64,000 bases of DNA from Roseibacillus sp. (GCA_051251855.1 JBPOGI010000004.1:32001-96000); one strand, 5' to 3'; counted from the first letter of the stretch, positions 1 to 64,000 are shown. Notes: generated from the letters alone by a model not told the origin. Program-made: numbers and translations.

Positions 1-1100
1 TACGCCGCCAACAACAAGCTCGCTCGCTGGCCTACCACACGCGCCCCTTCATCGAGCCCATCGACAATCTCCACCCACTGCTGAGACCGCACACCCAGAG
101 TGACAGCCACCGGACGATAGTCCCCCTCCAACTCCACAAAGAGATAACTTTCTCCCTCAATGGAAACCAGCGCCCCCGCCGGAGCGGCCAACACCTTCTG
201 AGTATCAGGAGAAACCAAGGACGCATTGACCGGAGTCCCCACCAACCATTGCCCCTCTTCGTTAGAAAGCGTCGCATACACCGTCGCGGTGAGAGACTGA
301 CCGCTCGCAATTGGGTTCACCCTCACAATGGTCGCCGAACCACGCCGAGTCTCACCGACCACTGTTTCAAAGTCGATCTTACCACCCACGCGCACCCAAC
401 CCATCGCTTGCAAAGGCACCCGCAGTTCAACCAAAAGCTGCGACAGATCCGCCAACTCGCAGAAGACCTCATTGCCCTCCACCGCGTCACCCGCAGACTT
501 CATTTTCCCAATCACCAGCCCCGTCAAAGGAGCCTTAATCGCCATGTCAGTGAACTCCGGCGTCAAGCCTCCCTCGCGCAGCGCCGTCAACTCCACTGGC
601 GTGCGCACCAGCAAAGCCATTTGCATGGCCGCTGCTTGAGCAGCACGCGCCTCTCGATAGGTTGCAAAAGCATTGAGATAAGCATCCTCCGTGGTCATCT
701 TCTTCGCCTTAAGACCCTTCTCACGCTCATAGAGCACCCGCGCCGTCTCCAACTTTTCTACTGCCTCCAGATAAGCCACCATCACCTCTCCCACCTCGCG
801 ACTCCGCAGCTTACAGAGTTCCTCCCCCGCCACAATACCCTCACCCAACTGCTTGTGGTCACGCACCACTTGCCCCGCAAAAAAGCTACTCACCGCTCGA
901 CGGCGCGTGGGGTCAATCGCGAGTTCACCCGTCACAACCACAGGGTCGCCCACCGCCTTTTCCTGCAAGGGACTTGCCGAAATCCCCAATCGCTGCACCT
1001 CCTCAGGCGTCAACGAGATAGCAGTCAAGGACTCCCCGAACGCCGCTCGAAGCAGGGTCAAGGAGAGAAGAACAAAGGAGAGAGTTTGAGAAATTTTCAT
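1..1100 (-). CDS. czcB: RND efflux periplasmic adaptor subunit (CzcB/HlyD family), 3' end runs off the window
   Basis: Not in the ORF track. Manual translation from ATG at 1100 gives MKISQTLSFVLLSLTLLRAAFGESLTAISLTPEEVQRLGI...IKAPLTGLVIGKMKSAGDAVEGNEVFCELADLSQLLVEL...VEIVDGLDEGARVV, open to base 1. Lipoyl-half, hairpin and membrane-proximal motifs present; directly downstream of a TolC gene. Confidence 0.88.
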   Translation of the reverse strand, partial: MKISQTLSFVLLSLTLLRAAFGESLTAISLTPEEVQRLGISASPLQEKAVGDPVVVTGELAIDPTRRRAVSSFFAGQVVRDHKQLGEGIVAGEELCKLRSREVGEVMVAYLEAVEKLETARVLYEREKGLKAKKMTTEDAYLNAFATYREARAAQAAAMQMALLVRTPVELTALREGGLTPEFTDMAIKAPLTGLVIGKMKSAGDAVEGNEVFCELADLSQLLVELRVPLQAMGWVRVGGKIDFETVVGETRRGSATIVRVNPIASGQSLTATVYATLSNEEGQWLVGTPVNASLVSPDTQKVLAAPAGALVSIEGESYLFVELEGDYRPVAVTLGVRSQQWVEIVDGLDEGARVVGQRASLLLAA

Positions 1101-1123
1101 GGAATAAATGAGGAGTAAAAAAG

Positions 1124-2458
1124 TTAGAGTGATTGATTGGTGAGCGCCTGCACGCGTGCGGCAGCAAGTTGATATTCGAGACGACTTTCCAGCCACCTAC
1201 TACGAACCTCGTAGAATTGTTTTTGAGCGGAGAGATACTCCAAGGCAGTGAACTTGCCTTCGCGAAAACTCCCCTCCGCCGAGCGGAACAGTCGCGTCGC
1301 AGCGGGCAACAGGTCGCGCTCCACCTTGCTGGCCAGTTCTCGAGCCGAAGCCAAGTCCGCCCATGCGAGCGAGAATTCGTTGTCCACCTCTCTGCTCGCC
1401 GCTTTCACCTCCAGCTGCGCTTTTTCAATGAGGGCCCGACTTTCGACCACCTCATCCTGCTTCCTATCAAAGAGCGGCAGCGGCAAGGACACCCCCACAA
1501 GAGCCGAGGAATCATCGTCGGCATTGTTGTAACGCAAGCCACCCGTCAGCGCTATATCGCTATGCTGGTTCGCCCGCGCCAACCCCTCAGCCGCCTGCGC
1601 TTCGGCCACCTTCGCCTCGGCCAGCAACCGCTTGGGATGGCGACCCAACTCACCGCGAAAACCACTCGCCGACGACAGGCTTTCAGCCGGACCGCCCAGA
1701 GCAGCCGCCAAGCGATAGTCCCGCCCCGAGGCATCGCCCCACTGCAAAGCCAGCGCCCGCAAAGCCCGCTTGCGTGCCTGCTCGGCAGTGGCAATTTCGA
1801 GCTCGGTATTCACCAACGAAACCTTGGCCTGCTGGTCCGCCGCCTCCGTGCCACGGCCTTCCGCCACCATCGCCGAAACCAATTCCACCGTCTCACGTTC
1901 GCGCTGCAAGCCCGCCCGCAAAAAGGAAAGCTCCTCCTGCGCCGCCACCGCCTCTAGGTATTGCTCACTGGTCGCCATAATGACCTCCAGCCGCTTGACC
2001 CCATACTCGGCCAACATCACCGAGCGCTCCGCCTGCGCCAAGCCTTGCCGCGCCTGCCGCTTGCCTCCGGTCTCTAGCACTTGCGTGATTTGCGCGTTAA
2101 AGACAGCCGAACGCAGCCCGCGCGTTTCGTCTGTTCCAAAAAAGTCTTCCCCATCGAAGCCTACCTCGGGGTTGGGCATCCGCGTCGCCTTCAACACACG
2201 CGCATCCGAGGCTCGCAAATCCATGGGATAAGTCGCCAGCGAGGGATGATGCTGAATCGCCAGCCCGCAGGCTTCCGCGAGATTCAATTGGCTTGGAGTG
2301 CTCCCCACCGTCAGTTCACGGGAGGAATTTTGCGCATAGGGCAAAGGGATGAGTTCCTTGGCCGAGCCCCCCCACTCCTCCGAAACAGAAGGAGCACAGG
2401 AACCGAGCGCCAGAACCACCAAGGGCAGGCTAAAAGTAAATTGAGATAAAGAGGCCAT
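1124..2458 (-). CDS. czcC: TolC-family outer membrane factor (CzcC-like lipoprotein)
   Basis: Start reassigned to ATG 2458 (MASLSQFTFSLPLVVLALGSC, lipobox). OMF motifs PNPEV, LETGGKRQAR, GVSLPLPLFDR, FREGKFTALEYLSAQ. Confidence 0.9.
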   Translation of the reverse strand: MASLSQFTFSLPLVVLALGSCAPSVSEEWGGSAKELIPLPYAQNSSRELTVGSTPSQLNLAEACGLAIQHHPSLATYPMDLRASDARVLKATRMPNPEVGFDGEDFFGTDETRGLRSAVFNAQITQVLETGGKRQARQGLAQAERSVMLAEYGVKRLEVIMATSEQYLEAVAAQEELSFLRAGLQRERETVELVSAMVAEGRGTEAADQQAKVSLVNTELEIATAEQARKRALRALALQWGDASGRDYRLAAALGGPAESLSSASGFRGELGRHPKRLLAEAKVAEAQAAEGLARANQHSDIALTGGLRYNNADDDSSALVGVSLPLPLFDRKQDEVVESRALIEKAQLEVKAASREVDNEFSLAWADLASARELASKVERDLLPAATRLFRSAEGSFREGKFTALEYLSAQKQFYEVRSRWLESRLEYQLAAARVQALTNQSL

Positions 2459-2571
2459 AAGGTTTGGCGAAAAAAAGAAGTCGAGAAAACGAGGCTCTAC
2501 CCCATCCATTGCGGAGGCAGAACAATCCAGATGCTCAAAGGAGACATCGTGAAGAAACAAAAGGGGCGAAC

Positions 2572-2622
2572 AAAAAAAGCACCCCACCACAAACGACCTT
2601 CTTGTCGTCAGCGAGAGTGCTC
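2572..2622 (-). terminator. Hairpin plus U7 between leader ORF and czcC (candidate attenuator)
   Basis: Minus strand AGCACUCU..GACGAC-AAGAAG-GUCGUU..GGGGUGCU followed by a U-run, about 12 nt after the leader stop. Confidence 0.55.
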
Positions 2623-2633
2623 AGCCCAGTTCT

Positions 2634-3059
2634 TCAAAGTAAGAAAGCGCAATGCGCGAGGTAACTACGCCCTTCGGCGAATCCTACGAGGTGCCAATTG
2701 GGCGGACCTCGGTTAGAAAGTGCACTCAAGGCCACTCCGCTCAAGCTCTGCTCAAGTCCACAATCCGTAGCCGAAACCACCAGAGTCTGCGGTCCATCTT
2801 TTAGCGTGACTTCATCATCACTAGCAAAGGGGTCAGGTTGCGCATCCAGACAGTGGCAATTCGAATCACTCGGCAGGCCGATCGTAACGACAGTAGAATC
2901 ACTGGACGCGCTCTCAGTATGCGAAGCCTTTCCTAGTAAAGCCTCTAACTGGCACTCACAAGTCGGCAAAACCACCCAAGCCGCAAAGACCGCCAAACAA
3001 GCGCTCACGAGCACTCGAAAGAGTGACGAACGGTCAGATGAAGTGGCGGAAGCGAACAT
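2634..3059 (-). CDS. Cys/His-rich exported leader protein with C-terminal RGPP motif (DUF2946/CzcI/CruR-like)
   Basis: N-terminal hydrophobic segment, CEC and CHC motifs, SNRGPP near the C-terminus, YLAHCAFLL tail; first gene of the czc-like unit. Start 3059 (ATG) or 3077. Confidence 0.65.
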   Translation of the reverse strand: MFASATSSDRSSLFRVLVSACLAVFAAWVVLPTCECQLEALLGKASHTESASSDSTVVTIGLPSDSNCHCLDAQPDPFASDDEVTLKDGPQTLVVSATDCGLEQSLSGVALSALSNRGPPNWHLVGFAEGRSYLAHCAFLL

Positions 3060-3227
3060 GTAATCAATAGGTGACAAGAACCAAATCTCATGACTTGGTC
3101 TCTAGGGCAATACGAAATTGCACCCCCCCTCTATCAAAAAAGACGCAGCAATCTCCCTCTAATGCAAATAAGTGATTGTCTTGCCCGTCCGCTTTCCCCA
3201 ACCTCCCGCTCCTTCCCACGAAAAAAA

Positions 3228-3309
3228 GCCGCCGTGGCGGAATGGTAGACGCTGTGGATTTAAAATCCATTGACCTTTGGTCGTGCGGGTTCGAGTCCCG
3301 CCGGCGGTA
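3228..3309 (+). tRNA. tRNA-Leu (anticodon TAA)
   Basis: GCCGCCG/CGGCGGT acceptor stem, D-loop AATGGTAGAC, anticodon arm GTGGA-TTTAAAA-TCCAT, long variable arm, GGGTTCGAGTCCC T-arm; CCA not encoded. Confidence 0.97.
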
Positions 3310-3338
3310 TTTAATCTGCTTCCTGTAGAAGCCATTCG

Positions 3339-4394
3339 ATGAATTTTAATTCTGACAACTGGGCAGGAGCCCACCCCACCATTTCTCAGAACCTTCTGGT
3401 GCACAGCGAAGGGATGGCCGCCGCCTATGGACAAAGCGAACTCGACAAGCAGGTCGAGGCGCTATTCAGCCAAATCTTCGAACACGAAGTGGCGGTCTTT
3501 TTTGTAGGGACTGGAACTGCTGCTAACTCACTGGGAATGGCAGCCGTCAATCGCCCGGGTGGAGTCTGCTTCTGTCACAACGAAGCCCACATGGTGAAGG
3601 ATGAGTGCGGCGCTCCAGAATACTTCACTGGAGGAGCACGGCTCCAAACCATCAGCGGAGCGGCTGGAAAAATCAGTTCCCGTGGCCTCGAGCGAGAACT
3701 CAATCACTTCCGCCCCGACTTCGTTCATGCCGGTCAGCCCATGGCGGTGACCATTACCCAGGCTACCGAAACAGGTTCAGTCTACCAACTTCCTGAGATC
3801 GCAGAACTATCTTCCATTTGTAGGAAGAACGACCTCCCTCTTCACATGGACGGGGCGCGATTTGCCAATGCCCTCGCCTCGCTTGAGGTCTCTCCTGCCG
3901 AGATGACTTGGCGCCAAGGAGTAGATATCCTGTCCTTCGGAGGAACGAAAAATGGCTGCTGGTGCGCTGAAGCCCTCCTCTTCTTCAATCCCAGCCAATC
4001 AGAACAACTCCCCTACATTCGAAAGCGAGCCGCTCAGCTTTTCTCCAAAACCCGCTTTATCGCCGCCCAATTCGAAGCCTACTTCAAGAATGACCTCTGG
4101 CTCAAACTCGCTCGCCATGCCAACGAAATGGCGGCTGAACTTGGCGATATCATATCTCAAAGCGAAGTCCTTCGTCTCGCCTGGCCAGTGGAAGCCAATG
4201 AAGTCTTCGTCATCGCTCCCCACACGGAGATCGCTCGCTGGCAGAAAGCCGGTGCCGGACTCTATGATTGGCCTATCCCAGAGGAATTACAGGAAAGCAT
4301 TGCCCACAACGAACAGTTGGTGCGCCTCGTCACCAACTACCAGACCAGTCGCGAAGAACTCTCCCAATTTCGAGCTCTTGTGACCCAGAGTTAG
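3339..4394 (+). CDS. ltaE: Low-specificity L-threonine aldolase (PLP-dependent)
   Basis: FNSDN, GTGTAANSLG, LHMDGARFANA, SFGGTKNG (PLP lysine), RKRAAQLFSK. Confidence 0.92.
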   Translation: MNFNSDNWAGAHPTISQNLLVHSEGMAAAYGQSELDKQVEALFSQIFEHEVAVFFVGTGTAANSLGMAAVNRPGGVCFCHNEAHMVKDECGAPEYFTGGARLQTISGAAGKISSRGLERELNHFRPDFVHAGQPMAVTITQATETGSVYQLPEIAELSSICRKNDLPLHMDGARFANALASLEVSPAEMTWRQGVDILSFGGTKNGCWCAEALLFFNPSQSEQLPYIRKRAAQLFSKTRFIAAQFEAYFKNDLWLKLARHANEMAAELGDIISQSEVLRLAWPVEANEVFVIAPHTEIARWQKAGAGLYDWPIPEELQESIAHNEQLVRLVTNYQTSREELSQFRALVTQS

Positions 4395-4463
4395 CTCACT
4401 CACCAATCCTTGCTTTCTCGCAAAGTCCCTGCTTAGCTCCGCCTCCCAAAAACAAGCATTCTT

Positions 4464-5852
4464 ATGGCCAACAAAGACCAAACCGATCCCGTCCGCATGG
4501 AAAAAATCGTGTCCCTCTGCAAGCGCAAGGGCTTCATCTTCCAATCTGGCGAACTCTACGGCGGCCTCAATGGATGCTGGGACATGGGTCCCCTCGGTGC
4601 CGAACTCAAGCGTAACGTCAAAGAAATTTGGTGGCGTCGCAACGTGCAGGAGCGCGACGACGTCCTCGGCATGGACGGCTCCATCCTCACTCACCAAGCC
4701 GTTCTCACCGCATCCGGCCACGTGGGCGGATTCTCCGATCCCATGGTCGACTGCAAAACCTGTAAAGGTCGCTATCGTGCCGACAGCCTCGACACTCTCG
4801 AGTGCGGAAAGAAGCCGTCTTGTAATCCAGGCGAAGGCAAAGAGTGCGCTCTCACTGAGCCGCGCTCCTTCGACCTCATGCTCTCCACCAAGCTCGGCGC
4901 CATGGCCGGCGACGATGATCCAAAGGCCATTGCCTACCTCCGCCCCGAGACCGCGCAATCCATCTTCGTGCAATATAAGAACGTGATGGACTCTAACCGA
5001 GTCAAACTCCCCTTCGGTATTGCCCAGATCGGAAAGTCCTTCCGCAACGAGATCAACCCACGCAACTACATCTTCCGCAGCCGTGAGTTTGAGCAAATGG
5101 AAATCGAATTTTTCTGCCACCCTGACGACGGCCTCCGCCTCACTGACGAATGGCTCGAACAACGCCTGCAATGGTATGCCGAAGTCGGCATCCCTCGCGA
5201 GAAGCTGCACGTGCTTGATATCCCCGATGGCGAGCGCGCCCACTACTCCGAGAAAACCTACGACATCGAGTATGAGTTCCCCTTTGGTATCCAAGAACTC
5301 GAAGGGGTTGCCTATCGTGGAGCTTACGACCTCACCAAGCACAATGATGCTTCCGGTAAGTCGCTCGAATACCGCGACGATGAAACAAAAGAAAAGTTCA
5401 TCCCCCACGTCGTGGAACCATCCGCCGGATGCGACCGCACCGTACTCGCTCTTCTTTGCGAGGCCTTCGACGAAGAGGACCTCACCAAAGAAGGCGGCAA
5501 GACCGACATCCGCACCGTGATGCGCTTCTCCCCCAAAGTGGCTCCCGTGAAAGCCGCCGTCTTCCCTCTTCTCAAAAAGAACGGAGAACAAGTCCGTATA
5601 GCCAAAGAAATTCAACTCGAACTTCAAAAGTGGATGAACGTGCAATACGACGATGGCGGAGCCGTTGGTCGTCGTTATCGTCGCCAAGACGAAATTGGAA
5701 CTCCCTTCTGCATCACCGTGGACTTCGAAACCCTCGGCGAAGAAGGCGAAGAGCTTAAAGGCACCGTCACCATCCGCGAGCGTGACTCCATGGAGCAAAC
5801 CCGCCTCCCCATTGACGAAGTGCTCGCTTACTTGTTGAAGCGAATTCGATAG
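4464..5852 (+). CDS. glyS: Glycine--tRNA ligase, alpha2 (homodimeric) type
   Basis: YLRPETAQSIF, IGKSFRNEI, FRSREFEQMEIEFF, IPHVVEPSAG, RRYRRQDEIGTPFCITVDF. Confidence 0.97.
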   Translation: MANKDQTDPVRMEKIVSLCKRKGFIFQSGELYGGLNGCWDMGPLGAELKRNVKEIWWRRNVQERDDVLGMDGSILTHQAVLTASGHVGGFSDPMVDCKTCKGRYRADSLDTLECGKKPSCNPGEGKECALTEPRSFDLMLSTKLGAMAGDDDPKAIAYLRPETAQSIFVQYKNVMDSNRVKLPFGIAQIGKSFRNEINPRNYIFRSREFEQMEIEFFCHPDDGLRLTDEWLEQRLQWYAEVGIPREKLHVLDIPDGERAHYSEKTYDIEYEFPFGIQELEGVAYRGAYDLTKHNDASGKSLEYRDDETKEKFIPHVVEPSAGCDRTVLALLCEAFDEEDLTKEGGKTDIRTVMRFSPKVAPVKAAVFPLLKKNGEQVRIAKEIQLELQKWMNVQYDDGGAVGRRYRRQDEIGTPFCITVDFETLGEEGEELKGTVTIRERDSMEQTRLPIDEVLAYLLKRIR

Positions 5853-5883
5853 CCGACAGCGACCCCACTTTCGATTTTGATAC

Positions 5884-5914
5884 AATGCTAAGGCTCTCAG
5901 CCTTAGCATTTTTT
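5884..5914 (+). terminator. Intrinsic terminator after glyS
   Basis: AATGCTAAGGCT-CTC-AGCCTTAGCATT followed by TTTT. Confidence 0.85.
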
Positions 5915-6065
5915 ATGAGCTCATTCCTAGAGCTCACCTTCACCTCTCATTAAAATATTACAGACACCCATAAAATCGGGACAAAATGACTCATGATCTT
6001 GGTTTATTTTAAATATTTTTAAATAAATTCCTTGGAAGAAGCCGGAAATATGTAAAATTATTTCC

Positions 6066-6164
6066 ATGCTATTTAAGGATAAGTCCAAAATCGGAGCGTC
6101 TGAGATGTTCTTCTTCATCGTCATGACGCTCGTTCTCCTCATCACTCCCTTCTTCATGGGTTGA
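6066..6164 (+). CDS. Putative 32-aa single-pass membrane peptide
   Basis: MLFKDKSKIGASEMFFFIVMTLVLLITPFFMG*, below the track cutoff; C-ending codons in the hydrophobic part; follows an AT-rich promoter-like region. Confidence 0.5.
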   Translation: MLFKDKSKIGASEMFFFIVMTLVLLITPFFMG

Positions 6165-6226
6165 GACAAGCTGTCATGACCGTTCCCCGCTCTGTTACTG
6201 GAACCCTGTCGTGACTAGGCTACCAC

Positions 6227-6862
6227 ATGATTCGTTTCCGCCTCTTCGGCATCCCCATCACTATTCTCCCCTGGTTTTGGATCACCATGCTCTTGATCGG
6301 TTCGATCTTCATCGGTGATATAAAGACTCCGCAAGACTTCTTCGGAGTCTTACTCTTCGTAATAGCCGGATTTTTCTCAATCCTAGTCCACGAGTTAGGC
6401 CACGGTCTAACAATTAGAAAACTAGGAGCTGACACTCAAATTGTTCTGCAAGCCTTCGGAGGATTTGCCACTTACCCCCAAAACAAATTCTCTCGGCCAC
6501 AGGACTTCCTCATCACCGCAGCAGGTCCGCTCGCTCAACTGATTCTCGGAGGAATCGTTCTTATTATTTCGCTCAATATCCCCATCGAGGGCTCATTAGG
6601 TAATGTCTTTCTGAAGGCGCTTTATATGATAAGCTTCGTGTGGGCACTCTTCAACCTAGTGCCAGTCTTCCCTCTTGATGGAGGTCAGCTACTCAATGCT
6701 GTCCTTGGGCCAAAACGAAAAAATATCACCCACATTATTGGAATCATCATCGCAATAGCAGTCGGGATTTTGGGCCTCATGTCTGGCCGGCTTTTCGTCG
6801 CATTTTTTATGGGCTATTTCGCTTATCAAAATTTTCAAATCCTCCGCGGTCCTAAAACCTAG
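6227..6862 (+). CDS. Site-2 protease (peptidase M50)
   Basis: VHELGH zinc motif, AAGP, FNLVPVFPLDGG; multiple TM segments. Confidence 0.92.
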   Translation: MIRFRLFGIPITILPWFWITMLLIGSIFIGDIKTPQDFFGVLLFVIAGFFSILVHELGHGLTIRKLGADTQIVLQAFGGFATYPQNKFSRPQDFLITAAGPLAQLILGGIVLIISLNIPIEGSLGNVFLKALYMISFVWALFNLVPVFPLDGGQLLNAVLGPKRKNITHIIGIIIAIAVGILGLMSGRLFVAFFMGYFAYQNFQILRGPKT

Positions 6863-6895
6863 CTCCAACCGCAAGAACTCAAGGGCTCTATTTGC

Positions 6896-7639
6896 TTAAG
6901 AAAGAAAGAGCAGCTTGGTGCCCGCAAAAATCGCAAACCCAAGAACAATCCGCTCAAACCAAACTTGCGAGACTCGCACCAGCATCCATTTGCCTGCGAT
7001 CACACCCAAGAAAATCACCGGCACCAACTTCAAATTAAAAAGAAGCGAATCCCCCGTCGTCATTCCCAACCCTCCCGTAAAGGGCAGCTTGATCAGATTG
7101 ACCAATAAGAAAAAGCGTACTCCAATCCCCACCAACTCCATCTTGGGAATCTTTCGAGAAATCAGAAAGAGCTGAAACACCGGTCCCGCCGCATTCGCCA
7201 CCATCGTCGCAAATCCTGCTACTACCCCCGCACCCGCACCATAGCTCTTCGACTCCGCAAAGACGCCGAATGATTCCGGCTTCCATTTGCGCACCAACTG
7301 CAGCGCTGCCATCATCAAAATAATGGTTCCTATGAGAGGCTTCGCAAAGTTCTCAGGCATCCAATCCAATAGGAAAAAACCCACCGTCATTCCCACCAGG
7401 GCCGGCCAAAGTAACTTCCACACCGGTGGCCAACTGCCATGCTTGCGATAGGCGGGAAAAACCATCAAGTCTGCCACGATCAACATTGGCAGCAAAATCC
7501 CCACCGAAGCCTTCCCAAACAACTCCGCCATGAGGTAGACCTGAATCACCCCGACCCCGCCGAACCCAGCCTTCGACACCCCCACCGACAGCGCCGCCAA
7601 TATCGCCATCACCCAAGCTGCCGCCGTCAAATCGAACAC
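6896..7639 (-). CDS. Sulfite exporter TauE/SafE family permease
   Basis: VGVSKAGFGG, GILLPMLIVAD, GFATMVANAAGP, FFLLVNLIKLPF; about 8 TM segments. Confidence 0.88.
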   Translation of the reverse strand: MFDLTAAAWVMAILAALSVGVSKAGFGGVGVIQVYLMAELFGKASVGILLPMLIVADLMVFPAYRKHGSWPPVWKLLWPALVGMTVGFFLLDWMPENFAKPLIGTIILMMAALQLVRKWKPESFGVFAESKSYGAGAGVVAGFATMVANAAGPVFQLFLISRKIPKMELVGIGVRFFLLVNLIKLPFTGGLGMTTGDSLLFNLKLVPVIFLGVIAGKWMLVRVSQVWFERIVLGFAIFAGTKLLFLS

Positions 7640-7674
7640 GCCGCTCTTTTAAGGGAGTCGAGAACGGCTGTCGC

Positions 7675-8097
7675 TTACAAAAAGCTGCCAACCACACCCA
7701 TCACGATCGGAAGCATAAAGGCCCCCAGCCAAAAGATAGCTAAAGCCCAAGCCGACGGCCCCGCATCTCCTCCCGTCAATGCATCACACACAAAGACCAA
7801 CAAGTGACTCACCACTACCGCCGTCCCTGCTAGGAAAATCAAGGTGGTATCCAAGCCCGCGATCCCATTGGAAAAATTCAGGCCCAGTGCCATCAACCCC
7901 CAACGAATCCAGCCAAACAAGACCACCATCACCATTGTAAAAAAAGAACCCCAGCCCAGCTGGCGCCCCAAGCGCCGCCCCTTCTCAGTCGACCCCTTCA
8001 AAGAGCCTCCCAACCCGATGCGTGCAATAGGCTTCACCTCCTCGCCTTTCAACGAAGAAGAAGGAGTGGGAATGCGCCATAATTGTCTCACAAGCAT
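7675..8097 (-). CDS. Hypothetical membrane protein (3 TM)
   Basis: Hydrophobic C-terminal segments; likely ATG at 8097. Confidence 0.55.
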   Translation of the reverse strand: MLVRQLWRIPTPSSSLKGEEVKPIARIGLGGSLKGSTEKGRRLGRQLGWGSFFTMVMVVLFGWIRWGLMALGLNFSNGIAGLDTTLIFLAGTAVVVSHLLVFVCDALTGGDAGPSAWALAIFWLGAFMLPIVMGVVGSFL

Positions 8098-8241
8098 GGG
8101 ATAGTTGTAGCGCAACTCCTCTCTGCCGACCGTTACAACCGGACATCCTTTTTCCACCTCTCGAAAAGGAGAACTAAACGGAGTCCAATTGTCTTTCGAA
8201 GCAGGACAACATCCATCGCAGAAAGCAAGGAGCGTCCTCTA

Positions 8242-8784
8242 TCAACCCACCATTTCGAGCAAACTGTCACCCACCTGCTTCAAGTGTGAAGGCTGGTTAA
8301 TCATGGCTGAGAAGGTAATCGCTCCTTCCAAGGCAGAAAAAATCACCGCCGCCATATTCTCGACCTTCTGAGGAGCCCAATCTTCATATTCAGAGCTTAT
8401 CGCTTGCTCTAGCCAATTGAGATTCTCCTGTGAGAAAGACTCGAGAGTCTCGCGAATCGACTCTGGCAAGCGACCAGATTCCGCAGCCAAAATTCCACAC
8501 AAACAAGCTCGCTTATGAATCCTCAATGAAGACTGAAAAGCCTCAATATAACGGCTCACCCCGCCTTTGCTTGCCGTTGGCTCTCCAAGACTCTCCAGGA
8601 AATCGTGGGTATATCTCTGAGCGACAGCCACCCCTAACAGCTCTTTGCTGGGAAAATGGTAGTGGATGCTGGCACTTTTGATCCCCAACTCACTAGCGAT
8701 CTGTCGAAAGCTAAAAGAATGATAACCTCCATCGCGAATCAATCTCTCGGCGCAATCGACGATTTTCTTTGCAGTGGCATTCAT
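8242..8784 (-). CDS. TetR-family transcriptional regulator (NemR/LmrA-like)
   Basis: HTH GYHSFSFRQIASELGIKSASIHYHFPSK; CLCG motif in the ligand domain. Confidence 0.93.
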   Translation of the reverse strand: MNATAKKIVDCAERLIRDGGYHSFSFRQIASELGIKSASIHYHFPSKELLGVAVAQRYTHDFLESLGEPTASKGGVSRYIEAFQSSLRIHKRACLCGILAAESGRLPESIRETLESFSQENLNWLEQAISSEYEDWAPQKVENMAAVIFSALEGAITFSAMINQPSHLKQVGDSLLEMVG

Positions 8785-8816
8785 TCTTTGAGTTCAGGAG
8801 GCCACCCATTAAGAGC

Positions 8817-8902
8817 TGACCTATCACTAGATAGAAAAAATGATTGACGCTGTCAAGAATCATGAGCAACTTGCGCTCATGAAACTACCTACTGATAGGT
8901 AG
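8817..8902. promoter_or_regulatory. Two 18-bp palindromic operator sites between tetR and the SDR gene
   Basis: CTACCTA-ctga-TAGGTAG at 8885-8902. The reverse complement of 8817-8834 (CTATCTAGTGATAGGTCA) matches it at 14/18. TTGAC-gct-GTCAA at 8844-8856 may be back-to-back -35 elements. Confidence 0.7.
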
Positions 8903-8937
8903 CCTATCGAGCGAAAACACCAATCTAAAATAGAAAT

Positions 8938-9702
8938 ATGAGCAAATCAGCAATCATCATCGGAGGATCCACAGGCATAGGTCTCGATGCCGCAAAACGT
9001 CTCGGAGCCCGAGGAGTCAAAGTCACCATCATCGGACGAAGCCAAGAGAAACTTGATACCGCCGCCGTTGAACTCAAGGCCGCTGGAGCCCCTGAAGTGA
9101 AGACCAAGTCTCTTGATCTCTACGACCGTTCCGCCGTCGACACCTTCATCTCCGAACTCGTTGCCGATACTCAATGCGGGCCTGATTACCTCGTCAATGC
9201 GGCAGGATATTTCTCCCCCGCCCCCTTCCTCGAACACACGCGTGAGAACTACGCGCAGTACCATGACCTCAACGAATCCTTCTTCTTTATCACTCAAGCC
9301 ATTGCCAAAAAAATGGTCGCTAAGAAGTCCGGTAGTATCGTCAATATCGGCTCCATGTGGGCAAAACAGGCCATCAAAGCCACCCCTTCATCGGCCTACT
9401 CTATGGCCAAGGCTGGCCTTCATGCCATGACTCAACACCTCGCAATGGAACTCGCCGAAAGCGGAGTCAGAGTGAACGCCGTTTCACCTGCAGTAGTAGA
9501 AACGCCCATTTACGGCGCCTTCATTCCACCCGCAGAGGTTCATGAGGCACTGCAGGGCTTCAACGCCTTCCACCCCATTGGTCGCATTGGCCAACCAGCG
9601 GATGTCGGAGCAGCCATTGACTTCCTCCTCAGTGACGAAGCAGCCTGGGTTACCGGAGCAATTTGGGACGTCGACGGCGGAGTCATCGCTGGTCGCAACT
9701 AA
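8938..9702 (+). CDS. Short-chain dehydrogenase/reductase
   Basis: GGSTGIG, NAAG, YSMAK (YxxxK), VNAVSPA, DVDGG. Confidence 0.94.
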
Positions 9703-9714
9703 ATCGATTCTCAG

Positions 9715-9753
9715 AAAAGACAGGCTTCGATTCCAATCGATGCCTGTCTTTTT
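9715..9753 (+). terminator. Intrinsic terminator after SDR
   Basis: AAAAGACAGGC...GCCTGTCTTTTT hairpin. Confidence 0.75.
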
Positions 9754-9912
9754 CCTTTTCCCCATCTCCCTTTCACTCAGGCCAAACCTAGCAAAATTAG
9801 CCTTTGACGGAGCATTTTTGCCTAAACCTTCCTCAGCACTCAAAAAAACTCCCTCTCAACTCATCTTTGCAGTTCAAAAATCCCGCTTCCTCGCCTATTC
9901 CCCTCCCCACAC

Positions 9913-11193
9913 ATGAAGATCGTAGTCGCATACTCCGGAGGTCTCGATACCTCAGTTCTCCTCAAATGGCTCAAAGACAAATACTCTGCTGAGATCATCG
10001 CCTACTGCGCCGACGTCGGTCAGGACGACGAACTCGACGGCCTCGAAGAAAAAGCGCTCACCACCGGAGCCTCCAAGTGCTTCATCGGCGACCTCAAGGA
10101 AGACTTCGCCGCCAACTACATCTACCCCATGTTCCGCGCCAACGCCCTCTACGAAGGTCGCTACCTCCTCGGAACCTCCATCGCTCGCCCCTGTATCTCC
10201 AAAGGAATGGTCGATTGCGCCATCGCCGAGGGAGCCGACGCCATCGCTCACGGAGCCACCGGCAAAGGAAACGACCAAGTGCGTTTCGAACTTTCCGTGG
10301 CCGCCCTCGCCCCCCAGCTCAAGATGATCGCCCCTTGGCGCGACGACTCCTTCCGCGAAGACTTTCCCGGCCGTGCCGAGATGATTGCTTACTCCGAAGC
10401 CAACGGAATTCCCATCAAGGCTTCCATGAAAAAGCCCTACTCGATGGACCGCAACCTCCTCCACATTTCCTACGAAGCCGGAGCCCTCGAAGACACCTGG
10501 TATGACGGCACCACCGATGCCGACAAGGATATGTATACCCTCTCCGTCGCACCCGAGGACGCACCCGACAAACCCCAATACCTACAACTCCTTTTTGACA
10601 AAGGCGACGTGGTGGGCCTCAAGACTGACGGCCTCGACGAAGTTATCGCCAAGCTTGGCGACGTCACCGCCACCGGCGAAGCAGACGGCTACACCCTCCT
10701 CAACCCCTACGGCGTCATGCGCGTCCTCAACTTCCTCGGCGGAGCCCACGGCATCGGCCGCATCGATATCGTCGAAAACCGCTTTGTCGGTATGAAGTCC
10801 CGCGGCATCTACGAAACCCCGGGCGGCACCATCCTTCTCGCGGCTCATCAAGACCTCGAGACCCTCGTCATCGACCGCGAAGCCCAGCACGTGCGCGACA
10901 GCCTCATCCCCAAGTACGCCCAGCTCGTCTACAACGGTTTCTGGTTCGCCCCCGAGCGCGAAGCCATCCAAGCCCTCGTCGATAGCACCCAGGAGAAAGT
11001 CTCCGGCGAAGTGCGCGTCAAACTCTACAAAGGCAACATCATCAACTGCGGTCGCCGCAGTGTGCACACCCTCTACGACGAAGCCGTCGCCACCATGGAA
11101 GGCGGCCAAGAAGAGGCCTACAACCAGAACGACGCAACCGGCTTCATTGCCCTCAATGCTCTGCGCTTGAAGGCCAATGCAAGACAGAAGTAG
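9913..11193 (+). CDS. argG: Argininosuccinate synthase
   Basis: [50 protein letters not shown]. Confidence 0.97.
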
Positions 11194-11220
11194 AAGACCT
11201 TCAACCACTCAAAGTGAAAC

Positions 11221-11251
11221 AAGGGCTGGGCATCTAACGCCCAGCCTTTTT
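11221..11251 (+). terminator. Terminator between argG and the convergent sulfotransferase
   Basis: AAGGGCTGGGC-atctaac-GCCCAGCCTT followed by a T-run. Confidence 0.8.
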
Positions 11252-11267
11252 CATTGTTCACCCTTCG

Positions 11268-12242
11268 CTAATGATGATGGTCGTGGTCATGCTCTGACCT
11301 TGGGAAACGAGGCTCATTCCAATGACTCAAGTCGCGCCCTAACAACTCGCCTAACTTCGCCACTTCGGGCTCAAACTCTTCCAACAATTCCTCCTCTAGG
11401 ATAGAGTCGATTTTCTTGTCGGACATTGGGGCAAAGACTTTGTCCGCAATTTTGCGATACTTTTCTTCCAAAGACTTTCCGAAAAAGTTCTTCAATCCCC
11501 CACCCCCTGGGATTCGGTCCATCACTCGACCAACCGCCAAATCGAAATGATGAGTCCCACGCAGGGTTGGAGAATCATTCTCTCGGGTCACTTCTAATTC
11601 GACCGTCGAATCTGCTCCGAGAAAACCCAGAAGTTCCTTTAAAAACGCCTGTGGTTCTGCCGCAAAGTCTTCCCGTAAACCCACGAACACATTCTCGCGA
11701 CCAAAGGCCTCAAAGTATCGCTCCACCTGCTCTGAAAAGCGCGCGGCCTCACGATACTGCAAGCAGCCCGAAAACGCCGAACGCCGAGGGAGGTTCCGCC
11801 CCTCTTTCCGATCCGCTTCCAAACCGAGCGCCTCGCCGAAACTCACCTTATCTTCATAGGCATAACGCAGTAAGTCATGATGCCAAGAGCGCATCCAAGT
11901 CACCGGAGGGCGCAACATGATCACAATCTTCGCATTGGGCTCGAACTCTTTGATTCGAACAGGAGCTTCCTTCGAAAAAATTTTCCAAGCCGACGCTGTT
12001 CCACAAATCGAATCTTCGGGAGCGTCTTCAAACATCTTGAGATACTCCTTATCTCCTATCACCCGTAACCAATCCGCAATCCCGAGGTCGCCGCAAAAAT
12101 GAAAAGGCTCTTTGTGTAACCAAAACCGCGCGGGATCATCGCTATAGGGCATAAAGAGACCCGGATGCTGCCGAAGACATTCGTAAAGAGCCGTCGTCCC
12201 GCATTTGGCGGCACCGACGATGAAGAAACTGGGGCGATTCAT
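11268..12242 (-). CDS. PAPS-dependent sulfotransferase
   Basis: Start at ATG 12242: FFIVGAAKCGTT (5'-PSB), KEPFHF, MLRPPVTWMRSW (3'-PB); His-rich tail EHDHDHHH. Confidence 0.88.
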   Translation of the reverse strand: MNRPSFFIVGAAKCGTTALYECLRQHPGLFMPYSDDPARFWLHKEPFHFCGDLGIADWLRVIGDKEYLKMFEDAPEDSICGTASAWKIFSKEAPVRIKEFEPNAKIVIMLRPPVTWMRSWHHDLLRYAYEDKVSFGEALGLEADRKEGRNLPRRSAFSGCLQYREAARFSEQVERYFEAFGRENVFVGLREDFAAEPQAFLKELLGFLGADSTVELEVTRENDSPTLRGTHHFDLAVGRVMDRIPGGGGLKNFFGKSLEEKYRKIADKVFAPMSDKKIDSILEEELLEEFEPEVAKLGELLGRDLSHWNEPRFPRSEHDHDHHH

Positions 12243-12476
12243 AGATGAGGCGGAGACGAGGATAAACACCCTTCTCGCCAAAAAGTCGCGCTCAATATCC
12301 CACAGATGCCGTCCTTTTCTCAATATCCTCCTTCTTTCGCCAGAAAAGGCACTAGGCATCAACACAGAGAGCCCCCTCACCCCTTAAATTGGGAGGCTTC
12401 TCTTCCTTGCCAAAGACAGAGAACCTCAATTTCGGCTTTGCGCACCCAGCGTCCCTGTCACACTTCGCGGGGGAAC

Positions 12477-13145
12477 ATGACTTTTGTCTTTGGAGATATT
12501 CACGGCTGTCTTAGCTCGTTCAACGCCTTGATGGAGTTCATCTCTCCAGGTGCAGACGATGTGATAGTCACGCTTGGCGACTACACCGACCGTGGCCCAG
12601 CCTCCAAGGGCGTCCTAGACCGCCTCATCCAACTGGAACAAGAAATCAACTTGGTCGCCCTTCGAGGAAATCACGAAATCATGATGGAGGAAGCGCGATC
12701 CGGACCACCTGCCTCTTCCTTTTGGCTTCTTAACGGCGGTATCGAAACCCTCGCCTCTTACCAGTCTCGTAAGCTCTCCGATGTTCCCGAAGCTCACTGG
12801 ACATTCTTCCATTCTCTCAAGCCCTTTCATATGGTGGATCGATTCCTTCTCACCCACGCTACCCCCCCTTTCGACAAGGCCCCCGATGATTGTGACGAAG
12901 ACGAGCTCTACTGGCAGCGCTTTCACGATCTTCAACCAAGGGAAGATGGAAAATTCCTTGTCTGTGGTCACACCCCTCAAGACCAATCCATACCAGCCGT
13001 TAAGGAAGGAAACATCTGTATTGATACCGGCTGTGTTCACGGCGGATACCTCACCGCGCTCACTCTCGAAACGGGCGAGTATCTCCAAGCCAGCGAAGAA
13101 GGTGATTATCGAGATGGTGAAGTCGACCTCTCCTTTCCTGCATAG
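12477..13145 (+). CDS. Ser/Thr protein phosphatase (PPP/metallophosphoesterase)
   Basis: GDIHG, GDYTDRG, RGNHE, GHTP, IDTG; ATG at 12477. Confidence 0.92.
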   Translation: MTFVFGDIHGCLSSFNALMEFISPGADDVIVTLGDYTDRGPASKGVLDRLIQLEQEINLVALRGNHEIMMEEARSGPPASSFWLLNGGIETLASYQSRKLSDVPEAHWTFFHSLKPFHMVDRFLLTHATPPFDKAPDDCDEDELYWQRFHDLQPREDGKFLVCGHTPQDQSIPAVKEGNICIDTGCVHGGYLTALTLETGEYLQASEEGDYRDGEVDLSFPA

Positions 13146-13179
13146 TTGAGCAACACTCAGCCATCGGGAAACGAGCTCG

Positions 13180-13779
13180 CTATCGATAGAAACGGTAGTG
13201 CCCTGTTATCGGAAAATCGAAGAGACGCCCCTCCTCTTTCGTGCCCGCTCCAATATTATGAATCACCAATGGAACTCCCTTCGAGTCCTTCTTGTCCGAG
13301 ACGATCATGATATGAGGCAACTTTCCTGCCACCGTACAGGTCACCAAATCACCGGGTAAATAGCTCTCTTTATCCTTAGTCACGGCAAGAGACTTCCCTT
13401 TGCGCGTAAGAAAGGTTCGGAGATTAGGAACTCGGCGATGATCTATACTCCGATCAGTCCTGCGCAGCCCCCAAATTTTTGGATACTTGGAGAAGTTTGC
13501 CTTCATGTCTTCATGAACCAACTTCTGCAAATCATGGCCTGCCTTTCGCAAGGCACGTATCACCACGTCAGTGCAAACTCCTGTTTCTTGGGGCACATCC
13601 CCTCCGGGATAGTCGAGAGAGACATAATCAGGCACGTAGCGAGTCGTGACTCCAATCTGTTGGCGGGCAGCTTCCGCAATCGCGTGATTGCTTTCAGCAA
13701 CGGTCTTCGCCTTCGCGACCTCTTGTCCAATGAGAATTTTCGGTAGCAACAAAAGGCTGAACAGCAGAAAGGTCTTCAC
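13180..13779 (-). CDS. DUF1287 (YijF-like) secreted protein
   Basis: Signal peptide; YPGGDVP..GVCTDVVIRA, IDHRRVPNL, LPHIMIVS, HNIG. Confidence 0.88.
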   Translation of the reverse strand: MKTFLLFSLLLLPKILIGQEVAKAKTVAESNHAIAEAARQQIGVTTRYVPDYVSLDYPGGDVPQETGVCTDVVIRALRKAGHDLQKLVHEDMKANFSKYPKIWGLRRTDRSIDHRRVPNLRTFLTRKGKSLAVTKDKESYLPGDLVTCTVAGKLPHIMIVSDKKDSKGVPLVIHNIGAGTKEEGRLFDFPITGHYRFYR

Positions 13780-13817
13780 CTCTTAATCATGCAGCCTTTA
13801 CCCCCGCTTTGACAAGA

Positions 13818-14297
13818 CTAGTAGTCGTTCGTCCATGAAGACTCTTCCGCAAGGGGAGGCAACAGAGAATGAGCTTCGCTTTGAGACTTCACCGGCATGA
13901 AACGACCGCCAATCGATGGCAATGGACGAAAACTGTCAGCCAACGTCTCCGTCCGAAACTCAAGAGCGGTGTAATCTTTCGCCAGACTCTCCATCAAGAC
14001 GTCTTGGGAACTTTGCTTGGACTGCAGAAGCTGCATTTGGGCCTGCACTCCAGCGAGTTGCTCAAGAAAATTATCTTGGTTCTCTTGCAAGCGAATCTGC
14101 AGGTTCTCCTCCACATCAACAAGCACCTCTTCCATCCGCTCGCCAACATCGGCTAACTCGACTTGCTGGGCTTCGACCTGTTGGCCTTCCTGAAACTCAG
14201 CGACCTGATTCTCAACTTCCTTATGATGGTTGAATCCAACAGAAGCCATGCCTCCTAGGGACATCGCTGCAGTGATAATGGTTAATTGTGGGCTCAT
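13818..14297 (-). CDS. Hypothetical coiled-coil protein with N-terminal anchor (pilus-cluster tail)
   Basis: Hydrophobic N-terminus, Q/E-rich heptads; ATGA overlap with the upstream gene. Confidence 0.7.
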   Translation of the reverse strand: MSPQLTIITAAMSLGGMASVGFNHHKEVENQVAEFQEGQQVEAQQVELADVGERMEEVLVDVEENLQIRLQENQDNFLEQLAGVQAQMQLLQSKQSSQDVLMESLAKDYTALEFRTETLADSFRPLPSIGGRFMPVKSQSEAHSLLPPLAEESSWTNDY

Positions 14298-14719
14298 GAT
14301 TCTTTCTGATTTTCAGTTGATGCAGGCAAGCTCAACAGCAGTGCCTTGAGGCGATTAAGTAGTAAAGTAAGCTCTTCCTCGGACTGGGCCAGATTGATGT
14401 TCTGCTCTTCAAGGACCTCCTCCATGTTCTGCCCAGAAGCATTCTCCAAAGGATTAGAAACAGTAAATTTTGAGGCATTGTCGACGATAGGCTTCAGTCC
14501 GAAGGGTTTCACGAACACCCTCTTCTTTTCCCCATCCTTCATCTCGATCCACTTCTCGATAGCTGGCGCATCGACGAGCTCTACAACCTCCCACCCCTCC
14601 GGAACCTCCCCTTGGATCTCGAAGGTCAACGAAGCCTTTTCCTGCTCTTCAGCATAAGACGGAAACATCATGCCCCAAAGGACTAGAAAAAGGCCGACTA
14701 CTTTCATTGTCAAAGTCAT
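14294..14719 (-). CDS. Hypothetical secreted protein with C-terminal helix/coiled coil
   Basis: Signal peptide ending SYA; operonic packing. Confidence 0.7.
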   Translation of the reverse strand: MTLTMKVVGLFLVLWGMMFPSYAEEQEKASLTFEIQGEVPEGWEVVELVDAPAIEKWIEMKDGEKKRVFVKPFGLKPIVDNASKFTVSNPLENASGQNMEEVLEEQNINLAQSEEELTLLLNRLKALLLSLPASTENQKES

Positions 14720-14735
14720 CTCTATTTTCAGAAAA

Positions 14736-15506
14736 TTAAGGATTTGCGTTCATCGCCTGACCTTCGGGTAGAACCGAATTAGGCACGGACTTCGACACCA
14801 AGAGATTCCAGCTTTCTAACAACTCAACACCATTGGCCTGAACTTCACGCACTTTCTGGAGATGTTCCTCTATGTCGCTCGCCAGTTGGTGAGCTTCAGC
14901 GATAGAACCCTCGTTCCATGACAAGACATTCTCAGGATACAAAACGGGCAAAGAGACGGTAAATTTTTCGAGCTCTCCGTTGAGGGACTCGACTTCCACG
15001 ATTTGCTCCACCCCCAAAGTTGTCGCAATCATTTGCGGTGAATGTGGGGCTTCGCTCCGCAATGGCTCTAGACCAGGTAATTCGTTGGCAATGAGCGCTT
15101 CGCTCTCAGGCCACGGTGAAAGCTCAACCTTCTCTACAGAAGGTGGGATTACATCCACAACTTCGGCAACCTCGGAACTCTCCATTTGAGAGGTCACAGC
15201 TCCCTCCTCGGCCACAATCACCGGCTTGGTTAGGTAGAGAAAAAGAAAGACAGCAGTAAGCGTCGTGCTAAAGAAGAGCAAGGGGGGGTAAAATCGAGTT
15301 AACGACTTAATTTCAGGTTTCTCTTCACGAGCATTCGGCAGCGGCCTTCCCTCTACTGCGATTGGAAGCGGCTCATTCCAGCGCTTTACCGGAAACGGCT
15401 CCACATTAGAAGTTGGTGTTCTAGCAATCAGTTCTGTGCCTTGATCAAGGCGTTGAATCTTATATCTTTCAGCGCTCATAGCGTGTTGCGTAGGTGATTT
15501 CGACAT
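14736..15506 (-). CDS. Hypothetical bitopic membrane protein
   Basis: Single TM (LLFFSTTLTAVFLFLYL), Pro/Glu-rich linker, C-terminal helical domain; start uncertain. Confidence 0.7.
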   Translation of the reverse strand: MSKSPTQHAMSAERYKIQRLDQGTELIARTPTSNVEPFPVKRWNEPLPIAVEGRPLPNAREEKPEIKSLTRFYPPLLFFSTTLTAVFLFLYLTKPVIVAEEGAVTSQMESSEVAEVVDVIPPSVEKVELSPWPESEALIANELPGLEPLRSEAPHSPQMIATTLGVEQIVEVESLNGELEKFTVSLPVLYPENVLSWNEGSIAEAHQLASDIEEHLQKVREVQANGVELLESWNLLVSKSVPNSVLPEGQAMNANP

Positions 15507-15924
15507 CGCTCGTCGAGGTTGGAAACTTTGTCAGAGTAAGGAGCTTAGCATTAATAACAATGTGTCGCACCACCTCCCCTTGGTCAGAAATAGCTTTCAC
15601 TCCGGGGCTCAGATTCTCGCCGGCAGCATCAAAAATGTCTCCGCTGTAGTAGATTTGAAATGCGAGAAAATTCTCATTCTGCCCTTCGGGGCTAATGCGA
15701 ACATCGATTCCGTCTGTAAAAACTCTAAAAATGAGATCGCCCTTATTAATTTCGGTGGCTTCCCCCAACTTCGTTATCACAGATTTGGTCACCTGAAAGG
15801 AACCGATCTCGCGAAATTCGGTCGTCTCCTCTCCCCTAAGCTTCGTGTCAGATGGAAGAAGTTCTCCTGCTCCCATCAAAGCGAAAGACATAAGAACAAT
15901 AGTAGCCGCAAATTTAACTCTCAT
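15469..15924 (-). CDS. Hypothetical secreted beta-rich protein
   Basis: ATG 15924 overlaps the minor-pilin stop (TAATG); signal peptide MRVKFAATIVLMSFALMGA. Confidence 0.7.
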   Translation of the reverse strand: MRVKFAATIVLMSFALMGAGELLPSDTKLRGEETTEFREIGSFQVTKSVITKLGEATEINKGDLIFRVFTDGIDVRISPEGQNENFLAFQIYYSGDIFDAAGENLSPGVKAISDQGEVVRHIVINAKLLTLTKFPTSTSDVEITYATRYER

Positions 15925-16340
15925 TACTTGCCGACATCCCAAAGTGAATCGTTAGCGGAACCAGACTTGTCGTAAATATTTCCTCCACTATCGAGACAAA
16001 CAGGCGGCACAACGGTGACGTCCACGGTAAGAGTCTTGCCCTCCAAGTCCTTGGCGGTAGGAAGACTGGTTGGGCTTCCAGGAAGATATCCTGCCACTTC
16101 TACAGCGGTAAGGCTGCTCACCGCACGTTGGTGGTTGTCCGCGAGAAATTCTCGTTGAGCCACTTCAACTTCCCGCAAAACACTGGAGGCTTCTTTGCCC
16201 TTCTGCCAATCCCCAATCGAACCCGCAGAGGCAAAGAATGCACCTGTGAGCGTCAAGAGAACCAAAATGACCACCGTCATCTCGATCAAAGTTAATCCCA
16301 AGCGCCTCTGTAAGGGACGAGAACTACCACAAAGCTTCAT
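15924..16340 (-). CDS. Type IV pilin/pseudopilin (minor)
   Basis: Class III signal RRLG|LTLIEMTVVILVLLTL with Glu5. Confidence 0.88.
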   Translation of the reverse strand: MKLCGSSRPLQRRLGLTLIEMTVVILVLLTLTGAFFASAGSIGDWQKGKEASSVLREVEVAQREFLADNHQRAVSSLTAVEVAGYLPGSPTSLPTAKDLEGKTLTVDVTVVPPVCLDSGGNIYDKSGSANDSLWDVGK

Positions 16341-16375
16341 TTCGCTAAACTATCAAAAAAAACGTAATTTAGCAC

Positions 16376-16396
16376 TGATTTTTTACGAAAAAATCA
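16376..16396. promoter_or_regulatory. AT-rich palindrome upstream of the minor pilin (internal promoter/operator candidate)
   Basis: TGATTTTTT-acg-AAAAAATCA, adjacent to a minus-strand TGcTAAATT extended -10-like element. Confidence 0.4.
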
Positions 16397-16412
16397 ACTT
16401 CGGTTCCTGAAA

Positions 16413-16826
16413 CTAGTTCTCAGCAAAAATCGCTACTGCTTCTTTAAGATTTTCCATAAAAATAGGATCACTTGTCAGCTTCTTGAACATCTTTAGTGAA
16501 CCATAGGTCAACCCCATCAGAGAGACCATCCAGAACACGCTCAGCAACACACTCCCGCCCTTCGGACTGATGATCGGTTTCAACACCGTCTTTTTCTCAA
16601 CGACCTGAGTTTTAAACATCAGCCCCCCCTCTCCTAACTTCGTGATAAGCTTGTCCGCCGACGAATTTGAATTCGCTATCATCCGATAGCGATACTTGTT
16701 AGATGGCGACACTGGCAACTCTCTTACCTTGATCCCCCGAGGTAATTTCTCTGGTAACCGCAGAGTATAGACATGAGTCTGAAGGAGTAGTTTCTCTCGA
16801 AGCCAGTGATCGACAGGGGTGAGCAT
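16413..16826 (-). CDS. Hypothetical membrane-anchored protein
   Basis: Basic N-domain plus C-terminal TM; 11 bp after pilC. Confidence 0.7.
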   Translation of the reverse strand: MLTPVDHWLREKLLLQTHVYTLRLPEKLPRGIKVRELPVSPSNKYRYRMIANSNSSADKLITKLGEGGLMFKTQVVEKKTVLKPIISPKGGSVLLSVFWMVSLMGLTYGSLKMFKKLTSDPIFMENLKEAVAIFAEN

Positions 16827-16837
16827 AATATTGAGGG

Positions 16838-17989
16838 TTAGAATCCTGAGTTCATCATCTTTGGCCCCATCATGAAGATTGGCATGAAGGTTCCGATAAA
16901 GACGGAAGCAATGAGAATAACAGCAATAATCAAAACCAGAAGGTTAAGAATGTTCGTGAAGTCGCTCATGTGGTTCTGAGCTTCCTCTTCTAACATCTCT
17001 GAAAGAAGCTTCAGTTGCATATCAAGGGAAGCGGTCCTCTCTCCAATCGCCAACATATGAACCACTTGATCGTCGGCAGAAGTATACCGTCCAAAGGCAG
17101 TTGTGATTGGAACCCCTGTGTGCTCATACTTGTCAGCTGCAGTAAGTAGCTCCTTATAAAAAGGCGTTCTTTTAACACTGTTTGCCGATACTCGAATCGA
17201 TTTTGCTAGGTTGATTCCATTTGAGTAAAGCAGCTCCATCGTACCGAGAAAGGTTGATTGACGAAGACTCATAATAAGCAAGCGAAAGACCCTCCATTTG
17301 GACATCAACAAAACCATGGCAAAGTTGCGGACCTTATCAACAAAGGCCACCGTACAAATGGCCGCGATCATTAAGGGCAAAGCAAACATCCATACGTCCT
17401 GGGTAAAGTGACTCACCTTAAAAGCAATAGCGGTGAATCCATCGGGCTCCTGCCCAACATCTGTGAGCATCTCCTCAACTTGAGGAACAATTTTCACCTG
17501 CGCCATAATGAAAGCGCCGATCAAAATCGAGATCACAATTGAAGGCATGATGGTCGCCTTCCGAATCGCGGCCTCAAACGAGAGATCTGATTTAATCCTT
17601 TTAGCCAATGCAGTAAATGCTCGGTCCAATTGACCAGAATCCGAACCAGCCTGAATCAGGCCCAACGTCATATCGTTGAATCGGCCAGTCTTGCGAAACG
17701 CCTCATGAATAGAAACACCCGCGGTAATCTCTCGATTCACTTTCATCAAGTCTCCGGAGAGGACCTTGTTAGGAAGACCTTGCGCATAGAAGCGAACGGC
17801 GTCCGCGGTGTTGATCTGAGCCTTCAGCATGGAGCCAATTCCTCGAAAGAGTTGTAGCTGCTCCTTTTTCTTGAGTGGCTTCGGTCCCGCCGGCCCAATC
17901 GTAATGAAAGGTTTAGCTGCGGGCTTGGCCTGACCTCGAGCCCCTTTTCCTGCGCTCGCGGGCGCTTGTTTTGCTGTAGCACTATTCAT
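16838..17989 (-). CDS. pilC: PilC/GspF inner-membrane platform protein
   Basis: Two T2SSF repeats (GLIQAGSDSGQLD; HMLAIGERTASLD), three TMs, FMPIF. Confidence 0.9.
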   Translation of the reverse strand: MNSATAKQAPASAGKGARGQAKPAAKPFITIGPAGPKPLKKKEQLQLFRGIGSMLKAQINTADAVRFYAQGLPNKVLSGDLMKVNREITAGVSIHEAFRKTGRFNDMTLGLIQAGSDSGQLDRAFTALAKRIKSDLSFEAAIRKATIMPSIVISILIGAFIMAQVKIVPQVEEMLTDVGQEPDGFTAIAFKVSHFTQDVWMFALPLMIAAICTVAFVDKVRNFAMVLLMSKWRVFRLLIMSLRQSTFLGTMELLYSNGINLAKSIRVSANSVKRTPFYKELLTAADKYEHTGVPITTAFGRYTSADDQVVHMLAIGERTASLDMQLKLLSEMLEEEAQNHMSDFTNILNLLVLIIAVILIASVFIGTFMPIFMMGPKMMNSGF

Positions 17990-19676
17990 CAGTATAAGTC
18001 ATATCGATGACCTTGCTGAGGGCAGCAAGATCGGTTTTTCCTTCAGCAAGGCTCTTCAAGCCGCTTTTTCTCAAGTTGGGTAACTTGCCTTCTTCTTGAA
18101 CTCTCACCTCAAGTTCATAAGGAGTGAGCACCCCTTTCGAAAGTTCATCTGAAATCTTAGGTGTAATTGGGATGATCTCCAAGATTGCTGAACGTCCTGA
18201 ATATCCGCTCTGACGGCACTCTGAACAGCCGCCCTTACGAGCTTTGAATACTGGTCGATCAGCCCACTCATCTCCAAGGTTGAAAATACGACGGTCTCGG
18301 TCCGCAATCCCATCGAGAGCCTCCTTACAGTGAGGGCATAAAACCTTGAGCAATCTCTGAGCACAGGCAGCCTTCAATGTTTGCGCGATCTTCCATCGCT
18401 CAACACCAAGCTGCTCAAAACGCTCGATAATCTGGGAAGCTCGCGGAGTGTGAATCGTTGTGAGAACCTTGTGACCAGTAACAGCCGCTTCGACCGCAAG
18501 TTCTGCAGACTCAAGGTCTCGAACCTCACCCATGAGAATAATATCTGGATCACTCCGCATAAAGGAGGTGATCATAGGCTTAAATTCATCGGCGCTTTTC
18601 AGGTCACAATGCGTTACACCAGCAATCTCATCCTCCACTGGGTTTTCCAGTGTTAGAATGTTCACCTCAGGGCGATTTAACTCGCGAAGCATCGCATTCA
18701 AGGTGGTTGACTTACCCGATCCGGTGGGACCACTCATCACAATAATACCCGCAGGCACCTTCATGACCCTATCGAGCTCAAAGAGAGTCTCGTCATCAAA
18801 AGCCAAAGAGCCCTTACCCAAGGTCACGTTAATGTGGCTCTTGTCGAGAAGTCGCATCGTGAGGTGGTAACCTCGATAGGTCTTGTGACGCTCATATCGA
18901 ATGTCAATTGGACGGTGAAAATATGAAATCGTGAAACGCCCCGAGATGCCCGGCTTGGTATTTCGTGTCTCAGTCGGGAGTTTCATCAAACTCAGGAAAA
19001 ATGCATCAATGCGATCCTTGAGTTTCATCGGAATTTCGACTTTATCCCCGAGATCGCCATCGACCCGAAAAGAATAGTAGAAGACTTCTTTCTCTACTTT
19101 GAAGTGAATATCAGACGCCCTTAGCTTGGTCGCTGTCGACAGAATTGTCGCAGCAAGTCGTGCAATTGGCTCTTCGTATTCAGTAGTAACATTGAAGTCT
19201 TTGATCTTGTCGTCGTTGTCTTCGACTTCGATCCCTTCCAACTCGGTCTGATTGGGACCTGCAGCTCCAGAGAGTCTCTCAATGGCTCCACTGATCTCTG
19301 AAGACGTTGTGACAACTTTCTCAATGCGAAAATCTGGGAATCTCAGTGACAGATACTCATCTGGAAGTTGAGACCATGGATTAGCGATTGCGACGAGAAG
19401 AGCCCCATCTGTAACGCAAACAGGCGTAAAGCCCTCCCGCGTCAGAATCGCTGGGTCACATTTTTCCAGCAAAGAAGGCTCACAAAACTCCGCAAGTTTC
19501 GGCAAAAACGAAAGGCCGTTAATCTCCGCCACAGCGGCCATAAAGATTGGTCTCGTAACTCGGTTTGCTACTTGATCGTGAGTCAAGCTTCCATGTGACG
19601 CATCATGAGTCCCCAAACATGCAAGAATCTGAGAGCTCACTACGTCGTTAAAACGAATGCCATCGAATTCAATCAT
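17982..19676 (-). CDS. pilB: PilB/GspE extension ATPase
   Basis: ASDIH, GPTGSGKSTT, LENPVE, RSDPDIILMGEVRD, TGHKVLTTIH, tetracysteine CPHC...CSEC. Confidence 0.93.
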   Translation of the reverse strand: MIEFDGIRFNDVVSSQILACLGTHDASHGSLTHDQVANRVTRPIFMAAVAEINGLSFLPKLAEFCEPSLLEKCDPAILTREGFTPVCVTDGALLVAIANPWSQLPDEYLSLRFPDFRIEKVVTTSSEISGAIERLSGAAGPNQTELEGIEVEDNDDKIKDFNVTTEYEEPIARLAATILSTATKLRASDIHFKVEKEVFYYSFRVDGDLGDKVEIPMKLKDRIDAFFLSLMKLPTETRNTKPGISGRFTISYFHRPIDIRYERHKTYRGYHLTMRLLDKSHINVTLGKGSLAFDDETLFELDRVMKVPAGIIVMSGPTGSGKSTTLNAMLRELNRPEVNILTLENPVEDEIAGVTHCDLKSADEFKPMITSFMRSDPDIILMGEVRDLESAELAVEAAVTGHKVLTTIHTPRASQIIERFEQLGVERWKIAQTLKAACAQRLLKVLCPHCKEALDGIADRDRRIFNLGDEWADRPVFKARKGGCSECRQSGYSGRSAILEIIPITPKISDELSKGVLTPYELEVRVQEEGKLPNLRKSGLKSLAEGKTDLAALSKVIDMTYTDE

Positions 19677-20248
19677 TGCTCGAATTGCCTTCTACAAATG
19701 GTTTCCCAAGATGACAAATCGAGAAGAAACATGGAAAGATAGGGAGTCATTCCCGTCTTCGCTTCGAAATAATCCGCCACGAAGGACGAAAGGTGTAAAC
19801 CCGCTACAGGGTTAATCGTTCCAAAGCCGAGAACATCGGTATCTTCCGAAAAGATCAGTGGACACCTCACCGCCGATGCGGCCTCAAGAATCGTACTGTA
19901 TTTTTCAAAGAGGTTAGATGAGCCGAGTAACTTCTCCGCAAATGGAATCAAAGAATATCTCTTCTTCACGATGGGAGCAATAGCCCGCCCCCACCCCGCG
20001 ACAGTCGAGGATTGCGCCCCCTCTTCGATTCCTCGTAACTTCGCCATCACAGGCAAGATATCACCTACGTTGACGTTGTTAGAGTCGAGGTAACTACTGA
20101 ACCCTTCTCTCTCAACCTCACGAATGATGCCTGCTGTCGTGAGAGCGGCTAACGTCTCATCACGAACAGTCACGGTCATTTCTGGTATATCAGTCGTAGC
20201 AACCGAATTAGCAGGAGATGCTACAGGGGATGATTCCACTACTTGCAT
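19673..20248 (-). CDS. Hypothetical cytoplasmic protein, possibly a stand-alone GspE/PilB N-domain-like module
   Basis: RCPLIFSEDTDVLGFGTINP resembles the PilB N-domain pattern (GFTPVCVTDGALLVAIANP); ATGA overlap with pilB. Confidence 0.6.
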   Translation of the reverse strand: MQVVESSPVASPANSVATTDIPEMTVTVRDETLAALTTAGIIREVEREGFSSYLDSNNVNVGDILPVMAKLRGIEEGAQSSTVAGWGRAIAPIVKKRYSLIPFAEKLLGSSNLFEKYSTILEAASAVRCPLIFSEDTDVLGFGTINPVAGLHLSSFVADYFEAKTGMTPYLSMFLLDLSSWETICRRQFEQ

Positions 20249-20283
20249 TACATTGAATGGGGGATCTGCTTCGAGCCAACCGG

Positions 20284-21969
20284 CTATCGACGCGTATTCT
20301 GAACACCACGAGAGAGGTCGCTACGAATCGCACGCATAGTGCGACAGTAGTCAGCTTCATGTGCCGCTCCTGGAGCAACTGGATTCACTGAATCGTGGCC
20401 CTTTTGAAGGGACAGAGTCTGAGTCAATCGCTGAGTGGTCGCGTAATTTCGCGCCTCGTCTTCTGGAGAGTACGAAGTAGGAGTGACCACAAAAATCAAG
20501 CTTGAGCTCTCTTTGGAAGTCTCCTTGCTCTTGAACAGGAAGTTCAAGAATGGAATATCACCGAAGAACGGGACCTTTGTGCCGTCCTTTGACTCAACCT
20601 CGGAATAGAAGCCTCCGATCAAGAGAGAATGACCATTTGGAATCCTTGCGATGGTATCGATCATCGACTCGGCAACTCGAGGATAGCTGTTGCCAGTGAT
20701 GCCTTCGATTTGTTCAACAACCTGAGCTGAGCGGGGCCTCATTTTGAGACGAATCGTTCCATCAGGCAAGAGGGACGGAGTTACAGCAACAGTGATTCCA
20801 ATCTCACGTGTAGTTGCCGGATCACCCACGGGGTCGCTTTCATCTACAGTATAGCGAACCTCTTCGGTCACAGTCACATTGCCATCACCTGAATTGGAGC
20901 CAGTGACACTCGTAGTAATAATTGGCACTCGATCGATAATTGAGATCACAGCCTGCTCATTATCCTCTGTAATCACAACAGGGTTAGACTTCTGAGTCAC
21001 GAGGCTGCCTTCATTAAGAGCTCTAATCACCCCATTCAATTGAAAAGGAGAGAGGACGAAGTTACTATCACTGGAGGAGGCGCCTGACACAGCCGAAGAG
21101 GTGACACCAAAGAGTGAACTCAGGTCTGCAATTGCCCCGAGACCGAGACCAGTTGCGCCAAGGGTCGAAGCCCAGTTGGTTCCAAGGCGAGAAACTGCAG
21201 TGCTGTTTACAGATAGAATCTTCACTTCAACCACGATCTGGCCTTGAGGGCGGTCAACCGCCTTGAAGAAATTCTCAACACGTTCAATGCGCTGAGGAGT
21301 ATCGATAACAACTACCGTATTCGTCTTCGGCTCATAGTTTACGAGTCCGGTTCCAGGAGACAGGTAAGGCTGAACCATGTTCTTGATTCCCTCAATGTCA
21401 CTAGGACGGAGATACCGGAGCTGGTAGTGCCATTCCTTACTAGGGAGGTCGGTCATCTGGTCTTTGGTCAGCGCATAGACAGTGTTCCCCTTCTCGTACA
21501 TCTCAATCCCATATTGGAACGCGAGTTCTTCCATCTTTCCAAGAGGATCTCCTGGAATAAGACGACCAGTGACTCTGAACTCTTCCGACGCAATACGAGG
21601 ATTGTGGAAATACTGCCGATTGGCATTTTCAGCCAACAACTGGAAGACATCGTTCAGACTTGCATCAGTAAGTTGATACGCACCGGAGCTCTTATCAATA
21701 GCGGGAACCACCTCGGGCAACTGCTCTTCCATGGGCACTCCTTCAGGTACTGTATTCGAGGTAGCTGGTGGAAGTTCAACCTCAGCAGGCTCTGGAAGAT
21801 AGTCATCAAACGGAGGCAACTCCTGAGGAGGAACTTCAGTGGGCGATTCCCCCTCGCCAGCTGGGCGGGCAGGTGGAAGTTCTTCAGGCGATTGAGCGAA
21901 TAGCGGCAAGGCCATTGCTAGTGGGAGGACGACGGCAAGCGTCTTCAGTTTTTTAGGCAGCAGTTTCAT
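20284..21969 (-). CDS. pilQ: Secretin (PilQ/GspD family)
   Basis: Start at ATG 21969, signal peptide, Pro/Glu linker, N3 (KTNTVVVID...DRPQGQIVVEVKI), C-domain (IGITVAVTP, LLIGGF, KVPFFGDIPFLNFLFK, LIFVVTP). Confidence 0.92.
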   Translation of the reverse strand: MKLLPKKLKTLAVVLPLAMALPLFAQSPEELPPARPAGEGESPTEVPPQELPPFDDYLPEPAEVELPPATSNTVPEGVPMEEQLPEVVPAIDKSSGAYQLTDASLNDVFQLLAENANRQYFHNPRIASEEFRVTGRLIPGDPLGKMEELAFQYGIEMYEKGNTVYALTKDQMTDLPSKEWHYQLRYLRPSDIEGIKNMVQPYLSPGTGLVNYEPKTNTVVVIDTPQRIERVENFFKAVDRPQGQIVVEVKILSVNSTAVSRLGTNWASTLGATGLGLGAIADLSSLFGVTSSAVSGASSSDSNFVLSPFQLNGVIRALNEGSLVTQKSNPVVITEDNEQAVISIIDRVPIITTSVTGSNSGDGNVTVTEEVRYTVDESDPVGDPATTREIGITVAVTPSLLPDGTIRLKMRPRSAQVVEQIEGITGNSYPRVAESMIDTIARIPNGHSLLIGGFYSEVESKDGTKVPFFGDIPFLNFLFKSKETSKESSSLIFVVTPTSYSPEDEARNYATTQRLTQTLSLQKGHDSVNPVAPGAAHEADYCRTMRAIRSDLSRGVQNTRR

Positions 21970-22015
21970 AGTTTGGCAAGGGTGAGATAAGTAAAGAAAG
22001 AGGAAGAACAGTCCT

Positions 22016-22624
22016 CTAGTCTGGCCCGGGGCCACCGGGAAGATTTAGGTCGAGTTTGATATTCTTAGGCTGACTGGTATCAACTTCATGGATTCCACCA
22101 GCGATGCTTTGGCCATGACTCCCCTGTTTGATTCCTTTGGGGAGGCGGGTCATCTTACGAAGCCCAAGCTTCTTAGACTTCATTTCTCTAAAGTAGGCTC
22201 CAGTAGAGCGAGACCCTTCGAAGCGGAGAACTACGGTTTGCCCTTGGAAGGCAAGTTCTAACGTTTCTCCCTTTGAGAGTGGAGGCACACCGCTAAGAAC
22301 AACCCGATCGCCCATTGGGTCGATCATTGTGACAGGGAGCGCATCAAGAATTCTCTGGAGTGGAATCGTTGGCTTAGGCTGGACTACAGCTACAACCTTC
22401 TTCTGCTTACTAAGCTTAGCCTTCTTAGGATCTTGAGGACGACCGAACATGTCGAACTCTTTCCCTTGAATCGCAAGCAGCTCTTTACGACCTTCGATAA
22501 AATCATCGATCGCTCCAAGCTCATCCCGAGCATCGATTGAAAGAGTCATCTCGCCGCTCTTTTGCTCTGCTGCTTGAGCAAATGAGGCCGAGGCAAAGAT
22601 AAGAGTATATAAGAGATTTTTCAT
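22016..22624 (-). CDS. PilP/GspC-position periplasmic protein
   Basis: Signal peptide, DMFG motif followed by a Pro-rich linker and beta domain; lies between the PilO-like gene and the secretin; TAATG coupling. Confidence 0.55.
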   Translation of the reverse strand: MKNLLYTLIFASASFAQAAEQKSGEMTLSIDARDELGAIDDFIEGRKELLAIQGKEFDMFGRPQDPKKAKLSKQKKVVAVVQPKPTIPLQRILDALPVTMIDPMGDRVVLSGVPPLSKGETLELAFQGQTVVLRFEGSRSTGAYFREMKSKKLGLRKMTRLPKGIKQGSHGQSIAGGIHEVDTSQPKNIKLDLNLPGGPGPD

Positions 22625-23163
22625 TAGTTGATCCACGCAGAGTAGGAGATTTCGGCCTCGAGTAGTTGACCACTGTCTTGCGGCTTGATACCGATAGAAT
22701 TAAGACTGAGATTTGGCAGACGAGACTCCAACGAAAGGAGGCTTTCTTGAAGGGCCTGATAAGTCCCTGTCACGGAAATATTGTAGGTGACGCTATTCTG
22801 TTTACTTGCAGCGCCGATCCCGGTCGCTCTATCGACAAAGGCAAAGTCCTTTTGCTTAAACTTGTCCCCTGCCTTGTATTTTGAGGAAATGTCCTTAAGG
22901 AGGCCTGTCACTGAACCCACATCTGAGGACTTGAGCAGAGTATCCCAGTCCCTCTTCTTCACTTTGTATTTCTGCAGTTGCGCTTCCACTCCGGCAGCGG
23001 CCTTTTCGGCCTGGAGGTTAGCGGTCTGCACCTTCAACCTGCTATCATACTCCTTCACAACGCTTGCCTTTTTCGATGACAAGAAGCCAAAGATGACAAT
23101 GAGCAATAAGAGTGGTACAATGGCACCAAAGACAAGAATTCCGTTTTTGTATCGTGGGTTCAT
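22624..23163 (-). CDS. PilO/GspM-like protein
   Basis: N-terminal TM, coiled coil, YNISVTGTYQALQESLLSLESR..LSLNSIGI ferredoxin-like pattern. Confidence 0.75.
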   Translation of the reverse strand: MNPRYKNGILVFGAIVPLLLLIVIFGFLSSKKASVVKEYDSRLKVQTANLQAEKAAAGVEAQLQKYKVKKRDWDTLLKSSDVGSVTGLLKDISSKYKAGDKFKQKDFAFVDRATGIGAASKQNSVTYNISVTGTYQALQESLLSLESRLPNLSLNSIGIKPQDSGQLLEAEISYSAWIN

Positions 23164-23169
23164 AATGCT

Positions 23170-24915
23170 CTAGAGTTTAGTGAGTGGGACTGCCAATGGA
23201 TCACCAGCTTCAATCCGCTGAGTGATCTCCAAAGAAAACTTATAAGGATAAGAACTACCGGAGCTTTTAGGAGCGTCCGACTTGAAGCTCGAGTTCTCTG
23301 ATAGATCGAGGTTTACGAGGAGACTGCGTGTGTTCTTTTTTAAATCAAAAGAACTATTTCCCGTGGTCTGCCGAACGGTCGAGAACACCTCCCCCATCCC
23401 AGCTTGAGTGTTGAGCTTAACGAGATTGGCAGTAGCCTCTTCCCTTGCAAAACCAGTAATAGTCCATTTCTTGACGAGACCCACTGTTCCCAACTTAGCG
23501 GTTGATGCCTGCTCAGCCGAAGCCCTGTGGTCAGCACTTTCGAATTTGACCGAACCATCAAGCGGGAACAAACTCGAAAAGAGTTCAAGCGTCACCCACC
23601 CTTTTGAACGATCCGCAAGATACTTCTCGGTCGTCCTGACTTTCGACAAATCATTCGAGAGGGCGAGAGTCGCGCTACTCGCCTTTTCTCCATCTTTCCA
23701 AACCGGGGAGGAAGTCTTTTTAAAGGAGGTAAAGGCTACAAAAGCACCGAAGAGAACACAGGCAGCAACCCCAACACGGGCAAGGATGCGACCAATGCGA
23801 AGAATCTTCATATCCACCGCTCCAGGGATGAGTTCAAGTTCATCCTGAGTAGGGCTTAAGAAGTCTTGCAAATGATACCCATCTGCAATGTTTGCTCCAA
23901 AGGTCTCAGTTTCTGAAAACGCTAAGCCAGCATTATCGTCCTCAATCTGAAAAGTGCTTAGCTCAATCGGTATTGATTCACCGTCTGTAGCAACAGGAGG
24001 AACGAAAACCTGATACTCTAAAGAAAAGAGAATTCCAGCCAACTCAGTCTCTAAGGAAGGCTCTCGGTTCACACGGCAGTCGAATACTTGAAGCTTCCAT
24101 TCAGCTAGCTCGACTGATGCAGCAGTGGTCGCGAAAGTACTCTCGAGACTATGAGGCAATTGCTTTCCAGTATGCTTGATGGACTTCAGAAGAATGAGTT
24201 CTCCTTCCGCTGAATAGAACCCGAAAAAGGAAAACTCCTCGAAACGCAGCATTGTGCAGAACGCTTTCTCCTGGGGACCAAGCGTCCGAGGTAGTCGGGA
24301 AAGAAGAAGCAAGGGAGAACTTAAGCCGATGGTACGAATGGGAAAATTTGAACGATTGCCCAGATTTCTAAATTCTTGGAGAATGGTTTCCCCTCGTCGG
24401 CTAGTAGCAACAGCACAGCCAGCATTAGCGACCTGCGGAGACGCAGGAGTAGGAAAGACTTGGAAAGAGAGTGACTCGTTAGAAAGAGTGCGATCCTGAA
24501 GAACAGAAGCCGGGTCCTCACGAATTAGGTCACGAAGAGTCGCTCCTGGTTGAATTTCGTTCCAATCTTGAATCGGAAACTCGAAAACAGATGCTTCTTG
24601 ATTGAGATGAAGAACCACTCCAAGAGAACGGCAGCTAGTCGGCAAGACTTCGAGCTGCAGGTAGCTAATATACTCTTCTAGGACAGAGCTATCAGCCTTA
24701 GTTGGAAGTGGAGTTAAGTTGGCCCACTTATTTTCAGCTTCACTCCAGAAGTAGGCTAAGTAGCGGGAACCCGATTCAAATAAGTGAACCTGGTGAGGAA
24801 GAAGATGAGCATCACGATACCAATCGGGATTCTTACCGCGCGAAGTATCCTTGAGGAGGCTACGAGCATAGGCGTAGTCTTTCAAGAAATGAGGTGCTGA
24901 TTTTTCGTCTTCCAT
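23170..24915 (-). CDS. GspL-like / fused PilM-PilN protein
   Basis: About 370-aa cytoplasmic domain, one TM (VGVAACVLFGAFVAF), periplasmic domain with WTITGFA; occupies the pilM/pilN position. Confidence 0.6.
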   Translation of the reverse strand: MEDEKSAPHFLKDYAYARSLLKDTSRGKNPDWYRDAHLLPHQVHLFESGSRYLAYFWSEAENKWANLTPLPTKADSSVLEEYISYLQLEVLPTSCRSLGVVLHLNQEASVFEFPIQDWNEIQPGATLRDLIREDPASVLQDRTLSNESLSFQVFPTPASPQVANAGCAVATSRRGETILQEFRNLGNRSNFPIRTIGLSSPLLLLSRLPRTLGPQEKAFCTMLRFEEFSFFGFYSAEGELILLKSIKHTGKQLPHSLESTFATTAASVELAEWKLQVFDCRVNREPSLETELAGILFSLEYQVFVPPVATDGESIPIELSTFQIEDDNAGLAFSETETFGANIADGYHLQDFLSPTQDELELIPGAVDMKILRIGRILARVGVAACVLFGAFVAFTSFKKTSSPVWKDGEKASSATLALSNDLSKVRTTEKYLADRSKGWVTLELFSSLFPLDGSVKFESADHRASAEQASTAKLGTVGLVKKWTITGFAREEATANLVKLNTQAGMGEVFSTVRQTTGNSSFDLKKNTRSLLVNLDLSENSSFKSDAPKSSGSSYPYKFSLEITQRIEAGDPLAVPLTKL

Positions 24916-24934
24916 GGGAAAAAATTAGAGAGTG

Positions 24935-24970
24935 AAATCCCCCTCCAGAAACGAAGTTCTGGAGGGGAAA
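24935..24970 (-). terminator. Strong hairpin after the major pilin (leaky terminator/mRNA stabiliser)
   Basis: CCCCTCCAGAA-6 nt-TTCTGGAGGGG with a weak U-tract on the minus strand. Confidence 0.75.
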
Positions 24971-24993
24971 GTAGAAAGGTAGCTTAAGCTATC

Positions 24994-25479
24994 TTATTGA
25001 ATGTTCTTAGGAAGGTAGAATTCTGCAGTCTCATCACCAGTTTCAGCACTAGTCATGTAGGGAGTACCCAAAGCAGGAATTGTCTCGAAGTCAGATGCTC
25101 CAGCAACGAAAGACTCGGCGCTGTCAGGGTGTACGGGGAGGTCACCCAAGTTCTCAGTTTCAACATACTTCTGTGGTCCGAAAACCTCCTCTTGGAGAAC
25201 TCCAGCAGTGCCTTCGTTTCCAGCAGCAGTCCAAGCAGCAGAATAGGTGATATCGACAGCGCCGGTATCAAGTCCCATGATGTTAGAGTGTGAGCGCACA
25301 CCTTGCTGAGCGTTACGGATCAAGAGAGCCGCGTTCGCACGGTCTGAACCACGCATCCACGCACGGGCGCCGATGAAGAGTACAGAGATGAGAGAAAGAA
25401 GAACGAGGATTACAACAGTAAGCTCGATCAAGGTCATTCCCTTATTAGACTTGTTAGTCTTGGTATTAGTCAGTTTCAT
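24994..25479 (-). CDS. Major type IV pilin
   Basis: NKG|MTLIELTVVILVLLSLISVLFIGARAW; A-rich leader, own downstream hairpin, biased codon usage. Confidence 0.9.
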   Translation of the reverse strand: MKLTNTKTNKSNKGMTLIELTVVILVLLSLISVLFIGARAWMRGSDRANAALLIRNAQQGVRSHSNIMGLDTGAVDITYSAAWTAAGNEGTAGVLQEEVFGPQKYVETENLGDLPVHPDSAESFVAGASDFETIPALGTPYMTSAETGDETAEFYLPKNIQ

Positions 25480-25543
25480 TTTATTTCGGTTTGTTTTGTT
25501 TTGTTTGTTTTGCGTTCGGTAAAACGCGATTTTCGAGAGGCAC

Positions 25544-26815
25544 TTAGAGTCCGTCGGAACGGTTCATACGTGCATTCTCAAAAGCTTCTTCGGTGATGAG
25601 GCCTTTGCGCAAAAGCTGCGTCAAATTGGCATCCCACTCAACGTTACCAGCGGCTCGGATAACGTCCTCCAAAGACTGTTTGCCTTTGGAGTAATTCATA
25701 ATCGAACTTGCGGTTCGGTCATCATTGTTCTGTAAAAATTCATAGGTTAGCACTCGACGCTCGACGCCTTTCAAGAGTCCCTGAGACATGATGCAAACCA
25801 GCATCTCGCCAAGTCGGTTGAGAACTGCCTGTTGGCGCTCTGAGGGATACATCTCCAAAATTCGACCCATTGTCTTAACGGCTCCCGTTGTGTGCAGAGT
25901 AGAAAGAACAAGGTGACCTGTTTGAGCGGCCTCGAGACAGGTGTCCATTGCTTCACGGTCTCGAATCTCCCCTACTAAAATGACATGAGGAGCTTTACGA
26001 AGAACATCTTTCAGTCCCTGACGATAGGACTCGAGATCTCGCCCTACTTCTTGCTGTGTAACAACACTCTTGGAAGGAACCTTTGCTCCACTTCCGTCGG
26101 ACGCATCCTGGTCGTGCGGATATACATACTCGACGGGATCTTCGACTGTAACGATATGCTTAGCGGTATTCTGTCGAAGCCAATCAATAATGGAAGCCAG
26201 AGTTGTCGACTTACCAGAGCCAGTGGGTCCCGTCACCAAACAAAGACCTGCCCTGCGTTTCACAGCTTGGCGCAGACAATGCATCGTGTCTTCATCGATA
26301 CCCAAGACATCCAAAGGAGGAATATTATCATTAAGAATCCGGCAAGTCAGTCCGAGCCCCGATGAAGAAAGGTGAGCTTGAATCCGAAGACGCCCGGAGT
26401 CTTCACCGGAGGGCAACGGGATACCATTGCATGAAAAATCATCCACTTGGTCGGTGCGCATCTTCTCAAACGCTTGGCGAACCTTAGCGTCTCCCCTCTC
26501 GTCTGTCGTGGCAGCACTTCCAAACCCATGATTCGCGGTCTCCCGGTTCAAAATAAGGGCCTCATAGATGCTCTTCACTCTCTCTCGGGAGAGGACGCCC
26601 AAAGAGTCCACACACTCCATGCCGTTGTTAGTCTCAACAAATACATGACGATCTGAACGCACCTGAATATCTGAAACACCTCTCTTCTCGCATTCTTCGA
26701 AGATAACGGCTAATAATTGGGTCCCCGACATTGAGTCGGTGGAAATCACCTCAGGAATAGCAGGGGCGCTATTTCCGTTGACGGCAGGAATAGGAGGGGG
26801 GGCAAGTGAACTCAT
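25544..26815 (-). CDS. pilT: PilT/PilU-family retraction ATPase (divergent)
   Basis: VSDIQ, GPTGSGKSTT, HIVTVEDPVE, QQEVG, LRKAPHVILVGEIRD, AQTGHLVLSTLH; no tetracysteine; AIRNLIRE not conserved. Confidence 0.88.
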   Translation of the reverse strand: MSSLAPPPIPAVNGNSAPAIPEVISTDSMSGTQLLAVIFEECEKRGVSDIQVRSDRHVFVETNNGMECVDSLGVLSRERVKSIYEALILNRETANHGFGSAATTDERGDAKVRQAFEKMRTDQVDDFSCNGIPLPSGEDSGRLRIQAHLSSSGLGLTCRILNDNIPPLDVLGIDEDTMHCLRQAVKRRAGLCLVTGPTGSGKSTTLASIIDWLRQNTAKHIVTVEDPVEYVYPHDQDASDGSGAKVPSKSVVTQQEVGRDLESYRQGLKDVLRKAPHVILVGEIRDREAMDTCLEAAQTGHLVLSTLHTTGAVKTMGRILEMYPSERQQAVLNRLGEMLVCIMSQGLLKGVERRVLTYEFLQNNDDRTASSIMNYSKGKQSLEDVIRAAGNVEWDANLTQLLRKGLITEEAFENARMNRSDGL

Positions 26816-27657
26816 GATCTTCTATCCCCTTCTACCTCTTTGTTTCTGGTCAAAGTCTCCAATACGGACTTTGTTTCTTGATTCAGATGCTCAAGATAAC
26901 GTTTTCTTGACTCGAACTCATATTTCTTAGCTTCGGAAAATTGTTCCCATCGACCATCGGTCTTCATTCCAGCGACCAAGCCTTCGTAATTCCCCAAAAT
27001 TTCGGGAATCATTTTGCTGTAGGTATAGATATCCTGGGTAGCCTCTAGATGTTCTTGCTCCTTAGATGTGCGAGCAGCAAAGACAAGGTCGTAAGCGGCT
27101 TGAGCAGCGGTCAAAAGACTGAGAGGGCTTTCGTTATCGGAGAGGCTGGTCTCCAAAGTCTTCAAAGAGAGGTCACGAACTGCCATCTCTGACTCCATCA
27201 TTTCCGAGGCGAAACCTTCCCAGAGAAACATCTGATAGATAGCGTAGTTGGCAAAGTTGCGAGGATCCATTTTCCATGCTACCGCCAACTTTTTCTCGAT
27301 TCGCGCCATCGCATAATCTTGGTAGAGTTCCTTCAGCTCTTCAGGAGCTTTTCCGTCGGTCTTAGACTCCCTCATCTTTGTAACCCAATTGAAAAGCTCT
27401 TGATCTGGGCGGCTGCCTTCAGCCAATTCAGGTGAAGCCTCAATGGAACCGACCCCACGGTCCCAAAAGCGAGTAATTGGCCCCTGCAAAGCCATTCCAA
27501 CGGTTCGTCCAAATGGACTCTTTGCCATGGCCCCTGGGTTAGGCTGATAGTTGAAATGCCCTTCTTCTTCGAGAGAAGGAGAAGTCAAAGCGACAAGGAC
27601 TGCGCCCGCGAGAAAAACCGGAGCAACAAATCTGATAGTATCAATTTTGGTGTTCAT
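26812..27657 (-). CDS. Hypothetical membrane-anchored helical protein (PilG/Xap-like position)
   Basis: N-terminal TM, AWKMDPRNFANY helical-repeat-like motif; ATGA overlaps on both sides. Confidence 0.65.
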   Translation of the reverse strand: MNTKIDTIRFVAPVFLAGAVLVALTSPSLEEEGHFNYQPNPGAMAKSPFGRTVGMALQGPITRFWDRGVGSIEASPELAEGSRPDQELFNWVTKMRESKTDGKAPEELKELYQDYAMARIEKKLAVAWKMDPRNFANYAIYQMFLWEGFASEMMESEMAVRDLSLKTLETSLSDNESPLSLLTAAQAAYDLVFAARTSKEQEHLEATQDIYTYSKMIPEILGNYEGLVAGMKTDGRWEQFSEAKKYEFESRKRYLEHLNQETKSVLETLTRNKEVEGDRRS

Positions 27658-28415
27658 GCTTTAGCGGTGGTGCGGTAGGCCAAAAAGGAACCTGCCGAGG
27701 TGATGAGGGAAAGCCCTCCGAGGTAGACTAGGATGTTGAGAAAGAGAGTAGTCGTGAGGTGGCCCATCTGAAAAACAAGCTGCTCTGTTAGGTCCGCCAA
27801 GTGATACTGAGGCGAGATGGCGTAGAGGAGGCGAATCAACCCATTGGTTTCAACCTTGGTGGCAACCTCCAGATAACCGACTCCATAAAGCCCGTAGAAA
27901 GTAACCCCTGCAGTAAAGAGATAACCAATTAATGTTCCAAAACGGCTGCCAAGAGCCGTTGCCAACATCATCAATGGAAGGACTACTACGAGGAACAATA
28001 CACCATATTGAAGATTAGTGAGAATCCATGAACCAACGTTGGCATGAGGAGCCGCACCCAGACAGCATACAAGAACAGCTACTAGGACGAGCGGAACAAG
28101 AACGGCAGCATGAGCGAGCCAAACTTCGCAGAGTTGACGGATAGACCCCTGCCCCATGCTGTGAAAATAGGTTCCTAAGCCAGACTGGACATTTTGAGCA
28201 CCCTGCCGAGCGGCCTGCCCGAAGAGCCAAAAAGTAGTGACTAACCAGAGCAGAACCCAAGCCGCCTGAGCGCGAGCCGGCTCGATGAGACCAAGTGCAA
28301 ATTCGCTAGGAACGAGCACGGGAAGAAGAAACGGAAGAGCGCCGACACAGAACAACGCCACGACCCAAGCCTTGCGCACGAGCAAGGTTCGAAGAGTGAT
28401 TTTGAAGAGGTTCAT
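27654..28415 (-). CDS. ABC-2 type permease (PilI/GldF-like)
   Basis: About 6 TM segments, follows the ABC ATPase. Confidence 0.8.
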   Translation of the reverse strand: MNLFKITLRTLLVRKAWVVALFCVGALPFLLPVLVPSEFALGLIEPARAQAAWVLLWLVTTFWLFGQAARQGAQNVQSGLGTYFHSMGQGSIRQLCEVWLAHAAVLVPLVLVAVLVCCLGAAPHANVGSWILTNLQYGVLFLVVVLPLMMLATALGSRFGTLIGYLFTAGVTFYGLYGVGYLEVATKVETNGLIRLLYAISPQYHLADLTEQLVFQMGHLTTTLFLNILVYLGGLSLITSAGSFLAYRTTAKA

Positions 28416-28434
28416 TACTTTTAGGTTAAGTCTA

Positions 28435-29103
28435 TTAGTTCAAAAATTGGCGAAGCTCTCCCCAAGACATATCGGGAGACTGCTGGTGATTGAGGATGCC
28501 ATCGCTGATAACGAGTGCGCTTGGCACGGGCATTTCATCAAAATCGGGGTGAGCACTAACTACTCGCACAACGTTGCTCGTTTCTTGAGCCCATCGATCA
28601 ATGAAGGCTTGGCGAGTAGGTGCATCGAGTCCAGTGAAGGGTTCGTCTAAGAAAATGATATCTTGGTCGTCATTGCGGAAACCAAATTCGGCGAGCAAGA
28701 GGTTCACCTTCCTTTTATTTCCGGTAGAGAGTTTTCCGTAAGGCTTACTGAGGTCTAACTCTATTTGCTGAGCAAACTCTAGGGCCTCAACTGTCTTCTT
28801 CTTCCCAAGCAGAGACTTCAGGATTGCGGGGGCCTTGAGCTCTTGATCGAAAACAAGGTCTTCTGAGATGAAGCGGCAAAACCCTTCGACTTGGTATTCC
28901 CCCTCCAAAGGCTTAATCATCCCACAGAGAGTACGGAACAAAGTTGTTTTCCCTCTCCCATTGCGACCGAGCAAATAGTGAGTTCCCAAGCCTAAAGAAA
29001 TCGTTTCTCCGACTTCGGCAAGCCTTTGGTCGTACCCAATTGCAAGACCGCTCGAGAGAACAATCTCGGAGGTTTTGTTGTGGGCTTTTGACGCGGTTTT
29101 CAT
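28435..29103 (-). CDS. ABC transporter ATP-binding protein (PilH-like)
   Basis: GRNGRGKT, LSTGN signature variant, IIFLDEPFTGLD, VVSAH. Confidence 0.9.
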   Translation of the reverse strand: MKTASKAHNKTSEIVLSSGLAIGYDQRLAEVGETISLGLGTHYLLGRNGRGKTTLFRTLCGMIKPLEGEYQVEGFCRFISEDLVFDQELKAPAILKSLLGKKKTVEALEFAQQIELDLSKPYGKLSTGNKRKVNLLLAEFGFRNDDQDIIFLDEPFTGLDAPTRQAFIDRWAQETSNVVRVVSAHPDFDEMPVPSALVISDGILNHQQSPDMSWGELRQFLN

Positions 29104-29203
29104 AAGGACAGCAAGATGTTCAATAAAACTTTACTAAATTCACTGCCTATGACAAGAAATTGAATGTTCGAATTTCAGAGTTTCTCGGGAAGCAGCTGGT
29201 TGA

Positions 29204-29232
29204 AATTTAAGAAATCCGGACAAAATAGTCAA
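29204..29232 (-). promoter_or_regulatory. Sigma70-like promoter of the pilus operon
   Basis: Minus strand TTGACT-17 bp-TAAATT with AT-rich upstream DNA, about 100 bp before the ABC ATG. Confidence 0.65.
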
Positions 29233-29396
29233 GATATCGTTCAATATTTCTAAAATATTTATGAATCCTTTGGTTTAAAAGGCTTCATGACACCATTTCC
29301 GTACCCTCGAGGGGCCTTCACTAAGGGAAAGACTCCAAAATTCTCGCGATTCTATAAAACTTTTGAGCAGAAATATCAGCCGAAGCCAACCGACCA

Positions 29397-29807
29397 CTAG
29401 TTCCATTCCCACGTCACAGCCACCTCGATATCAGGATGAATGCTATGATTCACCGGACATCCTAAGGCTGCTTTCTGTAAAGCTGCGGCCGAAAAATGGT
29501 TTACGGGAATCGGCATCTGGCAGAGCACGGTCAATTTCGAAACTCGCCGAGGTAAATCAGCGGACATCTCTTTAGAAACAGTAATACGGAGTCCAACCAA
29601 GTCCACTTCCTCTCGTCGGGCCGCAATTCCCATGATGGTCGCCATGCATGTTCCCAAGGCTGTTGCGACTAAATCGGTCGGAGAGAAAGCTTCGCCCCTA
29701 CCTTGGTTATCCAGTGGCGCATCCGTTGCAATAAGAGCTTCAGAAGGACCATGCTGAGCCTCGCAATGAAGCTCCCCTTTGTAATCAATAGAAACTTTAA
29801 CCATCAC
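29397..29807 (-). CDS. OsmC-family protein
   Basis: TDAPLDNQGRGEAFSPTDLVATALGTC...ALGCPV (two conserved Cys); start overlaps the kinase stop. Confidence 0.92.
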   Translation of the reverse strand: MMVKVSIDYKGELHCEAQHGPSEALIATDAPLDNQGRGEAFSPTDLVATALGTCMATIMGIAARREEVDLVGLRITVSKEMSADLPRRVSKLTVLCQMPIPVNHFSAAALQKAALGCPVNHSIHPDIEVAVTWEWN

Positions 29808-32325
29808 TTTCGTCTTCTTCGTTCTGCTCCGACTTCACAAGAACTACTCGGAAGCCATAACCTTCTCCAGTATCGGACACTGGGCGTCGTGCACTCGTCC
29901 TGAGATGCTCTTCCCTATAATCCTGCCATGATCCTCCGCGACTTGTTCCATAACCCGCCTCTTCGGTGAGATAGAAATCACTGACCCATTCGCGAACGTT
30001 GCCTCCGAGGTCATGGATACCAAACGGATTGGGAGGAAAACTTCCTACTGGGGCCGTCGTCAAAAAGCTGTCGCGGTATCCCGCTACCAACTGATTATTA
30101 AATGGAAGACGTGCCTCCCCTTCCATCCCCGCGATATTGGCCACTTTCTCTAGCGGCGGAAAATCCTCTCCCCAAGGAAAACCTGACTCTTCCCAAGAAG
30201 CTCGCTCTCGTGGTGTTTCTCCTGGCTCAACTTCCACTCCAGCCATCCGCGACCATTCCGCATCGGTTGGTAGGCGGTACTGATGCCACTCACGAATCAC
30301 TCCCTGCTTTTGCTCCTTCACAGTTAGCCACTCACAAAAAGCGATAGCGTCATCTCTCGTAATATTAACAGCAGGGTGATCCTTTTTCTGTAGGAAGTCA
30401 GGCGCCTCAGGCCTCTTCCTCTTCGCCATATTCACAAACTTCGAGAAATCCTGCACCCTTGTTTCCCAACGTGAAGCCAACAATTCATCGCCCAATTCCA
30501 CAAATTCCATGCCGATGCTGTTCTTCCACTCCGCATTCTGCCAAGGCATCCCTTTGGTCGGAGAAAGCTCAACCAGAGGGAGGGAGACAGTCTCGCCTTC
30601 ACCAATAGAGAGAGCGACAACATGCTCCTCGTAACCATCCAACACCACTTTTAGCTCCGATTTCCCAGGAAACACCTCGAGCCCTTCCAAAGGCGTTGTC
30701 CCCTGTAGCTCTCCATTGAGATATACCCAAGCACCCGAGGGCTCGGTTTCAAAGACCAGCCGACCTTTTCGAATCGGTTCAATCTCGACACGAAAGGGAC
30801 GCAACCCCGACTCCCCGATCATTTTTTCAACATCCGGATAATCACTCGCCTTCTCAAACTCTACTTTGAAGCGATAGTCATCCTTAGTCACCCCGTCTGC
30901 TACGCTCTCTTGAGCCAACCAGCGAACAAACTCCTCCCCCTGCTTCTCGGTAACGAAGGCGACCCGCCGCCGAATTCCATTCTCCCTTACCTCCACCCCC
31001 TTCCAATCCTTTTCACGGCCCACAGGAGAGCGACGGAATTCCACAGGACTCACCAGATAGGCACTCACGTGGGCTCCATCTTCTGGAAAATATCGCTGAC
31101 CAAGAAAGTCTCGCCACTCCAATCCTGGCTCGGGTGGATACCTCATCATCGAAACCAGCAAAATCTCGTCTCCCTGCGTGAGCATCTGCGAAATCACTTT
31201 GGGCTTATAACCCGGCAAACGAAGTTGGAACTCCACCTCTAGCCCAATCGGATACTCCTTGGGGCCATACGGAGTCGGCCCTAACATAACCCCATACTCA
31301 TCAAAAACTTCAGCCCCTTCAGGCACACTTGTAATGGTCACAAACGACGCCGTTGGAGCCGACACCGTAGTCCTTTGAATCGCCTGAACTCTCGCCGGAG
31401 CTAAAGGCAGCCCCGCCAATAGCGCCAATCCCAACGAAACAGTTCCCACCGAGACAGCCAGTCCCAAGGGAACCTTTTTCTTCTGGATGCGCCGCGAACG
31501 ATGGATCAACCCCAGCACTCGCTCCAGCTCTGCAGCTTCTGTATAGCGGCGCTTTTTAATTCGCGGATCGCACGTCTCGCAGATCACCTTATTCAACGCC
31601 AACCAACGCTTATTATCAGCTTTCGGAATAGGTTCATCAGGCAGTTCAGGGAAATCCAGCCGGTCTTTTCCCGTCGCCATCTCATACAGCACTTTTCCTA
31701 ACGCATAAACATCCGCTCCCGCCGAACCTGGCCCCTCAGGTGGCACAAAGCCCTCCGTCCCCACAAAAGTCCGCTGGTCCCGTGCCGCCACTAACCCAAT
31801 ATCGGCCAAACAAGCTTGGCCCTTAACAAAAATCACATTCGACGGCTTTACATCTCGGTGAGCCAACCCCTGTTGGTGCAAATGCGCCAGCGCTCCCGAC
31901 AATCGCGCCCCTGCTTCCGCGCAAAACCCCACCGCCAGCGGTCTCTTACCCGAACGCAACATGTCGCTGCGCAAGGTCCGCGGCTCATAGTCTGCTGGTG
32001 TAATCTTAGATCCTCGCTCGATGTCATCACCAAGCTCCATCACATAAAAGTAGAACTCCTCCTCCCCCGTCTTATCACGCCCTACATGCATGATATCCAC
32101 CAACCCCGGATGCTCCCGTGCCACCGGCTCATACTTCAGAATCCCCTCAAACTCTCTCTCGAACGTCCGATCGTCATCGAAGTCATTCCGATAGACCACC
32201 TTCACCGCCCGCAAGGTATCGGTCACCGAGCGCGCCATCCAGATTTCTCCGTAGGAACCTCCCCCAATTTGGCGAAGAACCTCCATATCCGGAATTTCCG
32301 GCGCTGACCGCACCTGCCTCGCCAT
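29797..32325 (-). CDS. Membrane Ser/Thr kinase with PEGA repeats and an FGE/SUMF1-like domain
   Basis: IGGGSYGEIW, RAVK, HRDVKPSN, ADIGL, GTEGFVPPE, DVYALG; TM; two PEGA (SVPEGAEV, TEPSGAWV); YRLPTDAEW, DLGGNVREW, RGGSW, GFRVV. Confidence 0.92.
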   Translation of the reverse strand: MARQVRSAPEIPDMEVLRQIGGGSYGEIWMARSVTDTLRAVKVVYRNDFDDDRTFEREFEGILKYEPVAREHPGLVDIMHVGRDKTGEEEFYFYVMELGDDIERGSKITPADYEPRTLRSDMLRSGKRPLAVGFCAEAGARLSGALAHLHQQGLAHRDVKPSNVIFVKGQACLADIGLVAARDQRTFVGTEGFVPPEGPGSAGADVYALGKVLYEMATGKDRLDFPELPDEPIPKADNKRWLALNKVICETCDPRIKKRRYTEAAELERVLGLIHRSRRIQKKKVPLGLAVSVGTVSLGLALLAGLPLAPARVQAIQRTTVSAPTASFVTITSVPEGAEVFDEYGVMLGPTPYGPKEYPIGLEVEFQLRLPGYKPKVISQMLTQGDEILLVSMMRYPPEPGLEWRDFLGQRYFPEDGAHVSAYLVSPVEFRRSPVGREKDWKGVEVRENGIRRRVAFVTEKQGEEFVRWLAQESVADGVTKDDYRFKVEFEKASDYPDVEKMIGESGLRPFRVEIEPIRKGRLVFETEPSGAWVYLNGELQGTTPLEGLEVFPGKSELKVVLDGYEEHVVALSIGEGETVSLPLVELSPTKGMPWQNAEWKNSIGMEFVELGDELLASRWETRVQDFSKFVNMAKRKRPEAPDFLQKKDHPAVNITRDDAIAFCEWLTVKEQKQGVIREWHQYRLPTDAEWSRMAGVEVEPGETPRERASWEESGFPWGEDFPPLEKVANIAGMEGEARLPFNNQLVAGYRDSFLTTAPVGSFPPNPFGIHDLGGNVREWVSDFYLTEEAGYGTSRGGSWQDYREEHLRTSARRPVSDTGEGYGFRVVLVKSEQNEEDESDG

Positions 32326-32328
32326 CGT

Positions 32329-33057
32329 CTAATTATCCTCTTCCTCTTCCCCCAGTTTACGAAGCTTCTCCAACTCCTTCTTCAGGACAGCACCCACGCG
32401 ATGCTTCGCCAAATAAACCTGCGCCATGCTCACCCCGAGATGCTCCTGAACCTTGTCTGCATCCCACTGCTTCACCACATAGTAGTCAAAAATCTGATAC
32501 TGCTTCGGCGACACCAAAGACTTTGTCCTCGAAAGCGCGGCATCAGCCAAATTTTGTTTCCACTCCACATCCCACATCCGCTCTAACAAATCTCCTTTAG
32601 GGTCCTCGAAGCGGTCAATCACAGCCGTTTTACGCTCATCGCCCCACTCCCCCATCGCCATTGCGGTATCCTTCTTGCGCTTGCGAAATTGGTCATTAAT
32701 CCGCCAGCGGGTCATGTTCATCAACCACGTCTTGAAAGATCCTTGATTCGGGTCGTAGAGATTCTTCTTACTCTGCTTCGCAATCGACAAAATCGTCTCC
32801 TGCACCGCATCAAAGGCCTCCTCCGACCGCAAGCCGGACTTCAGCGCCACCGAGTAGATGAGCCGCCAATACGTCTTATAAAAGTCATCCCAAGTTCGCT
32901 GATCTTCCCAGTTGTCCAGCCGTGCGATCAGGCTCTTACGCGTCTTCTCATAAGCCGCCTCGATTTTCTTCTTCCGCACCTTCCCCTCTTCGGCGCCGAT
33001 CTCCTCTTCAACGTCATCCTTAGGAGCCGCTGTTTTCTTTTTCGCTCGTTTCGCCAT
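32329..33057 (-). CDS. ECF sigma factor (kinase-associated type)
   Basis: TRKSLIARL, WDDFYKTY, DAVQE, GSFKTWL, region 4 LGVSMAQVYLAKHR; 3 bp upstream of the kinase. Confidence 0.92.
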   Translation of the reverse strand: MAKRAKKKTAAPKDDVEEEIGAEEGKVRKKKIEAAYEKTRKSLIARLDNWEDQRTWDDFYKTYWRLIYSVALKSGLRSEEAFDAVQETILSIAKQSKKNLYDPNQGSFKTWLMNMTRWRINDQFRKRKKDTAMAMGEWGDERKTAVIDRFEDPKGDLLERMWDVEWKQNLADAALSRTKSLVSPKQYQIFDYYVVKQWDADKVQEHLGVSMAQVYLAKHRVGAVLKKELEKLRKLGEEEEDN

Positions 33058-33326
33058 TCGATGTTTACGCTAGCACGCCTCCTCTTACTTGTCTTTCCCG
33101 ATTCCGTCTGTAAGTGAACGAAACTCTCAGCTTCATCATTCACTAAAAAGCCCCCTTTTCCCCAAAAACGCCTTAAAATCGTTGCTCAAACTCAAAAAAT
33201 CAATCAATTCGACCCGAGTCTTCTCAAAATCCACTCCTGACATCTCACTCTCTCCCCAAAAATATCTCTGCGAAACTTCCCGTCCTTCGCGACTCAGCGT
33301 TGAACAAAACCATCTAGCCACTTCCC

Positions 33327-34301
33327 ATGCCAGAGCCCACTGACCTCTATTTCTCTCGCTACCGCCTCAAATCCCGCGCTAGCAAACTCAACGCCGCCTC
33401 CCCCCGCCGCGAATTCGAAGGTGCGCTCATCCAAGTCGGTCACGGCTTTGCCTGCCTCCATCCTTGGCCCGAACTCGGAGACCCCACCCTCGACAAGTGC
33501 CTCGCTGATCTCCAAGGCAAACGCCGTTGGCCCCTCGTCCGCCGCGCCCTCCGCTGTGCCGAGATGGACGCCGCCGCCCGCCTCAACGAAGACTGGATGT
33601 TCGAGGAAATGGACGTCCCCCTCAGCCACTTCACTCTCCCCACCCTCGACCGCGCTCAAATCGAACTCGCTCTCGAGCGTGAATTCGACACCATCAAGCT
33701 CAAAGTCGGCACCGACCTCATCGCCGAAGGTCTCTTTCTACGCGAAACCTCCGCCGCCCACCCCAAGCTCCGTTGGCGCCTTGACGCCAACGAAAAGCCC
33801 ACCCGCGAAGCCATCCGAGACTTCCTTCTCGCCCTGCCCGAAGCCACCCGCGACCAAATCGACTTCATCGAAGACCCCTGCCCCTTCTCTGAAGAAGGCT
33901 GGCAAAAGCTCCATCGCGAAACCCGCGTCCCACTCGCCATCGATCGCGAATCCGCCCCCAACCTCAGCACCGGAAAAAGCGCCCAAGTCGTCATCATCAA
34001 GCCCGCCCTCGACGAGCCTTGGCTCCTCGCCGAATCCGCTATTAATAAGGGCCAACGCGTCGTGGTCACCAGCTACATGGACCACCCCTTCGGCCAAACC
34101 TTCGCGGCTTGGGAAGCCGGACGCCTCGCCCTGCAATTTCCCGGCCTCATCAACACCTGCGGCCTCCAAACCCATCATCTCTTCGAACCCACCCCTTTCA
34201 CCGAAGCCCTCGGCGCCCCCACTCCTAGTTTTAACCCCGTCGCCTGGACCGGCCTCGGCTTCGACGAGCTCCTCGAAACCCTTCTCTGGCAGAAGCTTTA
34301 A
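33327..34301 (+). CDS. menC: o-Succinylbenzoate synthase (enolase superfamily)
   Basis: HPWPELGD, TIKLKVG, RLDAN, FIEDP, AIDRE, IIKP, VTSYMDHPFG, CGLQT. Confidence 0.8.
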   Translation: MPEPTDLYFSRYRLKSRASKLNAASPRREFEGALIQVGHGFACLHPWPELGDPTLDKCLADLQGKRRWPLVRRALRCAEMDAAARLNEDWMFEEMDVPLSHFTLPTLDRAQIELALEREFDTIKLKVGTDLIAEGLFLRETSAAHPKLRWRLDANEKPTREAIRDFLLALPEATRDQIDFIEDPCPFSEEGWQKLHRETRVPLAIDRESAPNLSTGKSAQVVIIKPALDEPWLLAESAINKGQRVVVTSYMDHPFGQTFAAWEAGRLALQFPGLINTCGLQTHHLFEPTPFTEALGAPTPSFNPVAWTGLGFDELLETLLWQKL

Positions 34302-34390
34302 TCCTCACAACCAATAGCGAGCAACTCATACTCCCCCCTCCAGCCCCCTTTTCTTGACTCCCTCCCCATTCTCCCCCAATGCTCCCTGCG

Positions 34391-35299
34391 ATGAGCAAAC
34401 CGACCCTTCTCGTTCTCGCCGCCGGCATGGGCTCCCGTTACGGAGGCCTCAAGCAAATGGACCCCATGGGCCCCAATGGAGAAACCATCCTTGACTACTC
34501 CGTCTTTGACGCCATCCGCGCCGGTTTTGGCAAAGTCGTTTTCGTCATTCGCGAAGACTTCGCGGAAGCCTTCCGCGAAGGAGTAGGATCTCGTTTCAGC
34601 AACAAAATCGCCATCGACTACGCTTTCCAAAAGCTCGATGACCTTCCCGAAGGATTCAGCGTCCCTGCCGACCGCGAAAAGCCATGGGGTACCGCCCACG
34701 CCGTCCGCGCTGCTCGGGACGTCATCAACGAACCCTTCGCCGTCATCAATGCCGACGACTTCTACGGAGCCAACGCCTATCAAACTGCGGCCGACTTTCT
34801 TAACACCCTTGGCAACGAGTCCACCGACTACTCCATCGTTGGCTACTACCTCAAGAACACTCTCTCCGATCACGGTGGCGTTAATCGCGGCATCTGCACT
34901 GCCAGCCCCGAAGGACTTCTCACCAACGTAGAAGAAGTGGTCGACATCTCCCGCAAAGACGGCGGCAAGGTCACCGGCACCGGTCTTAATGGCAGTGAAC
35001 GCGAAGTCTCCGAAGAGGACATCGTCTCCATGAACTTCTGGTGCTTCTCCCCCGCCTACTTCACCCAGACCGAAGAACACTTCTCCGCCTTCCTCAGCGA
35101 ACACCTCAATACACCCAAGAGCGAATGCTACATCCCTACCGTCGTTGACGACTTCGTCGAAAAAGGCCAAGCCACTTGTAAAGTCCTCCCCACCACCTCC
35201 AGCTGGTTCGGCGTCACCTACCCCGACGACAAACCCCTCGTTGTCGACGCCATCGCCGCCCTCATCACAAACGGCGCCTATCCTGCGAAGCTCTCTTAA
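34391..35299 (+). CDS. Sugar-phosphate nucleotidyltransferase
   Basis: LAAGMGSRYGGLKQ, REKPWGTAHA, INADDFYG, SMNFW, WFGVTYPDD. Confidence 0.88.
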   Translation: MSKPTLLVLAAGMGSRYGGLKQMDPMGPNGETILDYSVFDAIRAGFGKVVFVIREDFAEAFREGVGSRFSNKIAIDYAFQKLDDLPEGFSVPADREKPWGTAHAVRAARDVINEPFAVINADDFYGANAYQTAADFLNTLGNESTDYSIVGYYLKNTLSDHGGVNRGICTASPEGLLTNVEEVVDISRKDGGKVTGTGLNGSEREVSEEDIVSMNFWCFSPAYFTQTEEHFSAFLSEHLNTPKSECYIPTVVDDFVEKGQATCKVLPTTSSWFGVTYPDDKPLVVDAIAALITNGAYPAKLS

Positions 35300-35307
35300 A
35301 AGCTAAA

Positions 35308-35364
35308 GGAGCAAGGACATTCTTATCCTTGTTTAGGGCTCAGGGACAGGAATGTCCCTGCTCC
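35308..35364. repeat. REP/REPIN-like inverted doublet, copy 1
   Basis: GGAGCAAGGACATTCTTATCCTTG...CAGGGACAGGAATGTCCCTGCTCC; near-identical to 52554-52617. Confidence 0.85.
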
Positions 35365-35372
35365 TTATTCAC

Positions 35373-37256
35373 TCAGGCTGCCTGCTTCAACTCCTCCACC
35401 CAAGGAGGAATCGCGCAGCCAATGCTATCGGCCATCGCTCGCAACAGTTCGGCCTCACGACTCGACAACTCTCCGTCACTCGCCACCGCCCTCGCGCAAG
35501 CCTGCAAGACATCGCGCTTTACCAAAGGCGACGCTAACTCCAAGCGCTCCAGCGCCCTGTTGATCTCATTCAACGAAATCTGTTCCGACCCCAACAACGC
35601 GCCTCCCGACGAAGGAACCTCTTCCATTCCCGCCTCAAAGGCACCCTGAGCGTCAGGATTCAAATGCGCAAAAGAAGACACTAACAACGCCGTTTCCTTG
35701 GAAAGGTCCTCGAGTCGGTGGAATCGAATCCGCCGCATTCCACGATGTCCAAAATGCCCGTCCAAGTGATGCTCGATCAGACGCTGCAACATATATTCAA
35801 AGACATCCACCCGTCCATCACTACCAATCAGCTCCCGTGTAATTCCCACAAAACGCTCATACTCTGGCCGCGAAAGATTTCGTAACGTCGGTACCGCCAA
35901 ATCAATCAAAGCAATCTTGCGGGCCGAATGCGACTCGCCCAATTCCTCCTGCCAACGCAGAGCTAACTCCGCCGCCGCTTCCCCCGCATCCCGCTTCAAC
36001 AACGCAACTTCGCCGCGTCGCATCTTCGAATCCTGCGCCAACAAAAGACCAAATACCAGCGCCTGCGCCTCCTCACGATGATGAACCGCTCGCTGCCACT
36101 CCTCAGGAATTCTTTCTTTAATACGCCGACCGCGGTCATAGCTGACCCGCTCCGAATCGCTCAACTTCGCACCCGAACCTGAGCCCTCACTGAATCCCGA
36201 TACCCGCGAGTCACCCGCTTGCGACGAAGCCGATTCAGCCTTCCCCGCAATGGGAGGCAACGAACTATCCGCAAACTTGCCATCCCAATCTTTTTGAATA
36301 CGTTCAATCCGCAATTCCAAGGGCGGATGCGTCGCAAAGCCAAAAGCAAACAACCCTCCGTTGGCAAAGAAGCAGTGACTCGCCTCCGAAGCCTTCGCAG
36401 TCTCAATTTTCGAACCCTTGCTGCCAATTTTCTTCAGCGCCCCCGCCAAGCCATCGGGCTCCCGCGTGAACTGAACCGCCGATGCATCAGCCAAAAACTC
36501 ACGCTGTCTTGAAACCGCTGCCTGCAAAAAACGTGCAAAAAACACCCCTATTCCCCCAATAATCATCAGACCCACCCCGACCGCCAAAATCGCTAACAAA
36601 ATTGCTCCGCCCCCGTTATTATCGCGGTTGTTTCCGCCCACACGCACAAAACGCAGACTCTCTAACAAACCCCGCCCCAAAATCGAGAGCACCACCAGAC
36701 CAAAGATCCAACCAATCAGGCGCATGTTCAGCCTCATGTCCCCATTCAAAATATGGGAAAACTCATGCGCGATCACTCCCTGCAACTCCGACCGCGAGAG
36801 CCGCATCATACAGCCGCGGGTCACCCCAATGGCCGCATTACCCGGCTCAGTCCCAGCTGCAAAGGCATTAATCCCCTCCTCATTGTCCATCACATAGACC
36901 TGCGGAACCGGCACTCCAGAAGCAATCGCCATCTCCTCTACCACATTGAGTAATTTCCTCTCGTGCGTCTCTGTTGTCGAGGGATCCACCAACCGTCCCC
37001 CAAGGTCACGCGCAACCACCCCACCACCTCCGCGCAACTGCATCGCCTTGAAACCACTGGAAAGAAAAATCAGCCCCCCAGAACCCAATGCCACCAGCGC
37101 ACAAACCTCCAACGGAATCCCTCCGCCTCCCAGAACCCCTATCCCCCAGGACAAAAGCCCAATCGAAATAACCACCCCAATGACGCAAAGAAGAAAAAGA
37201 GCGAGCAACCACTTCGTTTTCTTCCGAGCATCGTCTTGTGCCTCAAAAAAATCCAT
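35373..37256 (-). CDS. M48 (HtpX-like) membrane zinc metalloprotease with C-terminal extension
   Basis: MDFFEAQD start, INAFAAG, AHEFSH, SRQREFLADA, ATHPPL. Confidence 0.9.
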   Translation of the reverse strand: MDFFEAQDDARKKTKWLLALFLLCVIGVVISIGLLSWGIGVLGGGGIPLEVCALVALGSGGLIFLSSGFKAMQLRGGGGVVARDLGGRLVDPSTTETHERKLLNVVEEMAIASGVPVPQVYVMDNEEGINAFAAGTEPGNAAIGVTRGCMMRLSRSELQGVIAHEFSHILNGDMRLNMRLIGWIFGLVVLSILGRGLLESLRFVRVGGNNRDNNGGGAILLAILAVGVGLMIIGGIGVFFARFLQAAVSRQREFLADASAVQFTREPDGLAGALKKIGSKGSKIETAKASEASHCFFANGGLFAFGFATHPPLELRIERIQKDWDGKFADSSLPPIAGKAESASSQAGDSRVSGFSEGSGSGAKLSDSERVSYDRGRRIKERIPEEWQRAVHHREEAQALVFGLLLAQDSKMRRGEVALLKRDAGEAAAELALRWQEELGESHSARKIALIDLAVPTLRNLSRPEYERFVGITRELIGSDGRVDVFEYMLQRLIEHHLDGHFGHRGMRRIRFHRLEDLSKETALLVSSFAHLNPDAQGAFEAGMEEVPSSGGALLGSEQISLNEINRALERLELASPLVKRDVLQACARAVASDGELSSREAELLRAMADSIGCAIPPWVEELKQAA

Positions 37257-37272
37257 AATCGTTACTGGCAAA

Positions 37273-37296
37273 GCCGGTCAAAGACCGGCGCTCCCA
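37273..37296 (-). repeat. Single GGAG-footed REP-like palindrome
   Basis: Minus strand TGGGAGC-GCCGGTC-TTT-GACCGGC between lemA and the protease. Confidence 0.55.
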
Positions 37297-37301
37297 GCGA
37301 A

Positions 37302-37898
37302 CTAGTCAAACTTGACATCCACGCGCTCTCGCTGCTCGGGCGCGCTCACCTCAAAGAGCACGGCAGGACCAAAGTTGAACATGTTAGCAATGAAGCTCGT
37401 CGGAAAGCTCTCCCGTTTCGTATTATAGCTCGTCACCGCGTCATTGTACGCCTGTCGCGAGAATCCCACTTTGTTCTCCGTGCTCGTTAACTCCTCCTGA
37501 ACCTGAAGCATATTCTGGTTCGACCGCAACTCGGGGTAAGACTCGCTCAACGCAAACAGACGCCCCAAAGAACTCCCTAGGCCTCCTTCAGCAGCGCCCA
37601 TAGCCGCCACCGCTTCCGCACTTTCAGGACTGGCGCCCGAGCGAGCACTCGAAGCCGCATTCCGCGCCTCAATCACCGCCTCCAGCGTCTCCCGCTCATG
37701 CTTCATAAAGCCCTTAGCTGTCTCCACCAGATTCGGAATCAAATCATGACGGCGCTTGAGCTGAACATCAATCTGCGCGAACCCATTGCGATAGCGGTTA
37801 CGAGAGCTTACCAGCCCGTTGTATTGCGCAATGAGCCAAATCCCAACCAAGACCACAAGCCCCACCAACACCAGTAGAATCACAAAGATAGCTTCCAT
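37302..37898 (-). CDS. lemA: LemA family protein
   Basis: TM, then YNGLV, IDVQLKRRHDLIPNLV, ESYPELR, TENKV, YNDAV, FP; ATG 37898. Confidence 0.95.
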   Translation of the reverse strand: MEAIFVILLVLVGLVVLVGIWLIAQYNGLVSSRNRYRNGFAQIDVQLKRRHDLIPNLVETAKGFMKHERETLEAVIEARNAASSARSGASPESAEAVAAMGAAEGGLGSSLGRLFALSESYPELRSNQNMLQVQEELTSTENKVGFSRQAYNDAVTSYNTKRESFPTSFIANMFNFGPAVLFEVSAPEQRERVDVKFD

Positions 37899-38072
37899 AG
37901 CGCCGAATCTACCAAAGCCCTCCTCCTTGGCGATTACAAAGAGAGTCTCCAGTTGGAAGACCTTTGTAGCGCAGGCCTCCAGCACGTGAGAGTGAATCCG
38001 GACGTCTCGGCTGACCCCATCTAGATAGAAAGCCTGACTTCACACTCTCAGCCCCAACCGCTGCGCCACTTC

Positions 38073-38495
38073 TCAGCCTAAATTCTCTGGCCCAAAACTC
38101 TCCGGTAACAACTCACCCAAACTCATCACCTTTCGAATCCCCTCCGCCCCCGCAATCGCCACCGGAGTCTCCTCTCCCCCAAACTCGCGAATCCGCTGCC
38201 GACACCCCCCGCAAGGCGTGCAAAGACCATCCCCTCCGCCCACAACCGCAATCGCCACAATCTTCCTCCCACCACAAGCCACCATGGCTGCAATCGCCGC
38301 CGTCTCCGCACAAATCCCATTCGGGTAGGCCGCATTTTCTACATTCACCCCCAAATGAACTCGCCCCTCTTCATCCAAAACCGCCGCCCCCACCTGAAAA
38401 TCCGAATACGGCGCATGCGCTTTTCCCTGAATCCCAATCGCCGCCCGGGCCAAAGCATCCAACGACTCCTTCGAAACATCCACTCTTTTCATCAC
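38073..38495 (-). CDS. cdd: Cytidine deaminase (homotetrameric type)
   Basis: HAPYSDFQVGAA, NVENAAY, CAE, PCGGCRQ, LLPESF. Confidence 0.95.
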   Translation of the reverse strand: MMKRVDVSKESLDALARAAIGIQGKAHAPYSDFQVGAAVLDEEGRVHLGVNVENAAYPNGICAETAAIAAMVACGGRKIVAIAVVGGGDGLCTPCGGCRQRIREFGGEETPVAIAGAEGIRKVMSLGELLPESFGPENLG

Positions 38496-38639
38496 CCCTG
38501 TTTAATCAAAAACCCTCCCCTCCAAAAGCTCATTAAAAAATCTCGGCGCTTCTCGGCGTTCTCCGCGAGTCTGCGGTAATCAAGCCTCTTTCCACCAAAA
38601 TCCTGCTAGGAATCCTCTCTCCATTCCGTAACCTCTGGA

Positions 38640-40829
38640 ATGCGACCGTTCATCCGCTCTTTCGTCACCTTGTCTCTCTCCGCCAGCGCCCTCATGGCCG
38701 CAGAGCGCCCCAACATCCTTTTCCTCTTCTCAGACGACCATGCCTGCCAAGCCATTTCAGCCTACCCCGGCGGAATGCTCGACGAAATCGCACCCACCCC
38801 GTCCATCGACCGCATCGCCAAAGACGGACTCCTCTTCGAAAACAGCTTTTGCACCAACTCCATCTGCGGCCCCTCTCGTGCCAGCATTCTCACCGGCAAG
38901 CACTCTCACCTCAACGGGTTCCTCGACAATGGCACCCAGTTTGACGGCTACCAACAAACCTTCCCCGTCCTCCTGCAAGAAGCCGGCTACCGCACCGCCA
39001 TGATTGGCAAGTGGCATCTCGGCACCGACCCGGTAGGCTTCGACCACTGGGAAGTCCTCCCCGGCCAAGGCTCCTACTACAACCCCGACCTCAAGCAAAT
39101 GGACGGCCAAAAGAAGCGCTATCCCGGCCATTGCAACGATGTCGTCACCTCCATTGCCCTCGACCAGCTCAAAAAGTCGGCCGACTCCAAGGAGCCCTTC
39201 ATGATCATGGCGCAATACAAAGCCCCCCATCGCAATTGGGCTCCTGCCGAACGCCACCTCACCCTCTTCGACGACATCACCTTCCCCGAACCCGACTCCC
39301 TCTTCGACAACTACGCCACCCGTAGCAAAACACTCAAGGAGCAAACCATGAGCATCGAAAAGGACATGTATTGGGGCCACGACATGAAGTTCCATGGCGA
39401 AAACCTCTATCCCGACCACTTCGGTAGCCGCCTGAAGAACGGCGAGTACCTCCGCATGACTGACGAGCAAAAGAAAGCTTGGGACGCGGCCTACGAACCC
39501 AAGAACCAAGCCTTTCTCGCCAAAATGAAAGCCGGTGAGCTCAGCGACAAGGAGATCACGCAATGGAAATACCAGCGCTACATCAAGGACTACCTCCGCT
39601 CCATCCGCTCCATGGACGAAGGCATCGGACAAATCCTCGACGAACTCGAAGCCAGCGGCCTCGCCGAGAACACCATCGTCATCTACTCCTCCGACCAAGG
39701 ATTCTACCTCGGCGAGCACGGTTGGTACGACAAGCGTTGGATGTTCGAAGAGTCCTTTAAGATGCCCTTCATCATCCGCTGGCCCGGCGTCATCCAACCC
39801 GGCACCACCACCAAGGCCCTCATCCAAAACATTGACTACGCCCCCACCTTCCTCGACCTCGCCGGCACCGAGATTCCTTCCGATCTCCAAGGCCATTCCC
39901 TCGTGCCCATGCTGAAAAAATCAGGTGAAGCATCCAAAGATTGGCGCGAACAACTCTACTACCGTTACTACGGCGAGGCCGTCCACCAAGTGGCTGCTCA
40001 CGACGGTATTCGCACGGACCATTTCAAGCTCATGTTCTTCAGCGGCACTGGCGAATACAACCTCTTCGACCTCATCAATGACCCTCACGAAATGACCTCC
40101 CTCCACGACGATCCCGCTTACGCCACCATCTTAGCGGAGATGAAGAACAAGCTCAACGACTCACGCATTCAGTACCGCGCCCACTCTGCCGTCATTCCTT
40201 CAGATCGCAACGAACAGAAGTGGTGGAAAGAACGCCAAGCAGCTAAAAACAAACAAGCAGCCTCAGCCAAACACGATCTCATCTTCATCGGTGACTCCAT
40301 CACTCAAGGCTGGGAGAAGAACGGAAAGAAAGTCTGGGATAAATACTACGCCAACCGCAAAGCCCTCAACCTCGGCTTCTCCGGCGACCGCACCGAACAC
40401 GTCCTCAACCGCCTCGACCGAGGCAACCTGCGCAATCAGCAAGAGGCCAAAGTTGCCGTCATCATGATTGGCACCAACAACACCGGCCACAACCAGCAAG
40501 ACCCCAGCGAGACCGCCGACGGCATCACCCGCATTGTGTCCATCGTGCGCGCCCGTTGCCCTCAGGCTCAGATTCTTCTCCTAGGAGTGTTCCCCCGGGG
40601 CGGAGAACCCGAAAACCCTTTGCGTAAACTCAACGTCGACATCAACCAACACATCGCCAGCCTCGCCAAAGACAAAAACGTTCACTACCTCGACATCAGC
40701 AACGCCTTTCTCAAAGAAGACGGCTTCCTTCGCGAGGACATCATGCCCGACTTCCTTCACCTCAACACCGACGGCTACCAACTTTGGGCCGAAGCCATCG
40801 AGCCTAAACTCAAAGAGCTCGGTCTCTAA
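38640..40829 (+). CDS. Secreted sulfatase (S1) fused to an SGNH/GDSL esterase
   Basis: PNILFLFSDDH, CGPSRA (CxPxR), GKWHL, SDQG, DKRW; C-terminal GDSIT, GDRT, GTNN, DFLH. Confidence 0.93.
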   Translation: MRPFIRSFVTLSLSASALMAAERPNILFLFSDDHACQAISAYPGGMLDEIAPTPSIDRIAKDGLLFENSFCTNSICGPSRASILTGKHSHLNGFLDNGTQFDGYQQTFPVLLQEAGYRTAMIGKWHLGTDPVGFDHWEVLPGQGSYYNPDLKQMDGQKKRYPGHCNDVVTSIALDQLKKSADSKEPFMIMAQYKAPHRNWAPAERHLTLFDDITFPEPDSLFDNYATRSKTLKEQTMSIEKDMYWGHDMKFHGENLYPDHFGSRLKNGEYLRMTDEQKKAWDAAYEPKNQAFLAKMKAGELSDKEITQWKYQRYIKDYLRSIRSMDEGIGQILDELEASGLAENTIVIYSSDQGFYLGEHGWYDKRWMFEESFKMPFIIRWPGVIQPGTTTKALIQNIDYAPTFLDLAGTEIPSDLQGHSLVPMLKKSGEASKDWREQLYYRYYGEAVHQVAAHDGIRTDHFKLMFFSGTGEYNLFDLINDPHEMTSLHDDPAYATILAEMKNKLNDSRIQYRAHSAVIPSDRNEQKWWKERQAAKNKQAASAKHDLIFIGDSITQGWEKNGKKVWDKYYANRKALNLGFSGDRTEHVLNRLDRGNLRNQQEAKVAVIMIGTNNTGHNQQDPSETADGITRIVSIVRARCPQAQILLLGVFPRGGEPENPLRKLNVDINQHIASLAKDKNVHYLDISNAFLKEDGFLREDIMPDFLHLNTDGYQLWAEAIEPKLKELGL

Positions 40830-40890
40830 AAAACGACCGAAGCCTATCTCGCCAGACTAACCCCTACAGAGCAGAACACTCGACAGAGAA

Positions 40891-41220
40891 ATGGGTATTA
40901 TAGTTAAAAAATACGAGGATTGGCTCGCGTTGAGTGATTCGGAGCGCAGTGACGTTAAGTTGAGTTGGAACGCCTACGAGCGAGAATCAATCGGCGTCCC
41001 ATACACGGCCGCTGGTCGGCTTGCGATGGTCTCGGAGCGTAAAATCCTAGACCTTTCTATTGGTACGTATCCCGGCGGAGAATATCTAATTCACGCTACA
41101 GTCTCGGTTGAGGAATTTGCGAAGTTCCCAGCAATGCTTTCCGATGAATTTGAAGGATTTAGAATAGTTTGGCTGGCAGAAGCTACACAGTGCAGCAATG
41201 CGGAATCAGCAAAGCCCTAG
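40891..41220 (+). CDS. Hypothetical orphan protein, atypical codon usage
   Basis: 109-aa ORF filling the gap; lacks the C-ending codon bias of its neighbours. Confidence 0.6.
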   Translation: MGIIVKKYEDWLALSDSERSDVKLSWNAYERESIGVPYTAAGRLAMVSERKILDLSIGTYPGGEYLIHATVSVEEFAKFPAMLSDEFEGFRIVWLAEATQCSNAESAKP

Positions 41221-41297
41221 CCTCTCTCCCTTCTCAATAAGCCCTAGCCCGTCCTTCGCGACTTAGCGTCTTTGCGGTTCAAAATTCATCTCGCCCC

Positions 41298-41846
41298 CTA
41301 AGGCACCCGAAACTTATTCGGCATCTCCGCCACCGGCTTCAAAGTCCCATCAGAATTCCGGTTCGCCGGATCTCGCTCATCATAAATCAACCTCCCCGAC
41401 TCCACCCCACGCACATCCACCGGTCGATTTGTATAGTGGTTAAAGACCCAACCCTTCCGACCTGGCACCGGAATCGCATACGGATAATCGATATTCATCG
41501 GAGGCAAAGGCGGTAAATTCTCCTCGTATCCCTCTCCCTGACTAGAACCTCCCGAGTTTAAGCCCACTCCTCCGCTGGCCGATCTCCCCACACCCGAATT
41601 GATGACCTGCGCGCTCCCCATCCCCTCTCGCTGCTCGCGCAATTGCCGCAAATCACCACTCGTCGCTCTAGCGCTCGAGCCCTCAGTCCCGACTGGAGTA
41701 GCGCTTCCTCCCCCAGCGACTATCCCTGAACGAGCCCCACTCCCCGTCGCGCCACTACCGCCCTGAAAAGTTCCCCCCATAGGCGTACAAGAAACAACCC
41801 CCAACAAGGCACCCGCCATCGCAATCAAAGACCAACGTTTCATCAT
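41298..41846 (-). CDS. Gly/Ser-rich lipoprotein with a small C-terminal domain
   Basis: MMKRWSLIAMAGALLGVVSC lipobox; low-complexity linker; YPYAIPVPGRKGWVF...VDVRG...KFRVP. Confidence 0.75.
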   Translation of the reverse strand: MMKRWSLIAMAGALLGVVSCTPMGGTFQGGSGATGSGARSGIVAGGGSATPVGTEGSSARATSGDLRQLREQREGMGSAQVINSGVGRSASGGVGLNSGGSSQGEGYEENLPPLPPMNIDYPYAIPVPGRKGWVFNHYTNRPVDVRGVESGRLIYDERDPANRNSDGTLKPVAEMPNKFRVP

Positions 41847-42052
41847 TACTAGCTCATAGGACGAAGGAAGCTGCCAAATAGTCAATCCTAGGTCGTGAAA
41901 TCCTCACTATTTTACTCCCGCTCCTTTGACCAGCACTGACCAAACGTCAGCAAAGAGGCCCCTATTTCCTCTCCTTTCGCTGATTTCCTCAAAAAATGTG
42001 CCCTCCTTGTTAACCTTGCAGCCGAAAGGCACATTTGTTGGGGTATTCATTA

Positions 42053-42589
42053 GTGGAAAAGCCTTCTCCAGAACACGACGCCCAGTTCGTTGCGCTGCTC
42101 ACCGAGCACCAAAGCGCGATTCGACTCTACGTCGCGTCACTCATGCCTGGCGACAGTCATGCCTCCGACGTCGCCCAGCAGGCCAACGCAAAGATTTGGA
42201 AAAAGCACACCGACTTCGAACTCGGCACCAACTTTAAAGCCTGGGCCTTTGCCATCGCACGCTACGAAGTTCTCACTTATCGCAAAAAGCAGGCTCGCGA
42301 TTCACGCCTCGTCTTCAGCGAAGAGCTCGAAGAAGTTTTTGCCGAAGAAGTCCCCCAGGCTTCCCAGCATATCGAAGACCGACAACTTGCACTTAAGGAC
42401 TGCCTCGCTAGCTTAAGCGCCAGCGAGCGCGATCTTATTCTCAACCGCTACTTCGAAGACAACACCCTCGCCGTCTACGCTAAAAAAATCGGACGTAGCG
42501 CGGGCGGCCTTAAAGTCTCTCTCCATCGAGTGCGCAATAAGCTCCAACACTGCATCGAGCGGAAACTCACTCTCACCTCTGAATCATGA
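42053..42589 (+). CDS. ECF sigma factor (PVC FecR-associated type)
   Basis: FVALLTEHQ, DVAQQAN, GTNFKAWAFAIARYEV, LHRVRNKL; likely GTG start 42053 (alternative 42035); ATGA overlap with the next gene. Confidence 0.92.
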   Translation: MEKPSPEHDAQFVALLTEHQSAIRLYVASLMPGDSHASDVAQQANAKIWKKHTDFELGTNFKAWAFAIARYEVLTYRKKQARDSRLVFSEELEEVFAEEVPQASQHIEDRQLALKDCLASLSASERDLILNRYFEDNTLAVYAKKIGRSAGGLKVSLHRVRNKLQHCIERKLTLTSES

Positions 42590-44172
42590 AAGCGGACGAA
42601 CTCACCCAACTAATAGACTCCGTTCTCGATGGCGATTGCTCGGAGGCTGACTTCCTCAAATTGGAAGCCCAGCTTCACGTCGACCCTCAAGCACGCCGAA
42701 TCTATTACCAACGGCTTCAGCTTCATGATGGACTCACCACGGAAGCGCTCGAAAGCCATCGCCCTTCTGACTCAGAACTCCCAAGCATCACTCATCTCAC
42801 GACCAAAAGAAGTCCCGACTGGGGAAACCATCAACGCATTTGGATTCTTGGAGGAACACTCGCCACCGCAGCTGCCATCGCCATCGGATTCTTTATGGAT
42901 CCCAATCGCAACCAACCCTCTTCAGAGAATAACGTCGTAATCGACGAACCCGTCGCTACCGGCTTTGGCGTTCTCGCCGAATCTTCCAACGCCGTTTGGG
43001 CTGACCGCACCATCCAACGCGGCGACCTCATCCCCACCGGCCCCCTCAAACTTAAGTCAGGCCTCGCCAAACTCGAACTTTTCAGCGGCGTTGAAATCGT
43101 AATCGAAGGGGAAGCCGAGTTCGAACTCCAGTCCGCCATGGCCATGACCGTTCATCGCGGGAAACTGCAAGCCGACGTTCCCGAGCCCGCCCACGGCTTC
43201 CGCGTCCTCACCTCCACTGGCGAAGTCGTCGACCTCGGCACCCGCTTCGCCATGAACGTCACTCCCGATCACAACGACCTCCAAGTCCTTGAGGGCGAAA
43301 TCGAATGGCACCCCAAGTCCGCGCAAAAAGCAAACCTCCTCGACGGCGACAAGCTCCGATGGACAGCTGCCGGCAAACAAGCAGAGACACCCAACGACTT
43401 CGACCTTTTTGAAGACACCCTCGACTTCGACCGCAACCGCGACACCCGCCGACAAGCTTGGCAGCAACAAAGCGAAGTCCTGCGCCACGACCCCCACCTC
43501 CTTGCCTACTACGCAATGGAAAGCACTGGAACCCGCACTCTCCCCGACAACTCTTCTCAGGAAAACAACGGCACCATCGTCCGCGCCTCCCGCTCCTCCA
43601 ATCGCTGGGGACAGAGCGACCGAGGTCTCGACTTCAGCCCCACCGGCAGCCGCGTTCGCCTCAATGTTCCCGGCACCCACCAAGCCCTCACTCTCTTCTG
43701 TTGGGTCCGCATCGATAGCCTCGACCGCCACTACAACTCCCTCTTCCTCACCGATGGCCACGAAATCAACGAACCTCACTGGCAAATTCTGGACGACGGT
43801 CGCCTCTTCTTTTCGGTAAAGAAGCATGACCACAAGAGCCCACACAAACACATCGCCTACTCCCCTCCTATCTGGACCCCCGCGCAAAGTGGACAATGGC
43901 TCCAAATCGCCACCGTCTACGACAGTTCCGCTGGCACCACCACCCACTACCTCAACGGCGAACAAATCAGCCAAGACCAACTCGCCCCCGAGCTTATCGT
44001 TCCCCAAGTCTCCATCGGCGCTGCCTCTATCGGTAACTGGAGCGAGCCCTACAGCCAAGACCCCGACTTCGCGGTCCGCAACCTCAACGGAGCCATCGAC
44101 GAGTTCGCGCTCTTTTCCACCCCTCTCACTTCTGACGAAATCAAAAATCTCTACGAAACCGGCAAACCCTAA
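42586..44172 (+). CDS. Anti-sigma: N-terminal ASD, TM, FecR domain, LamG/ConA domain
   Basis: SGVEIVIEG, GFRVLT, VVDLGTRF, VLEGEI; WLQIATVYD, HYLNG, LNGAIDEFALFSTPL. Confidence 0.88.
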   Translation: MKADELTQLIDSVLDGDCSEADFLKLEAQLHVDPQARRIYYQRLQLHDGLTTEALESHRPSDSELPSITHLTTKRSPDWGNHQRIWILGGTLATAAAIAIGFFMDPNRNQPSSENNVVIDEPVATGFGVLAESSNAVWADRTIQRGDLIPTGPLKLKSGLAKLELFSGVEIVIEGEAEFELQSAMAMTVHRGKLQADVPEPAHGFRVLTSTGEVVDLGTRFAMNVTPDHNDLQVLEGEIEWHPKSAQKANLLDGDKLRWTAAGKQAETPNDFDLFEDTLDFDRNRDTRRQAWQQQSEVLRHDPHLLAYYAMESTGTRTLPDNSSQENNGTIVRASRSSNRWGQSDRGLDFSPTGSRVRLNVPGTHQALTLFCWVRIDSLDRHYNSLFLTDGHEINEPHWQILDDGRLFFSVKKHDHKSPHKHIAYSPPIWTPAQSGQWLQIATVYDSSAGTTTHYLNGEQISQDQLAPELIVPQVSIGAASIGNWSEPYSQDPDFAVRNLNGAIDEFALFSTPLTSDEIKNLYETGKP

Positions 44173-44179
44173 TCCGATC

Positions 44180-47035
44180 ATGAATTCTCTTATTTCCAAA
44201 CCCCTTCTCGCCAGCCTCGCGCTGACCTCTTTTGCACCCTTCGCAAGTGCTGAATTCGAGGAAGCTGACCGTCACTTCACCCTCAAGGTCCTTCCCATTC
44301 TGCATGAGAAGTGCATCGCCTGCCACGGCAATCCCGACGAAGACCTCAAGGGCGGACTCGACATGTCTACTCGCGAACTTCTCCTCAAGGGCGGCGACAA
44401 CTTCACCGACGTCGTCGTCCCCGGCGATGCTTCCAAGAGCTTCATCATGACCACCATCAAGTGGGATGATCCAGAATGGGAAATGCCTCCTAAGGAAAAC
44501 GACCGCCTCGACGAAAAGCAAATCGCCCACGTCGAGCAATGGATCAACGACGGCGCCCCTTGGCCTGACGAAAGCATCCAAGAAGAGATCTTCCTCGCCG
44601 AACGCGAGCGCACCGTCACCGAAGACGGAGTCATCATCACCACCTCCGGCGGACTCGCCGACACTTGGACCTACCGTCGCTATCAACCCGAAGACATCTG
44701 GGCCTTCCGTCCTCTCGACCACACCGTTCAACCCAGCCCCGAAGCGACCCACCCCATCGACTCCTTCATCAACGAGAAGCTCAACGAAGCGGGTGCTGAA
44801 AAAGCCCCCATCGCTGACCTCACCACTCTTCTGCGTCGCGCCAGCTTCGACCTCACCGGCCTCCCCCCGACTCCCGAAGAAACCGAGAAATTCTTACAAG
44901 CCTCCGAATCCAATCCTCAGCAAGCTTGGTCCGACCTCATCGACAGCCTCCTCGACAGCCCTCAATATGGCGAGCGCTGGGCCCAACATTGGCTCGACGT
45001 CGCCCGCTACGCCGACACCGGCGGCATGTCCAACGACTACGAACGCTCCAATGCCTGGCGCTACCGCGACTACGTGATCAGCTCTCTCAACGAGGACAAG
45101 CCTTATGACCAATTCATCATTGAGCAAATCGCCGGCGACGAACTCGCCGACCAGTCCCTCCGCGCCCGCACCCCCGATTGGGAAGAATACCAAAAGGCCC
45201 GCCAAGAAGGCCACTACACCTCCGAGGAAGCCGAGTTGTTAGTCGCCAGCAGCTTCCTCCGCATGGGCCCCTGGGACCCCGCCATGGTGAAGGTTCCTGA
45301 AGCCCGTCAAATGTATCTCGACGATGTCATCAACTCGGTGGGACAGACTTTCCTCTCCACCACCATGCGCTGCTTCAAGTGCCATGACCACAAGTTCGAC
45401 CCCCTTCCTGCCAAGGACTACTACCGTTTCTACGCCGCCTTCGCGGGCACCCAACTCGCCGAACGCAAAGCCCCCTTTGCCCCTGATGAGAAGACCGCAG
45501 GCTTCGAAGAAGGCAAGCAGATGGTCGAGCGCTTGCTCGCCTACGCCACCGAGAAGAAAGACGCGATTCTAGAAAAACAGGAGAACGCCGCTCGCGACTG
45601 GTATAAAGAAAACGGCACTGAGTATGTCGGCCTCAACGAGCGCAAAGACCTTCCCGACGAAGAAAAACCGCCCCGTCATGTCGGCCTCGACAACGTTGAA
45701 AAAGGACAACTCAAAGTCCGCGAGCAAGACGCTTGGATTTGGGAACGTCGCCTCGAGCGCTACCAGCCTTGGGTGCAATCCGTCTACAACGGTCCCGACC
45801 TCAAGTTCCTCAACGCCCGCAAGCTGCGCATGAACGCCAAGGCGAATACGAAATGGCGTCCCGAAAGCACCATCCTAACCGGTGGCTCCCTCGAAGCTCC
45901 TGGCGACCCCGTCACTCCAGGAGTTCTTAGCCCTCTCGGTCTTCCCTCACCAACAGGTTCAGAAGAAGACCCTTTCAAGGTCCCCGAAGAAATTGAAGGC
46001 CGCCGCCTAGCCGTTGCCAAGTGGATTGCCAATCCCGAGAACGCCCTCAGCGCGCGTTCCATCGTCAACCGCGTATGGCAATATCATTTCGGCAAACCCA
46101 TCGCCGGAACCCCGAACAACTTTGGAGTCAAAGGCGCCAAGCCCACCCACCCCGAACTGTTGGACTGGCTTGCCGCCGACTTCGTCGCCAACGGATGGCA
46201 ATTCAAGCGCCTTCATCGCCTCATCATGAGCTCTGCGACCTACCAGCAGGCCAGCCGTCATCCTAACTTCAAGGAACTCGCCAATCAAGACCCTAACAAC
46301 GACCTCTTCGCTCACTTCCCCATCCGCCGTCTCACCGCGGAAGAGATTCGCGATGGCATGCTCAAAATCACCGGCGAGCTCAACTACGAACAAGGAGGAT
46401 TACCCAGCCGCCCTGAAATCAATATGGAGGTCGCCCTCCAGCCCCGCATGATTCAGTTCTCCCTCGCCCCTGCCTACACTCCTTCCCCCACCCCAGAGGA
46501 GCGCAACCGCCGCAGCATCTACGGCTACCGGGTGCGAGGAATGGCCGATCCCTTCTTGGAGACCTTCAACCAGCCCAACCCCAACGACTCCTGCGCGGGT
46601 CGGGATGAAGCCTCGGTTTCACCACAAGCATTCACTCTCATGAATAGCGACCTGATGACCGATCGCTCCATCGCCTTCGCACTTCGCTTGGAGAAAGAAG
46701 CCTCTTCTCATGAAGAAAAGGTAGACCGAGCCTTCCAACTCACTCTCGGGCGCGAACCTTCCGGCGACGAAAGCGAGATGATGGTGAAGTATATTCAGGA
46801 GATGGAAGCGTATCATCAGGATTCCACCCCCACTCCTCGCGAATATCCCACCAAGATTACCCGCACTCTCATCGAAGAGTTTTCCGGCAGTCCCTTCCAA
46901 TACGAGGAGATACTCCCCATCTTCGAAAACTACCAACCCGACACGCAAGCTCATGAAGTTAGCCCCGGAACCCGGGCCCTCGCCGACTTCTGCCTCGTCC
47001 TCTTCAACAGCAACGAATTCGTCCACCTCTACTAG
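44180..47035 (+). CDS. Planctomycete cytochrome C / DUF1549 / DUF1553 (PSD1) protein
   Basis: ATG 44180 with signal peptide; CIACHG, HPIDSFI, RRASFDLTGLPP, YGERWAQHWLDVARYAD, CFKCHDHKFDP, PTHPELLDWLA, RRSIY, NSNEF. Confidence 0.93.
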   Translation: MNSLISKPLLASLALTSFAPFASAEFEEADRHFTLKVLPILHEKCIACHGNPDEDLKGGLDMSTRELLLKGGDNFTDVVVPGDASKSFIMTTIKWDDPEWEMPPKENDRLDEKQIAHVEQWINDGAPWPDESIQEEIFLAERERTVTEDGVIITTSGGLADTWTYRRYQPEDIWAFRPLDHTVQPSPEATHPIDSFINEKLNEAGAEKAPIADLTTLLRRASFDLTGLPPTPEETEKFLQASESNPQQAWSDLIDSLLDSPQYGERWAQHWLDVARYADTGGMSNDYERSNAWRYRDYVISSLNEDKPYDQFIIEQIAGDELADQSLRARTPDWEEYQKARQEGHYTSEEAELLVASSFLRMGPWDPAMVKVPEARQMYLDDVINSVGQTFLSTTMRCFKCHDHKFDPLPAKDYYRFYAAFAGTQLAERKAPFAPDEKTAGFEEGKQMVERLLAYATEKKDAILEKQENAARDWYKENGTEYVGLNERKDLPDEEKPPRHVGLDNVEKGQLKVREQDAWIWERRLERYQPWVQSVYNGPDLKFLNARKLRMNAKANTKWRPESTILTGGSLEAPGDPVTPGVLSPLGLPSPTGSEEDPFKVPEEIEGRRLAVAKWIANPENALSARSIVNRVWQYHFGKPIAGTPNNFGVKGAKPTHPELLDWLAADFVANGWQFKRLHRLIMSSATYQQASRHPNFKELANQDPNNDLFAHFPIRRLTAEEIRDGMLKITGELNYEQGGLPSRPEINMEVALQPRMIQFSLAPAYTPSPTPEERNRRSIYGYRVRGMADPFLETFNQPNPNDSCAGRDEASVSPQAFTLMNSDLMTDRSIAFALRLEKEASSHEEKVDRAFQLTLGREPSGDESEMMVKYIQEMEAYHQDSTPTPREYPTKITRTLIEEFSGSPFQYEEILPIFENYQPDTQAHEVSPGTRALADFCLVLFNSNEFVHLY

Positions 47036-47040
47036 GAATC

Positions 47041-47063
47041 GGGAGTGTGGCTTTTCAAGCCGC
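47041..47063 (+). repeat. Single GGAG-footed REP-like palindrome
   Basis: GGGAGT-GTGGCTT-TTC-AAGCCGC, intergenic. Confidence 0.45.
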
Positions 47064-47099
47064 CCCACTTTTCCGTCAAAAACCAAACCACCTCTCATC

Positions 47100-48527
47100 A
47101 TGATCCATCAAATCTGCTCCCGCCCCATCTCAAGCGCTTCTAGCCGTCGCGAGTTCCTCTACGGCCTCGGTGCCAGCCTTGGCTCCGTCGCCATGACCGA
47201 CATGCTCGCCAAAGACGCGGCTCCTTCGATGTTGCAAAATCCATTGGCACCTCAGTCTCCGCTCAACCCCGCCAAAGCCAAGAACGTCATCATGCTCTTC
47301 ATGGAAGGCGGTCCTGGCCACATGGATACTTTCGACCCCAAGCCTAAACTCACCCAGCTCCACAAAACCGAATCCCAACTTGGTGGTTCCCTTCACACCG
47401 GCTTCAAATTCTTCGTTGGCAGCCCCTTCGGCTTCTCCAAAGTCGGCCAATCCGGCATCGAAATGTGTGACGAGTTCCAATACCTCCGCGACCCTGAAAT
47501 CGTGGACGAGCTTTGCAACTACCGCGGTTGCCAAGCTGAATCCCTCAACCACCCCGAAGCCCTCTTCCACATGAACACCGGCAGCCGACTCGGCGCCGAC
47601 CCCGCTTTGGGTGCATGGGCGACCTACGGCTTGGGCAGTAGTAACCAAAACCTTCCCGGCTACGTCGTCATGACCGAGAACGCCCTCCCCCAAGGTGGCT
47701 CTCGCAACTGGTCCAACGGCTTCCTCCCCGCCTACCACCAAGGCACCGCCCTCCGCCCCACCGGCTCCCCCATCCTCGACCTCGACTCTCAAAGCTACAA
47801 AAGCCGCGCCCATCAGCGCGCCGCCCTCGACGCTCTTGGCTATCTTAATAAAGAGCACGCCAACCAACACCCCGAGCACGCCGACCTCATGGCCCGCATC
47901 GAGTCCTATGAACTCGCCCACCGCATGCAAATGGAGGTTCCCGATGTCGTCGCCATTGATGACGAGCCCGAATACATGAAGGAAATGTATGGCCTCAACG
48001 AAGACCACACCGCCGACTTCGGTCGCCAATGCCTCATGGCTCGACGCCTCGTCGAAAAAGGAACTCGCTTCGTGCAAATCTTCTCCGGTGGCTGGGACAG
48101 CCACGACTACCTCGAACGCGGTCACAGCTCCCGCATCAAGAGTGTCGACCGTCCCATGGCCGCCCTCATCAAAGACCTTAAGCAACGCGGAATGCTCGAA
48201 GACACTCTCGTCATCTGGACCGGCGAATTCGGCCGCACCCCTGACAACAACAAACGCGGCGGAGTCTACTCCATCGGTCGCGGTCACAACGCCAACGCCA
48301 TGTCCATGATGATGGCCGGTGGCGGTGTCAAACCCGGAGCCATCGTCGGGGCCACCGACGAACTCGGCGCCGAAGCCGTCGATGTCAAACACCCCATCCG
48401 CGACTTCCACTGCACCCTTCTCCATCTGTTAGGACTCGACGACAACAAGCTCACCTACTTCCACGCCGGTCGCTACAAACAACTCAGTCAATTCGGAGGC
48501 AAAGTCATCACCGAGCTACTCGCGTAA
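47100..48527 (+). CDS. DUF1501 protein (Tat-exported, sulfatase-like)
   Basis: ATG 47100; SRREFL twin-arginine, KAKNVIMLFMEGGPGHMDTFDPKP, ARRLVEKG, WDSH, GEFGRTP, GATDELG. Confidence 0.93.
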   Translation: MIHQICSRPISSASSRREFLYGLGASLGSVAMTDMLAKDAAPSMLQNPLAPQSPLNPAKAKNVIMLFMEGGPGHMDTFDPKPKLTQLHKTESQLGGSLHTGFKFFVGSPFGFSKVGQSGIEMCDEFQYLRDPEIVDELCNYRGCQAESLNHPEALFHMNTGSRLGADPALGAWATYGLGSSNQNLPGYVVMTENALPQGGSRNWSNGFLPAYHQGTALRPTGSPILDLDSQSYKSRAHQRAALDALGYLNKEHANQHPEHADLMARIESYELAHRMQMEVPDVVAIDDEPEYMKEMYGLNEDHTADFGRQCLMARRLVEKGTRFVQIFSGGWDSHDYLERGHSSRIKSVDRPMAALIKDLKQRGMLEDTLVIWTGEFGRTPDNNKRGGVYSIGRGHNANAMSMMMAGGGVKPGAIVGATDELGAEAVDVKHPIRDFHCTLLHLLGLDDNKLTYFHAGRYKQLSQFGGKVITELLA

Positions 48528-48539
48528 AGAAAGTCGAAC

Positions 48540-48702
48540 GGCACTTCAATCGTGGCGTTGCCCTCTGGGCCACGAAGGTCAACCCCGGCATCCTGCCGGG
48601 GTCCAATTCTACTTCAACCGAGACGGCTGAAGGCACCTTCGCGGACAAGAGGCCCACGCCACTTTGAGATGCCACCAGTTGAGGGCAGCCCCTCACGGGC
48701 TC
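48540..48702 (-). ncRNA. Candidate structured non-coding RNA (long irregular stem capped by a two-hairpin junction)
   Basis: Minus-strand pairings GGCAU/GUGCC, UCAA/UUGA, GUGGCGU/ACGCCAC, CCUCU/AGAGG, CCGCGAAGGU/ACCUUCGUGG enclose CUUCAGCCG/CGGUUGAAG and GACCCCGGCA/UGCCGGGGUU. Most mismatches become G-U only on the minus strand. Confidence 0.6.
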
Positions 48703-48737
48703 TTCATTTTTAGTCCGCCCAACTGAGCCGATCCCAC

Positions 48738-48768
48738 AAAAAAAGAAGCGACACCCCTGCCGCTTCTT
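48738..48768 (-). terminator. Intrinsic terminator after the hypothetical membrane gene
   Basis: Minus strand AAGAAGCGGCA-GGGG-TGTCGCTTCTT followed by a T-run. Confidence 0.8.
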
Positions 48769-48791
48769 GCACGTTGTTAGAATCCTTCCCA

Positions 48792-49403
48792 CTAAGCTGT
48801 AGCCTCACTCGTCGAGGCTTTCTTGCTCACTTTCTTCGCCATCCCATCAGCGGCGAGACGTTCCTGTCTCACGCCATGGAAGTAAAGAATCAGCGCGAAC
48901 ACCGCACCCACTCCTACCGAAGAAATCACCGCCAGCGGACGGTCCACAAAGGAATCCGCCCCTATCGGAATCGTCATCACCACCGGCAAAGCCAGCAGCG
49001 CGAATCCTGCCACCAAGGCATCGTTGAGAGTCTCGGTCACACTCCAACCACCGCCTTTGATACCGACCCAGAGCTTACCCAGAATCAATTGACCTAGGTG
49101 GCTTCCAAAGAGAGCCACTCCCGCCGCCACCAGCACCCAGTTGATCCAGGGAAGGTGAAACATCTCCACCTTGTCGATCCACTCCAGCATCGAAGCCGCC
49201 GTCTCGCGACCTTCCGGGGTCTCCGCCAGCTCCGTGAGTCGCGACGAAACCGCCTCATACTCACTCACCACCGCACCACCGACATCGATTCCTGCACCAC
49301 CGGAAGCTTCTTCAGCTCCCGCCGACACTTCCTGCGCGTTAAGACCTACCGCACCACCCCCAGCAAATGCCGAGGCCAATAATTTTACTTTGTTGTTCAT
49401 CAT
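48792..49403 (-). CDS. Hypothetical membrane protein (signal peptide plus about 4 TM)
   Basis: ATG 49403 after AAAGGA; MMNNKVKLLASAFAGG...; hydrophobic C-half. Confidence 0.7.
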   Translation of the reverse strand: MMNNKVKLLASAFAGGGAVGLNAQEVSAGAEEASGGAGIDVGGAVVSEYEAVSSRLTELAETPEGRETAASMLEWIDKVEMFHLPWINWVLVAAGVALFGSHLGQLILGKLWVGIKGGGWSVTETLNDALVAGFALLALPVVMTIPIGADSFVDRPLAVISSVGVGAVFALILYFHGVRQERLAADGMAKKVSKKASTSEATA

Positions 49404-49600
49404 GTTGTTGTCCTTTCGGATGCCAACAGCAAACACCACCTCCCAAAAACCGCCCATTATAACCGGATGCTACTTTTCTAAACGCCCCTCAAGCTTATTA
49501 AAAGCCCACCTCATTTGAGCTCTGAACAGACACACCTCTCCCTTCAGGTCACAACCCCGAATTGCAAAGCAACTCATTTCACGCCACCCTCCAATCAAGC

Positions 49601-50194
49601 ATGAATCGCCAACAATTCCTCCGCAGATTTCCCCTCATGGCTGCACCGTTAGCTCTCCCCTCTTGTTCTGGCCTCAATAACTTGGCCAATCTCGCTCTGC
49701 AGAGCAACTATCTCGTAAACTCCAGCTCCCTTTTATCGCGCCTCCTTCCTCACTTTCCCTTCAACCGCCAGTACTCCGGCATTGGACAAGTGAGCCTGAG
49801 CCAACCTTCCCTCGCGATGGTTCCAGAACAGAACAAGGTCCGCCTCGGCCTCACCGCCAACGCAGGCTTAGCGAACCAACTGAGCCAACAGACCGGCCTC
49901 AGCATCCTCAATGATATCGCCGGTCGCTCGACCTCTGGCACTTGCCAACTCGCCTGCGGCCTCCGGTTTAATCCAGCTGACAATGGAATCTATCTCAAGG
50001 AGCCTGTTCTGGAGGAGCTCAATCTTCAAGGTCTCGCGAGCAGCTACACCGAACCAGCTCGCGGCCTCATCAACCTCATCGGCCCGCAGATTCTCGATAA
50101 ATACCCCGTCCACACCCTCGAACCCTCCTTTACTACCCGCGCGCTCTCAAGTCTTGCCGTGAAGAAAAACGGACTTCTCCTCGACTTCCTATAG
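49601..50194 (+). CDS. DUF1439 (YceB-like) lipoprotein
   Basis: ATG 49601; LALPSC lipobox; HFPF, LRFNPADNGIYLKEP, YPVHTL. Confidence 0.7.
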   Translation: MNRQQFLRRFPLMAAPLALPSCSGLNNLANLALQSNYLVNSSSLLSRLLPHFPFNRQYSGIGQVSLSQPSLAMVPEQNKVRLGLTANAGLANQLSQQTGLSILNDIAGRSTSGTCQLACGLRFNPADNGIYLKEPVLEELNLQGLASSYTEPARGLINLIGPQILDKYPVHTLEPSFTTRALSSLAVKKNGLLLDFL

Positions 50195-50302
50195 TCTACT
50201 GGAAGAGATGCGCGAAAACGAAGGCAACCAAGAAAGAAGGCAAGGTGGATAGATGCTAGATTCGCGATTTTATCGTGGATTTCGAAACTCTTGCCTCCGC
50301 CC

Positions 50303-51343
50303 TCAGAGGTCATCCAAAACTTCACAGGACATTCTTTCACTATAGCTGTTCAACTTCCAATGAGTCGGACACCAGCCTTTAAGGAAACGATGAAAATCGG
50401 TCCAAGCATACGGATAAAGGCTCCGCCATTCAGTAATGAGGGCCGCAGGGTCCAAGGTGGACCGACGACGTGAGAGAGCTTTTGTGAGAAAAGAAAAGTA
50501 GCTATCGAGAAGTTCACTTTCTTGTTGCTCGATGGCCTCCTCGTCGAGGCAACTGCCGAGAAAGTAAGCGACATCTTTCATACCGCAACCCCCACCGACG
50601 TATTGAAAATCGAGGGCAGCGACTTGGTCGCCATTTTGGGAGAAGCAGAAATTGGCAAGTTTAGCGTCGCCGTGAACAAGGGTTTGGTATCGTGCTTCGC
50701 TGAGGGCCGCGTCAATGGCGGGGGCGGCAGCTTTGAGAGCCTCATCATCTAGAGCAACGAGTTCATCAGGACGGGTAGCGAGGTGCCAGTAGGTTCCTGT
50801 TTCCCAGAGACCAGCAGGTGGAGAAGGATTCTCTTGCAGAAAGGTCGCGTGAAATTCCGCGAGCCATTTCAGGCAGAGGTTCACTTGCTCAAAGGTGAGA
50901 GAAGTAAGTCGGTTAGGAAAACCCGAGGCGTCAAGGTCTTCTAGCAAGAGGAGGGTTTGTTCCCCGTCTTGTAGGCTCCCTAGGAGCTGAGGAGTACGGC
51001 AATGGGCATCGCAGGCTCCGTTTTGGTTTTGGTAGAAGTGACTTTCCACCTCATAGGACCGAACTTTTCGTTGATGGGAAAGATTAGTGCTCCAGCCTCG
51101 GGGGTGATGGGCCTTGTAGGGAAGGTCGATGAATTTAGCGACAACGGTTTGATGTTCACAACCATGCAGACGAAGACGAAGGATCTGACCGTAGCCGCTC
51201 CAAAGTTCTTGCATCACCTCTTCAACTTCGAAGCGAGATGCGCCAGTGACTTCCTGGATGAAGGTCGAGAATGGAGGGTCGGTAACGATAGGAGTATAAG
51301 ATTTATGAAGAATTTTTCGATCCGGCAGGACGAGTGCGGGCAC
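50303..51343 (-). CDS. APH/choline/ecdysteroid-kinase-like phosphotransferase (start uncertain)
   Basis: [58 protein letters not shown]. Nearest upstream canonical in-frame start is GTG 51343. Confidence 0.85.
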
Positions 51344-52550
51344 TCGCGGTCCGGCTAACAGCGATGACGAGGGGGATGAGGACAACCAAGGTTTCCCAGC
51401 GAGCGAGGCTGAGTGCTGTGAAAATTTGGCCACCGTCGAACAAGCAAGCAACGAGGCCAAACACGACCAGAGAAAGCTCGGGAGTGCGACGGATTTTCCA
51501 AAGAGCTGAGACCAAAACGACTCCAAGGACCGCCGTCCCTAAAAATCCGTATCCAACCAGTTGTCCTAAATATGCACTGTGAGGATGGTGCACCACCCAA
51601 CCGAGTTCCTCGGGAGGCAGACTGGGAACATGACCTTTGCCCACAATCCAGTCCGAAACCGAAAGCTGTGAAAGATACTCTCGATAAACATCGGTCCGGC
51701 CAGCAGAACCGCGATTGACGAGATCTCCCCCGCCCGCTTGCCCCATGCGGAGAGCTAGGAACCAATAGACGAGAAAGCCCGCGAACGAGGCCAGCAGGCT
51801 TTGCAGCGTGTGAATAGGAACCACACGCAGCTGAAAAGGACTCTTCTCGAAAAAGGCGCCTTTCGCGAAATGGACCGCACCTGCTACCACGACAGCAAGA
51901 AGCGCCCCTCTCGACTCACTCGCTGCCAAGGTGAACCCAAGCACGAGCAGAACTAAATAACGCACCCAAGCTGGAATCTTATCATGGCGAGCCCATGGCC
52001 CCCAACCAGCTACGAGAGCAAATCCAATCAGAATCCCCGTCGTCACCGCATTGAAACCAGGCTCGTAACGCCAGACCAGTCGAAAGCGCTGTTCCGAAAT
52101 CGCATACTGTTGATAAAAGAGCACCAGACTCACCACCACGGCGAGGGAGGCCATGGCGACTGCCGAGAGCCAGAGGCGATTGCGAGAAGGAGGGCTATTT
52201 CCAATGAGAGCCAAAGTGCTGATGATAACAGTCAGCACGACGAAGTCTTTCCCGCTACCGGCCCCGCCCCACCAATCACCAGTTCGAAATCCCGTGACCC
52301 AGAATTGCCACTCAATGAGCGAGAAGAGACCAAACCACCAAAGGTTCTTGTGGATACCGCCCCCGAAGTGGCCAAACCACTCTTTCCAAAGCGGCCAGAT
52401 GCGATCGGCATTGAGCGCGAAGGAAGGAAGAACTACCCATTGCAACCAGAGGTCATGCTCCCAGCGGCCGCGCGCCCACCAGAATCCCGTCACCCAACCC
52501 ATGAGGGCGAGGTTCAGGAGCCGTAGGCGCCAGTGGGAGGAAGTGCTCAA
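51303..52550 (-). CDS. O-antigen ligase (Wzy_C) family membrane protein
   Basis: About 10 [42 protein letters not shown]. Confidence 0.8.
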
Positions 52551-52553
52551 AAT

Positions 52554-52617
52554 GGAGCAAGGACATTCCTGTCCTTGAGAGAGGATATGGACTCAGGGAC
52601 AGGAATGTCCCTGCTCC
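52554..52617. repeat. REP/REPIN-like inverted doublet, copy 2
   Basis: GGAGCAAGGACATTCCTGTCCTTG...CAGGGACAGGAATGTCCCTGCTCC; different spacer from copy 1. Confidence 0.85.
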
Positions 52618-52618
52618 C

Positions 52619-53299
52619 TTAAAATTCGCGAATCTTGAGGTTGCGGTAGGAGACCACGTCACCGTGATCCTGCAATTGGAGATAGCCCCGTGCATTCACG
52701 CCGAAGCCTTCGGTCTTCTTGTATTTACTCTTACCAAAGCGCTCCTTCCATTCTTCAGAAGGAATCTCAAGACGCACTACTTCCTCACCATTCAAGAAGT
52801 GGGTGACCACTCCGTCTTTCACCATGATACGACTTTGATTCCACTCTCCAACAGCCTTCAAGACCTTGGCCTCACTCGCAGGCTTCAAGTCATAGAGCGC
52901 TGCCGATTGCCGGATAGGTCCATTCTTACCATCGGGATGACTCGTGTCGTCAAGAACCTGATACTCCAATCCTAGCCACTTACCATCGAACTTGGTCAGG
53001 CGATACTTCACCCCCGAGTTCCCTTTCTCCGATATCTTCCACTCGAAGGAAAAATCAAAATCACCATAGTCCTTTGCCGAATGAAGCGAGCCGGATCCCC
53101 CCGACTTTCGAGTGAGCTCTCCGCCTTCCGCCACCCAATTGCCTTCCTCGACAGCTTCTCCCTTTCCGTTGGTCCAACCTGCTAAAGTCTCGCCATCAAA
53201 GAGCGACTGCCAAACCGCCTCATCCGACTTTTCTTCTGCCATACCAAAGGAGCTGGCGACCATCAACGCAAAGAGACCGTGTTTCATCATGAGCTTCAT
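52619..53299 (-). CDS. DUF1080 (3-keto-disaccharide hydrolase-like) secreted protein
   Basis: WQSLFDGETLAGW, GNSGVKY, EYQVLDD, GEWN, LQDHG..V.YRNLKI. Confidence 0.92.
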   Translation of the reverse strand: MKLMMKHGLFALMVASSFGMAEEKSDEAVWQSLFDGETLAGWTNGKGEAVEEGNWVAEGGELTRKSGGSGSLHSAKDYGDFDFSFEWKISEKGNSGVKYRLTKFDGKWLGLEYQVLDDTSHPDGKNGPIRQSAALYDLKPASEAKVLKAVGEWNQSRIMVKDGVVTHFLNGEEVVRLEIPSEEWKERFGKSKYKKTEGFGVNARGYLQLQDHGDVVSYRNLKIREF

Positions 53300-53413
53300 A
53301 CCCTAAGAATGCCAGCTACCTATCGAACGAAAACAAAAATCATCTCGATTTCACAGAGGCGAGCAACCAGCCTTCCGTGCAAGAAACCAGCGCGAGAGAA
53401 GTAAGGTATACCT

Positions 53414-54814
53414 ATGAATCCCTTTCTTGCGGCCCTGCTAACAGCACTGCTTTCTCTGAGCTGCCGAGCGGCGGTCGAAACTGTCTCCGAACTGGTTTCT
53501 GCCGTGGAGTCAGCAGCGGCCACCCCCGAAGCATCCACTATCGAACTGGCAGAGGGGACTTTCCAGCTTTCAGAGCCATTACTTTTAAAGAGTGGAATCC
53601 ACCTGCAAGGCGCTGGCGAAGGAAAGACGATCATCACACACAGGCCTGAGTGGAAAGGCAACCCCGCAACCCTCCCCGACCCCGAGCTCAACTTCAGTGA
53701 GTTCGACAAGACAGGCTACCTGATTCATCTCACCGATAAGGCCGCTGATATCGAGATCTCCCACCTCACTTTGACCGGCCCCCAATTGCACGGCGCCATC
53801 TATGGCTGGAACAATTCCAACCTTCACCTTCATCACCTACACTTGGAGGATTTTCTCTACAGCGGTTTTCGTTCCTACTCCACCAGCCAGGCACTTATCG
53901 AGCATTGCACCTTTGTCGATACCGGACAGCGCTGGCAAAAAGGCAAACCCGGCATCGATGGCGGCATTACCGGAGGAGCTATTTTCGTAATCTGGATCAA
54001 AGATAGCAAAATTTGCCACAACCGCTTTCTCAGAACGAAGACCGCTCCCAACGAGCACTACTACGGAATCAAAGGACGACAAGGAAGGCGCCTCAACATT
54101 CATCACAATACCATTGAGGCAAATTTCGCCATCGAGTTCCCCTTCGAGAATGACCAGGACGTGGAAATTCATCACAACATCTGCCGAGGTGTCATTTCGA
54201 TTCCGAAACATGAAGGTGGCCCCGTCCCCGAAAGTGGACGCACCTTTCATATTCACCACAACTACTTCACCACCTCCTATGCCATCGAGTTCCCGCGTAA
54301 TGGGGTCGAAATTAACCACAACCTCTTCGACTTTCCCCTCGATGACGACAGCGGCAATTTAATCTCGGCCTTTGGAGGGAAACCTTCACCTGGTCCGGCG
54401 AGCTTTCATAATAACCTCGTGAGCAATCCCGGCCGCGGGGTGATGTGGCTGGAACGCTCCTTCGGCCACCTGGAAATTCGAAACAATCACATCATCACCC
54501 GCACTACCGCCACTCCACGGAAGGACGGACTCTTTGGCTTCGATGAAGGCAGTGATTTCAGCAACATCACCGTTCGCGACAACCTTGTGAAGTGTATCGG
54601 CCAAAGTCGCCCCCTGATGCGCAACGACGAAAGCGGTCAAGCCACGATTGAAAACAACCAGCTCATCAATGTCAGCGACACTGACCGATACCAAAATCCT
54701 CCGAAAAAGCGAACCGTCGGCCTTCAGGACCCCTTAAAGTTTCAATGTGGAGTTAATGATGAGCTCACCATCACCGGATGGGAAAAATCACTTGTAATCA
54801 ATAAGTTACCGTAA
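53414..54814 (+). CDS. Secreted right-handed parallel beta-helix protein
   Basis: Signal peptide; TIELAEGTF, LQGAGEGKTII, repeated IHHN/INHN/FHNN stacks. Confidence 0.8.
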   Translation: MNPFLAALLTALLSLSCRAAVETVSELVSAVESAAATPEASTIELAEGTFQLSEPLLLKSGIHLQGAGEGKTIITHRPEWKGNPATLPDPELNFSEFDKTGYLIHLTDKAADIEISHLTLTGPQLHGAIYGWNNSNLHLHHLHLEDFLYSGFRSYSTSQALIEHCTFVDTGQRWQKGKPGIDGGITGGAIFVIWIKDSKICHNRFLRTKTAPNEHYYGIKGRQGRRLNIHHNTIEANFAIEFPFENDQDVEIHHNICRGVISIPKHEGGPVPESGRTFHIHHNYFTTSYAIEFPRNGVEINHNLFDFPLDDDSGNLISAFGGKPSPGPASFHNNLVSNPGRGVMWLERSFGHLEIRNNHIITRTTATPRKDGLFGFDEGSDFSNITVRDNLVKCIGQSRPLMRNDESGQATIENNQLINVSDTDRYQNPPKKRTVGLQDPLKFQCGVNDELTITGWEKSLVINKLP

Positions 54815-55016
54815 CAAAAACCCCTTTTACAGAGACCAGACAGCAGCAGAATATTGACTTCAGAGGCATTGTTTTTAAAAATACCGTAATATCAGCGTAT
54901 TTTCTTTAAAAATTAGTTGTTTGGCTTACTGAATTTTTATAAAGTGGCCGCCCTTTCGGGCACAGCTCACGCTCTTGCCCGAAGGAAAACTGTTCCTCTG
55001 ATTATCCCCAGTTCCT

Positions 55017-58000
55017 ATGTTCAAACTCTGCACCTTTGTGCTCTGCACGATCCTGCCCGCTCTCGAATGCGCCGCCGCAACGGCCCAATTCACGAATCCG
55101 AGCGCTGTCTCCAGCGATGCGGACGGCAACAATAGCGCACCTTGGGCAACTGACGGAGTAACCGCAGTAAGTCTTCAGTTTGATACCAGCGCCCTCATCC
55201 CCGCGGGAGCGACAATCAACTCGATTACCGTGAGAACCAACGGCACCGCGGTAGCACCAAGCTATCGCAGCGAAATCGATCTCACCATCACCGATCCTTC
55301 TGGTAATATCGCAAGCTGGGACTTCGGGACCGATTTGATCTTTCCCAATAGCGCTGGCAGCTGGGATAGTGGCAACCTGACCGCCAGCGGCTTATCGGGC
55401 GATGCTTCAGGAATTTTCACTTTCGCATTTAGCGAAGACTACAACGACACCGGAAATGACAACAGCATCGCAGCAGTGACATTGACGGTCGATTACACCT
55501 CCCCCACCTCCACTCTTTCTGCACCTATTGGAGCCTATCTCAACGGTATCATGCCCGTAACTGATCCGACCAATGGAGGGGCTCAACCACCCGCAACTCT
55601 CTCTGCCACTGGAGCCTTCAGTAATTTAGCCAGTCTCACCGTAGCTTCGGGCCTTGTTCCCTATGAAGTCAACTCCCCCCTCTGGTCTGACGGGGCCAGT
55701 AAGAAGCGCTGGATTGCCATACCATCTGACGGCAACCGTAACAGCGCTGGCGAGCAAGTGGTCTTCAACCCCGACGCTCCCTGGACCTTTCCGGTAGGCA
55801 CCGTGGCAGTGAAGCACTTTGAACTCTCTACCAACGCGAACAATCCCAACGAACTCCGCCGCCTTGAGACCCGCTTTCTGGTAGCCATTGGCAACGGAGA
55901 TTTCTACGGTGTCTCCTACCGCTGGCGTGCTGATGGCAGTGAGGCCGACCTTCTGCCGGACGGAGCCAGCGACACGATCAACATCACCAACGCGGATGGC
56001 TCTATCAGCAGCCAAACTTGGGACTATCCCGGTCGTCAAGATTGCCGCTCTTGCCACAATTTAGGCTCAGGTGTCTTTCTCGGAGTGAACACTTGGCAGC
56101 TCAACGGCAACATCACTTACCCCGGTGGCGGCTCCCTTCAGAATCAACTCGAAGCTTGGAATGACGAGAACCTTTTCACCACTAGTATCCAACCCGCTGC
56201 AAACTACTCCGCTGGAGTTGATGTCGAAGATGCCACCGCTTCTCTCGAACAACGCATGCGTTCCTATCTCGCGGCGAACTGCTCCAATTGTCACAACCCA
56301 GCCAGTGGCCTCAATACCGGTTTCGACCTCCGCTTTTCGACCTCATTGCCAAATACCGGTCTTATCTACGGCTCCTTGCTCTATGACCTTGGCATCAGTG
56401 GAGCTCACGTCATCACCCCGCAGGATCCTGCTAGAAGTATTCTCTATCGGCGCATGGACACCGTCGACGTCCACAGAATGCCACCTATCGGCCGAAACCT
56501 GATCCATACCGAAGCAGTTACAACGCTGAACCAGTGGATCATGACTCTCAATACTTCCACTGGCGGAAACTCGAATCCTCCCCTCGCCAACGATGATGAA
56601 GGTCTCACCCAGACCGGCAATTCAGTGGCCATCAATGCCTTTGCCAATGACAGCGATGTCGATGGCGACTCGTTCTCTCTCTTGCAAGCCAGCACGCCTG
56701 CCAATGGGTCCACATCATGGGCAAGCAATGGTGTGGTGACCTACACTCCTGCCAACGGCTTCATTGGAAACGACCAGTTCACCTACCAAATCTCGGACAC
56801 CACAGGCTCAGCCTCGCAGGCGGCCACCATTCGCGTCGTAGTGACCGCAGCCAGTTCTTCGAACTCCATCACCTTCTCTAACAGTTCCAACCTTCTTGCG
56901 GACCCAACCTCATACAGCGGAGTCGCGATGGGCGTTGTTGACATGAACCAAGACGGACGCGACGACATCATTCGCCTTCGCAATGCCAAGAATCTCTTCG
57001 TCGACTACCAGAACGCGAACGGCACCTTCAGCTCCCTTTCACTTGGCGCTCCCAGCAGCACCAACCAATGGGGACTCGCCGTGGGCGACACCGATAACAA
57101 CGGCTATCCCGACATCATCTCGGGTGGCTACTTCGACGGCCTCCACTACCAGCGCTCTAACAGCTCCGGAACCTCTTTTGCCAAAAGCACCCTCAGCAGC
57201 CCGACCGTTTTCCTTCAAGCGGTGAGCTTCGCCGACATCAACAACGATGGCTGGCTCGACCTCTTCCCCCTCCACGATGTCGGCAGCAACCCTCCCTTCC
57301 GCAACACCGGTAACGGCGGCCTCGTCTACGACCCCTCTCTCATTAATACCGCCACCTCCCCTGCCAGTGACAACTCAGGAAACTACGGCATCGTCTGGAC
57401 CGACTACGACGGAGATGGCGATATCGACATGTATATTTCCAAGTGCCGTGGTGGCGTGAGTAGCCGCACCGATCCACGACGTATCAATCAACTCTTCCGC
57501 AACAACGGCAATGGCAGCTTCACAGAAGTGGCGGCCGCAGCCGGTCTCGCTGACGGAGCGCAAAGCTGGACCGCTGACTTTGCCGATATCGATAACGACG
57601 GCGACCTCGATTGCTTTATCGGAAATCATGGCGAAGCGAGCCGTATGATGCGTAACAATGGCAACGGCACCTTTACCGAAGTCACCTCAACCAGCGGTAT
57701 CAGCGTGAACTGGAACGTGATTCAGTCCATCTTCCGCGACTTTAACAACGACGGCTGGATCGACCTCCTACTCACCGGAGCTCAGCAAGGCATCTGGATG
57801 AACGACCGTGACGGGACCTTCACCCAAATCAGTAATCCCTTTACCTCATCCGCCATGGAATCAGCCGCCGTAGGTGATTTGAACCGGGATGGCTTCCCTG
57901 ATATCTATGCGGGTTACGCTCGGCTCTACAACACTCCCCAATCGACGAAACCTGACCAACTCTTCCTTTCTAACAACAACGGAAATGGCTTTCTCTCCGT

Positions 58001-60668
58001 GACCTTGAATGGCCGCACCAGTAACAAACTCGCCTCGGGAGCAGTCCTAGAACTCCACGGTCCATGGGGCATTCAGATGCGCGAAGTCCGTTCCGGTGAA
58101 GGCTACGGTATCACTAACTCCTTCTCACAACGATTCGGGATGGGCAACACCGCTATCGCAGACAAACTCGTAGTGCGCTGGCCTTCAGGCGTGGTCGATA
58201 CCGCCTTCAACATCTCCGCCAATCAGTTCCTCACTCTCACCGAGGGAGACACCATAGCCCCAACTTTGACCAATCCCGGCAATCGTAATTCGGCTACCGA
58301 AAGCACGGTGTCGCTGCAACTTTCTGCGAACGACCCCAATCGTAATCCCCTCACCTATTCCGCCAGCAACTTGCCAACGGGCCTCAGTATCAATAGCAAT
58401 ACCGGTCGCATCAGTGGAACCACCGCGAGTGTGGGCGGAGTCTTTAACGTTACCGTTTCTGTGAGCGACAGCTGGAGCACAGTCTCGCGCACCTTCACTT
58501 GGACCATCGAAGGCGGCAGCAATACCGGCCCCAACTTGGCCGCCATCGACAACCAAGTGAGCGAAGTCAACGAATCCGTCTCGCTCACCCTTAGCGCCAA
58601 CGACCCAGATGGCGACCCTCTGAGCTTCAGCGCAACTGGACTTCCTGCCGGCCTCAACATCTCCTCCCTGACTGGAATCATTAGCGGCTCCGCAAACACT
58701 GCGGGAACATCAAACGTGACCGTATCTGTCACCGATGGTCCTCTCAGCGCCTCTCAAAGCTTCACTTGGACAGTGGAAAACCCCGTCACCAACCCAGGTC
58801 TCGCCTACGGTGGCACTCGCCCCATTCTCCCCTCTCTTATTCAAGCGGAGCACTTCGACACCGGAGGAGCTGGAACCTCATACTACGACGTGGATAGTAA
58901 TAATGTCGGCGGTATCTTCCGCAGCACTGGCGTCGACTTGGAAGACTCCTATGACGCAGACGGCACCCCGAACATCGGTTGGGCCGAAGATGGCGAGTGG
59001 CTCCATTACTCAGTTCAACTCAGCCCCGGAACATGGGACATCGTGGCTCGCGCCGCCAGTGAGTTCGGGGCCCCAGGCTCCCTTCGTGTCTTGTTAGATG
59101 GCGCCGAACTCGGAGTCATCGACATCGCCGGCACCGGAGGTTGGTATAACTGGGAAAGCTTCGTCCTCCCCGACATCACCATCACGGGAAACAATACCGC
59201 AACCCTCCGACTCGAAATTCAAGGAGCCTCCTACAACCTGAACTGGATCGACTTCGTCGCACCTGGCTCCGTCGAAGGTGGTGGCACCGGTGGCGGTGGC
59301 GGCACAGCTAGCACCCAAACTCCCTTCGGCGGCATCGCGGCCAACCTCCCTGGACGCATCCAAGCGGAAGACTTTGACGAAGGCCCAAGCGGAGATGCCA
59401 TCTTCGACCTCGACCCTGAAAACATTGGTGGAGCCTATCGCGCCAGCAGCGTCGACCTCGAGAACTCCTTCGATAGCGACAACACCTTCTCCATCGGCTG
59501 GATCGAGAACACCGAATGGACCGAATACACCGTGAACGTCACTCCCGGCGACTACGACATCACCGCCCGTATCGCGAGTGCTGAAGTCGCCCCTGGCCTC
59601 ATCCGCGTTCTTCTCGACGACCGCGAGCTTGGCATCATCACGGTAGCAGGAACTGGCGACTGGTATTCTTGGCAAGACTCCTCTCTCCAGAACGTCTCAG
59701 TGACCGAAAGTGGCGCAGCCGTCCTCCGTCTCGAATACATCGGTGGACCCTACAACCTCAACTGGATCGAATTCAGTGAAAACACCACCGGCGGTGGCGG
59801 TGAGCCAGTCACCCAGCGCTCCTTCCTCGAAGTCGCGCCTATGCTCCCCGGCCGCATTCAGGCCGAGAACTACGACCTCGGAGGTCAGGGCGTTGCTTAC
59901 CAAGATAACGAACTCGCCAACCTCACCGGTGCTTATCGCAGTGACGGCGTCGACATTGAAGCCTCAGGCGACATTGATGGTTCCTTCAGCTTGGGTTGGT
60001 TCGATGCCAATGAGTGGGTCGAATACACCGTCGTCCCAGAACCTGGCATTTATTCCGTCACGGTGAGAACTGCCGCAGGCGAAGCTAACCCCGGCGACCT
60101 CCGCGTCTCGCTCAGTGGAGCAGAGTTCGCCACCTTCGATATCCCCGACACTGGGGGTCCTTCCAACTGGTCTTCCACCACCCTTACCGGTATCACGCTT
60201 ACCGGTGGCGGCGAACAAGTTCTGCGAGTCGAAACCGTGGGCAACGGCATCAACTTCAACTGGATTGAGTTCACTCGAACCGGTAGCCTTCCCGGCACCG
60301 CAGAAGCCTCCGAATCACGCAGCGAGGAGTCCCTTCTGGCCATGGCCTTCGGCTCTTGGGACGGCACTCCCGACGAGGGAGAAGCGCCCCGATTGAATAT
60401 TTCGGGCGAAGGCGAAAATGCCACCTACTCGATCTCCTTCCTCATCCGCCTCGGTGGCTGGAGAACAGAGACCGGATACTTGACCAAAGAACTAACCTAC
60501 GGTCCCCAAACGGCCATCGACATGGAGAAGTGGGGCACCACCCTGAAGCCCATCGGCAACCCAGAAGGACTTCCAGTCCCCCCTCCAGGCTACAAATACC
60601 TGACTTACAGTCTCGTAGACGAGAGCCAGACCAAAGCCTTCTTCAAGGTCGATATCGCGGAGCATTAG
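55017..60668 (+). CDS. Giant secreted multidomain protein: diheme cytochrome c domain, Ig-like, FG-GAP/ASPIC-UnbV, 2x He_PIG, 3x CBM6-like, C-terminal domain
   Basis: Signal peptide; LWSDGASKKRW, FPVGTVAVKHF, LETRF, CRSCH, CSNCH, RMPP; DxNxDGxxD repeats; RFGMG..VRWPSG; ANDP..LTYSASNLP.GL; three IQAE.FD.G...NLNWI repeats. Confidence 0.9.
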   Translation: MFKLCTFVLCTILPALECAAATAQFTNPSAVSSDADGNNSAPWATDGVTAVSLQFDTSALIPAGATINSITVRTNGTAVAPSYRSEIDLTITDPSGNIASWDFGTDLIFPNSAGSWDSGNLTASGLSGDASGIFTFAFSEDYNDTGNDNSIAAVTLTVDYTSPTSTLSAPIGAYLNGIMPVTDPTNGGAQPPATLSATGAFSNLASLTVASGLVPYEVNSPLWSDGASKKRWIAIPSDGNRNSAGEQVVFNPDAPWTFPVGTVAVKHFELSTNANNPNELRRLETRFLVAIGNGDFYGVSYRWRADGSEADLLPDGASDTINITNADGSISSQTWDYPGRQDCRSCHNLGSGVFLGVNTWQLNGNITYPGGGSLQNQLEAWNDENLFTTSIQPAANYSAGVDVEDATASLEQRMRSYLAANCSNCHNPASGLNTGFDLRFSTSLPNTGLIYGSLLYDLGISGAHVITPQDPARSILYRRMDTVDVHRMPPIGRNLIHTEAVTTLNQWIMTLNTSTGGNSNPPLANDDEGLTQTGNSVAINAFANDSDVDGDSFSLLQASTPANGSTSWASNGVVTYTPANGFIGNDQFTYQISDTTGSASQAATIRVVVTAASSSNSITFSNSSNLLADPTSYSGVAMGVVDMNQDGRDDIIRLRNAKNLFVDYQNANGTFSSLSLGAPSSTNQWGLAVGDTDNNGYPDIISGGYFDGLHYQRSNSSGTSFAKSTLSSPTVFLQAVSFADINNDGWLDLFPLHDVGSNPPFRNTGNGGLVYDPSLINTATSPASDNSGNYGIVWTDYDGDGDIDMYISKCRGGVSSRTDPRRINQLFRNNGNGSFTEVAAAAGLADGAQSWTADFADIDNDGDLDCFIGNHGEASRMMRNNGNGTFTEVTSTSGISVNWNVIQSIFRDFNNDGWIDLLLTGAQQGIWMNDRDGTFTQISNPFTSSAMESAAVGDLNRDGFPDIYAGYARLYNTPQSTKPDQLFLSNNNGNGFLSVTLNGRTSNKLASGAVLELHGPWGIQMREVRSGEGYGITNSFSQRFGMGNTAIADKLVVRWPSGVVDTAFNISANQFLTLTEGDTIAPTLTNPGNRNSATESTVSLQLSANDPNRNPLTYSASNLPTGLSINSNTGRISGTTASVGGVFNVTVSVSDSWSTVSRTFTWTIEGGSNTGPNLAAIDNQVSEVNESVSLTLSANDPDGDPLSFSATGLPAGLNISSLTGIISGSANTAGTSNVTVSVTDGPLSASQSFTWTVENPVTNPGLAYGGTRPILPSLIQAEHFDTGGAGTSYYDVDSNNVGGIFRSTGVDLEDSYDADGTPNIGWAEDGEWLHYSVQLSPGTWDIVARAASEFGAPGSLRVLLDGAELGVIDIAGTGGWYNWESFVLPDITITGNNTATLRLEIQGASYNLNWIDFVAPGSVEGGGTGGGGGTASTQTPFGGIAANLPGRIQAEDFDEGPSGDAIFDLDPENIGGAYRASSVDLENSFDSDNTFSIGWIENTEWTEYTVNVTPGDYDITARIASAEVAPGLIRVLLDDRELGIITVAGTGDWYSWQDSSLQNVSVTESGAAVLRLEYIGGPYNLNWIEFSENTTGGGGEPVTQRSFLEVAPMLPGRIQAENYDLGGQGVAYQDNELANLTGAYRSDGVDIEASGDIDGSFSLGWFDANEWVEYTVVPEPGIYSVTVRTAAGEANPGDLRVSLSGAEFATFDIPDTGGPSNWSSTTLTGITLTGGGEQVLRVETVGNGINFNWIEFTRTGSLPGTAEASESRSEESLLAMAFGSWDGTPDEGEAPRLNISGEGENATYSISFLIRLGGWRTETGYLTKELTYGPQTAIDMEKWGTTLKPIGNPEGLPVPPPGYKYLTYSLVDESQTKAFFKVDIAEH

Positions 60669-60717
60669 CCGTCTATCAAGCTCGCCAACACTTGCGCCAC
60701 CTTAAAAAGGTCGTATT

Positions 60718-61674
60718 ATGGCGCCGAGACCGCACTGCATGAGCCCACCGAAAAAGCTTCAGCTTCCTAGCCACCCAGCCCCCTTGCCGCCAGTGCAGGA
60801 GCGCAAGGTCTTGGCGGTCGGAGTTTCCTCGACGGTGATTGCAAGTCTCGCTGTTGGAGCAGGCATACTTGCACTTTTTCTATTCCCCATCGTCGAGTTC
60901 CTCGCGACCGCAGGTCTTCCCGTCCAAGTAGTGGCCACCCCTGCCATTAGCCAACCTGAGGAGACGGAAAAGACCGTTGTCCAGAGGCAGCGTTTCATCC
61001 CAAAACCAATCCCTCCAGAAAATCAAGCCACCGCAAGCCTCCCCATTCATCAGTCCCAACTTGAGAACTCACCCCAAGAGTCCGCTCTAGATAGCCAGAC
61101 TCTCAGCACCCAATCGACAAGTCACCTCGAGTTCCTCGCTGCCTTCGCGGCAGAGGAAGATGACCGCCTTCAAGAAATTGCCCAAGAAGAAGCTCTTGCT
61201 CGGGCCGAAGCTTTAAGAAAACAAGCCGAAGAATCAGAGAGAGCACGCCTCCTCGCCGAAAGAAAGAACAGAGAATCGGCTGAGAAGGCACGTAGGCAAC
61301 AAGAACTTGCCTCTCTCAACGCAGCAAAGAAGCGCCAGCAAGAAGCGTTAGCAAAAGAAGCGACTGCCTCCCGACAGAGACAAGCTCTCGCAAGCAAAGT
61401 CGCGACCACGCCCTCGGTCATTAGCAAAAAAATCCCAAGTTACCCCATTTCTGCTCGAAAAGCAGGACTGCAAGGAACCGCCCGCATCACCGCCACAGTC
61501 TCTGCCCAAGGCAAAGTATCATCAGCTTACGTCAGCCAAAGCTCAGGCCATACTTCCTTGGACAAAACCGCCTTAGCCGCCGTCAAACGCTGGCGTTTCT
61601 CCCCCGCTCGCAACGGTCTCGGACAAGCCGTCACCCACCAAGTCGTGGTCCCCATCCCTTTTCAACTCAACTAA
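60718..61674 (+). CDS. tonB: Energy transducer TonB
   Basis: TM, Pro-rich and TolA-like helical linker, YPISARKAGLQG, SSGHTSLDKTALAAVKRWRFSPA. Confidence 0.9.
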   Translation: MAPRPHCMSPPKKLQLPSHPAPLPPVQERKVLAVGVSSTVIASLAVGAGILALFLFPIVEFLATAGLPVQVVATPAISQPEETEKTVVQRQRFIPKPIPPENQATASLPIHQSQLENSPQESALDSQTLSTQSTSHLEFLAAFAAEEDDRLQEIAQEEALARAEALRKQAEESERARLLAERKNRESAEKARRQQELASLNAAKKRQQEALAKEATASRQRQALASKVATTPSVISKKIPSYPISARKAGLQGTARITATVSAQGKVSSAYVSQSSGHTSLDKTALAAVKRWRFSPARNGLGQAVTHQVVVPIPFQLN

Positions 61675-61689
61675 AAATAGCACATCGAC

Positions 61690-62439
61690 ATGAAAAACAT
61701 CGTTCTGCCACTGATACTTGCCTCTTCCTTCCTCTCTGGTCGGGAAAACGAAATCGAACCCAACTCTCTTCTCCGTCCACTTCATGCCCACGAAGTCCTG
61801 ACCGGTCATTTCCACCAGGGATACGACAGCCGCTATTTTACAGAGGGACGCGACGGACTAGACGGTGATTCCCTGCTCACCACCGCTTTCGAACTTGGCT
61901 ATGAGCATTTTGCCTTTGGAGCTTGGTTCGGCATCTCCCCCGAGCAAAACTACGACGAGCTCCAGCTCTCTGCGGCCTATATCGGCCACCTTGGAGACGT
62001 CGAATACTATCTCAGCTGGACTCACTTCGAATTCTCCTCCTTCTTTCCCGGTAGGGAACAAGACAATGAAATCGGCTTCGGCCTCAGTTATGGCGAGCTT
62101 CCCTACGAGCTCAATATCGCCTTCAACGCCTATTATTCCCTCGAGGTTGAAGGCTCCTTTATGGAACTCTCCCTTGATCGCAGTTCCGACCTCACCGACC
62201 AACTCTCCTTAGGAGTTTTGGGAACCTTCGGAATGAACCAAGGCTACGTAAGTGATGGCCATGACGGGGCTAACCATCTCGCCCTCTCCAGCTCCCTCGA
62301 CTACGCTCTCACTGAAAGCCTCACTCTCTCATTGCATGCCACCTACTCCTGGGCCCTCGACCAAGATGCTAATACAGCTGGCGACGAAACCCTCATCGAT
62401 TTCTTCCATGCCGGAACTGGAATCATGTTTGCCTTTTAG
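61690..62439 (+). CDS. Small outer-membrane beta-barrel (TorF/TIGR02001-like)
   Basis: Signal peptide, YDSRYFTEGR, alternating amphipathic strands, C-terminal aromatic F. Confidence 0.7.
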   Translation: MKNIVLPLILASSFLSGRENEIEPNSLLRPLHAHEVLTGHFHQGYDSRYFTEGRDGLDGDSLLTTAFELGYEHFAFGAWFGISPEQNYDELQLSAAYIGHLGDVEYYLSWTHFEFSSFFPGREQDNEIGFGLSYGELPYELNIAFNAYYSLEVEGSFMELSLDRSSDLTDQLSLGVLGTFGMNQGYVSDGHDGANHLALSSSLDYALTESLTLSLHATYSWALDQDANTAGDETLIDFFHAGTGIMFAF

Positions 62440-62460
62440 CAGGCGCCACGCACCCCCGAC

Positions 62461-63993
62461 CTAAAGTTTCCGGTCTTCACCAAACTGAACAGTAAGCTCT
62501 TCCCACTTCGCGCTCATCTTCTCGACGCGCTCCGGTTGCGCTTCCGCGAGGTCAGTCGCCTCTCCTCGGTCTCTCGAGAGATCATACAGCTGCCACTCCT
62601 TTCCCATATAGGGAGTCTTCACGATCTTCCAATTTTCTTGCCGAAGAGCCATATTCTTCTGGTGATTCCAATAAATGAACTCACGAGCGGGCGCGCTGCC
62701 CTCTTCTAGGAGACCCTTCAAACTGACCCCAGGAAACGCCGGTTGCTTTCCTGAATCTACGGTCCCGCCAGCCAACTCAACAATCGTCGGAAGCAAATCC
62801 ACCACATGACCCGGCGTGTGGTCGATGGCCCCCTTCCCCTTCAACCCCTTCGGCCAATGGGCAATGAGAGGCGTCGCAATTCCGCCTTCATGGGTCCAAT
62901 GCTTGTGAAGACGAAAGGGAGTATTGCACGCCGTCGACCAACCCGCCCCCAGACAGAGATAACTATCAGCCGAACCCAACCTCGAACCGATGGTATTCTT
63001 ATCCCCTCGATTCAACTGCTCACTAGTGGCACCATTGTCCGAGAAAAACAGAATGAGAGTGTCCTCATAAGCATTCATCGCTTTCAGCTGAGCGACCACG
63101 CGACCAATCTCTTGATCCATCCGATCAATCATCGCGCAATGAATGGCCATCTTGGTCGCCTGATAGGTCTTCTCCTCTTCGGACAAAGCGTCCCAAGCCA
63201 CCGCATACCGACGCTCTCCAGGATGAATTTTTTCCTTTAAGTCTTTTTCCGTAGGACTCCATTTCGCGGTGATAGTTTCATCTCGCTCGGCATACTTGAC
63301 ATCCAAGAGTCCCAACTCTTTCAACTTGGCATTGCGACGCTCGCGCTCCACGTCCCAGCCGTGAGCAAACGTCCCCTCATACTTGGCAATATCCTCCTCA
63401 AGCGCATGCAAAGGAAAGTGCGGACTTGTGAAAGCGAGATACATGTAAAACGGACTCTCCTCATAGCTCGCCGCATGCTCCTTAAGAAAGCCCGTCGCTC
63501 GCTCACCAATATCTGTCGTGAGATAATATCCCTCCTTACGGCCTCCGTCTGGCAGAGGCTCATCATTGAGAAAATTATCCTGCTCTGTGAAAAAACGATC
63601 CCAGTTATCGGACATGAAGGACTGGTCAAAGCCTCCATGCTTGATCGGCTTTGTTCCCGTCACATGCCACTTTCCACTGTGATAGGAACGATAACCCAAA
63701 GGCTTGAGATAACTCGGCAACATTGTTCTCTTCGTAGCCTTCTTCTCCACCTGAACATAATGGTAACCCGTCATCAGGGCTGTGCGTGTGGGCCAGCAGC
63801 GAGCAGTATTGTAGAAATTGGTGAAGCGAGTGCCCTGATTCGCCAACGCATCCAGATGGGGCGTCTCCACCGGCCCACCGTAGCATCCTAGGTCTGAGTA
63901 TCCCAAGTCATCGGCAAGAATCACAAGAACGTTGGGCTTCGCTGTCAAATGCGCCATCGCCAGGAGCGGGAGTAAGAGAAAGTAGTTCTTCAT
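62461..63993 (-). CDS. Arylsulfatase (S1)
   Basis: PNVLVILADDLGYSD, CWPTR, GKWH, PHFPLHA, SDNG, HEGGI, LYDL. Confidence 0.95.
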   Translation of the reverse strand: MKNYFLLLPLLAMAHLTAKPNVLVILADDLGYSDLGCYGGPVETPHLDALANQGTRFTNFYNTARCWPTRTALMTGYHYVQVEKKATKRTMLPSYLKPLGYRSYHSGKWHVTGTKPIKHGGFDQSFMSDNWDRFFTEQDNFLNDEPLPDGGRKEGYYLTTDIGERATGFLKEHAASYEESPFYMYLAFTSPHFPLHALEEDIAKYEGTFAHGWDVERERRNAKLKELGLLDVKYAERDETITAKWSPTEKDLKEKIHPGERRYAVAWDALSEEEKTYQATKMAIHCAMIDRMDQEIGRVVAQLKAMNAYEDTLILFFSDNGATSEQLNRGDKNTIGSRLGSADSYLCLGAGWSTACNTPFRLHKHWTHEGGIATPLIAHWPKGLKGKGAIDHTPGHVVDLLPTIVELAGGTVDSGKQPAFPGVSLKGLLEEGSAPAREFIYWNHQKNMALRQENWKIVKTPYMGKEWQLYDLSRDRGEATDLAEAQPERVEKMSAKWEELTVQFGEDRKL

Positions 63994-64000
63994 AGAAAAA

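What the first reader, a model, noticed from the sequence alone, without database searches (positions are those of the whole stretch)
13818..29232. Hybrid type IV filament machine that fits neither canonical T4aP nor T2SS
Seen: 17 co-oriented, often translationally coupled genes behind one sigma70-like promoter. Order: ABC ATPase, permease, helical protein, PilT, major pilin, GspL-like fusion, PilO-like, PilP-like, secretin, free N-domain-like protein, PilB, PilC, unknown, minor pilin, four unknowns. Known: PilT implies retraction (T4aP), whereas a single fused cytoplasmic/TM/periplasmic alignment protein is T2SS-like. T4aP and T2SS normally have several minor pilins; here there is only one, and no recognisable PilC/PilY1 adhesin or prepilin peptidase in the window. 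The gene set also differs from the Akkermansia Amuc_1098-1102 locus. Inference: a distinct, probably undescribed Verrucomicrobiaceae type IV filament subtype for adhesion, motility, uptake or secretion.
Basis: partly seen in the sequence, partly recalled or inferred. Interest (0 to 1): 0.85.

Follow-up and report, generated by a model that had tools for sequence, protein, structure and literature searches.

The report
Third pilus machine of Verrucomicrobiales
This real 18-gene cluster, conserved across many Verrucomicrobiales bacteria, encodes a type IV filament machine separate from the genome's two other such systems and likely builds a retractable pilus capped by a large tip protein encoded elsewhere in the genome; it appears to be an undescribed variant of a known kind of machine.

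Summary
The cluster is conserved in 28 of 61 related genomes and was found only in the order Verrucomicrobiales in a 401-genome phylum sample. It is separate from the genome's own T2SS and Amuc_1098-1102 (MUL2) locus. Its PilB, PilC and PilT form long-branch clades of unresolved origin.

A three-gene minor-pilin cassette ending in a ~650-690-aa PilX/GspK-like pilin occurs in all 28 cluster genomes, lies beside the cluster in 9, and lies about 270 kb away here. The prepilin peptidase is also elsewhere. A fused alignment protein is not T2SS-specific, because the MUL2 PilM-PilN is fused too.

The unusual features that hold are a free-standing GSPII (PilB N-domain) protein, a PilM/GspL-intermediate alignment protein, a linked ABC-permease-helical trio resembling Myxococcus PilGHI, and five conserved unknown proteins. 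The best reading is a retractile adhesive pilus; the function is untested. The scan noted the same system before in two other genomes. Verdict: new variant of a known kind.

The parts
28435..29103 (-). ABC ATPase, 222 aa (PilH-like position; Walker A, signature variant, Walker B and H-loop visible in the sequence)
   Evidence: Pfam ABC_tran E 3e-10; same-locus in 22 of 27 loci after dropping one antisense hit
27654..28415 (-). ABC-2-type permease, 253 aa (PilI-like)
   Evidence: 5 of 20 family members hit ABC2_membrane_3, best E 3e-7; fused to the next gene in L031
26812..27657 (-). Membrane-anchored helical protein, 281 aa (PilG/Xap-like lead only)
   Evidence: One N-terminal TM; Atlas look-alikes with TPR_14 at 0.82-0.86, under the 0.9 mark; stays linked to ABC and permease when the trio moves
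25544..26815 (-). Divergent PilT-family ATPase, 423 aa; Walker A/B, Asp and His boxes intact, two insertions, C-terminal AIRNLIRE-type motif (recalled name) replaced
   Evidence: TIGR01420 251 bits against a cut-off of 319; alignment; PilT side of the trees
24994..25479 (-). Likely major pilin (pilin1), 161 aa, G|MTLIE
   Evidence: N_methyl hit; variable C-terminus and 2-3 tandem copies in some relatives; E5 in 27 of 27
24926..24947 (-). Terminator-like hairpin just after pilin1
   Evidence: 20 of 29 pilin1 genes in relatives have MFE below -15 kcal/mol in the next 70 nt, against 1-9 of 20-27 for six non-pilin genes and 13 of 26 for pilin2; no GC control
23170..24915 (-). Fused alignment protein L581: actin-like PilM/GspL-type cytoplasmic domain, one TM helix, PilN/PilO-type periplasmic domain
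   Evidence: AF2 pLDDT 87; PilM Z 11.4, rmsd 4.5, 262 aligned; EpsL Z 10.0, rmsd 4.3, 232 aligned; PilO Z 6.5, rmsd 3.2, 90 aligned at residues 438-570
22624..23163 (-). PilO/GspM-like protein, 179 aa
   Evidence: NF040576 GspM E 1.5e-5; hhalign against verrucomicrobial GspM 70%, E 4e-5
22016..22636 (-). PilP/GspC-position protein, 206 aa (assignment by position only)
   Evidence: No family hit; in one reading frame with the secretin in L101; present in 27 of 27 loci
20284..21969 (-). Secretin, 561 aa, with Secretin_N and Secretin domains; no AMIN or lipoprotein-type hit
   Evidence: under the cut-offs of the PilQ, GspD, MshL, YscC and Amuc_1098 models
19673..20248 (-). Free-standing GSPII / PilB N-terminal-type domain protein (u191)
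   Evidence: AF2 pLDDT 91; the top 7 of 48,161 chains are all PilF/XpsE/PilB/MshE N-domains, best Z 12.0, rmsd 3.4, 143 aligned; Foldseek E 7.6e-4
17982..19676 (-). Divergent PilB/GspE extension ATPase, 564 aa, with its own MshEN-type N-domain and four-Cys motif
   Evidence: clade HMM above 1000 bits in 7 of 401 genomes, all others at or below 297
16838..17989 (-). PilC/GspF platform protein, 383 aa
   Evidence: Two T2SSF domains; its own clade
16413..16826 (-). Unknown u137: N-terminal domain with a C-terminal hydrophobic segment; core member
   Evidence: 40 of 40 full-length loci; alignment
15924..16340 (-). Conserved minor pilin (pilin2), 138 aa, G|LTLIE; likely FimU/GspH-position subunit
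   Evidence: found elsewhere in 5 of 5 genomes whose locus lacks it
15469..15942 (-). Unknown u157: N-terminal hydrophobic leader and a conserved domain
   Evidence: Atlas lipocalin-like lead at 0.83 only; travels with pilin2
14736..15506 (-). Unknown u256: single-TM protein with a conserved C-terminal region
   Evidence: 30 of 40 full-length loci
14294..14719 (-). Unknown u141: N-terminal hydrophobic leader, conserved PxGW motif
   Evidence: 22 of 40 full-length loci
13818..14297 (-). Unknown u159: N-terminal hydrophobic segment, conserved FRPL and LLPP motifs
   Evidence: 29 of 40 full-length loci

Best explanation
The cluster encodes a self-contained type IV filament machine of Verrucomicrobiales that likely builds a retractable, type IVa-like pilus for gripping surfaces or particles. 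Shown: the parts list, its conservation and the co-occurring tip cassette. Inferred steps: (1) The genome's single detected prepilin peptidase matures the pilins. (2) The V-, W- and large X-type pilins plus pilin2 prime the fibre and place the ~600-residue X domain at the tip as an adhesin. (3) PilB on PilC polymerises pilin1, guided by L581/O179/P206 through the secretin. (4) The cluster's own PilT retracts the fibre. (5) The ABC-permease-helical trio assists pilin handling as PilGHI does in Myxococcus. (6) The free GSPII protein u191 acts as an adaptor or regulator at the motor.
For: Complete extension, retraction, platform, alignment and secretin set. PilT is in 40 of 40 full-length loci, with intact catalytic motifs, on the PilT side of the ATPase tree (99*; 100*). 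Pilin1 behaves like a major pilin: variable, tandemly duplicated, followed by a hairpin. The X-type pilin is found in all 28 L581-positive genomes, and 30 of the 33 others lack it. It lies within 15 kb of L581 in 9 genomes of 3 families. Twelve genomes with T2SS GspL and Amuc_1101 lack both L581 and X, so X tracks this cluster. X has 5 copies in G024 and 2 in G044, as expected of variable adhesins. A separate canonical T2SS exists in the same genome. In M. xanthus, PilG/H/I are described as essential for pilin translocation (PMC3724824, passages).
Against: No experiment or expression data tie the genes to a fibre. Codon bias does not single out pilin1 (49th percentile). Several parts lean towards T2SS: EpsL aligns over 232 of its 238 residues and L581 appears to lack the PilM 2B subdomain and the first nucleotide-binding motif (inferred from DSSP spacing and the QxHL consensus). 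O179 is nearest GspM, and the secretin has no AMIN hit. PilB alone can be grouped with proteobacterial GspE (AU p 0.51) or the genome's own GspE (p 0.42). The window's own pilin1 has no Cys, although 16 of 27 family members have three. The X domain has no known fold or family, so 'adhesin' is inferred from position and variability. Three genomes carry X without the cluster. Homology of the ABC trio to PilGHI was not tested directly.
Confidence: 0.55

Rival explanations
1. A second T2SS-like secretion machine: a short periplasmic endopilus pushes folded proteins through the secretin, PilT recycles it, and the X pilin is a GspK-like cap.
For: GspL-like coverage of L581, GspM-like O179, AMIN-less secretin, V-W-X order like GspI-J-K. 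AU tests do not reject grouping PilB with GspE.
Against: PilT is in every full-length locus, and Denise et al. note that PilT was lost in T2SS (PMC6668835, passages). A canonical T2SS is already present. Pilin1 is variable and duplicated, and no GspG model hit it. A 600-residue cap is large for a periplasmic piston (inference).
Confidence: 0.2
2. A DNA-uptake (competence) pilus: the retractile fibre pulls DNA through the secretin to ComEC.
For: Retraction ATPase and secretin are present. ComEC is in 58 of 61 genomes, including G000.
Against: ComEC is present regardless of the cluster. Counting short-frame HHH_3 hits as ComEA-like, and setting aside ~770-870-aa frames as probable Tex (recalled), they occur in 14 of 28 cluster genomes and 11 of 33 others, and not in G000 at E 1e-9. 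No competence gene was among the recurrent neighbours listed.
Confidence: 0.12
3. A contact or substrate-capture device: the X tip binds polysaccharide or other cells, and retraction delivers material to the envelope, with the ABC trio and the four downstream envelope proteins as the receiving end.
For: The ABC trio and four exported or membrane unknowns are conserved with the machine. A pilus-like role in glycan attachment is proposed for the separate MUL2 locus in this family (PMC13174399, passages).
Against: The permease is of the ABC-2 exporter type, not an importer with a binding protein. No glycan-processing gene was among the recurrent neighbours listed. X has no lectin hit.
Confidence: 0.1

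Closest known systems
Type IVa pilus of Myxococcus xanthus (pil cluster with PilG/PilH/PilI)
   Same: PilB, PilT, PilC, major pilin, alignment subcomplex, secretin and a linked ABC transporter with a partner protein. M. xanthus PilG/H/I are required for pili (PMC3724824 passages).
   Different: PilM and PilN equivalents are fused and GspL-like. There is a free GSPII protein, no PilY1 hit but a giant PilX/GspK-like pilin, and five unknown conserved proteins. All core proteins score under the curated cut-offs. Direct homology to PilG/PilI was not tested.
Type II secretion system (GspC-M)
   Same: Single-chain cytoplasmic/TM/periplasmic alignment protein, GspM-like partner, short secretin, and a I-J-K-like three-pilin cassette.
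   Different: Dedicated PilT, variable duplicated major pilin with no GspG hit, ABC trio. The genome's real T2SS is a separate locus.
Akkermansia Amuc_1098-1102 / MUL2 locus (PMC13174399; PMC4960237 seen in search listings only)
   Same: Same order of bacteria, fused PilM-PilN-type protein, secretin.
   Different: A different locus in this genome (C9). L581 shows no profile match to Amuc_1101 (hhalign 0.5%). The secretin scores 56 bits against a cut-off of 750 for Amuc_1098. The cluster was not found in 28 sampled genomes of genus g3, while MUL2 was in 6 of 6.
MSH pilus
   Same: Mostly one locus, no peptidase in the locus (Denise et al. say this of all MSH loci), MshEN-type N-domain.
   Different: The secretin scores 109 bits against the MshL cut-off of 250, no other Msh model was hit, and PilT lies in the locus. 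No MSH sequence was in my trees.
Pseudomonas megaplasmid pilus loci (pQBR103 type)
   Same: Their PilB and PilC join this clade in some trees.
   Different: The join is flagged as long-branch attraction and is not recovered when T4bP is included under the mixture model. Gene order differs, and no accessory family of this cluster hits those loci.

Membership tests
Type IV filament superfamily (generic model) | ATPase, inner-membrane platform and major pilin in one cluster | tested here: met
   definition from PMC6668835
T4aP | PilT-family retraction ATPase | tested here: met
   PilT side of the trees and intact motifs, though 251 bits against a cut-off of 319
T4aP | Type IVa-style prepilin (short leader, E5) | tested here: met
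   G|M/L/V/F..E5 in 27 of 27 pilin1 sequences; first residue mostly Met
T4aP | Separate nucleotide-binding PilM and PilN | tested here: not met
   Single chain; the first phosphate-loop position reads QxHL. The MUL2 PilM-PilN is also fused.
T4aP | Minor pilin set of FimU/PilV/PilW/PilX type | tested here: inconclusive
   Four minor pilins fit by order and E5 pattern, but no named family model hit V, W or X
T4aP | PilY1/PilC adhesin | tested here: inconclusive
   None in the window or cassette by Pfam/NCBIfam; the whole genome was not searched for PilY1
T4aP | PilB and PilC nest in a validated T4aP clade | tested here: inconclusive
   Long branch. Grouping with the genome's own T4aP-type pair plus one verrucomicrobial pair is rejected (AU p 0.002), but PilB alone with own PilB1 is not (p 0.10). 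Few references.
T2SS | No PilT | tested here: not met
   PilT in 40 of 40 full-length loci
T2SS | GspG major pseudopilin and GspD/E/F above family cut-offs | tested here: not met
   No TIGR01710 hit; GspD 126/351, GspE 282/630, GspF 116/424 bits
T2SS | GspL-type fused alignment protein and GspM | tested here: met
   By architecture and fold and weak profile matches; tied with PilM within about 1.4 Z
MSH | MshA, MshE, MshG, MshL, MshM | tested here: inconclusive
   Only weak MshL and MshEN hits; the TFFscan profiles and an MSH tree reference were not available
Amuc_1098-1102 / MUL2 | Members of the NF042912, NF042425, NF038287, NF045709 and NF042424 families | tested here: not met
   No window protein reaches them; the true locus is on C9
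Myxococcus PilGHI module | Homology of the three proteins to PilG, PilH and PilI | not tested
   No Myxococcus sequences were held; only family type and an Atlas lead at 0.82
Any TFF type | MacSyFinder TFFscan class; observed filament | not testable with these tools
   Needs TFFscan models and microscopy

The most novel reading that the evidence does not exclude
The cluster is a separate deep lineage of type IV filament machines, of the same rank as MSH or T4bP, confined to Verrucomicrobiales. In it a free GSPII protein supplies a docking domain in trans to switch or hold the PilB and PilT motors, a giant swappable tip pilin of unknown fold replaces PilY1, and four unknown envelope proteins form a new sub-machine. 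It could be the source of the unexplained fimbriae at prostheca tips in this order.
Probability: 0.25. Interest if true: 0.75.

Novelty: new variant of a known kind. Interest (0 to 1): 0.5.

Why it matters
Aquatic Akkermansiaceae are reported to be enriched on particles, and their attachment has been credited to the MUL2 locus alone (PMC13174399, passages). This work shows a further, complete, PilT-bearing filament machine in about half of the sampled relatives, not found in the 28 sampled genomes of genus g3, with a defined candidate tip adhesin. It gives named genes to knock out in cultured strains (Roseibacillus persicicus, Haloferula rosea, Luteolibacter algae carry it). It also offers a natural test of what a stand-alone PilB N-domain does, and a candidate for the fimbriae seen at Verrucomicrobium prostheca tips (PMC12283558, passage; no link shown).

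Tried and rejected
Complex prediction of the L581 cytoplasmic domain with u191 gave no verdict (score 0.00). No RNA holder was listed for the region. The sigma70 scan was at chance level. Codon-bias ranking was uninformative.

A natural u191-PilB fusion was sought in 107 loci and not found; the 802-aa 'PilB' of L035 is an upstream read-through with no u191 match. Sequence searches of solved structures with L581 and X profiles found nothing. The RLG-type c-di-GMP motif (recalled pattern) was absent from 82 u191 and 25 PilB sequences, but it also hit only 2 of 33 reference ATPases, so the test is weak.

Sister-grouping with Pseudomonas megaplasmid pili, IncI TraJ or T4bP was set aside as probable long-branch attraction. 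One AU test (with Acinetobacter PilB) did not finish and was not repeated. One weak L581 hit outside the order (G329, 17.7 bits) was dismissed. A locus search with the L581 alignment failed for lack of conserved stretches, so PilB was used.

Literature searches listed no paper describing this cluster. Supplements of PMC6668835 and PMC13174399 were not opened and could list these loci as 'generic' or T4aP systems.
Full report
Observation. The region is about 48-50% GC against 53-54% for the large contigs. Pfam and NCBIfam identify an ABC ATPase, a PilT-family ATPase, a secretin, a PilB/GspE ATPase, a PilC/GspF platform and two prepilins; every core protein is under its curated family cut-off. 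The proposed promoter is at chance level. The nearest named relatives are Roseibacillus (PilB 93% identical to R. persicicus), Haloferula and Luteolibacter.

It is a third system in this genome. The genome separately encodes a T2SS (GspD, H, G, K with neighbours on C1, and a GspE/GspF pair), the Amuc_1098-1102 locus (C9), a PilB-PilB-PilC-pilin locus (C10), three PilT/PilU genes above cut-off and one prepilin peptidase. Those copies score about 600, 406 and 367-423 bits on the PilB/GspE, GspF and PilT models, against 299, 116 and 251 for the window's proteins.

Conservation. L581 is found in 28 of 61 related genomes, in 16 of 37 genera and 4 families of the order. Gene order is nearly fixed in the 27 loci fetched. 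Among 80 further named loci, 40 were full length (some from the same genomes): PilT, L581, secretin, PilB, PilC and u137 are in 40 of 40, pilin1 in 38, u191 in 37, pilin2 in 31, the permease in 30 and u159 in 29. Some misses come from the flank limit or my ORF filter. Parts missing from a locus turn up elsewhere: pilin2-u157-u256 in 5 of 5 genomes checked, and the permease in 5 of 5, four of which lacked it in the fetched locus. In 401 genomes across the phylum, L581 and the PilB clade were found in the same 7 genomes, all in this order; the next PilB scored 297 bits against more than 1000, with three candidates scored per genome. 342 stretches in the GTDB collection encode a PilB relative, of which the best 80 were seen. 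Kin are not independent, so these are counts, not statistics.

Unknown proteins. L581 folds as an actin-like domain, one TM helix and a periplasmic domain. PilM (Z 11.4, rmsd 4.5, 262 aligned) and EpsL (Z 10.0, rmsd 4.3, 232 of 238 aligned) are close, and an uncharacterised Bacteroides protein ranks first (Z 12.4); PilO matches the periplasmic part (Z 6.5). From secondary-structure spacing it appears to lack PilM subdomain 2B (inference). Fusion alone is not diagnostic, since a ~600-aa Amuc_1101 PilM-PilN hit is found in 31 of 31 order genomes, and L581 shows no profile match to it. u191 is a free-standing GSPII domain: the seven best of 48,161 chains are N-domains of PilF, XpsE, PilB and MshE, while PilB keeps its own N-domain. 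O179 is GspM/PilO-like. The permease is ABC-2 type in 5 of 20 members, is fused to the helical protein in one locus, and P206 shares a reading frame with the secretin in another. u137, u157, u256, u141 and u159 are conserved but unassigned.

The missing tip. Clustering the neighbours of all loci revealed a recurrent cassette of V-, W- and large X-type pilins. In this genome it lies at C8:~324,600-327,700, about 270 kb from the cluster. X (690 aa, G|YAALL, no E5) is in 31 of 61 genomes: all 28 with L581, plus G006, G047 and G055, which lack the clade PilB; 30 genomes lack both. It is within 15 kb of L581 in G002, G022, G024, G025, G027, G038, G046, G050 and G054. W accompanies X in 29 and V in 27 of 30 short loci. 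Twelve genomes with T2SS GspL and Amuc_1101 have neither L581 nor X. X has no family or solved relative.

Phylogeny. Cluster PilB, PilC and PilT each form a supported clade on a long stem. The PilT-like protein is on the PilT side. Placement is unresolved: PilB can be grouped with proteobacterial GspE (p 0.51), own GspE (0.42) or own PilB1 (0.10). The PilB+PilC concatenate rejects grouping with the genome's own T4aP-type pair plus one verrucomicrobial pair (p 0.002), a constraint that also splits a Manganitrophus pair from its neighbour. Joins with megaplasmid or T4bP sequences carry long-branch warnings. All trees were quick searches with few references and no MSH.

Mechanism. The most likely reading is a retractile adhesive pilus (0.55): assembly by PilB/PilC from a tip of pilin2, V, W and X; exit through the secretin; retraction by the cluster's PilT; help from a PilGHI-like exporter. 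Parts and co-occurrence are shown; every functional step is inferred. Rivals are T2SS-like secretion (0.2), DNA uptake (0.12; ComEC and ComEA-like genes do not track the cluster) and substrate capture or contact (0.1).

Prior knowledge. Denise et al. (PMC6668835; passages and section 13) do not use the word Verrucomicrobia in the main text and leave 884 systems as generic; supplements were not seen. PMC13174399 (passages) treats MUL2, a different locus. PMC3724824 (passages) supports the PilGHI precedent. PMC10540074 and PMC12283558 (passages) do not describe the cluster in the passages seen. Five searches listed no description. The scan's own notes e1-4184288 and e1-4219036 describe look-alike loci in two other genomes.

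Verdict. Real, conserved, apparently undescribed, and a variant of the type IV pilus design rather than a new kind of machine. Interest 0.5.

Noticed in passing
G000 C1:605,600-606,100 (L008:5628-6104): A lone paralog of pilin1 (40% identical) lies away from the cluster; it may be an alternative major pilin for the same machine.
   Followed up: partly
G000 C6:723.7-729 kb (L210), C7:135-137.5 kb (L209), C8:291.9-294.6 kb (L208): Three further pilin cassettes, one ending in a 1106-aa K/X-like protein and one with weak Verru_Chthon cassette hits; probably serve the MUL2 or T2SS systems (untested).
   Followed up: partly
G000 C1:934.8-937.3 kb (L211:4840-7281) and C7:234-235 kb (L212:5998-6960): A second Amuc_1098-family secretin above cut-off without neighbouring pilus genes, and a short 320-aa secretin-like protein.
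   Followed up: no
G024 (C7, C16 twice, C39, C41) and G044 C65: The large X-type tip pilin is expanded to 5 and 2 copies.
   Followed up: no
L085, L111, L112: Loci that lack pilin1 between PilT and L581; whether the gene lies elsewhere in those genomes was not checked.
   Followed up: no
window 29797-33057: ECF sigma factor followed by a Ser/Thr kinase with PEGA and FGE-sulfatase domains, directly upstream on the same strand; not seen beside the cluster in the related loci.
   Followed up: no
L166 and L255 (Pseudomonas megaplasmids, pQBR103 type): A divergent pilus locus (secretin, three unknowns, ATPase, pilins, platform) runs directly into three radical SAM genes in both plasmids.
   Followed up: partly
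L245, L246, L247, L248, L249: Where the pilin2-u157-u256 block is detached from the cluster it follows a ~327-aa gene on the same strand in all five genomes; that gene was not identified.
   Followed up: no
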